Shown: positions 1 through 64,000, counted from the stretch's first letter. The stretch: DNA of 64,000 nucleotides from Candidatus Krumholzibacteriota bacterium (GCA_024275485.1 JAJRZA010000050.1:18033-82032); one strand, 5' to 3'. Notes: a model not told the origin generated them from the letters alone. Program-made: numbers and translations.

Positions 1-2
1 AC

Positions 3-662
3 CATCTTGATGAAATTTTCAGGCAATGCGGACTGGAACAGGTTCGAAACAAGCTGGTGGGCAACCTCAGCCACGGTTTTACCAAGCGGCTGGGTTTGGC
101 CCAGGCCCTGGTGGGCGATCCGCCGGTGTTGATTCTGGATGAACCCACCAGCGGGCTGGATCCCCATCAAATCGTGGGGATTCGCGAGCTGATCAAAAGT
201 TTCCGCGGCAAGCGCACGGTGTTGATCAGCAGTCATATCCTTTCTGAAATCAGCGCCACCTGCGATCGGGTGCTCATTCTCAACCAGGGCCGTCTGGTTG
301 GGGAAGACACCGCCGAACATTTGGCATCTGGAATGTCGACTGGGCAGCAGGGCTCAAACCTGGGGTCCACTGGGCAAAGAGTTGTTTTGTCCTGGGATGG
401 GGACCGTCTGGCTGTGGCCGACGCATTACGGCAGGTGACCGGGGTTGAAGACGTGGTAATCACCGACGTTGGTGCCGAAGTCCTGGTTGCCGGCAATCCT
501 GTGGAAGTCAGGCCCAAACTGGTTGAATCGGTTTTGCGGTCGGGTGGCCGTCTGCAGACCATCCAGGACAAGGGCCCGAGTCTTGAGGAAATGTTCCTGC
601 GCCTGACCGGGGCGGACTCTGCACCGGATAAATCCGCTCCCGATGCCGGAGAAAAACCATGA
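3..662 (+). CDS. ABC transporter ATP-binding subunit (GldA-like), 5'-truncated by the window edge
   Basis: Frame is open from base 3. Signature LSHGFTKRLGLAQAL, Walker B ILDEPTSGLDP and switch ISSHIL are present; ATGA overlap with the permease gene. Confidence 0.9.
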   Translation, partial: HLDEIFRQCGLEQVRNKLVGNLSHGFTKRLGLAQALVGDPPVLILDEPTSGLDPHQIVGIRELIKSFRGKRTVLISSHILSEISATCDRVLILNQGRLVGEDTAEHLASGMSTGQQGSNLGSTGQRVVLSWDGDRLAVADALRQVTGVEDVVITDVGAEVLVAGNPVEVRPKLVESVLRSGGRLQTIQDKGPSLEEMFLRLTGADSAPDKSAPDAGEKP

Positions 663-2806
663 GGCAGTTCAACGCCATCGTACGCCGCGAAGTGGGGGCC
701 TTTTTTCACGGCAGCATGGCTCCGATCCTGCTGGGTGGTTTTCTGGTATTGGTGGGTTTAATCTTCACCAAGCTGATGATGGGCTACAGCGATCTGAGTA
801 CCAATGCCCTGCAGAGCGCCCGCAGCGGAAACTACATCAACCTGGCGGAGACGGTATTTCGCCCCATGGTTTCAACCATGCTGCTTTTGGTTGTGCTTCT
901 GATGCCTTCTTTGACCATGAGGCTTTTTTCACCCGAATACCGTTCAGGTCGTTTCAACCTGCTGGCCAGCTGGCCGGTGCCGGACCACATCTGGGTCCTT
1001 GGGAAATGGTGGTCAGCCCTGGTCTCTGCCTCGGTGATGCTGCTGGCCACCCTGGTTCTGTTTGTTTCGGTTTGGTTCTTCGGCGACCCGGAGCCCGGTC
1101 CCTTGTTCACGGTTTTTCTGGGTTTGTTTCTGCTGGCCTCCAGCCTTGTTGCTTTCGGAACCCTGGCTTCGGTGGCTTTCAGTCATCAGATCCTGGCCTA
1201 TTTTGTGGCCCTGATTTATGCCATGTTGCTCTTTATGGTGCAGCTTTTGGAGCGTTTTCTTCCAGGTATCCTGGGACAGGTCGCCCATGAAATGTCCCTG
1301 TTGTTGCACTTCGAACGCTTCAGCCGGGGGGTGCTCGATAGCCGGGATGTCCTGTTCTTTCTCTTGATGACCATGCTCCCATTGACGGCTGCAACCTCGA
1401 TTCTGGCCGGCCGCCGTTTGCCTGCCCGGCGCCGTCTGGCCCAATGGTTGCCTACCTTGCTGATGCTGATTCTCGTGGTGGTGATTTATTTGCTGGGTAT
1501 GTATTTCCCGGTCACTTTGGATTTGACCGGCAACAAGAGGTACAGCCTGGCGCCCCAAACGGTGAAAATCCTGAAAAATCTGGGTCAGGATCTCGACACC
1601 ATCGAGGGAGTGGACAAGGTCACGGTGTATTCATTCCTGCAACGTTACGACCCCGCTTACGATCTCACCGAAGTCTTGCTTAAGGGCTGCAGCCAGCAAT
1701 CGCGTCATTTTCGTTACGAGATGGTGGATCTGGAAACCGACATTGAAATGGTGAAAAAGTATGGAGTGAGGGTGGCTCGTTCCATGGTTGTGGAGGTGGG
1801 CGACCGCACCACCACCATTCTGCAACCCGAAGAAAGCGGTTTGATCAACGCTGTCTACCGTCTGGTCGTGGGCAAACGGCCGGTCATTGGCTATTTGATG
1901 GGGCATGGAGAGCATCGCTTTGATGATCTTGAGATGGCTGGTTACGCCACCCTGGAGTTGGTACTCCAGGAGCAGGGTTACGATGTCAGGCCATTGGTGC
2001 TTGGCGAAACAGGTGGTGTCCCGGAAGCGTGCGATGTGTTGATCATTGCCGGACCGCGCACTGATCCGCTGGGTCTGGAAACTGAAGCGGTGGACCGGCA
2101 TTTGGCGAGGGGCAAAGCAGTGCTGATCATGTTGGATCCCATCACACCTCCGGGTTGGGTCGCCTGGCTGGAGCAATACCGGGTTCATCCGACCGGGAAG
2201 GTGATCATCACTCCCACGGGGCAGGGAAAGATCAGTCGTCTGATGGAAGTTCTGGATGAGTATGGCGCCCATGAAATATCACATTCGATGCAGGGTGTGC
2301 GAACGTTGTTTCCCTTTGCCCAGGCTTTGGGTGTGATGGCTGATGACGGCTCGGGCATCAAGGGGGCCGTCCTGTTGTTGAGCAACAACGTGAGTTGGGC
2401 CGAGTTGGATCCCGAGACCCGCTTCAGCGGTCCGGCCCAATTCGATCCGGCCACCGATACGGCCGGTCCTGTGCCGGTTGCCCTGGTCCTGGAAACGCCG
2501 CCCGTAGAGGCGGACGCGCGTCCAGGCCGTATGGTGGTGGTGGGGAATTCCGAGTTCGTCAACAACAGCATGATCAATCGTGATGGCAACCGGGATTTGC
2601 TGCTGAATATGGTAGGATGGTTGGCCCGCGAAGAGAACCTGATCGAATTGAGGGGGCGCGATCCCCTCAGTCAGCCGATAATCCTGACTACCAACCAGAA
2701 AAACCTGATCCAATGGGGGGCGGTGGTTCTGTGGCCGTTGCTGGTCGTTAGCCTGGCGGTGGGGATCATGATTCGCCACCGCCGCCGCACCGAGGAGAAA
2801 TCTTGA
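659..2806 (+). CDS. Fused ABC-2 permease (GldF-like) and GldG/ABC-auxiliary domain protein
   Basis: N-terminal multi-TM region with LTMRLFSPEYRSG and HFERFSRGVLDSRD, then DLTGNKRYSLAPQT, GHGE, IIAGP and VVGNSEF motifs, and a C-terminal TM helix. Confidence 0.85.
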   Translation: MRQFNAIVRREVGAFFHGSMAPILLGGFLVLVGLIFTKLMMGYSDLSTNALQSARSGNYINLAETVFRPMVSTMLLLVVLLMPSLTMRLFSPEYRSGRFNLLASWPVPDHIWVLGKWWSALVSASVMLLATLVLFVSVWFFGDPEPGPLFTVFLGLFLLASSLVAFGTLASVAFSHQILAYFVALIYAMLLFMVQLLERFLPGILGQVAHEMSLLLHFERFSRGVLDSRDVLFFLLMTMLPLTAATSILAGRRLPARRRLAQWLPTLLMLILVVVIYLLGMYFPVTLDLTGNKRYSLAPQTVKILKNLGQDLDTIEGVDKVTVYSFLQRYDPAYDLTEVLLKGCSQQSRHFRYEMVDLETDIEMVKKYGVRVARSMVVEVGDRTTTILQPEESGLINAVYRLVVGKRPVIGYLMGHGEHRFDDLEMAGYATLELVLQEQGYDVRPLVLGETGGVPEACDVLIIAGPRTDPLGLETEAVDRHLARGKAVLIMLDPITPPGWVAWLEQYRVHPTGKVIITPTGQGKISRLMEVLDEYGAHEISHSMQGVRTLFPFAQALGVMADDGSGIKGAVLLLSNNVSWAELDPETRFSGPAQFDPATDTAGPVPVALVLETPPVEADARPGRMVVVGNSEFVNNSMINRDGNRDLLLNMVGWLAREENLIELRGRDPLSQPIILTTNQKNLIQWGAVVLWPLLVVSLAVGIMIRHRRRTEEKS

Positions 2807-4401
2807 TCCCCCGGATTTTTATTGATCGCACCGGAAAGGTACCGCGTTCCGCGAGTATTCTTGGGGTAGTCCTGGTTGTGGCAGCGGTGGCCCTGTTTTT
2901 TGCCAGCCGTCGGGAAACATCCGATGACTTGATTCTGGGCGGCCATCTCTTTGATCTCGATAATTCCAGCATCGAAGGTTTTCTGCTGACCCATGATGGT
3001 GCTCAATTCCGATTCGATCGCGACACCGTTGAAAATAACCACGGCTACTGGACGCTGCGAGGCGCCACTTCGGATTTCCTGAACCAGGGAGCGGTGGCCC
3101 AATTCCTGGTGCAGTTGAAGGAGGCCCGGGGCGGCCGTGTTCTGCCCGGCACTGAACCGGAAGATCGTCGGTACGATTTTAATGGCCCGGAATCCTTGCG
3201 CCTGACCATCTTCACCTCCGACGGCCGGCGGCAATCCCTGGCCGTGGGCAGCTCCAATCCAGTCACAGGCCATTATTATGCTTCCGGCGTCGGGCGTCCC
3301 GGCTGTTTTCCGGTGACTGAAGTCATTCAGCACCGACTGGCGAGTTTGCCTGCGTCTCTGCAGCTGCATGTTTTATTGCCCCGCTTTGAACGCGATCTGA
3401 TCCAGAAAATTGATCTTCAATATGGTCAGGAAACCCACCTTTTGCGCCGGATGGATCAACGTTGGTGGATACGGCAACCGGCTAAAGGTTCCATTGCCCT
3501 GGGCAGCGCTGCCGGGGCTTATCACCAGCAGTATGACGATCGCCGCATGATGGATGATAATCAGGTTTGGTTGCTGGGCAACGATTCCGCCATCAGCCGA
3601 CTTCTTTACGAAACCAGTGAAATGGTCGTCAACGATATTCCAGCCACGAGGTGGGCCCAGCCTCGTCTTCAGGAATTGGAGTTGGACCCGCCCTGGCGAC
3701 GAGTGACGCTGCATGGGGCGGGAATCAACCCCGACTCCACGGAGGCGTCGGGTGATCTGCTGGAAATCGGTTTTGGCCCAGCCCTGGACAACGACCGTGT
3801 GCCGGCCCTGCGTCGTGGCAACGTTCTGATGACCGATGCGGAATCCCTGCGAAGTCTGGGGGCTCCCCTGGGAGACTTTCTGGACGTGGGTGCTGTCTCC
3901 TTCCTGGTGGCTGCCTCAGATTCCCTTCGGATTTGGCGGAGTGGCGAGTTGCTCATCCGTGGTTTCAGGGGAGAAGCATCCGAGATATTGGACATGTCGC
4001 GCAAGCGTCCCATGGTGGAATCCTGGGTTACCACCTTCCCCACTCGCGATATGCGTCCAGGGATGACGGAACTGGCATACCAGGGGTTGGTGCGCTACAT
4101 GATTACCAACTTGGATCGATTGGAAATCCTGGCCGTTTTGCCTCCGGTGATGGACCGACGTATTCTGTCCAACGAGGAGCGGGTGGTGATGGAAATTTAT
4201 ACGCCGCAGGGGAATCAGAAACTGGAATTCGGCTATTTGAATGCCGATTATTTGCCGCACGGTTCGCGCTCACCGGTGGGTACCGAAGATTCCATGGCGC
4301 CAGTGGCTCTTTGGCGGCCGCAGACCGGGCAGTTGTTGCAGGTGCCCGGGCATATTCTGGTGACTTTGCGGAATCATGCCTCGGCGATGGTTCGACGTTA
4401 G
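2803..4401 (+). CDS. DUF4340-like membrane-anchored periplasmic protein
   Basis: N-terminal TM anchor; typical position after GldG-type genes; overlapping stop/start. Confidence 0.6.
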   Translation: MIPRIFIDRTGKVPRSASILGVVLVVAAVALFFASRRETSDDLILGGHLFDLDNSSIEGFLLTHDGAQFRFDRDTVENNHGYWTLRGATSDFLNQGAVAQFLVQLKEARGGRVLPGTEPEDRRYDFNGPESLRLTIFTSDGRRQSLAVGSSNPVTGHYYASGVGRPGCFPVTEVIQHRLASLPASLQLHVLLPRFERDLIQKIDLQYGQETHLLRRMDQRWWIRQPAKGSIALGSAAGAYHQQYDDRRMMDDNQVWLLGNDSAISRLLYETSEMVVNDIPATRWAQPRLQELELDPPWRRVTLHGAGINPDSTEASGDLLEIGFGPALDNDRVPALRRGNVLMTDAESLRSLGAPLGDFLDVGAVSFLVAASDSLRIWRSGELLIRGFRGEASEILDMSRKRPMVESWVTTFPTRDMRPGMTELAYQGLVRYMITNLDRLEILAVLPPVMDRRILSNEERVVMEIYTPQGNQKLEFGYLNADYLPHGSRSPVGTEDSMAPVALWRPQTGQLLQVPGHILVTLRNHASAMVRR

Positions 4402-4405
4402 TTCT

Positions 4406-5851
4406 CTAATCCAACCTAATCCCCGCCGGCAGCTCCACCGCAGAAACCAGGGGACCCTCCCAAGCGGCCAACTCAGCCACCATCAAAGGTGGAATCACCA
4501 CGGGCTGACCATCCAATTCCAGCTCCTGCAAAATAGAAAGATAAACTTGGGCCTGGCCCTTGAAGCTAGCCATCAATTCCTTGCCCACGGGAGCCGCCGC
4601 CGGTAGTTTCAAACTGCGCGGATTGACAAACCTACCGTTCCGCTTGACCCGATAATCGAGATGCGGCCCCGTGGCATAACCAGTGGCCCCCACATAGCCG
4701 ATAATCTGTCCCTGATCAACCGTCGAACCCTTGTGGATGCCTTTGGCATAACTGGAAAGATGCAGATAAAAGGTCTCGTATTCGGCGTTGGTATGCCGAA
4801 TCTGAATGTAACGGCCGTTGCCTTTTTTCTTGGTGCGGGCCACAACCACACCATCGCCGCCGGCACGCACGGGAGTGCCCAACGGAGCGGCGTAATCCAC
4901 ACCGAGGTGAGGCATCCAGCGTTTGAGTACGGGATGAAAGCGCCGGTGGCTGAACTTGCTGCTGATGCGACTGTACTGCAGGGGCGCCCGCGAAAGTTGC
5001 TTCTGCAGATTGTACCCGTCGGCATCGTAATAATGGATTCGTCCGTCGGCCGAAGTGAACTGGAAGGCTTGTCGGGCTCTGCCGCGGTTCATGATTTCCA
5101 CACTTAAAATGGATCCGGTACGGATGCGTTTGCCTTCCTTGTAAACTTCTTCATAAAGGATGCTGAAGGTGTCGCCTTTGCGCAGATCCCGGTTGAAATC
5201 CAGGTCCCAGCCCAGGATGTCGTTCATTTTTGGCGCCAGGGCCAAGGGCGCATCGAGTTTTTGCAGACTGGTGTAGAGGCTGTTGTTGATGGTGCCACTG
5301 ATGGCCTTGAGCCGCCGTTCCACTGGATAAGTGCCGTCGATGCGCTCGTATGTGTCGCCCTTGCGCACCCAGGTAATGTAGCTTTCTTCATCCAGGTCGA
5401 AACCAAGGGCTTCCAACCCGCCGTCGTCGGTTACTTCAAGGCGGAAGACTTCCCCGGCGCGAACGGTCTTCAGGTTGCGAAAGGACTTGCAGGCCTTGAC
5501 CAGGGCCATGATGTCGTCATGCCCAACATGCCGCCCCTGGAGAGCTTCGTAAAAAGTTTGGCCGCGGGTGATGATCATGTTCTTGGGACCGCAGCCCGGC
5601 TGGGCAACCGGACCCAGCATTTCCTGGGGGACCGCGTTGTAGCCGGGAGATTTCAAGAAAGATGTCGTCAGGTCCAACGACTGCAGTTGCTGCACCCTGC
5701 TGAGAGGAGGTTCGGAAGGTCCGCCCATGCCATTTTGGGGCACCGGTGAGGTATCGGCGTGATTGAGGATGCCCACACCCCAGATCATCAGGGAGGCTCC
5801 GGACAGGGCAACAAGGGCCAGACCGCCATTTTTTAGAATAATTTTCAGCAT
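4406..5851 (-). CDS. M23 family peptidoglycan DD-endopeptidase (MepM/OapA-like)
   Basis: HLGVDYAAPLGTPV (HxxxD), YLHL and TGPHLDY motifs; N-terminal TM; Csd3/OapA-type middle region. Confidence 0.92.
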   Translation of the reverse strand: MLKIILKNGGLALVALSGASLMIWGVGILNHADTSPVPQNGMGGPSEPPLSRVQQLQSLDLTTSFLKSPGYNAVPQEMLGPVAQPGCGPKNMIITRGQTFYEALQGRHVGHDDIMALVKACKSFRNLKTVRAGEVFRLEVTDDGGLEALGFDLDEESYITWVRKGDTYERIDGTYPVERRLKAISGTINNSLYTSLQKLDAPLALAPKMNDILGWDLDFNRDLRKGDTFSILYEEVYKEGKRIRTGSILSVEIMNRGRARQAFQFTSADGRIHYYDADGYNLQKQLSRAPLQYSRISSKFSHRRFHPVLKRWMPHLGVDYAAPLGTPVRAGGDGVVVARTKKKGNGRYIQIRHTNAEYETFYLHLSSYAKGIHKGSTVDQGQIIGYVGATGYATGPHLDYRVKRNGRFVNPRSLKLPAAAPVGKELMASFKGQAQVYLSILQELELDGQPVVIPPLMVAELAAWEGPLVSAVELPAGIRLD

Positions 5852-5988
5852 TGTCGAATTCAGTTTGATTCCTCCTGAACGGATTCCATTTCCCTAGGCA
5901 AGGCCAAAATGCACTGTTTGCCATCTTGCAGGCAAGGGTTTTTTGTGACTCCGGTCAAGCATTGAGCATACAAAGGTGACCCGGTACA

Positions 5989-5997
5989 TGCTATAAT
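5989..5997 (+). promoter_or_regulatory. Extended -10 promoter element TGCTATAAT
   Basis: Perfect TGnTATAAT in the divergent intergenic region upstream of the FG-GAP gene. Confidence 0.55.
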
Positions 5998-6016
5998 ACA
6001 CAGCAAGCCATGCAAT

Positions 6017-8167
6017 TTGCACGTTGAAACCCCCCTGTCGGAATCCAGGTTCTTTAAGAAGGGGCTTAATCGGCGAAAACCGAAGACTGTGAGGCCGCCC
6101 TTGTCAAGAATCCCATCCTACGCCGCTAGATGCAACAGCTGTGCCGTATTTGGCCTTCTGGTGTTGTTTTCCGTCTTATTCATCCCGGTCATGGCTCATG
6201 CCGATGCGGTGTTTCTGACCGATCACGCTTCCGGTTTCACCGGACAGGATTTTGGTGCCGCCGTGTGTGGGCTGGGCGATATCGACGGTGACGGCAACAA
6301 TGACCTGCTCGTGGGCGCCCCGGGTGACAACTCGAGTGGTTCTGAAGCAGGCGCGGCTTTTCTATGGTACGGCAATTCCGCGGTGACCCACTCCGCGAAC
6401 GAGGTCTGGTACGGGGTAGCGGGAGAAAAATTTGGTTATTCCGTCGCCGCCATTGGTGACGTCAACAACGATGGGAATCCCGACTTTGCCGTGGGCGCAC
6501 CATTGTCCAACACCGGGGGCACCGGAAAAGGGCGAGTTTGTATTTTTTATGGCGGCAGCTTTCTTTCCCCAACTCCGGACCTGATCATTCTGGGTGCCAA
6601 TGGTGGCGACCAGTTTGGCTTCTCGGTAGCCGCGGCCGGCGATTTTAATGGAGACGGCAAAGACGATTTCATTGTGGGCGCACCATACTCCAACACTGGC
6701 GGGACGAACATTGGCGCCGCCTATGTCATTTATGGAAATACCGGCGACCCCAGTACTGATTTGGTCGATGCAACCACGCTGACGGGTGAAATTGGCGGCG
6801 ATTTTTTTGGCTGGTCGGTGTGTCCGGCGGGCAATTTCCTTGGTGGCAACGAAGTGAGTGTAGCGGTGGGCGCCCCGGGCAACGATTCCCACTGGGGACT
6901 GGATGCGGGCGCGGTTCATATTTTCAAGGGCTCATTGTTTCCAGCCACTCCCGACGCCACGGCAGATCATCTGATCGGAGTTGGGGGTACTTCCCAGGCC
7001 GGCAGTCAATACGGATGGGTGGTTAGAAACGCCGGTCGTTGGGACAACGTCGCCTATGACGATCTGGCAGTCGGCGCTCCCACCAATAACCAGGCCGGCA
7101 GCGCCGCCGGTCGGGTGGAAATCATTTTCGGCGGGCTCAGTCCCTCGACAACCGGCGATCGTTACGCGACCGGTAGCTCCGGCGGCGACAACCTGGGCTA
7201 CGCCCTTGCCCCATTGGGCGATTTCACCAATAGCGGCCGGGACGATATTTTGATTGGTGCCCCTTTCTACGCCGGTGATGGAACCGACGCGGGCCGGGCC
7301 TACATTTACGAGGGAAACAGCAGTTCGGGTGGCGTCTCCGTATTGGCAGCCATTGTTGTTGATCCTCTCATGCCCAGCACCCAGGCCTTTGACCGTTTTG
7401 GTTTCGCGGTGGCCGGAACCGGAGATTTCGACGGTGACGGTTTCATGGACTACGCGGTGGCAGCCCCTTCGGGCAACATCGCCAACAATGCGCCAGCCGG
7501 ATTTTGCCGATTGTGGGCTACTGACAACCAAACCGTAGCCACTTTCCGTTTTCAAGCCGTCTCCACCTGGACAGACGACGGCCAGGTGCAGTTGCGGCTG
7601 ATCCTGCCGGTGGCTCCCGAAGATATCGTCAACCTGGAAATCCGTCGTCAGGGTGCTTTTGGTCAGGAAACAGTGTTTGATGGCCCTGTTGAAGATTTGG
7701 TTGTTCCCGGATTTTTCCCCGACGGAGAGCATCATTATCAGCTGATCGACGCTGGTCCTTTCGATCAGGGTATACCCGACCGAATGATTTCCTATCAGGC
7801 CACCTTGAACCTTCGCAACGGCGGCATGATCGAACTTTCGGATCCTTACGTTTGGGAGCCGCTGTCCCTTGAACAGCAACCTGCCTTGCGACCACTGATG
7901 GCCCGGCAGGCTTGGCCCAACCCGGCCAATCCCCGCTCAGCCCTGGAATACAAGGTTGCCCAGGGACTTTCCTATAGCTTGACCATCGCCGATATCCGGG
8001 GACGCCGCATCCGCCAACTGGTTGAAGGCAGGGGAACCGGCCAATGGGAGCAAAAAAGCTGGGACGGAAAAGATGACCTGGGACGGGCCCTGCCATCCGG
8101 TCTTTATTTGTTCCGCCTGCGCACCAATGGTCATATCGAAATTCGAAAGGTGATCCTGGCACGATGA
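6017..8167 (+). CDS. Secreted FG-GAP/integrin-alpha beta-propeller protein with C-terminal FlgD-Ig/T9SS-CTD-like domain
   Basis: About seven FG...GD(I/F/V)xGDGxxD...VGAP repeats; signal peptide ending AHA; C-terminus WPNPANP...IADIRGRRIR...WDGKD...SGLYLFRL. The true start may be downstream (~6101). Confidence 0.88.
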   Translation: MHVETPLSESRFFKKGLNRRKPKTVRPPLSRIPSYAARCNSCAVFGLLVLFSVLFIPVMAHADAVFLTDHASGFTGQDFGAAVCGLGDIDGDGNNDLLVGAPGDNSSGSEAGAAFLWYGNSAVTHSANEVWYGVAGEKFGYSVAAIGDVNNDGNPDFAVGAPLSNTGGTGKGRVCIFYGGSFLSPTPDLIILGANGGDQFGFSVAAAGDFNGDGKDDFIVGAPYSNTGGTNIGAAYVIYGNTGDPSTDLVDATTLTGEIGGDFFGWSVCPAGNFLGGNEVSVAVGAPGNDSHWGLDAGAVHIFKGSLFPATPDATADHLIGVGGTSQAGSQYGWVVRNAGRWDNVAYDDLAVGAPTNNQAGSAAGRVEIIFGGLSPSTTGDRYATGSSGGDNLGYALAPLGDFTNSGRDDILIGAPFYAGDGTDAGRAYIYEGNSSSGGVSVLAAIVVDPLMPSTQAFDRFGFAVAGTGDFDGDGFMDYAVAAPSGNIANNAPAGFCRLWATDNQTVATFRFQAVSTWTDDGQVQLRLILPVAPEDIVNLEIRRQGAFGQETVFDGPVEDLVVPGFFPDGEHHYQLIDAGPFDQGIPDRMISYQATLNLRNGGMIELSDPYVWEPLSLEQQPALRPLMARQAWPNPANPRSALEYKVAQGLSYSLTIADIRGRRIRQLVEGRGTGQWEQKSWDGKDDLGRALPSGLYLFRLRTNGHIEIRKVILAR

Positions 8168-9141
8168 ACAAAGACCTGCCGGGTGTCGAGCTGCACACTC
8201 ATTTGGAAGGGTCGATAACTCCGAAGCGTCTGATCGCCCTGGCCGATCGCCATGGTCAACCGGGTTTGCCCGCCAACTGCCTTAACAAGGAAGGCACGGC
8301 ATATGTTTTTGACGGGTTTCAGGGCTTCCTGGATTTGTTTCGCAAAGTTACCCTGCTGCTGAAAACACCTGCCGACTTTCACGAGTTGGCCCTGGACCTG
8401 GGCAAAACCCTGTACGACGATGGCGTGGGGTACGCTGAAATAAGTCTTTCGTATGGTGTGATGCTGATGCGAAACCTCGACCCTCTGGCCATTCAACAGG
8501 CGCTGTCCGACGCCGCCCACCAGGTTCACGAAACTCATGGGGTACGCATGCGCTGGTTGCCCGATGCGGTGCGCCAATTGGGTGTGGATCAGGGCTGGCA
8601 TGCTTTTGAAGCCGCCGCCCGGGCCGGTCGTTCTTTGGGTGTGGTTGGTTTTGGTCTTGGTGGCGACGAGACCACTGGACCTGCCCGCAACTTCGCTCGG
8701 CTTTTTGCCGATGTGAAAGCCGAAGGTCTGGGCGTGAGCATTCATGCTGGAGAAGCTCCCGCCAGGGGTCCTGCCGCTGCCGAATCCGTCCGACAGGCCG
8801 TGGAAGATTGTGGAGCCCAACGCATTGGTCATGGTCTCGGGGCGGTTGCCGATCCTCGGGTTATGGCTTTGTTGAAGGCTCGAAACATTTTTGTAGAGCT
8901 CTGCCCGGGGTCAAATTTGCGTACCGGCGCCTTGGAAAGCTTGGCTGATCATCCGTTACAGGATTTCTTGGCCGCCAAAATACCCTGCGGATTGAACCCG
9001 GATGACCGCAGCTTGTTTGGCCTCGATCGAAAGGGAGAACTGGAAAGGGCCCGGCAAGAGCTTGACCTTCGGGAAGACCAGATTATGATGATGGATGAGT
9101 GGGCACGGGAGGCAACTTTTTCTTTCTTGGGTGAGGGCTAG
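8164..9141 (+). CDS. add: Adenosine/adenine deaminase family amidohydrolase
   Basis: ELHTHLEGS, HAGE, RIGHG, ELCPGSN and NPDD metal-binding motifs. Confidence 0.85.
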   Translation: MNKDLPGVELHTHLEGSITPKRLIALADRHGQPGLPANCLNKEGTAYVFDGFQGFLDLFRKVTLLLKTPADFHELALDLGKTLYDDGVGYAEISLSYGVMLMRNLDPLAIQQALSDAAHQVHETHGVRMRWLPDAVRQLGVDQGWHAFEAAARAGRSLGVVGFGLGGDETTGPARNFARLFADVKAEGLGVSIHAGEAPARGPAAAESVRQAVEDCGAQRIGHGLGAVADPRVMALLKARNIFVELCPGSNLRTGALESLADHPLQDFLAAKIPCGLNPDDRSLFGLDRKGELERARQELDLREDQIMMMDEWAREATFSFLGEG

Positions 9142-9308
9142 AATATGACGAAACAACCAAGTTTAATGTTTGAACAATTCCTGGTCGATGAAAGGCGGGC
9201 CTGGGTTTATCACCTGAGCGGAAAATTTGTGGGTACTTGGTTTGCTACTCTTTTCTGGAAGATACCGAGGACAACATCACGGACGAAACTCTCCAGGTGG
9301 TGCTGGTC

Positions 9309-10073
9309 ATGTCCGATCTGACTTTTAACAACAGCAAGGGCTTAGGCATTGTTGCTTCGCTGTTGACCATTTCGACGATTCTGGTTCTGGTTCTCGGAGT
9401 CACCACCAATGCTGCGGCAGCAGAAGGCGAAGGATCGTGGTTCCAGGTCTCCCTGGGCTATCTCGGCATGGCCATGGATGATATCAATGAAGCGGATTTT
9501 CGTTGGCACGATGATTCCCCCGACGGCTTTAATCTGGGAAAGATGAATTCCGGCATGGCCTTGTCTTTCGGATTAGGTTATGACATGTCGCCATCTCTGG
9601 GTTACGGCCTTTTTTGGGAGCATCAATACGCCTCAACCAGTGGCACGGACGGAGACTTGACTGCCGATGTCAACCTGGCTGCCGATACTTTTTCCGGCCG
9701 TCTGAATTACAATTTTGTAACGCAGAAGAGCTGGCGTCTGGGTTTGGCCGGATCCCTGGGTTATTTGGTCGTCGGTGGAGATGTCAACAAAACCACTTCC
9801 GGTGCCAGTTTCGGCGAGACTGATTTGGCGGGCAACACCTGGGCTCTGGAAGGCATGGCCGTTCTGGAATTTGTGGTTGGCGAATCTTCCACCTTGCAGG
9901 TCACCGCCGGCTGGCGGGATGCGAAGGTGACGTCCTTCAGAAGCGGATCTGCCACCGTGGTGAAGGATGATGGTCAGGACATGAGTCTCGATTACACAGG
10001 CTTCACTGCCCGGGTGGGGTGGAAATATCGTTTTGGCAGTTTGGACGATCAGACGGTGCCGGATATCAAGTGA
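9309..10073 (+). CDS. Outer-membrane beta-barrel protein
   Basis: Signal peptide, alternating amphipathic beta-strands, terminal strand VGWKYRF. Start reassigned to ATG 9309. Confidence 0.65.
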   Translation: MSDLTFNNSKGLGIVASLLTISTILVLVLGVTTNAAAAEGEGSWFQVSLGYLGMAMDDINEADFRWHDDSPDGFNLGKMNSGMALSFGLGYDMSPSLGYGLFWEHQYASTSGTDGDLTADVNLAADTFSGRLNYNFVTQKSWRLGLAGSLGYLVVGGDVNKTTSGASFGETDLAGNTWALEGMAVLEFVVGESSTLQVTAGWRDAKVTSFRSGSATVVKDDGQDMSLDYTGFTARVGWKYRFGSLDDQTVPDIK

Positions 10074-10140
10074 ATTTGACTTCATGCTGGTTGGTCATTC
10101 GGATCCGGAGATGGATCGGGTTATTTCCCGCGCTTTATTC

Positions 10141-11844
10141 CTATTTCCCCAACATTTCCTGCAACCGGTCAATCTCTACCTGAATTGCTTCCTGTTCAAG
10201 TTTGGGGAACAGAATTTCCTGTTTACCCAGTTGCCGACCCGAAGGGATATTCCGGTTCCCCTCTTGCCAGCCACCAACCCACAAATCGCTTTCCATTCCC
10301 AACCACCCCCACAATTTTTCCATTCCGAATGGCACAACTGGCGCCAGCATCATGCACAGTTGGCGGAGAATCTGGATGGTCACACCGAGACTGTGGCCGC
10401 AGCGTTCCATATCGGTTTTACGACTCAAAAAAGGTGCGGAATCGGTGAAATACGTATTACCCACATTGCCAGCATGGAAACAAGTTTCCAGGGCAGCCTT
10501 GATTTCAAACTTTTCCATATGGCCGGCCCATTTTTCGAGGTCAGTGGCCACTTCTTCCAACGCGTCGCGGTCCAGATCGGTCATCATCTCTTCGGACCAC
10601 TCGGGAACCCGACCTCCAAAATATTTGTGGATGAAGGTGAAAATCCGGTTGATCAGATTGCCAAAATTATTTCCCAACTCGCCGTTGTTGCGGGCCAGGA
10701 AAACTTCCCAGGTGAAGTTCATGTCTCGGGATTCAGGCAGGTTGCGGGCCAGGGTGTAGCGCAGGGGATCTGGACTGAACTTCTCCAGGTAGTCAGGCAA
10801 CCAGACGGCAAAACCGCGGCTGGTGGACAGCTTTTGTCCTTCGAGATTCAAAAACTCGTTGGCCGGGACATTGTCCGGTACGATGTAGTCCTCGCTGTGG
10901 GCCATGAGAATGGCAGGAAACAGCAGGGCGTGGAAAAAAATGTTGTCCTTGCCGATGAAGTGGACCAAGCGGGTGTCCGGGCTCTGCCACCAGGTTCTCC
11001 AGGCTTCCGGTTTTCCGTTTTCGGCGGCCCATTCGATGGTGGCGGAGATGTAGCCGATGGGAGCTTCGAACCAGACAAACATGACCTTTCCCTCATGATC
11101 GGGGAGAGGCACCGGCACGCCCCAGCCCAGATCACGGGTCATGGCCCGGTCCAGCAGACCATCGGCAAACCAGCCATGGCAGTATCGTAAAACATTGTCT
11201 TTCCACTCGGGATGGCGGCCGAGAAAGTCTTTCAGTTTCTCCTGCCAATCACCAAGGGGCAGGAACCAGTGGGTGGTTTCGCGCAACTCCAGAGGGCTGT
11301 TGTCCAGAACGCTGCGAGGGTCGATCAGTTCGGTGGGGTCGTGGGTTGACCCGCATTCTTCGCATTGGTCGCCGCGGGCCTCTTCATTGCCGCACTTGGG
11401 ACAAGTGCCTTCAATGTAGCGGTCGGCCAGGAACCGCTTCTGGCTGGAACTGTAGAATTGTTCGGTGGTTTTCTGGATAAAAACGCCCTGGTCATGCAGG
11501 TCCGTGAAGAAGGCTTGGGCTGTCTGGGTGTGGACCTCACGGCTAGTTTGACTGAAATTGTCAAAGCTCATGCCGAAGCCCTCAAAGCTCTTTTTGATGG
11601 ATGCGTAATTGCGATCCACCAGTTCCTTGGGGCTGATGCCCACCCTTTCCGCCGTCAGGGTGATGGGCACGCCATACTCGTCACTGCCGCAAATATACAG
11701 CACCTCCTCGCCACGCAGGCGCAGGTAACGCACATAAATATCGGCAGGCAAATATGCCCCGGCCAGATGACCCAGGTGGATCTCACCGTTGGCATAAGGC
11801 AGGGCGCTGGTCACAAGGGTCCGTTTGAAGCTGGCGGAACTCAC
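10141..11844 (-). CDS. metG: Methionine--tRNA ligase (short form, no C-terminal tRNA-binding domain)
   Basis: TSALPYANG..HLGH (HIGH motif), Zn-knuckle CPKC/CEEC, FIGKDN, KLSTS (KMSKS motif). Confidence 0.97.
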   Translation of the reverse strand: MSSASFKRTLVTSALPYANGEIHLGHLAGAYLPADIYVRYLRLRGEEVLYICGSDEYGVPITLTAERVGISPKELVDRNYASIKKSFEGFGMSFDNFSQTSREVHTQTAQAFFTDLHDQGVFIQKTTEQFYSSSQKRFLADRYIEGTCPKCGNEEARGDQCEECGSTHDPTELIDPRSVLDNSPLELRETTHWFLPLGDWQEKLKDFLGRHPEWKDNVLRYCHGWFADGLLDRAMTRDLGWGVPVPLPDHEGKVMFVWFEAPIGYISATIEWAAENGKPEAWRTWWQSPDTRLVHFIGKDNIFFHALLFPAILMAHSEDYIVPDNVPANEFLNLEGQKLSTSRGFAVWLPDYLEKFSPDPLRYTLARNLPESRDMNFTWEVFLARNNGELGNNFGNLINRIFTFIHKYFGGRVPEWSEEMMTDLDRDALEEVATDLEKWAGHMEKFEIKAALETCFHAGNVGNTYFTDSAPFLSRKTDMERCGHSLGVTIQILRQLCMMLAPVVPFGMEKLWGWLGMESDLWVGGWQEGNRNIPSGRQLGKQEILFPKLEQEAIQVEIDRLQEMLGK

Positions 11845-11910
11845 AGGCTGGCCTCCGGGTCAGGCGTTTTACAGTTCTGAATATGAAGGGAATCTAACTC
11901 AACACGGGAA

Positions 11911-13668
11911 CTATATCAACTGATCCAACGGGGCCAGGTTCCGCGTCCCGTAAACAAATTTCTCCAGCCATGGCCTACAGTCAACACCAGTGACGGCCAG
12001 CACGGCTTCTTCCAGGGCCAACCTGCTGAACCCCTCATCACTCCGGTTCTCATAGAGATAGCGTAATACCTCATCAAGAGGTCGCACCATACTGCTCTGC
12101 CGGGACAACCACTGGTCCAGGGCCACGCTCGCGGCCACCCCACCAGCGTAGGCGAAACGCACCAGTTCCGGGTCGCCCATGACATCGGCAGCCGCATCGG
12201 CAATGGAAATCTCCCCTCGCCAGGGGCTCTTGACATAGTCCCGGTTCAAGCGATCGGTCAGAACCTGTCGGGCATGTTGTGGTGTCCAAATCCCGGCGGC
12301 GGAGAGCATGCGCGCCGAATACCAGGTGGTGGCTCCTTCGGTGAACCAAAGTGTGGATGGGTCTACCTGGGTGATGGCTTCACCCAGCCAGCCATGGAAC
12401 ATTTCGTGGGCGATGACGCTGGCTGCTTGCTCTTCGAGCATGCCCCAAGTGGTTTCCGGGCTGATCATGACCAGAACCGAGCTGCCGGTGTGAACACCAT
12501 AAACATCAAATCCCTCGGCTGCCCGGATCTCGTTGGCCGACAACAAAACGGTGATTTGCTCCGTGGGAGAAGAACCAAAAAACCCCATTTCCGTGCGTGC
12601 GATCCGGCGGATCAAGTCGAGGGCGTCGTGGTCGCTGAAAAGCCAGTTTTGATCGGTGGCGAACTGAATCACGCATTCCTTGGCCTGGCTGTTGAGGGTT
12701 CGGATGTTGCCGCAGACCATCAGTGCGTTGTTCAGGTCCGCCAGGTCATGGGGATGGTAGAACAGGTTCATGGGGACGGGTGCTACCGCGCCGGAATGGT
12801 TCTGTGCCCCGTCGTCCCGAGAACTTGCCGTTATCAGGCCTGGAGCAGGGTTGTATCCTTGACCATACCCCAGGTGGGCGTCGGCAAGAGGTCCCGCTGA
12901 ATGGTTGCTTTCCCGGGGGGTGTTCTTGACCAAAGCCGGCCAAGGCACCAAAACCGACAATCTTGCGGGATTGTAAACTGAAACAGTGATGTCTTTCACC
13001 TCGGCGTTGGTCGGTTGCAGAAAAACCTCGAACCCGGCAAATCGCACGCCGCCACTTACGGGAGTGGAAATGAATTTCCGAATGTCCATTTCATTGGACT
13101 TGGCCTTGGTCAGGTCCACGCGGTAGATGAATCCAGCCCGGGTCAAGCCTCGGGTGCCGAGACGCCAGCCGTTGGAGGTTTGGTCCACGGTCAGGGGGCG
13201 GCCAATCATTCCGTTTTCTTCCAGGGCATGGGCCGAGGGGCGCAGAAGTTTTCGGCCATACTGGGCAATGCCGAAAATACCGGGTGGGTATTCAAGATCC
13301 ATTTGGGGGGGCAATTTACCTTCGGCAATGAGAGTTACAATGACCGTCCCTTGGGCCGCTTCGCTCAAATCAATTTCATAAGTCAGCACCAGGGGGTCTC
13401 CCGGCAGTTGTTGGTAAGCTCGCCAACCAAAGACGCCCAGGGCCGGCAACAGCAACAAAAGCAGCAGCCCGCGAAGAGCCAGGCTATTGCCTTGATGCTG
13501 GTCTTGTGAGCGGGAAGGGAGCCTCGTTTCCTCTTCGTCAACAAAGGTTCCCATACGGCGGGCCTTGTAACGTTGCAATGCGGTTTGCGACTTCCCAGCC
13601 AAACTATAACTTCCTCTGCACGGTTCGGCGGTGGCGCCGGTTCCTTGTTGTTCCTTGTTGTTCCCCAT
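11911..13668 (-). CDS. Membrane-anchored M61/M1-type gluzincin aminopeptidase
   Basis: IAHEMFHGW followed by WFTEGATTWY; one N-terminal TM helix; no PDZ domain evident. Confidence 0.75.
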   Translation of the reverse strand: MGNNKEQQGTGATAEPCRGSYSLAGKSQTALQRYKARRMGTFVDEEETRLPSRSQDQHQGNSLALRGLLLLLLLPALGVFGWRAYQQLPGDPLVLTYEIDLSEAAQGTVIVTLIAEGKLPPQMDLEYPPGIFGIAQYGRKLLRPSAHALEENGMIGRPLTVDQTSNGWRLGTRGLTRAGFIYRVDLTKAKSNEMDIRKFISTPVSGGVRFAGFEVFLQPTNAEVKDITVSVYNPARLSVLVPWPALVKNTPRESNHSAGPLADAHLGYGQGYNPAPGLITASSRDDGAQNHSGAVAPVPMNLFYHPHDLADLNNALMVCGNIRTLNSQAKECVIQFATDQNWLFSDHDALDLIRRIARTEMGFFGSSPTEQITVLLSANEIRAAEGFDVYGVHTGSSVLVMISPETTWGMLEEQAASVIAHEMFHGWLGEAITQVDPSTLWFTEGATTWYSARMLSAAGIWTPQHARQVLTDRLNRDYVKSPWRGEISIADAAADVMGDPELVRFAYAGGVAASVALDQWLSRQSSMVRPLDEVLRYLYENRSDEGFSRLALEEAVLAVTGVDCRPWLEKFVYGTRNLAPLDQLI

Positions 13669-13770
13669 TGTGCCTCAGGGTGTCTCTGATCAAAAAACGA
13701 TGCAACAGACGTGCCGCAGTGGTAAGGTCTTGCAAAACAGGATAGGTGTTTTTGGGAAAGGGAATACGCA

Positions 13771-14583
13771 ATGGATTTAGGACTCAAGGGAAAGACGGCC
13801 TTGGTCATGGCGGGCAGCCGTGGATTTGGTCGGGCCGTGGCATTGGAGTTGGCAGCTGAAGGTGCCAAGGTGGCTCTGTGTGCGAGGAACGCCGAAGACC
13901 TGGCCACCACTGCAGAGGAGGTTCGCTCTGTGGGCCAGGAGGCCTGGGGGGAAATGGCCGGAGCGGTGTTGGCGCAACCCCTTGATGTAACCGATGACCA
14001 GGCCGTGCGGGACTTTGTAAGTCTCACCCAATCCGACTTGGGCTCGGTGGACATCATGCTGGTCAACGCCGGCGGGCCACCCGCTGGAAATTTCGAAGAT
14101 CTGGATGAACATGACTGGAAGGTTGCCTACGAACTGACTCTCGAAAGTTCGGTGCGGCTTTGCAAACTTGTTTTGCCAGGGATGAAATCGAGGGGTTGGG
14201 GGCGAATTGTCCAGATCACTTCCGTGAGTGTGGTGCAGCCGGTGGAAAACCTGATGCTTTCCAGTGTCCTGCGTCCGGCGGTGCATGCTCTCACCAAAAC
14301 TCTTTCCGATGAAGCGGCGCCCTTTGGAGTGACCGTCAATTCCATTGCGCCGGGGTTTCACAACACCAGTGCTGTGCAGCGTCTGATCGCTAAGAAAGTG
14401 GAGCAAACGGGATGCGCCCCTGAGGATGTGATTGCCGGCTGGACCAAGGAAATTCCAGTTGGGCGTTTGGGGGAACCCGAAGAGTTGGCAGCTCTTATCC
14501 TGTTTCTGATGTCCAAACGGGCGAGTTATCTCACGGGACAATGCCTGGTTTCGGACGGCGGGTGGGTCAAAAAAACATTCTAA
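13771..14583 (+). CDS. SDR family oxidoreductase (3-oxoacyl-ACP reductase-like)
   Basis: AGSRGFG, NAGGPP, TVNSIAPG, GRLGEPEE and SYLTG motifs. Confidence 0.9.
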   Translation: MDLGLKGKTALVMAGSRGFGRAVALELAAEGAKVALCARNAEDLATTAEEVRSVGQEAWGEMAGAVLAQPLDVTDDQAVRDFVSLTQSDLGSVDIMLVNAGGPPAGNFEDLDEHDWKVAYELTLESSVRLCKLVLPGMKSRGWGRIVQITSVSVVQPVENLMLSSVLRPAVHALTKTLSDEAAPFGVTVNSIAPGFHNTSAVQRLIAKKVEQTGCAPEDVIAGWTKEIPVGRLGEPEELAALILFLMSKRASYLTGQCLVSDGGWVKKTF

Positions 14584-14609
14584 ATAACAAAATAATGCCT
14601 CTGGTCGGC

Positions 14610-14637
14610 TTGACAGAAGAAGTTCCTTTCCTATCTT
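14610..14637 (+). promoter_or_regulatory. Putative sigma70 promoter (TTGACA-N16-TATCTT) for the small-gene pair
   Basis: Consensus -35 in an AT-rich intergenic region. Confidence 0.45.
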
Positions 14638-14716
14638 ACTATCAATAAAGTATGCAATTAAATAATCTCGGTGTTGGCAGTTTTAATTCCTTCACAGGGT
14701 ATCAGGGAGTTCGTGC

Positions 14717-14902
14717 ATGAAAGAACTGATCATATTTGTGGTCTTCTACTTCGTCTTGGTGAAATTTATTTTTCCCAAGATGGGATTGAAGCCCGGTTGA
14801 GGTCCAAATGCGTGCTCGATCGGTGATCGAGATTCGTCGGACCCAACCCCAGGTTCCTCAAAAACCGCAGGTTCCGCTCCGGAGCCCCAAAAACTGGATT
14901 GA
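14717..14902 (+). CDS. Candidate 61-aa membrane selenoprotein MKELIIFVVFYFVLVKFIFPKMGLKPG-U-GPNACSIGD...QKLD (27 aa if UGA is a stop)
   Basis: RBS AGGGAG at 14704-14709 and ATG at 14717; hydrophobic TM segment; in-frame TGA 14798-14800; frame stays open to TGA 14900-14902; SECIS-like hairpin follows the UGA. Absent from the ORF track. Confidence 0.65.
14801..14843 (+). other. SECIS-like stem-loop 1
   Basis: Upper stem CTCGATC/GATCGAG (perfect) with apical loop GGT 21 nt after the UGA; lower stem GGTCC/GGACC. Confidence 0.6.
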
Positions 14903-14919
14903 AAGCTGGAGGTGGCGCA

Positions 14920-15138
14920 GTGCCGCTTTACGAATTCACCTGCAAAAAATGCGGGCAAAATTTTGAAGAGCTGATGACCTTGGCTGAATTGAACGACGGC
15001 AAGTTGAAGTGTCCTGCCTGTGATTCGAAACGCCTTGAGCGGGGATTCTCGGCGTTTGCCACTGGAAGCAGCGGTGTCGGTGGGAGTTTTGCCGGCGGAA
15101 GCCCAGATTGCGGCAGCGGCGGATTCACCTGAGGCTAG
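14920..15138 (+). CDS. FmdB-family zinc-ribbon protein, probably ending ...CGSGGFT-U-G (ends at 15132 if UGA is a stop)
   Basis: RBS GGAGG and GTG at 14920; MPLYEFTCKKC...CPACDS; Gly-rich tail; TGA-GGC-TAG at 15130-15138. Confidence 0.85.
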
Positions 15139-15143
15139 AAAAA

Positions 15144-15168
15144 TTCTGGTAGCCGTGTGTTGCCGGAA
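15144..15168 (+). other. SECIS-like stem-loop 2
   Basis: 10-bp stem TTCTGGTAGC/GTTGCCGGAA (three G-U pairs) starting 11 nt after the UGA; loop CGTGT 21 nt after the UGA. Confidence 0.45.
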
Positions 15169-15221
15169 AAAATAATGATAATAACTCCACAGCCTCTTGG
15201 CTCTGGAGTTTTATTTTGAAT

Positions 15222-16145
15222 TCAACACGGTCGGTTTTTCAGGCGATCACGGGCCACATCTCCCAACCGGCTGCCGAAGTACATCACCAGCCAGCCGAGG
15301 AGCAGTCCGGCAAATACGTCGACCACATAATGATACCGGTTGTAAACGGTGCTCATGCAAAGGAGCACGAAAATCGTTGTCATCCACCAACGATGCCGTG
15401 GGAAAAGTTTCCAGGTGTGCCACCAGGGAACCATGGAAGCGGCTACATGACTGCTGGGGAAGGCAGCCCCCAGAATGGCTCCATTTTCGTGAATATGTCG
15501 CATGATGTCAGTGAAAATCCAACCGCCCACATCCACATATCCTGCCTTGAAATACTTGGGGCCCCAGGCGGGGAACAGCGTGTAGAGCGTATAGCAGATG
15601 AGCATGGTGGTGCCGAGATCGCGAACGAAAGCCCGCACCGCATCCCACCGCTGGTCATCGGCCAGACCCTTGGCCCGCAAGGCAAGGGCGATAAATGAAA
15701 CAGCAAGGAAGTAGTAGGAAAAATAGGCAAACTCCATCAACTCGTGAAACCAGGCCCAAGGCCATACCCGCGACCATTCCAGGCTGGGTTGGAAACCGAA
15801 TATTGCCTGTTCAATTTTGATCAGGGCCGGATCAAGGCTGTTCTCGAATTCAAAAAATACCAATCCCAGGTATTCCATTTCGCCATAGAAAAATGGGAAG
15901 AGCAGCGGCAGGTAAATTTCCCCCAGCAGTCGCAATACAAAGTGACGGCTGCAACGCAGCATGGGTGGGAGGAACCAAACCCCCAGGGATAGACCAGCAT
16001 GCACAGCCATGTTAACCCATGGTTTGGGAGAAACGCCCGGTCGCAGGAAGGGATAAAAGGCACTGACCAGAAGATAGACCACCACCCAGCGGTCCATGTT
16101 CATGCGCCGGAGGGAAAGTTCAACAAGGGTTCGTCGCCAGGTCAA
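15222..16145 (-). CDS. PAP2-superfamily membrane phosphotransferase, Aur1/inositol-phosphorylceramide-synthase-like
   Basis: Multi-TM; FPAWGP, AAFPSSHV and STVYNRYHYVVD motifs; TTG start overlaps the upstream stop. Confidence 0.8.
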   Translation of the reverse strand: MTWRRTLVELSLRRMNMDRWVVVYLLVSAFYPFLRPGVSPKPWVNMAVHAGLSLGVWFLPPMLRCSRHFVLRLLGEIYLPLLFPFFYGEMEYLGLVFFEFENSLDPALIKIEQAIFGFQPSLEWSRVWPWAWFHELMEFAYFSYYFLAVSFIALALRAKGLADDQRWDAVRAFVRDLGTTMLICYTLYTLFPAWGPKYFKAGYVDVGGWIFTDIMRHIHENGAILGAAFPSSHVAASMVPWWHTWKLFPRHRWWMTTIFVLLCMSTVYNRYHYVVDVFAGLLLGWLVMYFGSRLGDVARDRLKNRPC

Positions 16146-17149
16146 AGCCAATCCTGTTCCTTGAAGAAGTCCATGGTGTTGGCAAATCCGGTGAGAGCCG
16201 AGTATTTGGGTTGCCAACCGGTTGTGGTGCTCAAAAGGGAACCGTCACAAACCCAGCCGGAGGTTTCCAGGTCCCTGATCCGGTCCGGGTTCAGGACGGG
16301 AGACGAGATGGCTCGGCCGCGACCCAGCAAAGAGCTACTGATTTTCAACAACACCAACGGCACCTGGAGAGTTCGGATTTTTTTCCCCGTGGTCGAACTC
16401 AGGATATCGGCCAGCTCCTGCCAATTGTATCCGGTGTGGAGGTCATCCACAAAATATGTTCCTGTAGCCTGGTCACACTGCATCAGGGCCACGGCGGCGG
16501 CGGCGGCATCCCAACCATGAACCAGACTCAATCCGGTCATTGATTTTCCCAGTCTGGCAGTGATGCCTCTGGTTGCTGCCTTGAAAAGGGGCAGGAATTC
16601 CTTGTCACGGGGGCCATAAAGTGAGGGCGGACGCAATATGGCACGGCGGAAACTCCATTCGGACCCGTTTACGGCCAACTCTGCGGCCAATTTGCTGCGC
16701 CCGTAGGCGGTGATGGGAGCTGGGGAGTTGCTTTCCACGGCCGGGTTATCCAGGCCTGCAGGTCCGTGGGCGGCCATGCTGGATATAAGTACAAAAGCAG
16801 GGTCGTCGCACTGCTCTTTCCAGGTCAGCTCGGCTCGGGCGAGCAAATTTTCGGTTGTTCGAACATTGGCACGTTGGTACTGCTGCTCACCGGTAGCAGT
16901 GACCAAGCCGGCACAGTGGATCAATCCGCTGCTGCCGGACAAAAATGAATCGCAGGATTTTGCATTCTCAAGATCCACTATAGTCGTCTCAATGTCTTTG
17001 CCTTCTAGCCAGCGAAGATTGCTCGTTTGCCGGATAGAGGCCCGAACGGCAAAGCCCTTGGCCAGCAGAATGTCGGCAACATGACTGCCCAAAAACCCCG
17101 AGGCCCCGGTCAGGGCGATCACGGGTTTGCTTCCGGAATGCCCGCTCAT
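16142..17149 (-). CDS. NAD-dependent epimerase/dehydratase-family reductase (ceramide reductase CerR-like by context)
   Basis: TGASGFLG, YGRSK (YxxxK) and RPPSLYGPRD motifs; coupled to the cerS-like gene. Confidence 0.8.
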   Translation of the reverse strand: MSGHSGSKPVIALTGASGFLGSHVADILLAKGFAVRASIRQTSNLRWLEGKDIETTIVDLENAKSCDSFLSGSSGLIHCAGLVTATGEQQYQRANVRTTENLLARAELTWKEQCDDPAFVLISSMAAHGPAGLDNPAVESNSPAPITAYGRSKLAAELAVNGSEWSFRRAILRPPSLYGPRDKEFLPLFKAATRGITARLGKSMTGLSLVHGWDAAAAAVALMQCDQATGTYFVDDLHTGYNWQELADILSSTTGKKIRTLQVPLVLLKISSSLLGRGRAISSPVLNPDRIRDLETSGWVCDGSLLSTTTGWQPKYSALTGFANTMDFFKEQDWL

Positions 17150-18270
17150 GCCAGGGGCATCTCGTATATGCGATAAGTTTTGTAGACCTGGGCGCCATAA
17201 CTCTCAAGAATGCGATTCATGGTCCTGTTGTCATCCAGGATCCAGGACAATTCTCCTGAGGTGATGCCTTTGGCAAACGTGGCCTGCATGGCGGTGTAGA
17301 CCAGGGCCAGGTCCACACCCTTTCTTCGATACTCGGGCAGTACACCCATCAACGGCATGCGTGCATAGTTGATATGGCGTTTGGCGAGCAGAAATTTCAG
17401 CCAACCGAAAGGATACATTTTTCCCTTCATGGGTTGAGTGGCCTGATTGAAATCCGGGAGGGTCAGGGCGAAACCGATGGGTTTATCGTCCATCTCAGCT
17501 ATCAGGACAAATTCCGGGTCAACCATGCTTTTCATATCCTTGGCGCTATAGGCAAAATCTTCGTCATCCATGGGGATGAAGCCCCAGTTTTCACTCCAGC
17601 TGCCGTTGTAAAGGGCCCGAATCAGGCTGGCTTCCTCCTGGAAGTTTTTCATGTCCAAGGGACGAATCTTCAGGCCGGGTAGGTTGATGATGCGGTCAAT
17701 AAAACGTTGAATTTTCTCAGGCAGGATGCCGTCGGTCTCCAAGTGCCAGGCCAGAAGATCCTTGGCTTGGCTCATGCCGAATTCCTCAAAGTTTGTGGGG
17801 TAGTATTCCGGATTGTAGGGCATGCCCACCACCGGACGGTTGCGCAGGCCTTCAATCTGCACACCAAACCAGTCATGATTGGAGGTGAAACAACCAGGAC
17901 CGCGCATGGTGGTCATGCCTCTGGCGGCAATCCAGTCGCAGGCTGTTTGCAACAGCAGGCCGGCCAGCTGGGGGTTGTCGTCAGCTTCATAGAAACCGAA
18001 GAACCCTACTTTTTCATGGTGATGGTCGTTGTGGTACTTGTCCACCGCAGTGGCGATGCGCCCGACCACTGAGCCGGCGTTGTCGCGAGCCACCCAGAGT
18101 TCGGCTTCGGCATGGTTGAAAAAAGGGTTCTTCTGACGATCGAAGAAGTGTTTCAAATCGTCCAGCAGGGGGTAGACATAGTTTGGATCGTCATGGTAAA
18201 TGTGGTAGGGAAGTTGCAGGAAATCATCAAGCCCCTGTTTGTTTTGGACCTTGGAAATGGTGAACGACAT
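17146..18270 (-). CDS. cerS: GNAT-family N-acyltransferase, bacterial ceramide synthase-like
   Basis: GFFGFYE, MRGP, MPYNPEYY, ENWGFIP, GVLPEYRRKG and ELSWILDDN motifs; RBS AGGAGG; directly downstream of spt. Confidence 0.72.
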   Translation of the reverse strand: MSFTISKVQNKQGLDDFLQLPYHIYHDDPNYVYPLLDDLKHFFDRQKNPFFNHAEAELWVARDNAGSVVGRIATAVDKYHNDHHHEKVGFFGFYEADDNPQLAGLLLQTACDWIAARGMTTMRGPGCFTSNHDWFGVQIEGLRNRPVVGMPYNPEYYPTNFEEFGMSQAKDLLAWHLETDGILPEKIQRFIDRIINLPGLKIRPLDMKNFQEEASLIRALYNGSWSENWGFIPMDDEDFAYSAKDMKSMVDPEFVLIAEMDDKPIGFALTLPDFNQATQPMKGKMYPFGWLKFLLAKRHINYARMPLMGVLPEYRRKGVDLALVYTAMQATFAKGITSGELSWILDDNRTMNRILESYGAQVYKTYRIYEMPLA

Positions 18271-18295
18271 GTTGCCTCCTGAATCCTTCTTTTGC

Positions 18296-18322
18296 AAAAA
18301 TGGGCGGCCCATTGGACCGCCC
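18296..18322 (-). terminator. Intra-operon terminator-like hairpin between spt and cerS
   Basis: Minus strand GGGCGGTCC-AAT-GGGCCGCCC followed by ATTTTT. Confidence 0.5.
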
Positions 18323-18354
18323 GAAATTCCCACTGACCGCAGAAAGGGCGGAGT

Positions 18355-19539
18355 CTAGCTCTCCACAATTTCCAGCTCGCGGCCCACACGGGCCATGATG
18401 TCCATGGCTTTGTGGATCTCATCTTCGGTGTGGGTGGCCATCAAACTCAATCGGATCAGGGCGTTGCCTTTTTCCACCGCCGGGCTGACCACCGGGTTTA
18501 CAAAAACACCTTCTTCGGCCATGCGGCTGCACATCTGGAAGGCAGCCATGTCGTCGCCGACCACCGCCGGGATGATGGGTGTCTCGCTGGGACCAGTATC
18601 GAAGCCGGCTTCCTTCAGACGCTCGCGCATGAGGTCGTTGTTGTGCCAGAGGGCATCGTGCCGCCAGGTTTCTTCAATCATCACATCAATTGCCGCAGAT
18701 ACCGAAGCCACCGATGCGGGGGGCATGCTGGCCGAGAACATCAGGGCCCGGCTGTGGTGCTGGATGAAATGCATGACATCTTCGTCGCCTGCAACAAAGC
18801 CACCCACGGAGGCAAGAGACTTGCTGAAGGTTCCCATAATCAGACCAGCTTCGTCGGTGAGCCCGAAGTGGTTGCAGGTGCCACGGCCGTGGTCGCCCAA
18901 TACGCCAACACCATGGGCGTCGTCCACCATCAGGAAAGCATCGTATTTTTGGCAAAGTTTGACGATTTCCGGGAGTTTGGCAATGTCGCCCTCCATGGAA
19001 AAAACACCGTCGACGATGACCAGCTTGTTGGAATCATTCTCGCTTTTGAGGACCAGCTCCAGGTTTTCCATGTCGTTGTGACGGAATTTGCGCACATCGG
19101 CAAAGCTGAGGCGGGCGCCGTCGATGATTGAAGCATGATCGGTGCGATCGACGATGATGGTTTCCTTGCGGGTCACCAAAGAGCTCAGCACTCCCTGGTT
19201 GACCATGAAACCGGTGGAGAAAACCAGGGCTTTTTCTTTGCCCACCAGATTGGCCAGCTTTTCTTCCAGCTCGATATGAATGTCCAGGGTTCCATTGAGG
19301 AAGCGGCTGCCCGCACAACCAGTGCCGTATTTTGCCACAGCGGCGGAGGCGGCTTCCTTCACTTTGGGATGGTTGGTCAAACCCAGGTAGTTGTTGCTAC
19401 CCAACATGATGATTTCCCGCCCTTGATACTTGACGGTATTTTCCTGGGCAGATTCAATTACTCGAAAATAATTGTAGAAATCAGCAGCCATCAAATCCTT
19501 GGCTGTCGTGAAGTTGTTGACCTTGTCCAGCAGACCCAT
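18355..19539 (-). CDS. spt: Serine palmitoyltransferase (alpha-oxoamine synthase, PLP-dependent)
   Basis: MLGSNNYLGL, GTGCAGSRFLNGT, DGVFSMEGD, DDAH and the PLP-Lys motif GTFSKS; clustered with cerS/cerR-like genes. Confidence 0.82.
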   Translation of the reverse strand: MGLLDKVNNFTTAKDLMAADFYNYFRVIESAQENTVKYQGREIIMLGSNNYLGLTNHPKVKEAASAAVAKYGTGCAGSRFLNGTLDIHIELEEKLANLVGKEKALVFSTGFMVNQGVLSSLVTRKETIIVDRTDHASIIDGARLSFADVRKFRHNDMENLELVLKSENDSNKLVIVDGVFSMEGDIAKLPEIVKLCQKYDAFLMVDDAHGVGVLGDHGRGTCNHFGLTDEAGLIMGTFSKSLASVGGFVAGDEDVMHFIQHHSRALMFSASMPPASVASVSAAIDVMIEETWRHDALWHNNDLMRERLKEAGFDTGPSETPIIPAVVGDDMAAFQMCSRMAEEGVFVNPVVSPAVEKGNALIRLSLMATHTEDEIHKAMDIMARVGRELEIVES

Positions 19540-19649
19540 GGGCACCATTCCTTGCAATACAAAACCAGCGAGGGCAATGGATGCCCCGCGCGATGGTAAC
19601 AGGACTTTGAAAATAGCTTCTAACCTTAGATACGACAACTAGAAATCAC

Positions 19650-20210
19650 CTAAAAGATTTGGGCCTCGAATACCCTGAACTTAGCTCCCTGCTGCCATTC
19701 CAGGCGGCCCAATCCTGCTTTGAGGGCCAACTGGGTCAGGGTGGTGTCCAGATCCCATCCCTGTTCCGTGGCCACCTGGGGTAAAAATACCGCCTGTCGA
19801 CCATTTTTCTCCATCAAGATACCGTGCCTCCCAACCTGAATTTCCAGGTATGACGGCACATCCCGCAGGGGGGTGAGCACTGAAACCTCGATCTCCAGAC
19901 CGGATAATTCATGGACTTGAAGCGGTGGAAATCGGGGATCACCCACCGCGGCGCTGCGCCCGTTGTCGGCCACGGCCGTTGCCAGGGGTTTGAAACCCTC
20001 GATGTAGCCGATGCATCCCCTCAGCCGTTTCTGTGAAGTCAGAGTTACAAAGGCTCCTCGATTTTCCGTCAAAAGGCCATCAAGAGGCAATCCGGCTGCA
20101 TCAGCTAGGATTTGCACATCAGGGGGAGGGTCGCCAATGGCTGCGGCGGCCACCGCCTGCCGGGCCACTTCCTGCAGAAATGTCTGTTGTTGTTCGGTCA
20201 GTTGGCTCAT
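19650..20210 (-). CDS. amrA: AmmeMemoRadiSam system protein A (AMMECR1 domain)
   Basis: GAFVTL..LRGCIG, DPRFPP, EVSVLT, VFLPQV and LALKAG motifs. Confidence 0.9.
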   Translation of the reverse strand: MSQLTEQQQTFLQEVARQAVAAAAIGDPPPDVQILADAAGLPLDGLLTENRGAFVTLTSQKRLRGCIGYIEGFKPLATAVADNGRSAAVGDPRFPPLQVHELSGLEIEVSVLTPLRDVPSYLEIQVGRHGILMEKNGRQAVFLPQVATEQGWDLDTTLTQLALKAGLGRLEWQQGAKFRVFEAQIF

Positions 20211-21076
20211 GTGATCTGCTTTCCATCGGTCAGCAACAAGGTTGCGTAACTGACACTGAATGAGTAGTCGCCATCTTTGTCTGCGCTGCGGCCATAATCC
20301 AGCAGAGCTGCTTCGTATCCCGAAGGTGGCCCGTCGCCAAGGGCCACACAGCAGGCGGCCAGGCCACACATGGTGATGCCCGTGTCCCGTCCATATTGCA
20401 ACAGTCCGTCCACATCGCCGCCCAAAATTTTCAGGATGGCACCGGAATCAAGCCTTTCCAAGGCCATGGGAACATCTTCGGTGAATGGAACATAGCCAAA
20501 AGAGGGGCCGTAGTGGGTGAAATCGCTGGAGACCAGAAGCAGGTTGTTTTCACCCATGGTTTGCTTCAAAACCAGGCCGGCTCGGGTCAGGGCGGCTGGG
20601 CTCGACATGGGCACGAGCATCGGCACAATGGTCGGCGAAACATCAGACCAGGTCCGTTGGATAAAAGGCAGGACAATTTCGATGGCATGTTCTTCGGCGT
20701 GGGCGGCAGGGTTCAGGGAAAAACCGGTTTCTTTGGCTAATCGGTTCACCATTTCAGTGTCGATGAGAACCTCCCCGAGAGGGGTGGCAAAGGCTGATTC
20801 CTCCGGCAGGGCTATTTCATTCAAGGCAACCCGATGATTTGGCGCCAGAATGATGATGTTGTCAGGCCGCCAATCCCCCAAAAGACCAAACAAGCGCCCG
20901 GCCACAGGGCCGCAGTGTACATGTCCTGCGTGGGGTGTGACGGCCAGCCAAGGCTTCCCAACAGGCATTTGGGCGGGATCTGATCCTGCGAGGAAGCGAT
21001 CCACCGAAGCGGACAAATCATTTGGATCAGCCGGATACCAGGAGCCGCTCAAGACGGGAGGTCGTACCATTGTCAT
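20207..21076 (-). CDS. amrB: AmmeMemoRadiSam system protein B (MEMO1 family)
   Basis: PHAGH, APNH, EHAIE, SSDFTHYG, TMCG and VSYA motifs. Confidence 0.9.
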   Translation of the reverse strand: MTMVRPPVLSGSWYPADPNDLSASVDRFLAGSDPAQMPVGKPWLAVTPHAGHVHCGPVAGRLFGLLGDWRPDNIIILAPNHRVALNEIALPEESAFATPLGEVLIDTEMVNRLAKETGFSLNPAAHAEEHAIEIVLPFIQRTWSDVSPTIVPMLVPMSSPAALTRAGLVLKQTMGENNLLLVSSDFTHYGPSFGYVPFTEDVPMALERLDSGAILKILGGDVDGLLQYGRDTGITMCGLAACCVALGDGPPSGYEAALLDYGRSADKDGDYSFSVSYATLLLTDGKQIT

Positions 21077-21187
21077 CAATCTCTCCCTATTTGGAGTTGT
21101 TGTGAAAAATCCCTGTTGGAAACCCACGGTTTGGACTCTATCATATATTCAAGTGCACACAACACCCACTGCCACAAGGAGGGCAAG

Positions 21188-21532
21188 TTGAAAATCAAGC
21201 AGTCACTGCAGGGCGAGATCATGATTTTGCATGTTTCAGGTAAAATCATGGGTGGTCCCGATCACGAGAAATTCCAGGGTGAGATCAAGGAACTGATCTC
21301 CCAGGGTCATGTGGATGTCCTGTTGAACATGTCCAAGGTCAGTTGGGTCAACTCCACTGGTTTGGGCATTTTAGTTTCGGCTTTCCATACCCTGAAGAAA
21401 AATAGTGGCCGGCTAAAGATTTGCGAAGTGAATGATCGCATCGACAACATCCTGAACGTGGCCCAGTTGAAACTGGTCTTTGAAACCTACGAAAAATGCG
21501 ATGAGGCTTTGGCTTCCTTCAGTCAGGATTAA
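21188..21532 (+). CDS. STAS-domain anti-sigma factor antagonist
   Basis: LNMSKVSWVNSTGLG (phospho-Ser motif); RBS AAGGAGG before TTG 21188. Confidence 0.88.
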   Translation: MKIKQSLQGEIMILHVSGKIMGGPDHEKFQGEIKELISQGHVDVLLNMSKVSWVNSTGLGILVSAFHTLKKNSGRLKICEVNDRIDNILNVAQLKLVFETYEKCDEALASFSQD

Positions 21533-22026
21533 TGGTCGTGGGTGAAAGCACTGAACAATTCAGCCAGGCAGGCCAGGAACAGGGAACCATCTACCGCAAT
21601 CCTGCCCTGACGGTGGATGCTGTGGTTCTGCATCGGCAAAACCACTTCCAGGACAGCGAGGCCTGCAGTGTCCTGTTGATCAAAAGAGGGCAGGATCCTT
21701 TTCAGGGTCGCCACGCCCTTCCCGGTGGGTTTGTGGACTATGGCGAAGACATCGACTTGGCCATCAGTCGGGAAATCAAAGAAGAAACCGGATTGGAAGG
21801 ATTGCCTTTTCGGCAGTTCCGAACCTTCGGTAAACCTGGTCGCGATCCCCGCGGGCATACGGTCTCGGTGGTCTATGTGGCCATGGTCATTGGCGAACGG
21901 CCCGAGGTTGTCGGTGGCGACGATGCTGCCGAAGCGGAATGGTTCCCTATTTCGCGGTTGCCGGACCTGGCCTTTGATCACGCCCAGATTCTGGAAAAGG
22001 TGTTCGAGGCACTTAAAATCTGTTGA
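21532..22026 (+). CDS. NUDIX hydrolase (ADP-ribose pyrophosphatase/NrtR-N-like)
   Basis: LPGGFV...REIKEETG Nudix box; RDPRG; LAFDH. Confidence 0.9.
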   Translation: MVVGESTEQFSQAGQEQGTIYRNPALTVDAVVLHRQNHFQDSEACSVLLIKRGQDPFQGRHALPGGFVDYGEDIDLAISREIKEETGLEGLPFRQFRTFGKPGRDPRGHTVSVVYVAMVIGERPEVVGGDDAAEAEWFPISRLPDLAFDHAQILEKVFEALKIC

Positions 22027-22060
22027 TTCAATTTGTTCGATAAATGTCTGTCCCTGAACA

Positions 22061-23164
22061 GTGAAAAGATCCTTATGGGATCCGGAGGAAGTGATAGTGA
22101 GTTCCAAACTCAATACAGGCGTGGTGATGGAGGCTCTAAAGCAGGTTATGGTGCCCGGGACCCAGGTAAGCGTGGTTTCCATCGACCTGATCGGTGAGGT
22201 AAAAGTCACCGGTGGCGAGGTCTACGTCACGGTAGTGCGCACCAGCGAAAAAGAAGAAACCATCAACCAGGTTCGCCAGGAAGTGGCCGACAAATGCAGC
22301 GCCTTGCCGGGAGTATTGTCGGTGAAAGTGGAGATTGACGACCGTGGTGGAAATAAGGCTCCCGCCGGTCCCCACGGGCACTCCACCGATCCTTTTGCCG
22401 ACCGTGCCGGCTTGCCCGGCGTCAAGAAAATCATTGCCGTGGCCAGTGCCAAGGGTGGCGTGGGCAAGAGTTCCGTGGCCGTGAATCTGGCTTTGGCGAT
22501 GCGGGACAAGGGTCACAAGGTGGGACTGATGGATGCCGATGTCTACGGACCCAGCGTACCGACCATGCTGGGTACCAACGAAGCCCCCGCAGCCACCGCC
22601 GACCGCAAAATTCATCCCATCAATAGCCACGGGTTGCAGGTTATCAGCATGGGCATGCTGATGCCTCCGGAACAGGCTGTGATCTGGCGCGGTCCGCTGG
22701 TCATGTCCGCCATCAAGCAGTTCCTGCAGGATGTGCTTTGGAACGACCTGGATTTCCTGATTATCGACATGCCTCCCGGAACCGGCGACGCCCAGTTGAC
22801 CCTGGTGCAAACCGTGCCCCTGAGCGGGGTGGTCATGGTCACCACTCCCCAGGAAGTGGCCCTGGCCGACGTTCGTCGCGGCATCACAATGTTCGTCAAG
22901 GTAGAGGTGCCGGTGCTTGGTATTGTGGAGAACATGAGTTACTTCATCTGCCCTGAAACCGACAAGAAATACGACATCTTCGGCAGTGGCGGCGGCGCGG
23001 CGGTGGCCAAGCAATACAACCTGCCTCTGCTGGCCGAAATCCCCATCGACCCTGCCATTCGCATCGGTGGCGATGAGGGTAAACCCGCAGTGGAGATTGA
23101 TGGGTCATCTATTCAGAAAGCGTTCCACCAGTTGGCTGTCAAGGTGGCGGAATTGGCTGGCTAG
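22061..23164 (+). CDS. mrp: Mrp/ApbC (NBP35) Fe-S cluster carrier ATPase
   Basis: AKGGVGKS, DADVYGPS, WRGP, DMPPGTGD and ENMSYFICP motifs. Confidence 0.93.
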   Translation: MKRSLWDPEEVIVSSKLNTGVVMEALKQVMVPGTQVSVVSIDLIGEVKVTGGEVYVTVVRTSEKEETINQVRQEVADKCSALPGVLSVKVEIDDRGGNKAPAGPHGHSTDPFADRAGLPGVKKIIAVASAKGGVGKSSVAVNLALAMRDKGHKVGLMDADVYGPSVPTMLGTNEAPAATADRKIHPINSHGLQVISMGMLMPPEQAVIWRGPLVMSAIKQFLQDVLWNDLDFLIIDMPPGTGDAQLTLVQTVPLSGVVMVTTPQEVALADVRRGITMFVKVEVPVLGIVENMSYFICPETDKKYDIFGSGGGAAVAKQYNLPLLAEIPIDPAIRIGGDEGKPAVEIDGSSIQKAFHQLAVKVAELAG

Positions 23165-23205
23165 TTGGCTGGATGATTCAGCGTAAGTTGGTTTTGTGGA
23201 ATGAT

Positions 23206-23239
23206 AAAAGCAGTGCCTCTTTTGGGGTGCTGCTTTTTT
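23206..23239 (+). terminator. Intrinsic terminator, possibly bidirectional
   Basis: AAAAGCAGTGCCTC-TTTT-GGGGTGCTGCTTTTTT between convergent genes. Confidence 0.65.
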
Positions 23240-23275
23240 GGTGGGATGGAATTGGTATTGCGTTGATTCGGTTGG

Positions 23276-24817
23276 CTAGTCTGAATACCCAAGATCCCGC
23301 AACCGTTGGCGCACCGTATCGTCAAGATCATCCCAACTCTCATCAGAAGAGCTACCACCGTCAGCGCCGGTTCCCGAATCCTGCCATAGGGTGAGCACAC
23401 CCTGGAGTCGAACCACCACTTCGGAGTTGGAGGATTGAACATCCGATTTTTCATCGGGGTCGCCCTGCAAATCAAATAGGGCAAGGACAAACCCATCCCG
23501 TCGGGCGATCATCTTCCAATGCCCCTGGCGAATGGCCACCAGATCAGGACCAAAGGCGATGGCTTCGGCCAGGATAATACGATTGTTTTCATCGGCACCT
23601 GACAAGTGGCTGAATGGTGAATCCGCAGCCTGGGAACAACCCTGGAGCAAACCCGCCAGATTGCCGGAAAGCGACTCCAACCGCGTCTGCAAAACCGGCT
23701 GTTGCAAAGGCGGCAACTTCAGCCAGTCCAGTACGGTGGGGGTGAGGTCGCAAAGGGAAATGGGCTCCTGGCATTGTACACCCGCCTGCACTCCAGGACC
23801 CCAGGCCGCCCAGGGTACATGCAGCAACTCCTGAAAATGCGAGTGACCGTGCCCAATACCCCGGATTTCCCGTGGGTCATGATTCCATTGGCGGGCAAAT
23901 TCCGCGTGGTCCAGGAATTCTTCCCCGTGGTCCGAAAAAACCGAAACCAGAGTCGAGTCGGCGAGCCGCCAATTTTCCAATTGCTCCTGAATTTGTCCAA
24001 TGACGCGGTCAACACCACGGATGGTGGCATCGTATATGGCCAGCTTTGTTTTGACGGAATTTTGAGACACCGGTGAATCCGGATCATCCAGAAAACCCAG
24101 GTGTTGGTGGGGCGGCTCACCCCAGCGGGCAAAGGCTGCCAATTTTTCTGGATGGCTCAATTCCTCTTCGGTCAAGAACTTGGCCAAATCGTCCGCAGTC
24201 GGAGTGGTTGGTTCGTGCGGATCATTGAACAGGACAAAACAGAAAAATGGCTGATCGGCGTGGCGACGAATCCAGTCCTGGGCCATGCCAGCCAGATCTA
24301 TGGCGGGCAGATTTTGGTACTCGTGGTGGTCAAAACTCTCGGCCAGCCCAAAGGCAAAAAACTGATTGGAGTAGAAAGCTGCCGTGCGGTAACCCAGTTT
24401 TTTCAGATGAGCCGCCAAAGTGACGATGCCGTCGTTCAACCGTCCGGGGGGTTGTTGATCCATGTTCCGCACTTCACCGGAGAGAACTCCTCCGTGCAAA
24501 CCGGGCATCACTCCGGTCAAGGCACTGGTGAACGATGGCAGGGTCCAAGGCGCGGGGGCGGTGACCTCGGTGAAGATGGTGCCCCCGCCGGCCAATCGAT
24601 CCAGATTTGGGCTGATGGGGCCGCCGCCGTATCCGCCAAAACCCAGGTGGTCGGCCCGCAGGGTATCAATACCCAGCAGCAACAGATTGGCCGGACCCGG
24701 TCGCTCGGGCACAATTCGACTGGGCCGAAAAGCACGGCCCAGAGCCAGCTTCATCCTAAACAAACGAGCCTTGATCCTTGTTTTGCGAGTGAGTTTTTCA
24801 AACGGGTTGACGGGCAT
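23276..24817 (-). CDS. Sulfatase/alkaline-phosphatase-superfamily protein
   Basis: IDTLRADH, APWTLPSF, DPHEP, SDHGEEF, HGH and the C-terminal LRDLGY motif. Confidence 0.85.
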   Translation of the reverse strand: MPVNPFEKLTRKTRIKARLFRMKLALGRAFRPSRIVPERPGPANLLLLGIDTLRADHLGFGGYGGGPISPNLDRLAGGGTIFTEVTAPAPWTLPSFTSALTGVMPGLHGGVLSGEVRNMDQQPPGRLNDGIVTLAAHLKKLGYRTAAFYSNQFFAFGLAESFDHHEYQNLPAIDLAGMAQDWIRRHADQPFFCFVLFNDPHEPTTPTADDLAKFLTEEELSHPEKLAAFARWGEPPHQHLGFLDDPDSPVSQNSVKTKLAIYDATIRGVDRVIGQIQEQLENWRLADSTLVSVFSDHGEEFLDHAEFARQWNHDPREIRGIGHGHSHFQELLHVPWAAWGPGVQAGVQCQEPISLCDLTPTVLDWLKLPPLQQPVLQTRLESLSGNLAGLLQGCSQAADSPFSHLSGADENNRIILAEAIAFGPDLVAIRQGHWKMIARRDGFVLALFDLQGDPDEKSDVQSSNSEVVVRLQGVLTLWQDSGTGADGGSSSDESWDDLDDTVRQRLRDLGYSD

Positions 24818-24898
24818 GAATCTCTCTTTTTTGCGGGAGGTGGGGCTATTCAAACACACTTACTGGACTCTGCCCATCGTGAACACTACCATTCGGGA

Positions 24899-25366
24899 AT
24901 GAAGTTGCTGGACTATACAACAGATAATGGCTTCCTGCCTCATATCAAGTGCACAAGTGTGGACGAGGCGGTGGCCCAGTTGGTTGAGGTGCTGGAAACA
25001 TCCGGTGCGGTGACCGATGGAAAGAACCTGGCTGTGGAGGTCATGCGAAGGGAAAGGGAGGGCAGCACCGCCATTGGTGGTGGCTTGGTATTACCTCATG
25101 CCCGCCATCAAGGAGTCAAAAGCATGAAGGTGGCGGTGGCCACTTTGGCTGAGCCCCTGGATATTCCGTCCGAAGACCACCAGCCTGTGGATATTGTCAT
25201 TCTGTTGGTGGGGCCCGCCCATGACCCCCGTTTGATGCTCTGGGTGTTGGCCCGCTTGGCTCGGCTTGTAAAAAACAGAGATTTTCTGGATGATTTGCGG
25301 GGTGCCGAGACAGGTGTGGATCTCAGGAAAGTATTTGCCATGGCGGATGATCAGCGCAATGACTGA
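24899..25366 (+). CDS. PTS EIIA (Ntr/Fru-type) domain protein
   Basis: REREGSTAIGGGLVLPHAR with the phospho-His; this is the C-terminal part of listed ORF 24101..25366. Confidence 0.88.
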   Translation: MKLLDYTTDNGFLPHIKCTSVDEAVAQLVEVLETSGAVTDGKNLAVEVMRREREGSTAIGGGLVLPHARHQGVKSMKVAVATLAEPLDIPSEDHQPVDIVILLVGPAHDPRLMLWVLARLARLVKNRDFLDDLRGAETGVDLRKVFAMADDQRND

Positions 25367-25412
25367 TGCAAAGCTGTGGGCGATCCCCGGGGCTTGGCCA
25401 GTTGTTCAGATA

Positions 25413-25946
25413 TCAAGAGTCTGTCGTAGACTCAAAGAAACTGGCTTTCACAACCGAAAAAATTATCCCGGACAATCCTAGAACACATAGGCCCGCACCT
25501 GGAATCGCCATAAAGGCGAGGGACTCCTTGGCAGCCCCGGTGCTGCCCAACCCGGGGGCGGTGAGTCCGGCAAAGAGCCAAAAAAGGGAATAAATGAGTG
25601 ACCCGGAGCCAAAAGCCAATGCACTCAGTTTGGCAACCATTCCCAGTCGCCCAAAAAGAATCAGGGCCATGATCGAAACCAGGGCAGAGGACCCAATTGC
25701 CCCGCCGTGGAGGTGGGCCCGCTTCAGGTATGACCACGATTTGTTGACAACCTTGTCCTTGGCGGAAACATCTCCGTGATAAGCAGTCTGCAATGCCGAG
25801 GTTCCGGAATCATCCAGGTGAGCTTTGATTGAACTTTCTTTGGCACCAAAAGAAAGACCCAGGACAAATCCAAAAAGAATCGTCATCAAGGCCAGACTAA
25901 TTCCCATGGCCATGGTTTTGGGAATGTCCGAAACTATGGTGTTCAT
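25413..25946 (-). CDS. Hypothetical 4-TM membrane protein
   Basis: Hydrophobic helices, an AHLH motif and RBS AGGAGG. Confidence 0.7.
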   Translation of the reverse strand: MNTIVSDIPKTMAMGISLALMTILFGFVLGLSFGAKESSIKAHLDDSGTSALQTAYHGDVSAKDKVVNKSWSYLKRAHLHGGAIGSSALVSIMALILFGRLGMVAKLSALAFGSGSLIYSLFWLFAGLTAPGLGSTGAAKESLAFMAIPGAGLCVLGLSGIIFSVVKASFFESTTDS

Positions 25947-26168
25947 TGTTGTTGGTCCTCCTGCGGTTTGTTTGATTTGAGAAAGACGGTCAATCCACTC
26001 GACAATGGGTAGAGTAACGTGTTGACCCCCTTCACGTCACGATCATTTTTATCTTCATAGTTGAAGCTGATTTTCAATTACAAAATTATTCCAGACCGAC
26101 TTGATTCCAATAATTTCCAAGAAAATGCCCAGGTGATCAGCCTGCTTCTTGACAAGAATAATCCACAC

Positions 26169-26197
26169 TTGAACCGCGCGTGATCCTGGGCTACTTT
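26169..26197 (+). promoter_or_regulatory. Putative sigma70 promoter TTGAAC-N17-TACTTT flanked by palindromes
   Basis: 17-bp spacing; perfect palindromes at 26146-26158 and 26211-26225. Confidence 0.45.
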
Positions 26198-26255
26198 CTC
26201 TCTTCTACCCTGAAGTTGAACTTCATGCTAATTCCCCTTGAAGGGAGCTCTCTCA

Positions 26256-28637
26256 ATGACCGGTTATCCTAAGGGTGCCACCAAGGCGCTGGGTTGGATG
26301 CTGACGTTGGCGGCCTTTGTAGGTGTGGTACCACCAACCATGGCCCTAGACGCCGACCACTTGATCCTAAGCGAGATCGTGGCTGAAACCCATCCCAACT
26401 TTATCAGCACGGGCAGTTCGTACATTCAGGTGGTCAACCCCACCGGCAGCCCTGTGACTATGGACCAGGTGTACATTACAAACGGTACATTCTTCAGTGC
26501 GGTCTATTATTACAACCTGCCTCTTGGCGATCCTGCCACCCACAATCCAGGCGGAGGCACAGGCGGGTCTTTCCACGCACGTTTTCCTTCAGGGTATGTG
26601 CTGGCTGCGGGGGACTCCCTGGCTATCTCCATTGATGGAAGTGATCATTACCTGGAAAGGTATGGTCGGTTGCCCGATTTCGAACTCTTTGAAGATGCAA
26701 ATGCACCGGATATGGTGCCAGAACTGCTGGAGGTCTTTCCCGGCTCCATCAATGCCGGCAGCATCGTGGGTGGGACCAATACTCCTGCCCTGGGAATTTC
26801 ATCCGGAACTGTAATTCTTTACACCTGGGATGGAGCTTCCGATCTGGTTCAGGACCTGGATTACCTGATCTGGGGGACCAACACTGGTGTGCGCGCGGAT
26901 AAAACCGGGGTGACAATCGGGTCGGAAACATACCTGGACGACACCCCCGTTGCCGACCAGGAACAAGTTCCAGGTGATGGGCCAAGATTGCGTCACTCCC
27001 TGCGCCGTATCAGCGCCGATGAAGGTTCTGAAAGCCTCAGTGGTGGCAATGGTGTCGATGGGCATGATGAAACCAGTGAGAATCTGGCAACCACCTGGCG
27101 AGATGTGGACTTTACGGTGGAAGGCCATGGTGTTCCTTCAGCACCCGGTAGCTTTCATCCTGCTGCCCCTATTTTTGTTGCCACCGGCATGAGCCCGGCC
27201 GCCCCCTCCGATGGACAGGAAGTTGTGCTGAGCGCGACCTTGGTCAGCAACAGCACCATCAGCAACGTTACTTTCCACTACACCGTTGATGGTGGCTCGT
27301 TGATTGATCTTGCAGGTGCCAACACCACTGGCGACGAATACGTCGCCACCGTTCCCGCCCAGGTTGCAGGTTCTGTTCTGGTTTGGTACGTCACCAGTGG
27401 GAACGCCGACGGTGGAATTGCTGTTTTTCCAGCGGCCGCACCTGCCTACTCTGGAAACTGGACCGTGGCCGAAGCCCCGAATCCCAGTGACTTCCCCGCC
27501 AAGCTCCTGATCACCGAGGTGGCTACTGTTGGCTCCGCCCAGGAATTTGTGGAGATTTACAATCCGGGCACCGAAGACGTCGACATGGGTAACTATTACC
27601 TGACCGACGCCAACTATTCCCCAGGCGGTCAATACTACTGGCGCATCACCGAAGGGACTCCTAATTCGGGAACAATCGGTGGTGGTGCCTTCAGCGATTT
27701 CCACAGCCAATTCCCCGAGGAATTCATCCTGGCGGCCGGAGATACCATTGTGGTTTCCGTGGCCGGCAGTCAGGACTTCTCGGCTTTCTATGGTTTCCTG
27801 CCCGACCTCGAATTGTATGAAGACGACGATTTCCCGGATATCGTTCAGGATATGCGCTGGGTATTTGGTGATGAAGTGGACAACAGCATCATCAACCGGA
27901 CCGGCAGCATCCCCTCGACACCGACCTTGTCCAACGGTGCCGAAACAGTGATTCTGTACCACTGGGACGGCACCAGCGATGGTATCACCGACATCGATGT
28001 CTTCCACTGGAAAGACTCGGAATCGACTACAACAAGTCACTTCTTCAACAAGACCAACGTGACTATCGGCAGCCATAGCTACCTGCCTGAAGTCGGAACC
28101 GGACTATCGACAACATTCCCTCTTGAGGCTTCCTTCGGACTGTCCTATCACCGCATTGATGCCACCGAAGGCAATCAATCGCCCTCCGGCAGCAATGGTG
28201 TCCTGGGTCGAGACGAAACCTCCGAAGATCTGTTTAACACCTTCGAACTTGCTGAATACGATCCAAGTCGCCCCAGCGAATCCGAAGGTGGCGGCGGCGG
28301 CACCATGGAACTGGTGGTGGAGGCCAAAACCTTCATCCCGACCATGGGTGAGTTGATGCCCATCCGCTTTGTCTCCAATGCCCGAAGTGAAACCAGGCTG
28401 CGCCTCTTTGACATGGAGGGCCGTCTGATATTCACTCTGTGGGACAGTCGGCGCAACGGCCCCCCCTCGGTTGTTCCCGGCGCCTACACCATCGTGAACT
28501 GGGACGGCAGGGATAATCATTACGAACGTGTGAGGGCGGGGTTGTACATCCTGCACCTGTCGGTGGTTGACAACCGCACCGGCGAAGAAGAAGTCCAAAC
28601 CGCGCCCGTGGTCGTTGCCACGCGGCTCAGCAAGTAG
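26256..28637 (+). CDS. Secreted protein with two lamin-tail-like domains and a C-terminal FlgD-Ig/T9SS-CTD-like domain
   Basis: Signal peptide; duplicated module LI(L/T)(S)E..(Y/F)(I/V)..NP....FH.(R/Q)FP...LAAGD...YG.LPD.EL.ED...DETSE; C-terminus LFDMEGR...WDGRD...AGLYILHL. Confidence 0.78.
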   Translation: MTGYPKGATKALGWMLTLAAFVGVVPPTMALDADHLILSEIVAETHPNFISTGSSYIQVVNPTGSPVTMDQVYITNGTFFSAVYYYNLPLGDPATHNPGGGTGGSFHARFPSGYVLAAGDSLAISIDGSDHYLERYGRLPDFELFEDANAPDMVPELLEVFPGSINAGSIVGGTNTPALGISSGTVILYTWDGASDLVQDLDYLIWGTNTGVRADKTGVTIGSETYLDDTPVADQEQVPGDGPRLRHSLRRISADEGSESLSGGNGVDGHDETSENLATTWRDVDFTVEGHGVPSAPGSFHPAAPIFVATGMSPAAPSDGQEVVLSATLVSNSTISNVTFHYTVDGGSLIDLAGANTTGDEYVATVPAQVAGSVLVWYVTSGNADGGIAVFPAAAPAYSGNWTVAEAPNPSDFPAKLLITEVATVGSAQEFVEIYNPGTEDVDMGNYYLTDANYSPGGQYYWRITEGTPNSGTIGGGAFSDFHSQFPEEFILAAGDTIVVSVAGSQDFSAFYGFLPDLELYEDDDFPDIVQDMRWVFGDEVDNSIINRTGSIPSTPTLSNGAETVILYHWDGTSDGITDIDVFHWKDSESTTTSHFFNKTNVTIGSHSYLPEVGTGLSTTFPLEASFGLSYHRIDATEGNQSPSGSNGVLGRDETSEDLFNTFELAEYDPSRPSESEGGGGGTMELVVEAKTFIPTMGELMPIRFVSNARSETRLRLFDMEGRLIFTLWDSRRNGPPSVVPGAYTIVNWDGRDNHYERVRAGLYILHLSVVDNRTGEEEVQTAPVVVATRLSK

Positions 28638-28649
28638 AGAGGGTGAGCG

Positions 28650-29540
28650 ATGTTTCGGAAACTAACTATTATCTGCATTCTGGCGGCGCTTGGCCTCAAC
28701 AGCAGCACCGCACTGGCGGTTTTTGAGGATATTGCCGTCAGTCCGCGTGCGCGGGCCATGGGCGAAGCCGGTTCTGCCGTCGTCGATGGTGCTTACGCCA
28801 CCTACCTGAACCCGGCGCACCTGGGTTTGACCACCACGGGTTCCATCGCCGCAAGCTATGTGAAACCCTTCCAGCTGACTTTCAACGACTACTACCACCT
28901 GGGGGCAGCCGTGCCCATCAGTCCCGGCAACGGGGCTTTCGGCATCAGCCTGACCCAGTTCAAGGTGGAGCACGAGAATGTCAAATTGCTGGAAGAAAAC
29001 CGTATCAGTTTGGGTTATGGAAGAGCCCTGTACAGTGACATGCACTCCCAGGTCGATCTGGGAGCTTCGGTCAACATGTACCACCTGAAATTCGGCGAGA
29101 CCACTTCGGGTCTCGACCCGGGCAATGATTCCGCCCTGGGTATTGATCTAGGCCTTTTGGTGACGGTTCACAAGCGCACCAGGTTGGGTGTGATGGTCAA
29201 GAACCTGAATAATCCCCAGATCGGTATCGACCAAGAAGAACTCGCCCATCGTGTGATTGGGGGCGTCAGCTACGAACCCTATGATGGCGTGATCACCACT
29301 TTTGAAATCGACAGCGAGCTCGGTCAGGATGTTCAGTACCGGGGTGGTGTCGAATTCTATGCGGCCCAGGGTTTTGCCCTGCGAGCCGGTATCGTCACCA
29401 AGCCCAACAAACTGACCGCGGGCTTTGGTTACACCCTGGATCGTTTCTCCCTGAACTATGGTTTTTCCACCGGCGGCGGGACCTTGGATAGCACTCACCA
29501 GTTCGGGCTGAACATTGCCTGGGGCGGTGAGACACAGTGA
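28650..29540 (+). CDS. PorV/PorQ/PorP-like outer-membrane beta-barrel
   Basis: Signal peptide, SPRARAMG...NPAHL N-terminal hatch, beta-strands, KNLNNP and THQFGL. Confidence 0.72.
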   Translation: MFRKLTIICILAALGLNSSTALAVFEDIAVSPRARAMGEAGSAVVDGAYATYLNPAHLGLTTTGSIAASYVKPFQLTFNDYYHLGAAVPISPGNGAFGISLTQFKVEHENVKLLEENRISLGYGRALYSDMHSQVDLGASVNMYHLKFGETTSGLDPGNDSALGIDLGLLVTVHKRTRLGVMVKNLNNPQIGIDQEELAHRVIGGVSYEPYDGVITTFEIDSELGQDVQYRGGVEFYAAQGFALRAGIVTKPNKLTAGFGYTLDRFSLNYGFSTGGGTLDSTHQFGLNIAWGGETQ

Positions 29541-32113
29541 GAAAAAACAATCACAGCAGCGGAGAAATCCGCCTGCGCGGGCTGCTGACCATGGGCTTTG
29601 TGCTCGTGGTGGCGCTGTCTGGTTTGCTGGCTTTGCCCAGCTTGCCCGGTGGCGGGGCAGCTTGGGCCGCGCAGGGTGGCAGTCCTCCCGTGGATTTGAA
29701 TTCGGCCTCCCTGGAAGAGGTGATGACCCTGCCCATCAGCGAAGAAGTGGCGCGCAACATCGTTCACTTCCGCACCTATATTCGTTTCTTCAGCAACGTT
29801 TACGAGCTGAGGGATGTCGATGGCGTCACGGTGGAGGTATTGAATACCCTCAAGCCCCTGGTGTCGACCATGCCACCACCTGACCAGGACGCTTCCATCG
29901 CCCGCCTGAGTGCAAGCTACCGCCAGGTGCAGCGCTATCTTGGGCAGGAAGGATCCAACGAGGGATTGGCTGATGAGTATCTGGACCGCATGCGTAGCCC
30001 GGGCAACGTCAACAACATGGACCTCTACGACCTGATGTCGTATCAAAATGTCTCGCCGGTGGATGCAACCAATATCCTAAAGGCTCGAGATCGACTTGGT
30101 CGTTTCGATAGCGCCCGCCAGCTCAGGCGCAGCGAAGGTTTGCGCTACTGGGCATTCCGCAACATGCGCGACTTCGTGGTTTATGACGATGAGGAGGTCC
30201 ACAGCGAGAAATCCAGCAACGTCAAAGGTTATTACCAAATCCGCTACCACGAAACTCCATTCAGCAACGATGACGACGAACTGGGAAAATTTGCCACCGG
30301 TGTGCCGCGAGGGCGTTTTGCCGTGGGGGATTATTATCTCTTCAAACCCGGCCTGCTGAATAAAATTCGCTTCCACACCAAAGAGGGTGTGGTGGGTGGT
30401 CTGCTGACCAACCGCGAATTTGGTGAAAAAAACTGGGATGAAACGGTCAAGGGATTTGTCGGCATTACCAACCTGCGCAACGAAAACGGCGGGATCAAGG
30501 GCATGTACTTCGGCAACTACCGCGTGGCTTTCGGTCTGGGTCTGGTTATGGACAACACCGATTACATCCACTACCGCAAAACCGGTTTCGGATTCAACAA
30601 ACGGCTGCTCGGCGTGCACGGCGATTTGAGTCGCAGTCACGAATACGCCCTGACCGGAGCCGCCATCGAAGGCTGGCTGGGCCCGGTGAACGCAACCTTC
30701 TTTGCCTCCAGTGGCAAGAAGGACGGTATCATGAATCCTGACGGAACCATCAACCGTTATGTCAACATGCAGCCCCGACCCAATGCCGACTGGCTGATTG
30801 AGCGCACCGTCGATATTGGGGAACCGGATGAAAGGCCCACTGACCTGCGCCGCGACGCCTTCAGCGAAAGTCTCATCGGCGGCAACGTCAAACTGATGCT
30901 CGCTCCCGGAACCTTCATCGGTTTGACCGGCTACGAGGCCCGTTACGACAAGGCCTGGCGCGCCGACGAAACCACGCTGGTTATGGCGTCGAACCTGGAC
31001 CTTCTCGAAGCCCGGGACAGCGAAATCTGGAACTCCTACACCAGCAGCTTCGAAAACGAAGACGGCACGGTGGACGAGTACAAGTGGCGTCGCGTGATGG
31101 GTGCCGAAGCCCAGGCTGTTTTCAATAACGTTTCAATTCAGGGGGAGTACGCTTTCCTCCAGGATCCTCGCAACAAGTTTTTCACCACCAGGAACCCCGA
31201 TGCCTACCTCATCAACGCTTTCAGCCAATGGAACAATCTGCACCTGCTGGCGATCTACCGCGATTATGATGTTGGCTTCGACAACCCGTACAACCGGGCC
31301 TTCAGCAACGACAACCGTTATGAAATGACGTTGCTGGATGCGCCTTATCGTTTGAACGACGATTTGTACACCTGGGTGGAAACCAATACGCCCGCGCCCA
31401 AACCCGAAAAGGGTATTTTTCTGGAGGCGCGTTACAGGATCAGTAGCAAGCTGATTCTCAGCGGGCTGCAATTCGACCAATGGACCCGCAAGGCCGATGG
31501 TGCCGATCTGATGCGATACACCATCAAGGGCGAATACCAGCCCAAGTTCAATCTGCGTTTCCGAGTGCGGCACCGTTTCAGCAGCCGCACTGAAAACAAC
31601 CCGGATGATGTGAGAACATTCAAAAACTGGGAAACGCGCTGGCAAATGATTGCCCTGTTGAGCAATTACAACCGGTTGGGCTTCACCTACATGACCAGCA
31701 ACGTGATGTTCCCGCCCCGGCCCCGTCTGGGGGGAACCCCCGTTCCTGGTGGCCTTCCTGCCGTGGGAACAGCCGGCAGTCCAGCCAGCGCTTTTGAGGT
31801 CCGCTACGAGCACAACATCACGCCGGGACTGAAATTCACCTTTGCTTCGTCGGTCTATGACGGGTTCCTCTGGAACTTTGAAGGCAACGAATTCGTGCTG
31901 CTGGATGGCAACGGATTCCGCAACTGGTTCAAGATTGAGAGCCGCGTTTCCGAACGCCTGCTTTTTCAACTGAAGATCACGCGCGATCACAACCTGCCCA
32001 AAACCTATGTGGATGTGCGTCGGTTCGGCGAACCTTCGGGACTCGACCCCGACGCCAGCTACGTACCCCAGGATGACACCATTGTCCGTCTGCAGATGGA
32101 TTACACGTTCTGA
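29537..32113 (+). CDS. ComEA-type helix-hairpin-helix domains fused to a large outer-membrane beta-barrel
   Basis: VDLNSASLEEVMTLP...FSNVYELRDVDGV and a second HhH NVNNMD...GRFDSARQL; GNYRVAFGLGLV; C-terminal LQMDYTF outer-membrane signature. Confidence 0.8.
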   Translation: MRKNNHSSGEIRLRGLLTMGFVLVVALSGLLALPSLPGGGAAWAAQGGSPPVDLNSASLEEVMTLPISEEVARNIVHFRTYIRFFSNVYELRDVDGVTVEVLNTLKPLVSTMPPPDQDASIARLSASYRQVQRYLGQEGSNEGLADEYLDRMRSPGNVNNMDLYDLMSYQNVSPVDATNILKARDRLGRFDSARQLRRSEGLRYWAFRNMRDFVVYDDEEVHSEKSSNVKGYYQIRYHETPFSNDDDELGKFATGVPRGRFAVGDYYLFKPGLLNKIRFHTKEGVVGGLLTNREFGEKNWDETVKGFVGITNLRNENGGIKGMYFGNYRVAFGLGLVMDNTDYIHYRKTGFGFNKRLLGVHGDLSRSHEYALTGAAIEGWLGPVNATFFASSGKKDGIMNPDGTINRYVNMQPRPNADWLIERTVDIGEPDERPTDLRRDAFSESLIGGNVKLMLAPGTFIGLTGYEARYDKAWRADETTLVMASNLDLLEARDSEIWNSYTSSFENEDGTVDEYKWRRVMGAEAQAVFNNVSIQGEYAFLQDPRNKFFTTRNPDAYLINAFSQWNNLHLLAIYRDYDVGFDNPYNRAFSNDNRYEMTLLDAPYRLNDDLYTWVETNTPAPKPEKGIFLEARYRISSKLILSGLQFDQWTRKADGADLMRYTIKGEYQPKFNLRFRVRHRFSSRTENNPDDVRTFKNWETRWQMIALLSNYNRLGFTYMTSNVMFPPRPRLGGTPVPGGLPAVGTAGSPASAFEVRYEHNITPGLKFTFASSVYDGFLWNFEGNEFVLLDGNGFRNWFKIESRVSERLLFQLKITRDHNLPKTYVDVRRFGEPSGLDPDASYVPQDDTIVRLQMDYTF

Positions 32114-32135
32114 TAGATCCGAGGAGTTTGGAGAG

Positions 32136-33476
32136 ATGCGTAAAAGAATTTCAATCAAAGCAATGACCGGAGCCATGGCTGCTCTGGCATTGTTCGGTCT
32201 ACTGGTGAGCGCCGTGCCCGCAGGTGCGGTTCCCCAAATAATGGCTGAATACGGTGATCAAATGGCCTGGCGTGGCGCCGACATCAATGCCATGGGTGGA
32301 ACCGGTGTGGCCCTTTATCGGGGTGCCATATCCAATATCTACAACCCAGCCATGCTGACGGGCGGCCCCAGTGATGGGCGTCTGGATATCAGTTTGTCCA
32401 TGGACCAGGAGCACGAAGACCGCTTTCAGCCCCTGTTTGATTCCTTCCAGAGTTGGGTGGCCGACGCAGCCATCGCCAGCAATCGCAACCATTACTGGCA
32501 GACGGGTTTCGGTATTGCCGGCGCGCCCCTGGGTGGGGAAACTCCCATCCGTGTGGGTCTGTCCCTGGTGGACCGCTACCCCTTCCAGTACAATTTCGAT
32601 GAGGAACTGCGCAATCCCAGCCCGTTCAATCCTGGTGACGACGAGCCCGCCCGCGACCAGATCATCGAAATGCGCCAACGGGAAGTTCGCGGTACCCTGC
32701 GCACCCTCTCTTTGGGTGTGGGTGCCGATGTTGACGATGAAATCGCCATCGGAATGGCCCTGCACTATGCCTTCGGCAGCCGGGAAGAAACCAACACCGT
32801 GCGCGACTACGTGACCGAGGCCAACAGCTACCACAACGTCACCAAATATGACATGAACGGAGTCAATTTCTCCCTGGGCGTGCGTGGCAAGATAAGTGAA
32901 CGGGTGGAGTTGGGCCTGGCCTATGAAAGCCAGCTCGCCACCACCGGTGACTACAGCGAATCCCTTTACGATCCCAGCCTCACCGCCGCGGATGAGACCA
33001 CATGGGGCGGCTACTTGCGCTATCCCAACATATATCGGGCAGGCCTGACATTCATGCCGCAGACCGATCCTCGCACCATCTTCACGGTGGAGATGGAGTA
33101 TTCGGCCTGGAGCGAGCTTGCGGACAGCGAAAATCCAGGGTACGATAACCCGCAAAACCTGCAGGATACCATGGATGTGCGCATTGGCCTGGAGCATCGT
33201 TTCTACAACGGTCTTCCCCTTCGTTTCGGGTTCCGTCATTACGACAGCTACGCCGATGCCGAAGCCTCCGCATCGGTATTTTCAGCCGGCACCGCTTTTG
33301 CCATTGGGCGGGGTGAGTTGGCGGTGTCCATGGAGTTGAGCAAGCTCACCTCCATACAGTCCCACCAGTTCCCGTACCCGGACAATTACTTCGGCGACAA
33401 TTTCACGTCCGATCCCGATGCCAGGGTAGAGGACACGAGATTCCGGATCGGTGTGGGCTACACGCAGAACTTTTAG
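32136..33476 (+). CDS. FadL/OmpP1-like outer-membrane transporter
   Basis: Signal peptide, AMGGTG...YNPAML hatch motif, beta-strands and C-terminal GYTQNF. Confidence 0.7.
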   Translation: MRKRISIKAMTGAMAALALFGLLVSAVPAGAVPQIMAEYGDQMAWRGADINAMGGTGVALYRGAISNIYNPAMLTGGPSDGRLDISLSMDQEHEDRFQPLFDSFQSWVADAAIASNRNHYWQTGFGIAGAPLGGETPIRVGLSLVDRYPFQYNFDEELRNPSPFNPGDDEPARDQIIEMRQREVRGTLRTLSLGVGADVDDEIAIGMALHYAFGSREETNTVRDYVTEANSYHNVTKYDMNGVNFSLGVRGKISERVELGLAYESQLATTGDYSESLYDPSLTAADETTWGGYLRYPNIYRAGLTFMPQTDPRTIFTVEMEYSAWSELADSENPGYDNPQNLQDTMDVRIGLEHRFYNGLPLRFGFRHYDSYADAEASASVFSAGTAFAIGRGELAVSMELSKLTSIQSHQFPYPDNYFGDNFTSDPDARVEDTRFRIGVGYTQNF

Positions 33477-33489
33477 GAGTTGAGAGCTG

Positions 33490-35235
33490 TTGAAAGCAGC
33501 TGAAAGCGAGAATGAGATGAGCATCAAACGCGGCACGATTTTTGGTTTCCTGCTGCTTTCCCTATGGATGTTGGCCGGCGTTGCCGGTGCGGCCGATGAC
33601 AAGAATGACGGCATCTTGCGGCTAAACCTCATATGGACCAATGATCTGCACGGGCACATCGCCCCGGAACCTGCCCGCTTCATGAACCCCGAATTCCCGC
33701 CGCCACTGGGTGGCGGCGCTTCGGCGGCTCGTTACATCAAGGAAATCCGCGCCAGGGCCGAGGCCAACGGCGAAGCTTTCCTTCTGGTTGATGTGGGTGA
33801 CATGTTCCAGGGCACACCTATAGGATCGAAGACCAAGGGCACTGCGGTCATCGAATATTTCAACGCCATTGGTTACGATTTTGCCGTTCCCGGCAACCAT
33901 GATTTCGACATGGGTAGGGAGAACACCGAGCGTCTGGCCCGCATGTCCAACTTTCCCTGGGTCTGTTGCAATCTGGCGGAGACCGAAACCGGCGAATTGG
34001 TTGATTGGGTTTTGCCGGACCTGATGCTCGATATGCAGGGCATCAAGATCGGAGTGGTGGGCATCATCACTCCATCCACCAAGACCATGAGTTTTCCCAA
34101 GAACGTCAATGGTTTGGACTTTATGAATATGCCCGAGCAGATTTCGGAACGCCGGGATATTCTACTCAGCGATGGCGCTGATTTGATCTTTCTGGCCATC
34201 CACGAGGGTTTGCCCTACGACCCGGACAGAGGCTGGAAGCGCATTGCAGGTGCCACCGAAACCGAAACCGCCGGGGAGAACCAGGGAACCTTCGGCAGCA
34301 ACTATTCGGCCAATGGCATGAACCTGATGGAGCTGGTGAATGAAGTACCTGGTATCGATTTTGCCGTGGGAGGGCACACGCATCGCGGGTATCATCTCCC
34401 CTGGATTGATCCGGTCAACCATACCATGTGCTTTGAGAGCTTTGGCAACGGCAGCAGCATCGGGCACGTCATTTTGTTGATCGACCGGGAGACCAAATCC
34501 CTGGTGGGATACGAAGGGTCTCACGATCGCGGCACTCTCATCACCCTCTTTGAAGATGAAATCTGGCCTGACGAGGAAATTGCCGAAGTCATTCGTCCTC
34601 ACCAGGAAAAAGCCCAGGAGGCCATGCGCAAAGTCGTTGGTACTTCGGCTTTCCCCCTGGGACGCGGCGGTCCTGGAGCCAATCTGGTGGGCAACCTGGT
34701 GACCGACGCCATGGTCGCCTATTTTGAAGCTGATTTCAGTTTCCAGAATATGGGTGGATTGCGGGCCGATTTACCAGGCGGCGATTTGACCAGCGGCGAC
34801 ATTTTCAGCGTGCTGCCCTTCGGCAACGAACTGGTGGTGGTGGAGATGGACGGCCGCCTGGTGCGCCGGATCATCGAACAAAAACTCGCTGGCCGCAGTG
34901 GCGGTATCTGCACCGGAGGTGCGAAAATCTTTTTCGACAAAACCCGACCCGATTTTGATCGGGTTGTGGAGTTGGAAATTGCCGGTGAACCCTGGAGTCC
35001 GGACCGGATTTACAAAGTGGTCTGCACCAGCTTTCTCATGGAGGGAAACAGCAACCTGGGATTCCTGACTGCCATTAGTCTGGATAAGGTCATGCCTACC
35101 GGTATTATCACTGCCGAGGCGGTGGAGCACTATCTCTCGGAGAATGACCCGGTGCGTCCCAAGGTGGATGATCGCTGGGTTGAAAAAACAGGGATGGCCC
35201 AGAAAGCTTATCTGGGTGTAGAGTATTTGCAGTAA
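33490..35235 (+). CDS. Exported bifunctional 5'-nucleotidase/UDP-sugar hydrolase (UshA-like)
   Basis: TNDLHG, DVGDMFQG, GNHDFD and GGHTH motifs; C-domain NMGGLR and LPFGN; signal peptide. Alternative start at 33517. Confidence 0.92.
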   Translation: MKAAESENEMSIKRGTIFGFLLLSLWMLAGVAGAADDKNDGILRLNLIWTNDLHGHIAPEPARFMNPEFPPPLGGGASAARYIKEIRARAEANGEAFLLVDVGDMFQGTPIGSKTKGTAVIEYFNAIGYDFAVPGNHDFDMGRENTERLARMSNFPWVCCNLAETETGELVDWVLPDLMLDMQGIKIGVVGIITPSTKTMSFPKNVNGLDFMNMPEQISERRDILLSDGADLIFLAIHEGLPYDPDRGWKRIAGATETETAGENQGTFGSNYSANGMNLMELVNEVPGIDFAVGGHTHRGYHLPWIDPVNHTMCFESFGNGSSIGHVILLIDRETKSLVGYEGSHDRGTLITLFEDEIWPDEEIAEVIRPHQEKAQEAMRKVVGTSAFPLGRGGPGANLVGNLVTDAMVAYFEADFSFQNMGGLRADLPGGDLTSGDIFSVLPFGNELVVVEMDGRLVRRIIEQKLAGRSGGICTGGAKIFFDKTRPDFDRVVELEIAGEPWSPDRIYKVVCTSFLMEGNSNLGFLTAISLDKVMPTGIITAEAVEHYLSENDPVRPKVDDRWVEKTGMAQKAYLGVEYLQ

Positions 35236-35294
35236 TATCTGACAATATTGCAATCTGATGCCGTAAATGCAGTTACAAAATAATATTCATGCTT

Positions 35295-35342
35295 AAGCCC
35301 GCCTCACAGTGACCGAAACCTTGGTCAGAGGCGGGTTTCTTT
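35295..35342 (+). terminator. Intrinsic terminator after the five-gene envelope operon
   Basis: CCCGCCTC..TGACC / GGTCA-GAGGCGGG stem followed by TTTCTTT. Confidence 0.6.
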
Positions 35343-35470
35343 GGGGACGGATCCTCAACCGAAAGCCAGTTTCTTCGCCGGTGGATCTTTTTCATGACAG
35401 GATCCACCGGAGGGACAAGGAAGTCCTAGGGCGGCACCAGGATAGTGCCAGAATCAAGGCGGACACGGAA

Positions 35471-36709
35471 GTGAAGATTCTCAAAAAAGACAAACGCAAT
35501 GAACAGCTCATTCGGTTCACAACCCATATGAACAAGATGGTGGTTGGTCAACCGGTTGCCATCGACAAACTCACCGATAGTTTCAGCAGGCTGATCGCCG
35601 GGGTTCACGATCCCGAGTCGCCCCTGTTGACAATGATGTTCATGGGACCAACCGGTGTGGGAAAAACCGAAACAGTGCGCGCTCTGGCCGAAACAATCTT
35701 CGGCAACAAGCGGGCCTACACCCGGGTGAACTGTCAGGAATATTCCGCCCATTACAATATCAGCAAACTGCTGGGCTCGCCTCCCGGCTATGTGGGCGGA
35801 GAAATCCGGCCTCTGCTGGCTCAGGAAAATATTGATCGCCACCACCGAAAGGCCCTGGAGAACCAATCGGGTCTGGTGAGTGAACCGGGAAGCAAGCTGA
35901 GCTCAATGTACTCTCCGGAAGCCGAAAAAAATCTTTCCATCATCCTCTTCGACGAAATCGAAAAGGCGCACCCCAAGCTGTGGAATCTGCTGCTGGGTAT
36001 GCTGGAAGATGGAACCGTGGTCCTGGGGAACAATGAAGAAGTGGACTTCCGCCAGTCCATCATTATCCTGACGACCAACGTGGGCAGCGCCGCCATGGGA
36101 GCCCACCTGGCGCAGAACAACATTGGCTTCTCCTCGGGCATCAGCGAAGAGACCATGGATCACGACATCGAAGAAGCGGCCATGCGCGAGGCCAAAAAAG
36201 TATTTCCCTTTGAATTCATCAACCGCTTTGACGACATCATCACCTATCACACTCTCAAGGAAACGCACCTGTACAGCATTCTGGACATCCTGATCGCCCA
36301 AATCCACCACCGTTCACTCATGTGCTCGGAGCCCTTCCTTTTGGAAATCACCCAGGATGCAAAGACCAAACTGGTGAAGGCAGGCACCGATATTCAATAC
36401 GGCGCCCGTCCCCTGAAAAGAATTGTGGAGAAGGAAATCGTCACTCCCATTTCCCATTACATTTGCAGCGACCAGATTCGCAAAGGCGATTTGATCACGG
36501 TGGACCTGGAGGAGGGGGAATTCCTGTTCCGCAAGGAAACCGGCGTTACCAGTTGGGAAGAGCTGGAAGGCCTCGGACCATTCCCGGAAGCCAAGTGGGC
36601 CAAGGAAGATCTGGGGGTCAAGGATGACGGTGGCGAGAAAAAACAGATCGTCGAGGAGATTGTCCAGGTGGTTGCTAACGCAGGGGCCTTGACCGGGGCA
36701 GAGGATTAG
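35471..36709 (+). CDS. Stand-alone ClpB/ClpA-D2-type AAA+ ATPase
   Basis: VVGQ, Walker A GPTGVGKT, pore loop PPGYVG, Walker B FDEIEKAHP, EFINR and YGARPL. Probable GTG start at 35471. Confidence 0.85.
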   Translation: MKILKKDKRNEQLIRFTTHMNKMVVGQPVAIDKLTDSFSRLIAGVHDPESPLLTMMFMGPTGVGKTETVRALAETIFGNKRAYTRVNCQEYSAHYNISKLLGSPPGYVGGEIRPLLAQENIDRHHRKALENQSGLVSEPGSKLSSMYSPEAEKNLSIILFDEIEKAHPKLWNLLLGMLEDGTVVLGNNEEVDFRQSIIILTTNVGSAAMGAHLAQNNIGFSSGISEETMDHDIEEAAMREAKKVFPFEFINRFDDIITYHTLKETHLYSILDILIAQIHHRSLMCSEPFLLEITQDAKTKLVKAGTDIQYGARPLKRIVEKEIVTPISHYICSDQIRKGDLITVDLEEGEFLFRKETGVTSWEELEGLGPFPEAKWAKEDLGVKDDGGEKKQIVEEIVQVVANAGALTGAED

Positions 36710-36843
36710 GACCACCTGGTTGAAAAAACCCCCCAGCCAAAAAGGCCGGGGTTGAAAATGGATTCCGCGACAAAACAATTATAAAACTTCATTGATCAAT
36801 CGATTCGCAATGCGATTCGGTAAAGCGTTGGCCTGATGGAATT

Positions 36844-37182
36844 CTAGGGCCAGTACAGAATGCGCCCGCAACTTTCACATTTCTGAACCCTGTTGGCGTT
36901 CGTCTTGCTGACAAACTGAGCAGGAATGTTGGCAAAGCAGCCGGTGCAAAGATTGTTCACAACCGGAACAACCGCATGGCCAAATTTGTCGGTCAGCCGG
37001 CGATACCAGCTCATGTGGCGCGGATCAACTTTTTCCGCCAGTTGATCACGGGCTGTTTTCAAATCATCAATCCCGCCATGCTTGAAGCCCATACCCTCGA
37101 GTTCATCACCCTGGGTTTCCACTTCCTTGAGCATGCCTTCCATATCCTGCAGGGCAACCAGAAGCTGGAGTTGTGGATTCAT
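36844..37182 (-). CDS. Short C4 zinc-ribbon protein (DUF164/zf-RING_7-like)
   Basis: CTGC...CESCGRILY; N-terminal LLVALQD helix. Confidence 0.8.
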   Translation of the reverse strand: MNPQLQLLVALQDMEGMLKEVETQGDELEGMGFKHGGIDDLKTARDQLAEKVDPRHMSWYRRLTDKFGHAVVPVVNNLCTGCFANIPAQFVSKTNANRVQKCESCGRILYWP

Positions 37183-37184
37183 GC

Positions 37185-37646
37185 CTACTCCCCTTTCATG
37201 GCGGTGCAGAAAGATTCATAGTCTTCGGCGATCATCAGGCTTTCCCGCAAATCAGCATCCTGGATGCGATCGATGAGGGCAGCCAGGCTTTTGATGTACT
37301 GATGGCCGGAGTCCTGGGGTGGTGCGATCAAAACAAAGAAGAGCTTGGTGGGATTACCGTCTTCCGAATCGAAATCCACGCCTTCAGGGCAGCGGCCAAT
37401 CAGGATGGTCAGGCGTTGCACCGAGAGGGTACGACCGTGGGGGAAGGCGATGCCGGGGGCCACTGCCGTGCTGCCCAGGTTTTCCCGGCTCTGCAGCATC
37501 TGCATGATGTTGTCGGCGTTGTTGATTTCGGTTCCGCTGATGAGGCCCTTGACCAGTTCGGCCAAAGCGCCATCCTTGTCGGTGGCCTGAATGTTGGGAA
37601 GAAATAGATCGGATGAGGTGTGTTTGAGAACCTCGACAATATCCAT
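37185..37646 (-). CDS. PTS EIIA (Ntr-type) domain protein
   Basis: RENLGSTAVAPGIAFPHGR and GVDFDSEDG motifs. Confidence 0.88.
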   Translation of the reverse strand: MDIVEVLKHTSSDLFLPNIQATDKDGALAELVKGLISGTEINNADNIMQMLQSRENLGSTAVAPGIAFPHGRTLSVQRLTILIGRCPEGVDFDSEDGNPTKLFFVLIAPPQDSGHQYIKSLAALIDRIQDADLRESLMIAEDYESFCTAMKGE

Positions 37647-37738
37647 TGCGTTGCACCGCCTTGAGAATGCCACCAAATTGTGTTAGGACTGATTCAATGA
37701 AAAGCTAACCGATCCCTGGACGATCCACAAGTTTCAAA

Positions 37739-38764
37739 GTGTACGATGGGCCTGGAAAACCGGTTCCAGGAGCGATGGAGGCTGATATTTCCAAAAAGAT
37801 GACCATCCCGGACGATTCTTTCCTTGAAGGCATCGTCATTCGGTCAACCGCAGGCCACTTGCAGATATCCCTGGACTCCGCCATCTGGCGCTGCCAAATA
37901 CGGGGACGTCTGAAAAAAGGCCCCCGCACCTGTCAGACCCTGGCGGTCGTGGGCGACCGTGTCCGATTCTCTATTTTGGACGAAGCAGCCGATCCTCCCA
38001 CTGGGGTGGTGGAGGAAGTTCTGGCCCGTCGCAACCGCATTTCCCGCATGGCAGCCAAGCGCAGTGGAGGCAATGTGGAGCAGGTCCTGATGGCCAATCT
38101 TGATCAGGTCGTGGCAGTTCAATCGGTCTTGGAACCCGCCCCACAAACCGGGTTTGTGGATCGTCTGCTGGTGGCGTCGGAACGTTTTGGGGTGGCGGGG
38201 ATTCTGGTGCTCAACAAGTGGGACCTGGTGGAGGATGGGCAGTATCGGGAAAAGTGGGAATATTTTGAAAAGCTGGACTACCGGGTCCTGTTCACCAGCG
38301 CCGAAACGGGACAGGGAGTGGAGGATTTTCGACAGATGTTGAAGGACCGGATCTCCCTGCTGATTGGTGCTTCGGGAGTGGGTAAAAGCACCCTCCTGAA
38401 CGCCATTCAACCGGAGCTGGGGTTGCGGGTGAATGAAGTCGCCAATAAAACCGGATTGGGTCGCCATACCACCACGCGGACCGAATTGTTCCCCCTGGAC
38501 ACCGGCGGTTTTATCGCCGACAGCCCGGGTATTCGCGGATTTGATCCCTGGGACATTGATCCGCTGGCGGTGCGTGACTATTTTCCGGACTTCAGGGAAG
38601 GACAGTCGGAGTGCCGATACCGGACCTGCATGCACCGGGACGAACCCGCCTGCGGGGTAAAAGAGGCTGTGGCCCGGGGAATAATTCCCGGTTGGCGGCA
38701 TGACGCCTACCTTGCTCTTTTGGGCGATCTGGAAGAGCGAAAGAAGAGATTGGGATATCGTTGA
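37739..38764 (+). CDS. rsgA: Ribosome small subunit-dependent GTPase A
   Basis: Circularly permuted NKWD, GASGVGKS, GRHTT and DSPG motifs; Zn site C..C.H..EP.C. Start is likely 37775 or 37799. Confidence 0.95.
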   Translation: MYDGPGKPVPGAMEADISKKMTIPDDSFLEGIVIRSTAGHLQISLDSAIWRCQIRGRLKKGPRTCQTLAVVGDRVRFSILDEAADPPTGVVEEVLARRNRISRMAAKRSGGNVEQVLMANLDQVVAVQSVLEPAPQTGFVDRLLVASERFGVAGILVLNKWDLVEDGQYREKWEYFEKLDYRVLFTSAETGQGVEDFRQMLKDRISLLIGASGVGKSTLLNAIQPELGLRVNEVANKTGLGRHTTTRTELFPLDTGGFIADSPGIRGFDPWDIDPLAVRDYFPDFREGQSECRYRTCMHRDEPACGVKEAVARGIIPGWRHDAYLALLGDLEERKKRLGYR

Positions 38765-39057
38765 GGGTGGTCAGCCAAACAAACCATAGAAACGAAGGGC
38801 TTCTTCGCCTTCGTGTAGAAATTTGTCCAGGGGTAAAATTCCCGTGGGCGGGTTCCAGGGAGTTGATCTTTCCACAAGTTGGGTTTTTTGCCAACCGGGT
38901 AAAGGATTACCCAGCAGCAGGTGCGATTTGGCGGTAACTTCGTAAAGACCCAGCAGGTCCGTAGTAATGGCAATGAGGCAGATACAAGCAAAAGGCAAGG
39001 GGCGCATCATTCTCTCCCTGGTCAGGTTTTTCCAGGTCGACGCAAAGCGTATGCCAG

Positions 39058-40224
39058 ATGCCAGGGGCCAAGCCGACTCAACAGTTAAAATGGAGATTCT
39101 GGATTTTGAAACGTTGGCTTAGCAAAACCGTGGCCAGGCTTGTGCGGCGACCTCACCTGAAACCGGAACAATTGCTGTTCATGCAGCCGGGCCGAATTTT
39201 GGTGGTCCGTCAGCAAAACCAGATGGGCGATATGGTTTGCGCCACCCCGGTGTTTCGAGCCCTGCGGGAAACTTTTCCCGATGCTCGCATCGCCCTGGTC
39301 ACTTCACCGGTCAACATGGCAGTGGTGAGGCACAATCCCCATTTGGACCAGGTGTTTACCTTCGACCAAAAGATGTGGCGCAATCCTTTTCGATTGCTGC
39401 CCTTCTTGATGGAATTGCGGTCTTACCGTGCGGATGTTGCCTTCGTGCTTTCGAGTGTCTCCTTTTCGGTGACGAGCGCTGCATTGGCCCTTATCTCGGG
39501 TTCACCATATGTGGTTGGTGCCGACAGTCGTCCTTTTGGTTTGGACGTCAGTCATCATGCTTTTTCCCTGGAGATGCCTTCGGTACCGGAGCAGGACCGT
39601 CACACGGTGCTGCACAATTTGGCACCGCTTCAGGCCATCGGTATTACCACCAACGACTTCTCCACCGTGGTTGTACCGTCGGCAGGGGAGCAGGAGGCCG
39701 CCCGGAGAATTCTCGACGACCTCGGCTTTTCTCCAGGGTTTTGGGCCTTGCATCCGGGTGCGGGGAAAATGCAGAATGTCTGGCCTGCAGCCGATTTTGC
39801 ACAAGTGGCCCAGCGGGGTGCAGCCATGGGGTACCAGATTCTGATCCTTCATGGTCCGGCCGATGCTGGGCCGCTGGCGGAGTTGGAATCAAACCTGGAA
39901 GATCTGCCTGATGATAGTCAGAAAGATCACATCAAAGTGGCTCCGCCATGCAGTATAGGGGTGGGGGCGGCCCTGCTTCAGCAAGCTGACCGCTTCCTGT
40001 GCAACGATACAGGAGTGATGCACATGGCTGGTGCCCTGCCCATTGCGACCTTGGCCCTCTTTGGCCCCACCAATCCGGAATTCTGGAAACCATCCGCGCC
40101 CGAAGTGGTGGCTCTCTGCAGTCCAAGGCAATCTGCCGACGACCGGGGTGAAGAGTTCGGGTGGATGCAGAATATCACTCCCACAGAAGTATGGAATGCC
40201 TGGCAGAACTTGCCGGGAAGATAG
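39058..40224 (+). CDS. Glycosyltransferase family 9 (LPS heptosyltransferase-like)
   Basis: QMGDMV, HPGA..W, NDTGVMH and LFGPT motifs. Confidence 0.9.
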   Translation: MPGAKPTQQLKWRFWILKRWLSKTVARLVRRPHLKPEQLLFMQPGRILVVRQQNQMGDMVCATPVFRALRETFPDARIALVTSPVNMAVVRHNPHLDQVFTFDQKMWRNPFRLLPFLMELRSYRADVAFVLSSVSFSVTSAALALISGSPYVVGADSRPFGLDVSHHAFSLEMPSVPEQDRHTVLHNLAPLQAIGITTNDFSTVVVPSAGEQEAARRILDDLGFSPGFWALHPGAGKMQNVWPAADFAQVAQRGAAMGYQILILHGPADAGPLAELESNLEDLPDDSQKDHIKVAPPCSIGVGAALLQQADRFLCNDTGVMHMAGALPIATLALFGPTNPEFWKPSAPEVVALCSPRQSADDRGEEFGWMQNITPTEVWNAWQNLPGR

Positions 40225-40234
40225 GAATTTTGAT

Positions 40235-40939
40235 ATGGCCATGGAAATGGTGGCGATTCGATTGTTGGTTTTGGTGTTCTCGGTGGTGGTGCATGAAGTG
40301 GCCCACGGCTGGACTGCCCTGAAGCTGGGCGATACAACCGCCAGGGATGCCCAGCGGCTGACCCTCAATCCCCTGCCTCATATTGACCCCGTGGGTTCCA
40401 TCATCCTGCCGTTAGTCCTGGCTGTCACCGGCAGTCCGATCATGTTCGGTTGGGCCAAACCAGTACCTGTTCGGGTGGGAATGCTCAACGATCCGAAAAA
40501 TGATCATGCCAAAGTTGCGGCCGCCGGTCCGGTGAGCAACCTGCTTCTGGCTCTGATTTGCGCTGTTCTGTTGGGAGTGTTGATCCTGGTGGCCAGCCTT
40601 GTACTCAGTGATGATTCCAACATCGCCCGGCAGACGAATTCGCCATTGTACTTTCTGGTGCATCTGCTGGAGACGGGAATCCTGTTGAACGTGGCTCTGG
40701 CCGTGTTCAACCTCTTGCCCCTGCCGCCGCTGGATGGCAGCTGGATTATTTCCAGGTTTTTGCCCTACCAATACCGATGGCGCTATGAAAACCTTCGCCG
40801 CTACTCGATGGTGATGATTCTCGGCTTTCTACTTCTGGTGCGTTACACAGTCGTTGGCCAGTTATTCGTGGGACTGATTTTCTTCGGTTCCGGGATCATG
40901 CATCGGGTCACCGGTAGCATCATCGGTCTGCTTGGCTAG
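40235..40939 (+). CDS. Site-2 protease (M50 family)
   Basis: HEVAH, AAGPVSN and FNLLPLPPLDG motifs. Confidence 0.93.
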   Translation: MAMEMVAIRLLVLVFSVVVHEVAHGWTALKLGDTTARDAQRLTLNPLPHIDPVGSIILPLVLAVTGSPIMFGWAKPVPVRVGMLNDPKNDHAKVAAAGPVSNLLLALICAVLLGVLILVASLVLSDDSNIARQTNSPLYFLVHLLETGILLNVALAVFNLLPLPPLDGSWIISRFLPYQYRWRYENLRRYSMVMILGFLLLVRYTVVGQLFVGLIFFGSGIMHRVTGSIIGLLG

Positions 40940-40970
40940 GCCAGGTCAACCCGATGGATCTGTTGCACGG

Positions 40971-41396
40971 CTATTGCATCCCTATCCTGGATTCATCTTC
41001 AGGCCCATAATAGTTGACTGCAGCCCAGGCGCTCTCGTTGCCGGTTTCATCCAGGGCGGTCACCAAATAGGTGCAGGCCACATTGACGGGATGATCATCG
41101 ATCCAGATGGTATCCTGAGTGGGCAGATCCAACATTGGATAATGATCTCCCCAGACAACCCGGTAGACCATGAATCCGTGGAAGTCTTCATCCACGACGT
41201 TGGCGTCCCAGGTGACCTTTACGTTGTCATTGGAAGTTGAGGCCGCCAGCCCGGTTGGTGCGGCAGGGGGGGCCGTGTCCGCCACGGTCTCGGGAACAAC
41301 GACCGGTGCCAGGGCATTGTCGCTTTCACAACCTGTCAGGACCAGGGCTCCGATAATCATGGCAAACAGGGCAAACATCTTCAGAGTGGGTTTCAT
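40971..41396 (-). CDS. Lipoprotein with a single FN3-like domain
   Basis: Lipobox LTG-C; DTAPPAAPTGL...TWDAN...GNES. Confidence 0.75.
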   Translation of the reverse strand: MKPTLKMFALFAMIIGALVLTGCESDNALAPVVVPETVADTAPPAAPTGLAASTSNDNVKVTWDANVVDEDFHGFMVYRVVWGDHYPMLDLPTQDTIWIDDHPVNVACTYLVTALDETGNESAWAAVNYYGPEDESRIGMQ

Positions 41397-41502
41397 TATG
41401 CTGCTCCTCAACTCCACGGTTGTTCAAATCCGGCAAGGCCCTCCGCAGGAGCGGAAGGCCTTGTTGTGCTACCCAGCGAAGGGGATCACTATTCCGGAAT
41501 TC

Positions 41503-41922
41503 CTAGTCATGCAGGTTTTCATCTTCAGGGTGACGACCGCTCAGATTATAATCGACGCTGGCGACGGCGCTGGCGTTACCGACCAGATCCACACTGTAGA
41601 CCTGATAGGTATTCAAACCCATGGCAGGGCTGTCTTCAAAGCTCTGAATGATGCTGGGGCTGGCAACCAGAGATGTCATCACGCCGTAGTTGTCCCGGCT
41701 GACAATAAAGCCGGCCAGATCAGCGTCGGTGGTGTTTGCATCCCAAGTCAGGGTGATCAAACCATCAACATAAGCGGCACCCAGGTTCGAAGGAACGGCG
41801 GGCGGAGCAGTGTCAACAACCGGGGGGTCGACGATGCTGGTGGTGTCGTCGCTGCAGCCAATGCTGACCAGAGACAGTGTGGTAATCAGTGCGAGAGTTA
41901 CGATGAGTTTGATGCTGGACAT
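41503..41922 (-). CDS. Lipoprotein with a single FN3-like domain (paralog of the adjacent gene)
   Basis: RBS AGGAGG; lipobox SIG-C; DTAPPAVPSNL...TWDAN...GNAS. Confidence 0.75.
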   Translation of the reverse strand: MSSIKLIVTLALITTLSLVSIGCSDDTTSIVDPPVVDTAPPAVPSNLGAAYVDGLITLTWDANTTDADLAGFIVSRDNYGVMTSLVASPSIIQSFEDSPAMGLNTYQVYSVDLVGNASAVASVDYNLSGRHPEDENLHD

Positions 41923-42341
41923 GAGTGGTCCTCCTTGTTTCGCTAAGTTGCCCAATGGCTTTATTGTTGGGCGGCCGGACGGAATCGGTTGCAGTGGCAC
42001 AGTTGTTTTCTTGCTGCCCATCCGGCCGCGTCCACGTCCAGTCAAAAGCAAACAGGATGCCACTTGTTGAGTGGTAAACCGGAAACCAGTAAAGCCTATG
42101 TTTTTCAAGGAATTAGGAGTGCCAATAACCCCTGCCTTGGCACAACGGGATACAATGGGATGCAATTTGACGTTTCGTCTTGCGATGCCTGGCCCCCGAG
42201 ATGTTGCAAGATGCCCGAGACAGACAACCATCAATAGTTTGGATTGGTCCAAAAACGGATAAGACCCTTGACAAACCACCATTTATGCCGGATGATGTAA
42301 TCCACAAACCAATTCTGCGGTGATTCTTCCATTGATTTAGG

Positions 42342-42414
42342 GAATTGGTTCTGTTTTTGAATTGGTTTGACTAAATTGGTTGAACTGAATTGGTTGGACT
42401 GAATTGGTTGGACA
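42342..42414 (+). repeat. Direct repeat array, core (G/A)AATTGGTT x5, four copies at a 14-bp period
   Basis: Cores start at 42342, 42359, 42373, 42387 and 42401; an inverted copy AACCAATTC is at 42307-42315. Confidence 0.85.
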
Positions 42415-42428
42415 CTAGGAGGCACGTC

Positions 42429-42707
42429 ATGACCAAAGCCGATATCGTTGAGGACATTGCCCAAAAAACCGGCCTGACCAAAAAGGAAGTCGCCGAGACC
42501 GTGGACCTGTTCCTGGTCAAGATTGGTGATCTCCTGGTGGAAGGACGCCATTTGGAAATTCGTGGCTTTGGAACCTTTAAGGTCAAAGAGCGCAAAGAAC
42601 GCATGGCCCGGAATCCCAGGACCGGAGAAGCGGTGCCCGTGCCCGCTCGCAAAGTTCCTGTTTTCAAGGTTTCCAAAATGCTCAAGGACAAGGTGGCCGG
42701 GCAATAG
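42429..42707 (+). CDS. hup: HU/IHF family DNA-binding protein
   Basis: MTKADIV...IRGFGTF...RNPRTG; RBS AGGAGG. Confidence 0.92.
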   Translation: MTKADIVEDIAQKTGLTKKEVAETVDLFLVKIGDLLVEGRHLEIRGFGTFKVKERKERMARNPRTGEAVPVPARKVPVFKVSKMLKDKVAGQ

Positions 42708-42779
42708 CAACCAGGCAATAGCATCCCGGCCCGGGCCCAAACCCCGACCGGGCCCCGTGAGCCAATCAATTCCATATTG

Positions 42780-42820
42780 AAACCGGTGACCCGACCACAA
42801 TTCGGGTCGTCGGTTTTTGT
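42780..42820 (+). terminator. Intrinsic terminator after HU
   Basis: AAACCG-G-TGACCCGA / TCGGGTCG-T-CGGTTT stem followed by a T-rich tail. Confidence 0.65.
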
Positions 42821-42844
42821 TTGTAACCAAACAGGGAGGCAGGC

Positions 42845-43876
42845 ATGAAAGTAATAGATATGCGAAGTGATACCGTGACTCGTCCCACCGCGGCCATGCG
42901 AAAGGCCATGGCAGCAGCTGAAGTGGGGGACGACGTTTTTGGAGATGATCCCACCGTCAACCAATTGCAGGAAAGAGTGGCCGATCTGCTGGGAAAGCAG
43001 GCTGCCCTGTTCGTTCCCAGCGGAACCATGGGCAATCAACTCGCCCTGAAGGCCCAAACCCAACCAGGTGACCAAATCATCCTGGAAGACGGCGCCCATA
43101 TCTATAGGTATGAAGGTGGTGGGTCCGCTGCCGTATCGGGTGTTCTGAATACCTGCGTGCATACTGAGGGAGGGCAGATAACCTGGTCACACATTGCCAA
43201 TGGCCTCAATCCTCGGGATGTGCACAGCGCGCCTACCTCGTTGATTTGTCTGGAAAACACCCACAATCGGGCCGGTGGCCGTATTCTGGCCCAGGACCAG
43301 GTCATCGAAATTGGCCAATGGTCCCACGATTTGGGTTTGCGGGTCCATTTGGACGGAGCCCGGATCTGGCATGCCTATATTGCCACCGGGTTACCCCTTT
43401 GCGAGTTGTGCGATCCCGTCGATACCATCAGTGTTTGTTTTTCCAAGGCCCTCGGGGCACCCGTGGGGTCTATTCTGGCGGGAGATTCGGAAACCATCAC
43501 CCGGGCCCACCGCTTCCGGAAAATGCTTGGTGGTGGCATGCGTCAGGCAGGAATACTGGCTGCCGCTTGCATTTATGCCCTGGACCACCATCTTGAGCGG
43601 CTGGTCGAAGACCATCAGCAGGCAAATTTGCTGGCCACAGGGCTTGACCATCCGGCTTTGAGGGTCAATCATCCGGTGGAGACCAACATCGTGATCATGG
43701 ATGTGGCTGGAGTCGGCAACGATCAGTCCCTGTTGAAGCACCTTACTGACAATGGTGTGCTAGGGGTGGGGTTCGGTCCCGGCCGGGTCAGGCTCATTCC
43801 CAATCTGGACACCAGCAATGCCGATGTGCAGCGGGTTCTGGATGTGTTGAATTCCTTTGCGGGAGAAGTGAATTGA
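42845..43876 (+). CDS. ltaE: Low-specificity L-threonine aldolase
   Basis: [32 protein letters not shown] and GGGMRQ motifs. Confidence 0.95.
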
Positions 43877-45219
43877 AAATCGTCATTGTGGGAGCCGGAT
43901 CCGTAGGCTTTGAGCTGGCCAGAACCATCAGTCGCCGGGAACACGATGTGATCCTGGTGGAACGTGATGTGGATATTGCCAACACCACCGCCGAAAGCCT
44001 GGACTGCAGTCTGGTGGTGGGCAGTGGAGTCAATCCGCAGGTCCTGTGCAATATAGGCATGCGCGACTGTGACCTCTTTGCGGCGGTCACCGATCGGGAC
44101 GAGATCAACATCATCGCCTGCCAGACGGCCCACGCCCTGGGGGCCAAGGTCAAGGTGGCCCGGGTGCGGCAGGAAGAATATTACTTGGACCACCGGCTGG
44201 TGCTCGACGGCATTGATTTGGCCATCAACCCCGATCACGAAGCCGCGCATGCCATCCGCAAACTGCTTTTTCAGACAGAAGCTGCCGAGGTGCACGAATT
44301 CGCCGGTGGCAAGGTTCGGGTGGTGGGAGCCAGGGTTGTGGCCAACTCCGATGTTGATGGCCAGAGCCTGGCGCAGTTGCATGGTCGACTGGGAGAAAAT
44401 ATCGCCCTGGTCATCACCATCGTACGAGGCGAAGAAACTCTCATACCCAAGGGTGATACAGTGATCCAGGCCGAGGATATGGTCTATCTGGCCGGGCCTC
44501 GCAGCGTGGTGAATAAGAGCCTCATGCATTTCCGTGCACCGGGTCGCAAGCTCACCAAGGTGATGATTGTCGGTGCCAATGCCATGGGGCGGGAGCTGGC
44601 CCGCGATCTGGCGGCGGCCCGGGTCAAAGTCAAGCTTATCGACCGCAACGAAGAGAAATGCCGGAGGGCCAGCGAGTCGCTCAAAGGGGTCCTGGTGCTC
44701 CACGGCGAAGGAACCGATGCCGACTTGCTGGAGAGCGAAGGTGTGGCCGAAATGGACGGCTTCGTTTCGGTGAGCAACGACGAAGAGACCAACGCCATGG
44801 CCTGCCTGCTGGCCCATTATCATGGGGCAGGAAAAACTGTTTGCCTCGTCAACCGTCCCGACTATGTACCTCTGTTGCCTCTGCTGGGTGTGGATTCTGT
44901 CATCTCGCCTCGCCTATCCACTTCGGCCTGGATTGCCCGCTTTGTCAAAAGAGGGGCCGTCATCAGCTCGGAAAGCTTGGGCTACAGCGGGTCGGAAATC
45001 CTGCAGTTGCGTGTGCAAGAGGGATGTTCGTGGCTTGGCAAACCATTGTCGAAACTCAGTTTTCCCGTACATGCGGTCATCGGCGCGGTGCTCAAAAGAG
45101 GTCGGGTGTTGACACCCCGGGGCGATACCGTGCTCTCGGTTGGTGATGAAGTTGTTGTTTTTGCTCTTTCGGACGGAGTGACGGCTGTGGAAAACTTTTT
45201 TTCCGGTGGTAAACGTTGA
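43873..45219 (+). CDS. trkA: Trk system potassium uptake protein TrkA
   Basis: Two RCK (N+C) units; IVGAGSVG; adjacent to trkH. Confidence 0.95.
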
Positions 45220-46664
45220 ATTATCGTTCCGTCATCAAGGTTCTCGGCTTCCTGCTGCTGGTGACATCGGCTTGCCTGGTTTTGCCGGCCCTGGTTTCGT
45301 TGGCCTACCGGGAGACCGACTGGCCGTATTTTCTGGCTGCCACCGGGATTGGCGTTCTGCTCGGTGGCGGAACACTGCTGGTTCTGCGTGATGCTCCCGA
45401 TCTGCGGGTCCGCGAGGGATTTGCCGTGGTGGCTTTCGGCTGGATCTGTGTGGGACTGCTGGGGGCCTTGCCCTTCTGGCTCAGCGGACAGGTTCCATCT
45501 TTCACAGATGCCGCCTTTGAGTCCATCAGTGGATTCACAACCACCGGAGCTTCCATCCTGACCGACATTGAGGGTTGCAGTCATGGGATGCTCTTTTGGC
45601 GGGCCATGACCCACTGGCTGGGAGGCATGGGCATTGTCCTGTTGGCCCTGGCCATTTTGCCGCTGTTGGGTGTGGGTGGAATGCAGCTTTTTCGGGCCGA
45701 AGTGCCCGGGCCGGTGGCTGAACGCCTGACGCCCCGCATTCGCGAGACGGCAAAAATTCTCTGGGGTGTTTATGTGCTGCTGACGGCAGCTGAGATATTG
45801 GCTCTGCTGCTGGCCGGGATGGGACTCTTCGATGCCGTTTGCCACAGCTTTGCCACCATGGCCACCGGGGGATTCAGCAACCACAACAGCAGTGTGGGAG
45901 GATATGCCTCACCAGCCGTTGAATGGGTGATCATCGTTTTCATGTTTCTTGCCGGCGCCAATTTCTCCCTGCACTTCCTGGCCCTGAAAGGGAAATGGAG
46001 GGTCTATTTTCGGGACGAGGAGTTCAAGTTCTACGGCACAATCATTCTGGTTTGCACGAGCATGATCATGGCCACCCTGGTGCCCATTCATTTCTATCCC
46101 CATTGGGGTGAAGCCTTCAGGCGGTCTCTTTTCCAGGTGGTGTCCATCCTCACCACCACCGGGTTTGGCACGGCAGATTATCTTATTTGGCCTCCTCTTG
46201 CCCACGGCCTCCTGTTGGTGCTTATGGCCGTGGGGGGCTGTGCCGGTTCGACCGGTGGCGGCATCAAGGTGATGCGGGTGCTCATCCTGCTCAAGCATGC
46301 CAAGCTGGAACTCAGGAAGATGCTTCATCCGCGCGGCGTGTTCACCCTGTGGTTCAACGGCCGGGCCATTTCCAGCAGTTTGCAAACCAATGTCCTGGGT
46401 TTCTTCTTGTTGTACATGATGGTTTATGTGGGCGGGGTTTTGATTCTGACCATGGGAGGGCGTGACCTGGTGACCAGCGTAGGTGCCACCGCGGCCACTC
46501 TGGGGAATATCGGCCCAGGTTTGGGGTTGGTGGGTCCGGCCAGCAATTATTCCACTTTGCTGGATTGGGAAAAATGGCTGCTGGTCATGTTTATGGTGAT
46601 TGGCCGCCTGGAGCTGTTCACTGTGCTGGTTCTCTTTTTGCCGGGAGCCTGGCGGAAAAGCTGA
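45216..46664 (+). CDS. trkH: Trk system potassium uptake permease TrkH
   Basis: SGFTTTG, TGGFS, TTTGF, GSTGGGIK, NIGPG and GRLE motifs. Confidence 0.96.
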   Translation: MNYRSVIKVLGFLLLVTSACLVLPALVSLAYRETDWPYFLAATGIGVLLGGGTLLVLRDAPDLRVREGFAVVAFGWICVGLLGALPFWLSGQVPSFTDAAFESISGFTTTGASILTDIEGCSHGMLFWRAMTHWLGGMGIVLLALAILPLLGVGGMQLFRAEVPGPVAERLTPRIRETAKILWGVYVLLTAAEILALLLAGMGLFDAVCHSFATMATGGFSNHNSSVGGYASPAVEWVIIVFMFLAGANFSLHFLALKGKWRVYFRDEEFKFYGTIILVCTSMIMATLVPIHFYPHWGEAFRRSLFQVVSILTTTGFGTADYLIWPPLAHGLLLVLMAVGGCAGSTGGGIKVMRVLILLKHAKLELRKMLHPRGVFTLWFNGRAISSSLQTNVLGFFLLYMMVYVGGVLILTMGGRDLVTSVGATAATLGNIGPGLGLVGPASNYSTLLDWEKWLLVMFMVIGRLELFTVLVLFLPGAWRKS

Positions 46665-46694
46665 TCCAGACCCTCAGAGAGGAGATAATCGACC

Positions 46695-47543
46695 ATGGAT
46701 ATAGCCAACCTCCCTCGACCCGAATGGGCCTTTGATCCGGCCATGGCCTGCGAAAATTGTTCTGAATTTATTCGCAGCACTCTGGCGGCTGCAGGAATCG
46801 ACAACCTGGTATTGGGTCTCAGCGGGGGCATCGACTCGGCAGTGGCCGCTGGGCTTGCGGTGAGAGCATTGGGTGCGGACAATGTTCTGGGAATCATGAT
46901 GCCCTATTCCACAAGCAGCGCGGCTTCGATTACCGATGCCGCAGCCGTGGCAACTGCCCTTGGCATGAAAACCGAAACAGTCAGCATCGCCCCCATGGCC
47001 GATGCTTTCCTCAGTGATATCCCCGCCGGCGATTTGGTGCGTCGGGGAAACATCATGGCCCGCTGCCGCATGGTGATCTTGTACGACCGCTCGGCCAGGG
47101 ATGGTTCCCTGGTTCTGGGCACCGGCAACCGCACCGAAGCATTGTTGGGTTATACCACCCTCTTTGGTGACAGTGCCTGCGCCCTGAATCCTATCGGACA
47201 ACTTTACAAAACCGAAATTCGTTTGCTGGGAACCTGGATGGGCCTGCCCGACCCGGTGTTGACCAAGGTTCCGAGCGCCGATCTCTGGGAAGGCCAATCC
47301 GATGAGGACGAACTGGGTTTCACGTATGCCGAAGTTGATAATCTCCTGCACGCCATGATTGATCTGGGTCGCCCAAACGCGGACTTGATTGCCGATGGTT
47401 TTGCTGACGGTCTTGTCATCCGTGTCCGCCAACGGGTACAGGCCATGGCCTTCAAACGACGATTGGCGCCGACCGCTGAGTTTTCAGGCCGCCCAAATCC
47501 TGGTTTTGCCCTGGCCGCCCGCAAGGATGGAGGCTTTCATTGA
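46695..47543 (+). CDS. nadE: NH3-dependent NAD+ synthetase
   Basis: GLSGGIDS, GNIMARCRM, GTGN, PSADL and DEDELG motifs. Confidence 0.95.
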   Translation: MDIANLPRPEWAFDPAMACENCSEFIRSTLAAAGIDNLVLGLSGGIDSAVAAGLAVRALGADNVLGIMMPYSTSSAASITDAAAVATALGMKTETVSIAPMADAFLSDIPAGDLVRRGNIMARCRMVILYDRSARDGSLVLGTGNRTEALLGYTTLFGDSACALNPIGQLYKTEIRLLGTWMGLPDPVLTKVPSADLWEGQSDEDELGFTYAEVDNLLHAMIDLGRPNADLIADGFADGLVIRVRQRVQAMAFKRRLAPTAEFSGRPNPGFALAARKDGGFH

Positions 47544-48267
47544 CCACGGTGAATCTACCTGAGATCGAATTCCCTGCCGGATTGTGCCATTTTGTGGCCA
47601 CCCCCATTGGAAATCTGGCCGACGTGAGTTTGCGCGCCTTGGCCGTATTGGCCGCTGCCGATGTGGTCTATTGCGAAGACACTCGTCATACCCGGCGTCT
47701 GTTGAATCGCTACGATTTGAAATGCCATCTGATGAGTTATCATGACCATAACAAACTGAAGGCCGTGCCCCAAATCGTTGATCGGTTGCGGGCCGGCGAA
47801 AAAGTGGTGGTTGTTAGCGACGCGGGGATGCCTTGCATTTCGGACCCTGGTTTTACCCTGGCCCGTCGTCTGCTGGAGGAAGAATTGCCCTGGACCGTTA
47901 TTCCCGGGCCGAGCAGTACCCTGGCCGCGCTGGTTCTTTCGGGATTTTCGCCTGACCGATTCCTTTTTTGGGGTATCTTCCCCGTAAGAAAGGCAAGCGG
48001 ACCACTTTTCTGACGAGCGCCCTGGAAGAGCCCGGCACCGTCCTGTTACTGGAATCCTGCCACCGGATCACCTCCACTTTGGAGATTCTCGCGGAGCTTG
48101 CTCCGACCAGGATTATGGCCGTGGCACGGGAGATCACCAAGTTGCACGAAGAAACTTTGCGCGGCACCGCCGCCGATTTGCTCAAGGTCATGATTGGCCG
48201 ACGACTCAAAGGTGAACTGGTCCTGGTTCTGCAGGGCCAAGCCTCAGCACGCGATCCGGAGGAATGA
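47540..48267 (+). pseudogene. rsmI: 16S rRNA C1402 2'-O-methyltransferase split by a 1-nt deletion in a T-run (pseudogene, phase variant or sequencing error)
   Basis: N-half ATPIGNL, CEDTR, SDAGMP in 47540..48013; C-half GYLPRK, ESCHR, REITKLHEE, KGE in 47968..48267. One extra T at 47964-47969 restores F-L-F-L-G-Y. Confidence 0.88.
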
Positions 48268-48929
48268 TGGATATCAATCAATTCAAACAAGACTTCCGCA
48301 AGGGTGTGCGGCCGGTCGTTCTCATACTTGACCGATTGGGAATGTCTCCCCTGACCGTGTCCATCCTGGGCCTGGTGATCACCGCTGTTTCGGGTTGGAT
48401 CATTGCCAAAGGAGCCCTTTTTGGCGGTGCCCTGGTTTTTTTGCTGGGTTCTGGATTCGACATGCTTGATGGTGATCTTGCCCGGATTCAAGGAACCGTT
48501 TCCAGGCGTGGGGCCTTCCTTGATTCATGTTTTGACCGTTTGGGCGAAGCTTTCCTCTTTGCAGGTCTGACCTGGTATTTCGCAGGCCTGCCCCAGGAGG
48601 TGGCCCGGCTGCCACTGGTCCTGATCACGGCCACGGTGGTGGGCAGCCTGACCACCAGTTACGTTCGCGCCCGGGCTGAAGGAGTGGGGCAAACCTGTTT
48701 TGTAGGCTTCCTGCAACGAACCGAACGGGTCATCCTGCTCACCATTGGCTTGTTGCTGGGTCGATGGGCTCTGGTTCCTGTTCTGGCCTTCCTGGCCATA
48801 GCCACCCTGGGCACCACCGTTCAGCGAATTGTTCATGTGGCAGCCAAACTGCCCGGTCCCGGCGACCCGCAGGATACTGAAGATTCAGATTCAGACGAAA
48901 CAGAAGATGCAGTGGAGGAGACCCCGTGA
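48264..48929 (+). CDS. CDP-alcohol phosphatidyltransferase, PIP-synthase/PgsA-like
   Basis: DMLDGDLAR...GAFLDSCFDR, SYVRARAE and QRTER motifs. Confidence 0.85.
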   Translation: MMDINQFKQDFRKGVRPVVLILDRLGMSPLTVSILGLVITAVSGWIIAKGALFGGALVFLLGSGFDMLDGDLARIQGTVSRRGAFLDSCFDRLGEAFLFAGLTWYFAGLPQEVARLPLVLITATVVGSLTTSYVRARAEGVGQTCFVGFLQRTERVILLTIGLLLGRWALVPVLAFLAIATLGTTVQRIVHVAAKLPGPGDPQDTEDSDSDETEDAVEETP

Positions 48930-49591
48930 CTCCGCAAGGTGCCCATTCGGTCAGTGACCCCGGTCTTCTAATCACTTTCGAAGGACCTGAAGGCAGTGGC
49001 AAGACCACTCTCATCCGCACCCTCGCCGCTCACATCAGTGGCCGTGGAGACGATCCCCTGCTCACCCGCGAGCCGGGTGGAACACCCATCGGGGAACGAG
49101 TACGCAATATTCTTTTGGATAATGCGTCGAACAACATGTGCGCCGAAACGGAACTGATGCTGATGGTTGCCAGCCGGGCCCAACTGGTCAGGGAAAAGAT
49201 CCAACCCGCCCTGGAAGCGGGTTTGATCATCTTGTGCGACCGTTTTGCCGACGCTTCGGTGGCCTACCAGGGTTTTGGCCGTGGGCTGGGTGAAAAAACC
49301 GTTGACCGTTTGAACGATATCGCTCTGGCCGGCGTTCAACCCGACTTGACTTTTTTCTGTCTCCTGCCACCGGAAGAGGGCCGAGCCCGGCAAAGCAGCA
49401 GCCAAACCGACCGTTTGGACCGTGAGGCCATCGAATTCCATCAGCGGGTGTTCGAAGGCTATCAGCTTTTGGCAAACTCCGGGAAAAGCCGTATTCATGT
49501 CATTGATGCGTCGGCCAGTCCCGAACAAATGTTCGAGGAGGCACTTGCCAGACTCAGAATGGTGGAACACGGCTTGCTAAAGTACCTTTAA
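48926..49591 (+). CDS. tmk: Thymidylate kinase
   Basis: FEGPEGSGKTT, REPGG and DRF..ASVAYQG motifs. Confidence 0.96.
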   Translation: MTPQGAHSVSDPGLLITFEGPEGSGKTTLIRTLAAHISGRGDDPLLTREPGGTPIGERVRNILLDNASNNMCAETELMLMVASRAQLVREKIQPALEAGLIILCDRFADASVAYQGFGRGLGEKTVDRLNDIALAGVQPDLTFFCLLPPEEGRARQSSSQTDRLDREAIEFHQRVFEGYQLLANSGKSRIHVIDASASPEQMFEEALARLRMVEHGLLKYL

Positions 49592-49724
49592 TTCAATCAG
49601 TCCTGGGCGAGAACAAGGAATTTCGGCCGGAATTCGGTTGCGGGCCGAATTTCCAGACAACCAATGCTGCCAGATTTGCAGCCAACTAGTGCGATCAAAT
49701 CATACAGCCAACGAAGGAATGACC

Positions 49725-51449
49725 ATGGCTTTTTTTCCCAATACAAACCGACCAACCTCAACCAGTTTTTCGGGGTTTTCCCGAGTGTTGTTGACCGCAG
49801 TCCTGATGACGGTTCTGTTCAGCTGCACCGTTCAGGCGGCCGACGATCCTGCCGCCCGACGCCGGGAATTCTACGACAACCTGAAAATCCTGGGCGAAGC
49901 CTACGAACGTATCATCAACAACTATGTGGATGAGAAGGATCCCAAGGAAATCATGGAAGCCGGCGTCAAGGGTATGCTGAAAATTCTGGATGAGCATTCC
50001 AATTATCTGCCTCCGGTCAATTACGAAGACCTGATGATGTCCACCGAAGGAGAGTTCGGCGGCCTGGGCATCACCATTAATATTCGGGATCACTATCCCA
50101 CGGTGGTATCACCCATCGAAGGCACACCCGCCTACTATATGGGCATTCAGGGTGGCGATCAGATCATTGAAATCGAAGGCGAAACCACCCGCGATTTCAC
50201 CAGTCGCGATGCGGTGAAAAAGTTGCGCGGCCCCAAAGGCACCAAGGTGAACATCACCATCGCTCGGCCCGGCAGCAAAGAGCCCTTTCCCTTGACCATC
50301 GTGCGCGATATCATCAAGGTCGAGAGTGTTCCCTATGCTTTCATGATGGGTGATATTGGCTATGTGAAAGTGCAGAATTTTGCTCGCACCACCCACCATG
50401 AATTGGAAGACAAGCTGCAAGAATTGACGGATCAGGGTATGAAGGGTTTGATCCTGGATCTGCGCTTCAACCCCGGCGGGTTGCTCTATGCCGCCCAGGA
50501 AGTCAGTTCTCTATTCTTGGAGGATGAACAACTGGTGGTCTTCACCAAGGGCCGTTTGCGCGATCAGAACAAAAGCTATTATGCCGCAAATCGGGGCCCC
50601 ATCTTCAACAAGGTTCCTGTAATCGTGATGGTCAATGGCTCATCCGCTTCCGCCAGTGAGATCGTGGCGGCGGCACTGCAGGACCACGATGCCGGCCTGG
50701 TTGTGGGTAAAACCAGCTTCGGCAAGGGATCTGTCCAAACTGTTTTCCGTCTGGACGAGGACGAAGCTCTCAAACTGACCACCGCCCGCTATTACACTCC
50801 AAGCGGTCGCTCCATCCACAAAAACCGGAGCCGTGACGGCGGACTGAGCGAAGAGGACCATCCTGTGGTGGATCTGGAAAAGGATCCCGCCAAAGAAGAG
50901 ATGGATCGTTTCGACAAGGAAAAATTCTACACCGACAGCGGTCGTGTTATTTACGGCAGTGGCGGCGTAACCCCCGACATCGAAATCGATCAGGACTTCA
51001 TGTCCGACTTTGAAATGAGTGTGGAGCGCGATGGTGCCCTGTTCAGTTTTGCCGTGGAGTACGCCAACGAACATGAAGGCGTCAACGGAGACTTCCAGGT
51101 TAGCGACGACACCTTCGCACGCTTCAAATCATTCCTGGGTGAGCGGGAAAAAATTGGTGAATACCTGGAAGTTTTTGAGCTCACCTACAGCGATTCCCTG
51201 GCTGATGCCAACAGTGATTTCATCAAACGTGGTATTCGTCGTGAAATGGCTCGCAGGATCAGCGGTCCCACCGCCGCCTACAAAGTGGCCATCGAAGCTG
51301 ATAGTCAACTCCATGAGGCCCTGGAACTGTTCAATGATGCGCCGTCCCTGGGAGCCCTGCTGAAAAGCGCGGCCGAGTGGAACGAGAAGCAAATGGAGGT
51401 GCTGGCGGCCGAAAAATCCGCTGCCGAAGAGGAAACCGTGTCCAACTGA
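49725..51449 (+). CDS. S41 carboxy-terminal processing protease with PDZ domain
   Basis: FGGLGI, DLRFNPGG, SASASE, SFGKGSVQ, TTARYYTPSG and GGVTPD motifs; signal peptide. Confidence 0.95.
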   Translation: MAFFPNTNRPTSTSFSGFSRVLLTAVLMTVLFSCTVQAADDPAARRREFYDNLKILGEAYERIINNYVDEKDPKEIMEAGVKGMLKILDEHSNYLPPVNYEDLMMSTEGEFGGLGITINIRDHYPTVVSPIEGTPAYYMGIQGGDQIIEIEGETTRDFTSRDAVKKLRGPKGTKVNITIARPGSKEPFPLTIVRDIIKVESVPYAFMMGDIGYVKVQNFARTTHHELEDKLQELTDQGMKGLILDLRFNPGGLLYAAQEVSSLFLEDEQLVVFTKGRLRDQNKSYYAANRGPIFNKVPVIVMVNGSSASASEIVAAALQDHDAGLVVGKTSFGKGSVQTVFRLDEDEALKLTTARYYTPSGRSIHKNRSRDGGLSEEDHPVVDLEKDPAKEEMDRFDKEKFYTDSGRVIYGSGGVTPDIEIDQDFMSDFEMSVERDGALFSFAVEYANEHEGVNGDFQVSDDTFARFKSFLGEREKIGEYLEVFELTYSDSLADANSDFIKRGIRREMARRISGPTAAYKVAIEADSQLHEALELFNDAPSLGALLKSAAEWNEKQMEVLAAEKSAAEEETVSN

Positions 51450-51477
51450 TCAGTCGGTTTTTTGTTCCAACTGCTCC

Positions 51478-51515
51478 AAATGCCCTCGGTGCCTGGAAGG
51501 TGCCGGGGGCATTTT
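51478..51515 (+). terminator. Intrinsic terminator-like hairpin
   Basis: AAATGCCCTCGGTGCC-TGGAA-GGTGCCGGGGGCATTTT. Confidence 0.6.
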
Positions 51516-51606
51516 ACAATCTCGCTTGCCGTCAGCAGCGCCATCTGGCAGGCTTGCGGTGCCGAGAACTCATCCAATCTTTTTATCCCAAGGAATGAAT
51601 CAGGAC

Positions 51607-52860
51607 ATGCTGAAAAAACTGCAAAGTCTGGCCCGGATCCACAGGGAAAAATCGCCCGACCAACTCGACCTGACCAGCGCCGAACATCTGGCCCTGGCTA
51701 CCAATTTCGCCGACGAATTGCTAGCTGCCAGGGGTGCTCCTGCCGACTACCTGGCTTTGGAGTCCGAACTGGTGGCCAAGAAGGACCAGATACCTCTGTT
51801 GGTGCACCTTGCTGTCAAGCTGGCCTTGTCCCGGAGCCGGGTGCTTTTGTGGCCGGGCCCAGCCCACCTTTCGGTGGTTTTTGCGGTGTACAAAGAGCAC
51901 CAGCGAATTCTTGGCAGCGACCAGGCTGCTGGTGGCGAAGATTTTCTGCGGCGTAAGGTCCACCAACTGGAATGGTTGTTCGCAGGTAGGAAGGATCTGA
52001 CCTGGGACATGTATGTGGTGGACGACGGCTGTCCCGAAGGCAGTGGTCGCATCGCCCAGGAGATCATTGATGAAGATGATCTGGGTGGTCGAGTCCGTGT
52101 GCTGTTCCTGGCTGAAGCCATCAAGCAGGGTCTGCCGGTGGTCTCTTCCCTGGCCGACACCGCACAGAGTATGAAAGGCGGTTCCGTGGAACTGGGTATG
52201 TGGACCGCCGCTGAGCAGGATAGGGATAACCACGTGATCGTTTTCACTGATGCGGACCTTTCCACTCACCTCGGTCAATCTGGATTGCTGATGGACGGCA
52301 TCCTGGAAAAGGGTTTCGATGCAGCCATCGGTTCCCGACGCCTGGCCGCTTCGGTGGTGATCAAAAAAGGCTCCCGCAATACCAGGGGCAAGCTCTTTAT
52401 CTACTTGTGGAAACGAATCATTTCCAGCATTCCGGATATCATCGACACCCAATGCGGGTTCAAGGGATTCCGGGCATCGACGGTGCGCAAGATCGTGCCC
52501 GATATGCTGGAAAAGAAATTTGCCTTCGACATTGAGTTGCTCATCAAGACCATAGTGGAGAGACCCGACTCCATCGTGCAGGTACCGGTGGCCTGGATCG
52601 ACAGTGATATCTTGTCCACAACCACCGACATTCAGCCATATTTGCCCATGTTGCAGGCGATTGCGGGAATGTATCGCCATTACCTGGATACCACCGCCGA
52701 TGGCTCCGCCTTTGCCGATTTTGTGGACAGCCTGGACGAAGGGTACTGGGAACGGTTGCAAAACAACATCCCGGCAGGCATAACCGATCGTGAACCGGCT
52801 GAATATGTGGAGTATGCAGGGGTCACTGTCCAAGAGTTGAACCGGGCCTGCGCCGGGTAG
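51607..52860 (+). CDS. GT2-family glycosyltransferase (dolichyl-phosphate glucosyltransferase-like core)
   Basis: VVDDG, KGG, FTDADLS, IGSR, DTQCGFK and FAFDIE motifs. Confidence 0.82.
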   Translation: MLKKLQSLARIHREKSPDQLDLTSAEHLALATNFADELLAARGAPADYLALESELVAKKDQIPLLVHLAVKLALSRSRVLLWPGPAHLSVVFAVYKEHQRILGSDQAAGGEDFLRRKVHQLEWLFAGRKDLTWDMYVVDDGCPEGSGRIAQEIIDEDDLGGRVRVLFLAEAIKQGLPVVSSLADTAQSMKGGSVELGMWTAAEQDRDNHVIVFTDADLSTHLGQSGLLMDGILEKGFDAAIGSRRLAASVVIKKGSRNTRGKLFIYLWKRIISSIPDIIDTQCGFKGFRASTVRKIVPDMLEKKFAFDIELLIKTIVERPDSIVQVPVAWIDSDILSTTTDIQPYLPMLQAIAGMYRHYLDTTADGSAFADFVDSLDEGYWERLQNNIPAGITDREPAEYVEYAGVTVQELNRACAG

Positions 52861-52875
52861 GAATCCAAAACATTA

Positions 52876-52911
52876 CCCCGACCGATCCCATGATCGGCCG
52901 GGGTTCCTTTT
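52876..52911. terminator. Terminator hairpin between convergent genes
   Basis: CCCCGACCGATC-CCAT-GATCGGCCGGGG followed by TTCCTTTT. Confidence 0.55.
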
Positions 52912-52926
52912 CCGGAAGAACCGGCC

Positions 52927-53841
52927 CTAACCCGTTTTCTTGATCAAACTGGTCGCCGCGGCCACCATGCTACCAACCTCGCTCAAATTTGAGGGGATGA
53001 TCAAGGTATTGCCTTCCTTGGCCAGCTTGCCAAATTCACCAATGTACTGCTCGGCCACCCGCAGGTTCACGGCACTTTCACCCCCGGGCTCCTGGATGGC
53101 GGCGGCGATGGAGCGGATTCCTTCGGCGGTTGCCGTGGCCACCATTTTTATCTCTTCAGCCAAACCTTCGGCTTCATTGATTCGTTTCATCTTTTCGCCT
53201 TCGGAAGTTTTGATGGCTTCCTGCTTGGTGCCTTCGGCCACGTTGATGCGAGCCTGACGTTCACCTTCGGATTCGGCAATGGTGGCGCGTTTCTGGCGTT
53301 CGGCCCGCATCTGCTTTTCCAGGGCGTCGCGCACTGTCTGGGGCGGATGAATGTTCTTGATCTCATAACGGGTGATTTTCACGCCCCAGGGATCGGAGGC
53401 CTTGTCTACAGCGGCGATGATGGCGTGGTTGATGGTGTCGCGTTCTTCGAAGGTGCGATCCAGTTCCAGCTTGCCGATTTCCGAACGCATGGTCGTCTGG
53501 GAGAGCTGGGTTGAGGCAAACAGGAAATTCTCGATACCATAACTGGCCTTGACCGGATCGGTGACCTGAAGGTAAAGCACACCATCGACTTCCACGGCGA
53601 TGTTGTCCCTGGTGATGCACATCTGGGGGGGGACATCCACAGCCACTTCTTTCATGGAGTGTTTGTAGGCCACCCGATCGAGGAACGGTGTCAGAATATG
53701 GAATCCGGCCTTCAAGGTTCGCGAGTACTTGCCCAGACGCTCCACAATGTAGGCACTTTTTTGTGGCACGATGCGCGCCGTGTTCAGCAAGGTGATGATA
53801 ATCAGGGCAGCAATACCAGCAGCAACGATAGGTCCCAACAT
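52927..53841 (-). CDS. SPFH/paraslipin (QmcA-like) protein
   Basis: VERLGKY, ITRDN, WGVKITRYEI and QMRAER motifs; paired with NfeD. Confidence 0.93.
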   Translation of the reverse strand: MLGPIVAAGIAALIIITLLNTARIVPQKSAYIVERLGKYSRTLKAGFHILTPFLDRVAYKHSMKEVAVDVPPQMCITRDNIAVEVDGVLYLQVTDPVKASYGIENFLFASTQLSQTTMRSEIGKLELDRTFEERDTINHAIIAAVDKASDPWGVKITRYEIKNIHPPQTVRDALEKQMRAERQKRATIAESEGERQARINVAEGTKQEAIKTSEGEKMKRINEAEGLAEEIKMVATATAEGIRSIAAAIQEPGGESAVNLRVAEQYIGEFGKLAKEGNTLIIPSNLSEVGSMVAAATSLIKKTG

Positions 53842-53887
53842 AACAGTCCTCCAATGAATGCCGTCACGACGACGGCCGATTGTATGA

Positions 53888-54337
53888 TCAAACAGGATCT
53901 ACCAACAGAGTGATGCTGTCCACTCCGGTGACGCGGGCGCGCTCTCCTGCAGCAATGGGTTCCGTGCTACGGGCACTCCACTGAGCCCCTTTGAATTCCA
54001 CACGACCGCTGCCGTCGGCAGGATCAATGTCTTCGATTACGGTGACAATTTGCCCATGGAAATCATCGAGGTTGCTCTCGGGGTTTTGCGAGTCACCTTC
54101 AAATCCGATAAACCGGGCCTGGAACCAACGCCTCAACAGCACCAGATACAACACCGAACTGACAGCGAAAACCAGCAATTGCGACGTCCAGCCGGCAGTC
54201 AGACCAATCCAGGAGGTAACCGCTGCGGTCCAGGCACCCAGGCCGAAAAAAACGAGGATGATGCCCGGAGCGAAGAATTCGGAAAGGATCAGACCCAGGC
54301 CGATCAGGAACCAGATCAACTGAGGATTGAAAGTCAT
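53888..54337 (-). CDS. NfeD-like (YbbJ-type) membrane protein
   Basis: Three TM helices plus OB-fold GRVEFKGAQWSA. Confidence 0.9.
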   Translation of the reverse strand: MTFNPQLIWFLIGLGLILSEFFAPGIILVFFGLGAWTAAVTSWIGLTAGWTSQLLVFAVSSVLYLVLLRRWFQARFIGFEGDSQNPESNLDDFHGQIVTVIEDIDPADGSGRVEFKGAQWSARSTEPIAAGERARVTGVDSITLLVDPV

Positions 54338-54424
54338 GGTTGTCTCCTTGGTCCGCGGTGGTTTGGCGGAAGTGCCAACGGGAGATTTAACCCGTAGAAT
54401 GGCGCTTTATTCAAGAAGAAATAG

Positions 54425-54462
54425 AAAAAACTCCCAGGCCTTGAGACCCGGGAGTTTGTTTT
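54425..54462 (-). terminator. Intrinsic terminator after cheV
   Basis: AAACTCCC.GG / CC.GGGAGTTT stem with an A6 run (U-tract on the minus strand). Confidence 0.6.
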
Positions 54463-54479
54463 CGAGGGGTATTGTCAGA

Positions 54480-55538
54480 TCATGCCTCCTGGGGCTCGAC
54501 CTTCAGTACAAATTTATCCAACAGCGACACCAACTCCGTGAACTGGGGTTTGGTGATGTAGGCATCAGCGCCCACGTCATCGCACTTGCGGGCAATTTGT
54601 TCGTTGATCAACGAGGAGAACATGATCACCGGCACATCCTTGATGTCCAGGGTTTCCTTCAGATTCCTGCAAAGGGCCAAACCATCCATTTGGGGCATCT
54701 CGATGTCACTTATCAGGCCGCCAAAGTATTCGCTGACCGGTTTGCCTTCATTCTTGGATTTTTGCTTGATGGCCTCAATGGCCTTAAAACAATCCAACCC
54801 ATTGGGAAAAGTTTTGACATTGGTGTACTTGGCTTTTGCCAACTCCTGGCAAACCTTTTCACTGATGACGACGGAATCTTCCGCCAGAAAAATCTGGACC
54901 GCTGCCCGTTCGGCAGAGATGGGTCCTACTTCACCGCTGACATTGAACATATTCTGGCCTTTGGGCAGAATCTCAGAGACAATTTTCTCCATGTCTACAA
55001 TGAGGATTTCTCGTTCTTCTATTTGCATCGAACCGGTGAACTTGCTCTCGGTGGAAGCCAGGAAGGGACTCAATGGACTGATGGCTCCCCAGGATACCCG
55101 GTGAATGCGATTGACCCCGTCCACCAGGAAAGCCGTTTTCATGGAGTTGAATTCCATGACCAGGGTCAACTTGTTTCCGGTGGGGTCGGATTGTCCTGCC
55201 GTGGCATTGACCAGGGACTTGCTGGATTCAACCATCTCCGGAGCGATAACCGACTCCACAGCCTCGGTGACATCCTCACTGTCTTCAGTGTCAGTCACGG
55301 CAAGGTCGCTGGACATTTCGAGTGAGAGATCCACAAGGGTTATGCAACTCTCCCTGAACAAGAGAGTCCCCACCACCGATGGGTGGGATAGTTGGATTTG
55401 AGTGACCCGTTCCGGATCAAACTGCTCAATAGCCTGAATTTTCAGGACATTGATGCCGAATGGCTGCCCGTTCACCACGAATTCCAGGATCTCAACTTCG
55501 TTGGTGCCCGATTCCAAAAGAATTCCATTGTTGGCCAT
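54480..55538 (-). CDS. cheV: Chemotaxis protein CheV (CheW plus receiver domain)
   Basis: ILLESGTNEVEILEF..FGINVLK; receiver AEDS, ISDIEMPQMDG, FSSL and TKP. Confidence 0.92.
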   Translation of the reverse strand: MANNGILLESGTNEVEILEFVVNGQPFGINVLKIQAIEQFDPERVTQIQLSHPSVVGTLLFRESCITLVDLSLEMSSDLAVTDTEDSEDVTEAVESVIAPEMVESSKSLVNATAGQSDPTGNKLTLVMEFNSMKTAFLVDGVNRIHRVSWGAISPLSPFLASTESKFTGSMQIEEREILIVDMEKIVSEILPKGQNMFNVSGEVGPISAERAAVQIFLAEDSVVISEKVCQELAKAKYTNVKTFPNGLDCFKAIEAIKQKSKNEGKPVSEYFGGLISDIEMPQMDGLALCRNLKETLDIKDVPVIMFSSLINEQIARKCDDVGADAYITKPQFTELVSLLDKFVLKVEPQEA

Positions 55539-55558
55539 GTTTCCACCTTCTTGAATTT

Positions 55559-55900
55559 CTAGTTGACCAGATTCATTCGATACATGACGTCTTCCAGAAG
55601 GAATCCGTCATTACCGGTCAGATTTTGGAATTTGAACCCGGTCTGATAATAACTGGGGTTGGTATCCTGTTCGCACCAAACCGCTTCAGCCTGCACTGAA
55701 ATATCATTTTTCCCATATGACTTGGGTGGCAGAACGATGCGGAGATTGAAGACGCGGCCTGGTTCCAGGTGGACGTTACCCACCATCATTAAGCCATCGG
55801 CGGTAATATCCACTACTCGACCGATGACCTGGTTGGACTCGGCGTCAAACACTTTGACCGGGTGCGGTGTGTTTTTGCGAGGTCTGTTTCGCTGTTTCAA
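55559..55900 (-). CDS. Stand-alone PilZ domain protein
   Basis: QRNRPR (RxxxR) and DITADG (DxxxxG) c-di-GMP motifs. Confidence 0.85.
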   Translation of the reverse strand: MKQRNRPRKNTPHPVKVFDAESNQVIGRVVDITADGLMMVGNVHLEPGRVFNLRIVLPPKSYGKNDISVQAEAVWCEQDTNPSYYQTGFKFQNLTGNDGFLLEDVMYRMNLVN

Positions 55901-56116
55901 TGGACTAGTCCTTTCTAGAGTGCTCTTTCCTGATTTGTTTCGACACCTGCAGGGGATTCTTGAGCAGTGAATTAACAGTTTTCCTCCGGCGAACCTGTTG
56001 GGGGCAATTTGGGGAATTCAGGTCAAGCGAAGATGAGTCAGGTTGCCCCAAACCCCGGCGGGATGTATCATGGCTCCCAGAAAGTTGATGATATCTTCTC
56101 TGACTGGGGAGTTGGC

Positions 56117-57373
56117 ATGGCCGATAGGTTTGACATCAACGTGGGGTCTGAAATTGGACGGTTGACCGGAGTATTGCTGCACGACCCTGGCCCGGAAGTG
56201 GCCAACATGACTCCCGAGATGGCTGAACGGGCTCTATACAGCGACATCCTGAACCTTTCCGTGGCTCGAGAAGAGTACCGGCAATTGCGGGAAATTCTTT
56301 CTCGGCGGGCGAGGACTTTTCAGGTTGGAGAACTGTTGACCGAAATCCTGGGCAACAGCCGGGTCCGTGGTGGTCTGGTTCGGCGTATCTGCGAAGCTGA
56401 AGGGGTGGGGGATATTGCCAAGGATCTGGTGGACCTGCCCAGTGATGATTTGGCCAAGTTGCTCATCGAAGGGGTTCCCCTGGTCAAGGATAATCTCTCG
56501 CGTTTTCTCAGCCGCGATCGATATTCCCTGCCGCCCTTGCACAATTTCTTTTTTACCCGCGATTCGGCAGTGGTCATCAGGGACAAGGTTCTGATTTCCC
56601 GCATGGCCAACCGGGTCAGGGGCCGCGAAACCCGCATCGTTGAAGCCATCTTCGACTATCACCCCACTTTCAACGCCCGCACAGTAAATCCGGCTCGACT
56701 GGGAGCCGCCGGAACCGAGGTGACCATCGAGGGTGGCGATATCCTGGTGGCCTCTCCCGAAATTCTCATCATCGGTATTGGAGCCCGCACGACAGCCAAG
56801 GCAGTTGATTTTTTAATTGAGCGCATCAAGGAGCAGGGTTACAAACAGCACCTTCTGGTGCAGGAATTGCCCAACACTCCGGAATCTTTCATCCACCTGG
56901 ACATGGTCTTCACTTTCCTGGATGAGGGCTGTTGCATGGTTTTTGAGCCAGTTATTTTGCAGACTCATCGTTTCGACACGGTGCATGTGGAAGTCAACAA
57001 TGGCCAGGTGATTTCCATCTCCGAAGAGGACAACCTGCTTTCAGCCCTGGGCAAGTTGGGTATGGATATGGAGGCGGTAGTTTGTGGTGGCAGCCAGGAT
57101 CAATGGGTTCAGGAGCGGGAACAATGGCACAGCGGTGCCAATTTCTTTGCCTTGGGACCCGGGCAGGTCATCGGTTACGGACGAAACCAGAACACAATTG
57201 AAGAGCTCAACACCGCAGGATTTGAAATCATTGGTGCCAATGAACTGCTGAAGGGCGGAAAGAATCTGGATGAAATGGGCCGCTGCGTGGTGACCATTGA
57301 TGGTTCAGAGCTGGCCCGGGGCGGGGGTGGCTGTCGCTGCATGACGATGCCTTTGGGCAGAGAAGAAGTCTAG
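56117..57373 (+). CDS. arcA: Arginine deiminase
   Basis: SEIGRL, FFTRD, IEGGD, HLD, EQW and SELARGGGGCRCMTMP motifs. Confidence 0.93.
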   Translation: MADRFDINVGSEIGRLTGVLLHDPGPEVANMTPEMAERALYSDILNLSVAREEYRQLREILSRRARTFQVGELLTEILGNSRVRGGLVRRICEAEGVGDIAKDLVDLPSDDLAKLLIEGVPLVKDNLSRFLSRDRYSLPPLHNFFFTRDSAVVIRDKVLISRMANRVRGRETRIVEAIFDYHPTFNARTVNPARLGAAGTEVTIEGGDILVASPEILIIGIGARTTAKAVDFLIERIKEQGYKQHLLVQELPNTPESFIHLDMVFTFLDEGCCMVFEPVILQTHRFDTVHVEVNNGQVISISEEDNLLSALGKLGMDMEAVVCGGSQDQWVQEREQWHSGANFFALGPGQVIGYGRNQNTIEELNTAGFEIIGANELLKGGKNLDEMGRCVVTIDGSELARGGGGCRCMTMPLGREEV

Positions 57374-57402
57374 TTTTTTTGGGCGGGTTTTTCCGGCAAT
57401 AA

Positions 57403-60400
57403 TCAGGATCGGACCGACGGTTTCAACAGCCAGGTCTGACGCTGACGCAGAATGGCCCCTTCCAGTTTGTCCGTCTTAACGGGTTTGGCCACGTAATCGT
57501 CCATGCCGGATTCCAGGCAGTGCCCACGATCCCCTTCCATGGCGTTGGCTGTCATGGCGATGATGGGGATATGGCCAGTTTCCCCTTCCAATTGACGGAT
57601 TTTGGCAGTGGCCTCATAGCCATCCATGACCGGCATCATGCAATCCATGATAATCAGGTCGTAATTACCTTCCATATAGGCTTTGACCGCCTCGGCGCCG
57701 TCGTTGACGCTGTCGGCGGTGAAGCCCATTTTTCTCAACAGGCCGAAAGCGACCTTGCGGTTGATGAGGTTGTCATCCACCAGGAGAATCTTCAAATTCC
57801 GGCGCCACTGGTCTTCATTGACCTCGTTGACGACGATATGGTCGGGGTGGGCATTGATGGATGAACCTTCCCAACCAAAGATATCGCAGATGGTGCCATG
57901 GACCGATCGAAAGCGGGCCGGGCAGGTCAGGATTCTAAATTCCTTTTCACTGCCATCGGGGATGGAGGTCAGATCAGGCGCCAACAGGACAATATTGGAC
58001 TTTGAGATGCCCGCCAACCGGGCTAACCGGTCCGCGTTCTGCAATCCGGAGCCTTCCGGCAAATCCAGAGCCAGAAAGACCAAATCGACACCGGGATTAT
58101 CCTGGATGAATCTTTCTGCCTGGCTCAAGTCGGCGGCCGAATGAACGGTCAATTCCACGCGTTGCAAATAGTGCTCGAAACTATCGGACGTTTCCTGGAG
58201 ATGATGGACAATCAGGGCGTTCTTGGCGGCCATATTTTTGAAAAGCCTGTCCCAACCATTTGTCTGGTGTATTTTTTCAATCTCATCTTTATCCGGCTCG
58301 GGCATTTCGGTTGTAAACCAAAACGTTGAACCTTTGCCGAGGGTGCTGAAGGCGTCAATTTTCCCATTCATCAGTTCAACCAGTTTTCGAGAAATACTCA
58401 GGCCCAGACCGGTGCCACCATATTTTCGGGTGGTTGATCCATCCGATTGTGAGAACGGTTCAAACAGTTCCGCGATTTTTTTCTTGGCCACGCCAATTCC
58501 AGTATCGGACACGGAAAATTTCAGGGACTGAATATCGGGTTCGCTGGACTCCATGGCCACCCTGATGGTCACATTTCCTTGATCAGTAAACTTCAGGGCA
58601 TTGTCGGCGAGGTTGATGAGCACCTGCCTGATGCGGGTGGGGTCGCCAAAGGTTACCATGGGAACGTCGGGGTTCACGCTACCGCATAGTTTGAGATTTT
58701 TTTCCTTGGCCTTGACTCCCAACATATCCAGGACTTCATCAACCACCTGGCGTGGCTGGAATGGTATGAGCTCCAGTTCCAGTTTTCCCGCTTCAATCTT
58801 GCTGTAGTCCAGAATATCATTCAAAAGCCCCAGCAGGGATTCGGCTGAAGATGAGACAATGTTCGCATATTCCCGCTGCAGTTGTCCCAATTCAGTGGTC
58901 AACAACAGGTCGGTCATACCGATGATGCCATTCATCGGAGTGCGGATTTCATGGCTCATGGTGGCCAAAAATTCACTTTTGGCGGCATTGGCTGCTTCGG
59001 CGGCCAAGGCCATTTCGTTGGCATGGGCGGCTACTCTCTCCAACTGGATGTTGGCCTGATCGGATTCTTCCTTGGCCAGAAGCATCTTCTCCCGAATGTC
59101 CACTTCTTCTGTGATGTTCTTCACTGAACCGCGATAGCCCAAAAATGCACCATTTTCAACCACGGGCACACCGTTGGCTTGAACGGGGACCAGTTCTCCT
59201 TGGGAGTCCATGATCCAGTACTCCTCGTTGACCATGGGTTCCTGGAAGCGGGCCAACTTCAACATCATGCGTTTGAGGCGGGTTTTTTCTTCAGGTATCA
59301 CCAAGTCCAGGAAACTGGTTCCGATCAATTGCTCGGGTTCCTGGCTGAGCATGGACTGGGTATTTCCGGAAATGAAGGTGAACACTCCTGTTTGATTGGT
59401 CTCCCAGACCCAGTCGCCGGCGGCTCTGGCCATGTCTGAAAACCGTGTATGGGATGCCTGGAGATCCTGAGCCGCTTTTCTTTCCCGTTGATGAATATGG
59501 GTAATGGAGCGGGCGATCAAGTGAGTCATGGCGAGGAAAAGTCCGGCCACCACCAGACCCAAAACCAGGGCACCAGCACTGAGTTGAGCGGCCTTTTCAT
59601 GCAGGCTCCAGTATTGATGTCGGGCGTTTTTACCAAGGGCAATTTTCATTTCCTGCTGGAAGCGTCCAATATGAGCCGAGCCGGACTCAAGTTTCGGCGA
59701 CAACTCGGACATTTTCTCACGGGTCCGATGAAAGGCCATCCGGTATTGGGCATATCCTTGGTTGCGCGGAGGCACTTCCTGCCCCATCAGTCTTGTTTTT
59801 AGAAACTGATAGTGGGTAAAAATGGAGTCTATTTTTTTCAGGTGTCCTGGATTTGACAAAAGCTCCATTCGATAAGCCGTCAATCGGGTTTCAAGGTTGT
59901 CCAGGGCGGGAATCAATTCTTGTTCATGAATGATGCGGCATTGGGTCATGGTCTTGGCATTGGCCATTTTGTGCAGCAGTTGCTGGCACTCGTTGGCCGA
60001 CTGCAGGGCTTCTCGGGTATGGTTGGAAACAAGAATGGAGAATTGATCCAAGAGCAAGAGGGGCACCAATTCCTTTTGATCCCAATGATTTCCTTGGCCC
60101 TGGGGTTTCCTCAGTCGACGCTTTTGTTGGGCAATTCCCAACAGTATTTCTTCGTGAAGATTGTTGATTGAGGAGGTGAATTCGGCCTGGTTGGGAACCA
60201 ACTCATCATACAACACCTGCGAGGCATGTGCTGCAACCAGCTTTTCCGCTCTGAGGTCCAGAGTTGTGCTGCACAGGCCTTCCCAAAGTATGACGGCAGC
60301 GGTGAGGTTCTCGAATTCTTCTTTCAGGTCGTAAGCTTCGGCGATCCTTGCAGAAGCTTTCATCAGGGTGGTCATTTCCTGGTCCAGCGTCATCAGGGCA

Positions 60401-60693
60401 TTTAAGTTGTTGGAGGCATCTTCGTTGTTCCAGTTGTTTCTTGCCAGGGCCTGAAGAATAAAACGGCGTTGGGTAAGGTGTTGAAAAAAACTGGTTTGTA
60501 GTTCCTGGCTATTAAAGAGGTCGTCGGTCAGGGTTTGCAGTTCCTTGTTAAGGCGCTTCTCCTGGACCAGGTATAGTCCTCCCGTGACGCCCCCGAAAAC
60601 AAGGACGGTCAGGATAAGAAACCAGACCCGGGTTTCAATGGTGTTCAGTCGTTTCAGAAAATTTGAAGGCAAAACTCTTCCTTTTCCAACCAT
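57403..60693 (-). CDS. Hybrid sensor histidine kinase (2 TM, PAS, HisKA, HATPase, pseudo-REC, REC)
   Basis: [29 protein letters not shown] and AKP motifs. Confidence 0.95.
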
Positions 60694-60826
60694 AGGTTGT
60701 GAAAACGGCTTTTCATGGGCTGCTTGTTTGAATCGGTGGCAGATCGCCCGGGTTGAGTTATTTTAAGTGCCCAACGGGTCCTATATTGACAAATGTCCCA
60801 ACTAAATAATCCCTAGGAGACTGCAC

Positions 60827-61798
60827 ATGAGTTCTGCCCTGCGTGCATTTATGAACGGGCTGGTGGATTTTGCGGGCCTGTTTCCGCCGGCGATTCTGAG
60901 CATGGAGACTGCGGTCAATCAATACGCCGGATTTCGGGGTGAGCCAGAGGCTTGGATGCTGGGTCGATTCATCGTGCCTGCGGATCGGTTGCCCGAGTTC
61001 GCTGTCTGTGCGGAAAACCACCTGGCCACCGGCGACCCATGGGGAGTATCGGCCCTGTTGGGAGACCGTGAAGACGCCTCCAATTCGATTGCGATTCTGC
61101 CAATCCAGTGCCGGGCCATTGTTAATTTGGAGACCGAGCTGGCCGGACTGGCTGCGGTGGAGGTCCTGGAGGTTCCCTTGCCCGGCAATTCGTCGCCGGA
61201 GGGTCTTTCGTCTTTTCTCAATGCCTATCTCGATGGCCTGATGCGAGCCGGGGTTCAGGGGCGGGACCTGTTTTGGGAGTTGCCCCCATCCGTCCCCGAA
61301 AAATTGGAATTGCCTCTTTTGAAGGTGGTGTCTGATCTGGGCGACTCTCGTTCCGAATCGAGTCGGGCCACTTTGCGCCTGGGGGCCAAGCTACGCTGCG
61401 GTGGTGTGATCCCTGAGGCCTTTCCTTCGGTGGAACAGGTGGCCCGGGTGGTGGCCCACTGCAGGGATCTGGGCCTGCCTTTGAAATGCACAGCCGGTTT
61501 GCATCATCCGATTCGGCATCAGGCCAAGGAGCCACTGGTGATGATGCACGGGTTCCTGAATGTCTTCGGGGCAGGATTGCTGGCCCATGCCCATGGTTGG
61601 GACGCCGGTCAATTGGCCAGGGTGATCGCCGACACCGAAGCACGGTCTTTCCAATTTGATGCTGGCGAATTCCGCTGGCGCGATCATACTGTTCAGGCCG
61701 ATACCGTGCGCACTCTGCGCAGCCAATATCTCTGCGGCTTTGGCAGCTGCTCATTTTCTGAACCCCGGGATGATCTGCAAAATCTCGGCTTGCTCTGA
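60827..61798 (+). CDS. Conserved-looking hypothetical protein upstream of fahA
   Basis: RBS AGGAG; motifs GLVDFAGLFPPA, KLRCGG, KCTAGLHHP, HGFLN and FGSCSF.EP. Confidence 0.75.
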   Translation: MSSALRAFMNGLVDFAGLFPPAILSMETAVNQYAGFRGEPEAWMLGRFIVPADRLPEFAVCAENHLATGDPWGVSALLGDREDASNSIAILPIQCRAIVNLETELAGLAAVEVLEVPLPGNSSPEGLSSFLNAYLDGLMRAGVQGRDLFWELPPSVPEKLELPLLKVVSDLGDSRSESSRATLRLGAKLRCGGVIPEAFPSVEQVARVVAHCRDLGLPLKCTAGLHHPIRHQAKEPLVMMHGFLNVFGAGLLAHAHGWDAGQLARVIADTEARSFQFDAGEFRWRDHTVQADTVRTLRSQYLCGFGSCSFSEPRDDLQNLGLL

Positions 61799-61819
61799 TG
61801 CCCGAAAGGATTTAGTCAC

Positions 61820-63106
61820 ATGGATCCCACCTCTGATCCCTCACTGAAATCGTTTGTTCCCGTGGAAGAGGATTCCCACTTCCCCATCCAGAATCTGCCT
61901 TATGGGATTTTTTCTCCCACACCCCGGGAAGATTCTCGGGTGGGAGTGCGCATTGGCGATCAGGTGTTGGACCTGGCAGTGATCCAGGATTGTGGGTTGT
62001 TGGACAGTGCCAACCTGCCTGCCGATATCCTCAGCTATCCGGTTTTGAATCCTTTTATGGAATTGCCCAAAAAGCAACGGCGGGCGGTGCGATTACTTGT
62101 CAGCGGCTTGTTGCGCGAGGGTGAACCCACTCTTCGTGACGATGAAAACCTGCGCAGACGGGCCCTGGTGCCGGCCGATTCGGTGACCATGCATCTGCCG
62201 GTGGCCATCCGGGATTACACTGATTTTTACTCTTCCAAGGAACACGCCACCAATGTGGGCATCATGTTCCGGGGCAAGGACAACGCCCTGATGCCCAACT
62301 GGTTGCATTTGCCCGTGGGCTACCATGGCCGGGCCAGCAGCATCGGCATTTCCGGCGAAGATGTGGTTCGTCCCCATGGTCAGACCATTGCCCCGGATGC
62401 CAAGACCCCTTCTTTTGGGCCCAGTCGTTTGATGGATTTTGAATTGGAGATGGGATTCTTCGTGAGCTCGAACTCCTTTCAGGGTGATCCCATCGACGTG
62501 GATCAGGCTGCGGAGAACATCTTTGGCATGGTGCTGGTCAACGACTGGTCCGCACGGGATATCCAGAAGTGGGAATATCAGCCTCTTGGTCCTTTCAATG
62601 CCAAAAATTTTGCCACGCATATATCGCCCTGGGTTGTGACCATGGATGCTCTGGCGCCTTTCCGCAGCACAGCCCCGGTGCAGGAACCAGAGCCTCTACC
62701 CTACTTGCGGGAGAGTGATCGTCACACCTTTGATATCAACCTTGAAGTGCATATTCAGGCCGAAAACGACGAGGAGAGCCTGCGGGTTTGCTCCAGCAAT
62801 TTCAAGCATCTGTACTGGACCATGGCCCAGCAACTGGCTCACCACACCGTCACTGGTTGCAACATGAGCGGTGGTGACATGCTGGCCAGCGGCACCATCA
62901 GCGGACCGGACAAGGGCAGTTTCGGCAGCATGCTGGAGATCACCTGGCGTGGCACCGAACCGATTGTCCTGCCAGGTGGGGCAGAACGCAAATTCCTTGC
63001 TGACGGCGACACCGTGACCATGAGTGGCTGGTGTCAGGGAGACGGCTATCGGGTCGGATTTGGCGAGGTGAGCAACACCATCCTGCCTGCCAGGAATCTG
63101 CAATGA
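61820..63106 (+). CDS. fahA: Fumarylacetoacetase
   Basis: FPIQNLP, DYTDFY, YHGRASS, DFELE, NDWSARDIQ.WEY.PLGPF and SGTISG motifs. Confidence 0.96.
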   Translation: MDPTSDPSLKSFVPVEEDSHFPIQNLPYGIFSPTPREDSRVGVRIGDQVLDLAVIQDCGLLDSANLPADILSYPVLNPFMELPKKQRRAVRLLVSGLLREGEPTLRDDENLRRRALVPADSVTMHLPVAIRDYTDFYSSKEHATNVGIMFRGKDNALMPNWLHLPVGYHGRASSIGISGEDVVRPHGQTIAPDAKTPSFGPSRLMDFELEMGFFVSSNSFQGDPIDVDQAAENIFGMVLVNDWSARDIQKWEYQPLGPFNAKNFATHISPWVVTMDALAPFRSTAPVQEPEPLPYLRESDRHTFDINLEVHIQAENDEESLRVCSSNFKHLYWTMAQQLAHHTVTGCNMSGGDMLASGTISGPDKGSFGSMLEITWRGTEPIVLPGGAERKFLADGDTVTMSGWCQGDGYRVGFGEVSNTILPARNLQ

Positions 63107-64000
63107 CAGCTGGCGGCCAAGACATCCTCTGGCAACCATCGAAGGATCAGGTGGCTGCTGCCCGGGTGACCCGGTTCAGGGAGTTTGTCAACCAAATCCA
63201 TGGCCTGGATTTGACCGACTACGAAGGCTTGTACCAATGGTCTGTTGAAGAAGCCCCTGAATTCTGGCGCGCTCTTTGGGATTATTGCCAAGTGGTGGGT
63301 GATGGTCCGGGGGCAACAGTGGTGGAAGGTTTCCTACGCATGCCGGGGGCCCGTTGGTTCCCCGAGGCCCTGCTCAATTATGCTGAAAATCTTCTTCAGG
63401 GCCGAGACGCCGCCGAGGCCATCGTTTTTCTCAATGAACGAGGCGATTCCACCAGGCTGACATTTTCCCAACTGAGAGACCAGGTCGCTGCTTTTGCTTC
63501 GGCCTTGAGGTCCGATGGAGTTGGAAGCGGAGATCGAGTAGTTGGTTTTCTGCCCAATCTGCCCCAAACCGTTGTGGCCATGCTGGCCACCACCAGCTTG
63601 GGCGCCATTTGGTCCAGTTGTTCCCCGGATTTTGGCGTGGAAGGTGTGCTGGACCGGTTTAGTCAAATCGAACCCTCGGTTCTGGTATGTGCCGATGGCT
63701 ATTTCTATGGCGGCAAGCAACACAACAGCCTCGCGGTTGTGGAGCTGATCAGGGAGCGGTTGAAGACTCTGCGCCGAACGTTGGTTGTGAACTATCTCGG
63801 CCAGGGGAAAAATTCCGATTCATCTCTTGCCGAGGGGTTGACTTCTTTCACCGACTATCTGGCCCAGGGAGCGGGAGCGAAACTTGAATTCACGCGCCTG
63901 CCTTTCGACCATCCTCTTTTTATCATGTTCTCTTCCGGCACCACCGGCCTGCCCAAATGCATGGTTCATTCGGCTGGAGGCACACTACTTCAGCATTTGA
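63103..64000 (+). CDS. Acetoacetate--CoA ligase, 3'-truncated by the window edge
   Basis: ATGA overlap with fahA; MTAGGQDILWQPS..LYQWSV..EFW, LNYAEN, WSSCSPDFG and IMFSSGTTGLPKC. Not in the ORF track because there is no stop in the window. Confidence 0.92.
   Translation, partial: MTAGGQDILWQPSKDQVAAARVTRFREFVNQIHGLDLTDYEGLYQWSVEEAPEFWRALWDYCQVVGDGPGATVVEGFLRMPGARWFPEALLNYAENLLQGRDAAEAIVFLNERGDSTRLTFSQLRDQVAAFASALRSDGVGSGDRVVGFLPNLPQTVVAMLATTSLGAIWSSCSPDFGVEGVLDRFSQIEPSVLVCADGYFYGGKQHNSLAVVELIRERLKTLRRTLVVNYLGQGKNSDSSLAEGLTSFTDYLAQGAGAKLEFTRLPFDHPLFIMFSSGTTGLPKCMVHSAGGTLLQHL

What the first reader, a model, noticed from the sequence alone, without database searches (positions are those of the whole stretch)
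26256..35235. Five-gene envelope operon resembling an extracellular DNA/nucleotide capture-and-salvage machine
Seen: tightly packed co-oriented genes (gaps of about 25 bp or less), all with export signals, bounded by a promoter-like region and a terminator. Order: double lamin-tail protein with CTD, PorV/PorP-like barrel, HhH-containing barrel, FadL-like barrel, 5'-nucleotidase. Established: ComEA HhH domains bind DNA non-specifically; lamin-tail domains often accompany extracellular nucleases; PorV/PorP-type barrels shuttle or anchor T9SS cargo; UshA dephosphorylates nucleotides. Inference: a TonB- and pilus-independent system for binding, importing and salvaging nucleic acids. It is my best candidate here for an undescribed multi-gene system. 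No nuclease is recognisable inside the operon.
Basis: partly seen in the sequence, partly recalled or inferred. Interest (0 to 1): 0.85.

Follow-up and report, generated by a model that had tools for sequence, protein, structure and literature searches.

The report
Conserved outer-membrane nucleic-acid scavenging gene cluster
Five neighbouring envelope genes, kept together in several little-known bacterial phyla, probably form an undescribed outer-membrane system for capturing and salvaging extracellular nucleic acids or nucleotides, though its "DNA-binding" domain more likely acts as a plug for its own channel.

Summary
Window 26256-35235 carries five co-oriented, tightly packed genes for exported proteins:
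- g1, a double lamin-tail protein with a T9SS-like C-terminal domain
- g2, a PorV/PorQ-like barrel
- g3, an 858-aa protein with two HhH domains and a 24-strand barrel
- g4, a FadL/BamG-like barrel
- g5, a UshA-type 5'-nucleotidase

A conserved promoter-like block lies upstream and a terminator hairpin downstream.

The order g2-g3-g4-g5 behind a CTD-bearing cargo gene is kept in Krumholzibacteriota. It is also kept in Eisenbacteria-labelled genomes, where the flanking genes differ, and mostly in a 24-29% identical subfamily from metagenomes.

Relatives' loci supply the missing DNA link. They add a stand-alone ComEC-type metallo-beta-lactamase nuclease, cargo with OB folds and DUF5689 (the DdbD domain of Bacteroidales DNA-utilization loci), and a UgpB-like ABC importer.

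The HhH domains are acidic and lack G-h-G hairpins, and a model places them inside the barrel as a plug. g1 is very acidic, and this operon holds no nuclease.

Best reading (0.5): a T9SS-linked outer-membrane system for nucleic-acid or nucleotide uptake and salvage, not driven by a TonB-dependent transporter. I found no published description. All evidence is computational.

The parts
26169..26197 (+). Promoter-like block: TTGAAC (26169-26174), 17-nt spacer, TACTTT (26192-26197)
   Evidence: Read. Both hexamers are conserved while the spacer varies in 4 of 4 aligned orthologous upstream regions. The E. coli-type consensus scan did not call it. Function is inferred.
26212..26224 (+). Conserved palindrome GAAGTTGAACTTC in the 5' leader. 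It could be an operator or a leader hairpin; its role is unknown.
   Evidence: Conserved block in the alignment; sequence read.
26256..28637 (+). g1: exported 793-aa surface cargo. Order: signal peptide, LTD-like repeat 1, Ig-like domain, LTD repeat 2, C-terminal T9SS-like beta-sandwich.
   Evidence: LTD 55.1 bits. Internal repeat 35% identical, E 3e-46. AF2 pLDDT 83, all beta-sandwich. The C-terminus superposes on the P. gingivalis PPAD and PorU CTD region, and no nuclease fold is seen. Only a weak PorU-tail match, E 0.012. Net charge -72, pI 4.2.
28650..29540 (+). g2: 296-aa PorV/PorQ-family outer-membrane barrel, the presumed anchor or shuttle for the CTD cargo
   Evidence: NF033709 70.2 bits, E 2.3e-19, below the cut-off of 90. 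Found directly upstream of g3 in 70 of 70 and 54 of 57 loci. Its stop overlaps the g3 start by 4 bp.
29537..32113 (+). g3: 858-aa protein. Signal peptide (aa 1-44), two degenerate acidic HhH domains (aa 51-109 = nt 29687-29863; aa ~155-225 = nt 29999-30211), and a 24-strand barrel (aa 229-858 = nt 30221-32110).
   Evidence: HHH_3 62.9 bits. AF2 model. Foldseek finds only generic large barrels, TMq 0.28 or less. Lumen-facing K+R 34 against D+E 17, with an Arg ladder at R674/676/678/680/684. The N-terminal domain is modelled docked in the barrel: score 0.83 against a best control of 0.00.
32136..33476 (+). g4: ~446-aa FadL/BamG/PorV-superfamily barrel, the presumed second adaptor
   Evidence: Toluene_X 26.8 bits (cut-off 29.7). 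BamG NF053685 62 bits, E 5e-17 (cut-off 250). Follows g3 in 50 of 50 genome-contig loci. Ends in ...GYTQNF.
33517..35235 (+). g5: UshA-family 5'-nucleotidase or phosphoesterase with an SPI-type signal, no CTD and no lipobox. Periplasmic by default.
   Evidence: Metallophos 46.5 and 5_nucleotid_C 96.9 bits. Aligns to solved nucleotidases (3ivd E 3e-49, UshA 1ush E 1e-26) with the DxH, GD, GNHxFD and GHxH motifs kept.
35295..35337 (+). Terminator-like hairpin followed by UUUCUUU
   Evidence: MFE -28 kcal/mol, z -3.19; 1 of 200 shuffles folds as well. The scan missed it because of its internal loop.

Best explanation
The operon encodes an outer-membrane station for scavenging extracellular nucleic acids or nucleotides. 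It is built from type IX secretion parts, not from a TonB-dependent transporter.

Proposed steps:
1. g1 is exported by the T9SS and stays on the surface, held through its C-terminal domain by the PorV/PorQ-like barrel g2. The FadL/BamG-like barrel g4 may also help, much as BamG holds BamH.
2. Surface cargo holds the polymer near the channel. In relatives this cargo carries OB-fold and DUF5689 DNA-binding modules. A secreted ComEC-type MBL nuclease cuts the polymer. That nuclease is encoded inside the locus in some lineages and elsewhere, with a T9SS CTD, in this genome.
3. Oligonucleotides or nucleotides cross the outer membrane through the g3 barrel. Its lumen is arginine-rich, and at rest its own acidic N-terminal HhH domain plugs it.
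4. The periplasmic 5'-nucleotidase g5 releases nucleosides and phosphate for uptake. Some lineages have a UgpB-like ABC importer in the locus.

Shown: gene content, conserved synteny and domain homologies. Inferred: every binding, transport and catalytic step, the substrate, and the gating.
For: Synteny:
- g2-g3-g4-g5 are colinear in 27 of 27 fetched loci of the phylum.
- They are also colinear in Eisenbacteria-labelled loci, where the flanking EIIA, HslU, RsgA and GT9 genes are absent.
- Tallies, genome contigs set: 5'-NT 50 of 50, g4 50 of 50, g2 70 of 70, LTD/CTD cargo 50 of 50.
- Tallies, distant metagenome subfamily: 5'-NT 31 of 39, g2 54 of 57.

Nucleic-acid links in relatives' loci:
- A stand-alone MBL protein matches the ComEC nuclease domain (TIGR00361 positions 442-633, E 3e-23; PDB ComEC MBL domains E 1e-16). 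It sits between g4 and g5 or upstream in 11 of 50 loci.
- Cargo carries DUF5689 at 48.5 bits (cut-off 28.6) and an OB fold at 44.5 bits (cut-off 27), plus ExeM/NucH N-terminal modules, E 6e-27.
- DUF5689 is the domain of DdbD and RA0C_RS04920 in Bacteroidota DNA utilization and transformation (PMC12478041, Results read; PMC8459023, passages read).

This genome:
- It has SprA (481 bits summed).
- It has a ComEC-type MBL fused to a T9SS CTD (E 1e-31; TIGR04183 28.7 bits against a cut-off of 23).
- g5 keeps the catalytic motifs.
- The g3 lumen is net basic and has an Arg ladder.

Plug model: score 0.83, best of 3 controls 0.00. That mark was reached by 58 of 80 solved complexes and 2 of 110 mismatched pairs. 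Runs agree in at least 67% of contacts and the partner's pLDDT is at least 71. My own alignment was used, and the two chains are halves of one protein.
Against: - The window's operon contains no nuclease, OB fold or DUF5689.
- g1 is extremely acidic (net -72), and so is relatives' cargo (net -26 to -123).
- LTD has no demonstrated DNA-binding role and was dispensable for ExeM activity in vivo.
- g3's HhH domains are acidic and lack G-h-G hairpins family-wide. The same genome's ComEA is canonical and basic, pI 10.2.
- The ABC importer in relatives is of the UgpB/CUT1 type (glycerol-phosphate or sugar), not a known nucleoside importer.
- UshA-family enzymes also act on UDP-sugars, NAD and cyclic nucleotides.
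- 8 of 39 distant loci lack the 5'-NT.
- The strand assignment and lumen charges rest on a model of only moderate confidence (pLDDT 68).
- There are no expression or biochemical data.
Confidence: 0.5

Rival explanations
1. It is an outer-membrane DNA-uptake channel for natural transformation. It would resemble the Riemerella RA0C_RS04915/04920 pair in role and deliver long DNA to ComEC, not feed catabolism.
For: Relatives' cargo carries DUF5689 and OB folds. Relatives' loci contain a ComEC-type MBL nuclease. g3 has ComEA-like HhH domains. Its 24-strand barrel has as many strands as the pilus ushers among its Foldseek matches; that ushers have 24 strands is recalled. ddb loci and the Riemerella transformation locus are related.
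Against: The module is almost always paired with a degradative 5'-nucleotidase (50 of 50 and 31 of 39) and sometimes with an ABC importer. The genome already has a canonical ComEA beside a type IV pilus or type II secretion ATPase-like gene (named from reading its translation), a ComEC and two secretins. The HhH domains are acidic and degenerate.
Confidence: 0.13
2. It is a scavenging system for other phosphorylated substrates, such as free nucleotides, NAD, UDP-sugars, glycerophosphodiesters or phosphorylated polymers. Phosphate would be the prize and DNA would not be the specific substrate.
For: UshA-family enzymes are broad (NCBIfam matches to UshA, NadN and CpdB-type models). Relatives have a UgpB/UgpE-like importer. 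The g3 lumen is arginine-rich. A sulfatase/phosphodiesterase-superfamily gene is a conserved upstream neighbour within the family. The capture proteins are acidic.
Against: The ComEC-type nuclease and the OB, DUF5689 and ExeM/NucH modules in relatives point specifically to nucleic acids. The sulfatase neighbour is not kept outside the phylum.
Confidence: 0.17
3. It is a T9SS-associated surface-display or adhesion platform, for example for attachment to an eDNA-containing matrix or to particles. The 5'-nucleotidase would be only a loosely coupled passenger.
For: g1 is an all-beta, multi-Ig, adhesin-like protein with a PorU/PPAD-like C-terminal domain. g2 is PorV/PorQ-like. The genome has 132 FlgD_ig-type CTD matches, so it secretes a very large set of T9SS proteins.
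Against: It does not explain the conserved large barrel with a plug domain, nor the near-invariant 5'-NT linkage. g3 is not a core T9SS part: SprA is in 101 of 101 genomes of the phylum but g3 in 43 of 101.
Confidence: 0.08

Closest known systems
ddbABCDEF DNA-utilization locus of Bacteroides thetaiotaomicron (Sharan et al., PNAS 2025, PMC12478041; Results section read)
   Same: Both are envelope loci that combine surface substrate-binding proteins, an outer-membrane channel and periplasmic or secreted hydrolases for exogenous DNA. Relatives' cargo carries the DdbD domain DUF5689.
   Different: - The channel here is a 24-strand barrel with an HhH N-terminal domain, not the TonB-dependent transporter DdbC.
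- Surface proteins carry T9SS CTDs, not lipoprotein signals.
- PorV-like and FadL-like barrels are present.
- The fixed enzyme is a 5'-nucleotidase.
- The window's operon has no nuclease and no DUF5689.
Riemerella anatipestifer natural-transformation genes RA0C_RS04915/04920 and the HhH protein RA0C_RS02645 (PMC8459023; passages read)
   Same: A pilus-independent outer-membrane DNA route in the FCB group, with a DUF5689 surface protein and an HhH protein.
   Different: There the barrel has a CarboxypepD_reg domain, which the paper's authors call common in TonB-dependent receptors, and the HhH protein is a separate protein predicted to be periplasmic. Here the HhH domain is fused to a different barrel and is degenerate.
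ComEA, the periplasmic DNA-binding competence protein
   Same: The same Pfam HHH_3 fold, twice, at the presumably periplasmic N-terminus of g3.
   Different: - Below the ComEA family cut-offs.
- One residue shorter at the first hairpin.
- G-h-G hairpins are nearly absent.
- Acidic, whereas the genome's own ComEA is basic.
- Predicted to contact the barrel interior.
T9SS attachment pairs PorV-PorU and PorQ-PorZ, and BamG of the Bacteroidota BAM complex (PMC12611786; passages read)
   Same: FadL-fold barrels that hold surface proteins or dock on a larger barrel. g2 best matches the PorV/PorQ family and g4 best matches BamG.
   Different: Both fall below the curated cut-offs. The partner barrel is a new family. 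No PorU- or PorZ-type enzyme is in the locus.
DNA-degradation loci of Ca. Izemoplasmatales (Wasmund et al. 2021, PMC8289736; passages read)
   Same: They co-localise LTD-containing nucleic-acid-binding proteins, nucleases and ABC importers; those MAGs also encode extracellular 5'-nucleotidases.
   Different: Those organisms are wall-less or monoderm and have no outer-membrane components. Their LTD protein contains a nuclease domain.

Membership tests
ComEA (TIGR01259 / TIGR00426) | HHH_3 (PF12836) domain present | tested here: met
   62.9 bits against a cut-off of 27, two stretches.
ComEA (TIGR01259 / TIGR00426) | Score reaches the curated family cut-off | tested here: not met
   30.1 against 152.35, and 20.3 against 53.1.
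ComEA (TIGR01259 / TIGR00426) | G-h-G hairpins and a basic DNA-binding surface (this defining feature is recalled; the genome's own ComEA served as the comparison) | tested here: not met
   G-h-G occurs in 1, 1, 0 and 2 of 54 relatives at the four hairpins. The HhH region has pI 4.9, and 48 of 54 relatives are acidic. The genome's own ComEA HhH has pI 10.2 with LPGVGK and KGIGKK.
ComEA (TIGR01259 / TIGR00426) | Binds DNA | not testable with these tools
   Needs EMSA or anisotropy assays.
PorV/PorQ family (NF033709) | Score reaches the curated cut-off | tested here: inconclusive
   g2 scores 70.2 bits, E 2.3e-19, over nearly the whole model (7-325 of 326), but the cut-off is 90.
FadL/OMPP1 (PF03349) and BamG (NF053685) | Score reaches the curated cut-off | tested here: not met
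   g4 scores 26.8 against 29.7, and 62 against 250. This is superfamily-level likeness only.
UshA-type 5'-nucleotidase | Metallophos and 5_nucleotid_C domains, with the metal-binding and catalytic motifs | tested here: met
   46.5 and 96.9 bits. DxH, GD, GNHxFD and GHxH align with the solved nucleotidase 3ivd. The UshA equivalog cut-off of 600 is not reached (153.6), so g5 is a family member and not an UshA ortholog.
Lamin tail domain (PF00932) | Domain over the cut-off, present twice | tested here: met
   55.1 bits against 34.3 for repeat 2. Repeat 1 is 35% identical to it, E 3e-46.
T9SS cargo (type A CTD, TIGR04183 / PF18962 / PF13860) | The C-terminal domain matches a CTD model | tested here: inconclusive
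   g1 has no CTD-model hit at E 1 or better, only a PorU-tail match at E 0.012. Its model superposes on the PPAD CTD region (about 100 residues, rmsd 2.9 A) and on PorU. Cargo at the same position in other loci passes the cut-offs: 30.8, 36.5 and 28 bits.
T9SS cargo (type A CTD) | The genome encodes a T9SS translocon | tested here: met
   SprA ORF of 2183 aa, 481 bits summed.
Ddb-type DNA-utilization locus | TonB-dependent transporter DdbC | tested here: not met
   g3 has no TonB_dep_Rec or Plug Pfam match at E 0.1 or better.
Ddb-type DNA-utilization locus | DUF5689 substrate-binding protein DdbD | tested here: not met
   None in g1 at E 1 or better. It is present in relatives' cargo (48.5 bits).
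Ddb-type DNA-utilization locus | Secreted nucleases within the locus | tested here: not met
   None in the window's five genes. A ComEC-type MBL lies in 11 of 50 relatives' loci and on another contig of this genome.

The most novel reading that the evidence does not exclude
g3 founds a new class of gated outer-membrane polyanion translocon. It is a 24-strand, arginine-lined barrel plugged by a ComEA-derived acidic tandem-HhH domain. FadL-fold adaptors (g2, g4) flank it and hold T9SS-delivered capture proteins. Together they would give several FCB phyla a route for oligonucleotides or DNA across the outer membrane that needs neither TonB nor a pilus. The route would be usable for nutrition and perhaps for transformation.
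Probability: 0.3. Interest if true: 0.85.

Novelty: new variant of a known kind. Interest (0 to 1): 0.7.

Why it matters
Extracellular DNA is a major pool of phosphorus, nitrogen and carbon in sediments and sludge. How diderm bacteria outside the Proteobacteria and Bacteroidales bring it across the outer membrane is largely unknown.

This module is widespread:
- It is single-copy in most genomes that carry it.
- It was found in 31 of 31 and 7 of 7 sampled genomes of two candidate phyla.
- It was found in 43 of 101 genomes of the window's phylum.
- 407 loci were confirmed among one-genome-per-species contigs.

If the reading is right, the module defines a third architecture for outer-membrane nucleic-acid acquisition, beside secretin/pilus/ComEA systems and the TonB-dependent DdbCD. 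It would also give the T9SS a nutritional role in uncultured FCB lineages. The plugged HhH barrel is a concrete target that can be expressed and tested with structural and electrophysiological methods.

Tried and rejected
- LptD-like LPS translocon: rejected. g3's N-terminus is helical HhH, and a separate 1339-aa ORF carries LptD_N. The PF04453 search found nothing, but that model rings in only 2 of 14 control genomes, so it is uninformative.
- Core T9SS component: rejected. SprA is in 101 of 101 genomes and g3 in 43 of 101.
- Specific fold relative for the g3 barrel: none. Foldseek against PDB gave only generic large barrels (SlpA, Occ porins, ushers, MtrB) with TMq 0.28 or less.
- Nuclease fold in g1: none.
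- ExeM/NucH family in this genome: no match at E 1e-5 or better (the genome is 96% complete).
- Synteny within the phylum alone turned out to be weak evidence, because about 20 kb of flanks are also colinear. The cross-phylum loci carry the argument.
- Expression: the look-up of sequencing runs listed no RNA holder. It listed only small-share DNA holders (0.13 and 0.05 of the words).
- Consensus promoter/terminator scan: its counts were no higher than in shuffles, and it missed both sites I propose.
- ESM Atlas, queried with the homologue P0031, gave leads only. These are look-alike clusters commonest in Fidelibacterota, Cloacimonadota and Bacteroidota (scores 0.97-0.98). They were not verified.
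- Literature: searches found no description of an HhH-barrel, PorV-like and 5'-nucleotidase locus. Supplementary tables of PMC12478041, PMC8289736 and PMC11495043 were closed and could list such loci.

Full report
**Observation.** Window 26256-35235 holds five + strand genes.
- g1 starts at ATG 26256 behind GGGAG.
- Gaps between genes are 12, -4, 22 and 40 bp, using the most likely starts of g4 (32136) and g5 (33517).
- Each product begins with a signal-peptide-like N-terminus, read from the sequences. No predictor was available.
- Upstream lies a 310-bp AT-rich spacer. In it, TTGAAC-17 nt-TACTTT (26169-26197), a palindrome (26212-26224) and the ribosome-binding site are conserved in 4 of 4 orthologous regions, while the sequence between them varies.
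- Downstream, a hairpin at 35295-35337 (-28 kcal/mol, z -3.2) precedes UUUCUUU. The generic scanner found neither site.

**Domains**.
- g1: LTD at 55.1 bits, plus an N-terminal copy 35% identical to it (E 3e-46). Its AF2 model (pLDDT 83) is all beta-sandwich. The C-terminal domain superposes on the CTD region of P. gingivalis PPAD and on PorU, and there is no nuclease fold.
- g2: PorV/PorQ family, 70.2 bits, below the cut-off of 90.
- g3: two HHH_3 stretches (62.9 bits) followed by a barrel.
- g4: FadL (26.8 bits) and BamG (62 bits), both below cut-off.
- g5: Metallophos and 5_nucleotid_C above cut-off, with the catalytic motifs aligned to solved nucleotidases.

**Organism.** The window is contig 33 of a 3.98-Mb, 96% complete genome. 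Names on close homologues point to Candidatus Krumholzibacteriota. The genome has:
- SprA;
- 132 FlgD_ig-type CTD matches at E 0.01 or better, about 118 of them over the cut-off by my count of the list;
- a canonical basic ComEA beside a type IV pilus or type II secretion ATPase-like gene (named from reading its translation);
- ComEC and two secretins;
- a separate LptD_N-bearing ORF.

**Is the cluster real?**
- g3 relatives occur in 43 of 101 sampled genomes of the phylum: family f1 35 of 38, f6 6 of 8, f3 1 of 3, and the other six families 0.
- In 27 of 27 fetched loci, g2-g3-g4-g5 keep their order. The flanks are colinear too, so this alone is weak evidence.
- The decisive loci come from other phyla. 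A pattern scan confirmed 407 of 408 candidates, and 80 were kept.
- In Eisenbacteria-labelled loci (g3 36-42% identical), the flanking EIIA, HslU, RsgA and GT9 genes are gone. CTD cargo, g2, g3, g4 and the 5'-NT remain in order.
- Tallies for that set: 5'-NT 50 of 50, g4 50 of 50, g2 70 of 70, and LTD/CTD cargo 50 of 50, among loci with enough sequence.
- A more distant subfamily (24-29% identical; 125 of 266 candidates confirmed, 80 kept) keeps g2 in 54 of 57 loci and the 5'-NT in 31 of 39. g4 was seen in 18 of 39, but the query was weak. Eight loci lack the 5'-NT.
- g3 relatives were found in 31 of 31 and 7 of 7 genomes of the phyla of two such loci.
- The exhaustive representative search gave 608 clusters at E 1e-3 or better and 101 at E 1e-30 or better. 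Full-length relatives reach down to about 28% identity.

**What relatives add.**
- In one Eisenbacteria-type group, the locus runs in this order: MBL protein, two CUT1 permeases, UgpB-like binding protein, CTD proteins, g2-g5, more LTD proteins.
- The MBL protein matches the nuclease domain of ComEC (TIGR00361 positions 442-633, E 3e-23; PDB ComEC MBL domains, E 1e-16).
- In other lineages, including some of the window's own family, the same gene sits between g4 and g5. In all it is present in 11 of 50 loci.
- Cargo upstream of g2 in distant loci carries DUF5689 over the cut-off (48.5 bits), an OB fold (44.5 bits), and repeated ExeM/NucH N-terminal modules (E 6e-27).
- DUF5689 is the domain of DdbD, the proposed DNA-binding partner of the transporter DdbC in the B. 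thetaiotaomicron DNA-utilization locus. It is also the domain of RA0C_RS04920, which is needed for Riemerella transformation.
- The window's operon lacks all of these. The genome does encode, on contig 14, a ComEC-type MBL (E 1e-31) fused to a T9SS sorting domain.

**The g3 protein.**
- AF2 (pLDDT 68.3, pTM 0.66) gives helices over aa 59-222 and 24 strands. Turns on one side are 2-5 residues and loops on the other are long, which fits a periplasmic N-terminus.
- Foldseek finds only generic large barrels.
- Lumen-facing strand residues are net basic (K+R 34, D+E 17) and include an Arg ladder.
- The HhH region is not ComEA-like in detail. The first hairpin is one residue shorter. G-h-G hairpins are almost absent family-wide. 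Net charge is -7, and 48 of 54 relatives are acidic.
- I folded the barrel and the N-terminal region as two chains. The score was 0.83 against a best control of 0.00. That mark was reached by 58 of 80 solved complexes and 2 of 110 mismatched pairs. Runs agreed in at least 67% of contacts, and the partner's pLDDT was at least 71.
- Contacts run from the inter-HhH helices and the invariant QNVSPVDA hairpin of HhH2 to two places: lumen-facing barrel residues, and the most conserved in-folded loop (341-367). HhH1 makes no confident contact.
- This suggests a plug, as in TonB-dependent transporters. It is a model of two halves of one protein made with my own alignment, and it does not prove anything.

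**Weighing.**
- For a nucleic-acid or nucleotide role: the near-invariant 5'-NT, the ComEC-type nuclease, the OB/DUF5689/ExeM modules, and the basic lumen.
- Against: nothing in this operon is DNA-specific except by association. g1 (net -72) and all related cargo are very acidic. LTD function is unknown. The importer in relatives is UgpB-like.
- I therefore put 0.5 on a nucleic-acid or nucleotide capture, import and salvage station. Smaller weights go to transformation (0.13), other organophosphates (0.17) and surface display (0.08).

**Novelty.** Six literature searches found no description. The barrel region matches no Pfam or NCBIfam model. Databases label relatives only as 'helix-hairpin-helix domain-containing' or 'ComE-like' proteins. 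The kind of system, an envelope DNA-utilization locus, is known from Bacteroidales. The channel, the adaptors and the secretion route differ, so I class this as a new variant of a known kind.

Noticed in passing
window 26212-26224: A perfect palindrome, GAAGTTGAACTTC, lies in the g1 leader and is conserved in 4 of 4 orthologous upstream regions. It could be an operator or a leader hairpin of unknown regulator.
   Followed up: partly
own genome, contig 14 (L144:1150-2406, - strand): A 418-aa protein joins a ComEC-type MBL nuclease domain (E 1e-31) to a T9SS type A sorting domain. It would be a secreted version of the competence nuclease domain, and it is unlinked to the operon.
   Followed up: partly
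own genome; includes window 7958-8122: The 3.98-Mb genome has 132 FlgD_ig-type CTD matches, so it secretes a very large set of T9SS proteins. One match lies in a 733-aa frame inside this window.
   Followed up: no
L061 (G056:C5), G049:C6, G037: In G056, g3 is interrupted by stop codons (one TGA, one TAA) while g2, g4 and g5 remain. In G049 it is split into two frames. G037 has three full-length copies on three contigs.
   Followed up: no
window 23276-40224 and loci L035-L054: About 20 kb is colinear across the family: sulfatase-superfamily gene, EIIA(Ntr)-like gene, the operon, HslU-like ATPase, RsgA, heptosyltransferase. The long ORF 24101-25366 overlaps the sulfatase gene on the other strand. 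Only its C-terminal EIIA part (aa 281-411) matches a family, so its true start is probably later.
   Followed up: partly
L118:15559-21282; also L120, L126: In some Eisenbacteria-labelled loci, a 1,900-aa bacterial alpha-2-macroglobulin gene directly follows the 5'-nucleotidase.
   Followed up: no
L129:19780-20967 and relatives: In one Eisenbacteria-type group, a Na+/Ca2+ exchanger-family gene follows the downstream LTD proteins. Together with the extreme acidity of the cargo, this hints at a role for Ca2+.
   Followed up: no
ESM Atlas look-alikes of P0031: Look-alike clusters of 705-917 aa HhH proteins are commonest in Fidelibacterota, Cloacimonadota (auto-named 'putative competence protein ComEA, modular protein') and Bacteroidota. 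The family may span much of the FCB superphylum.
   Followed up: no
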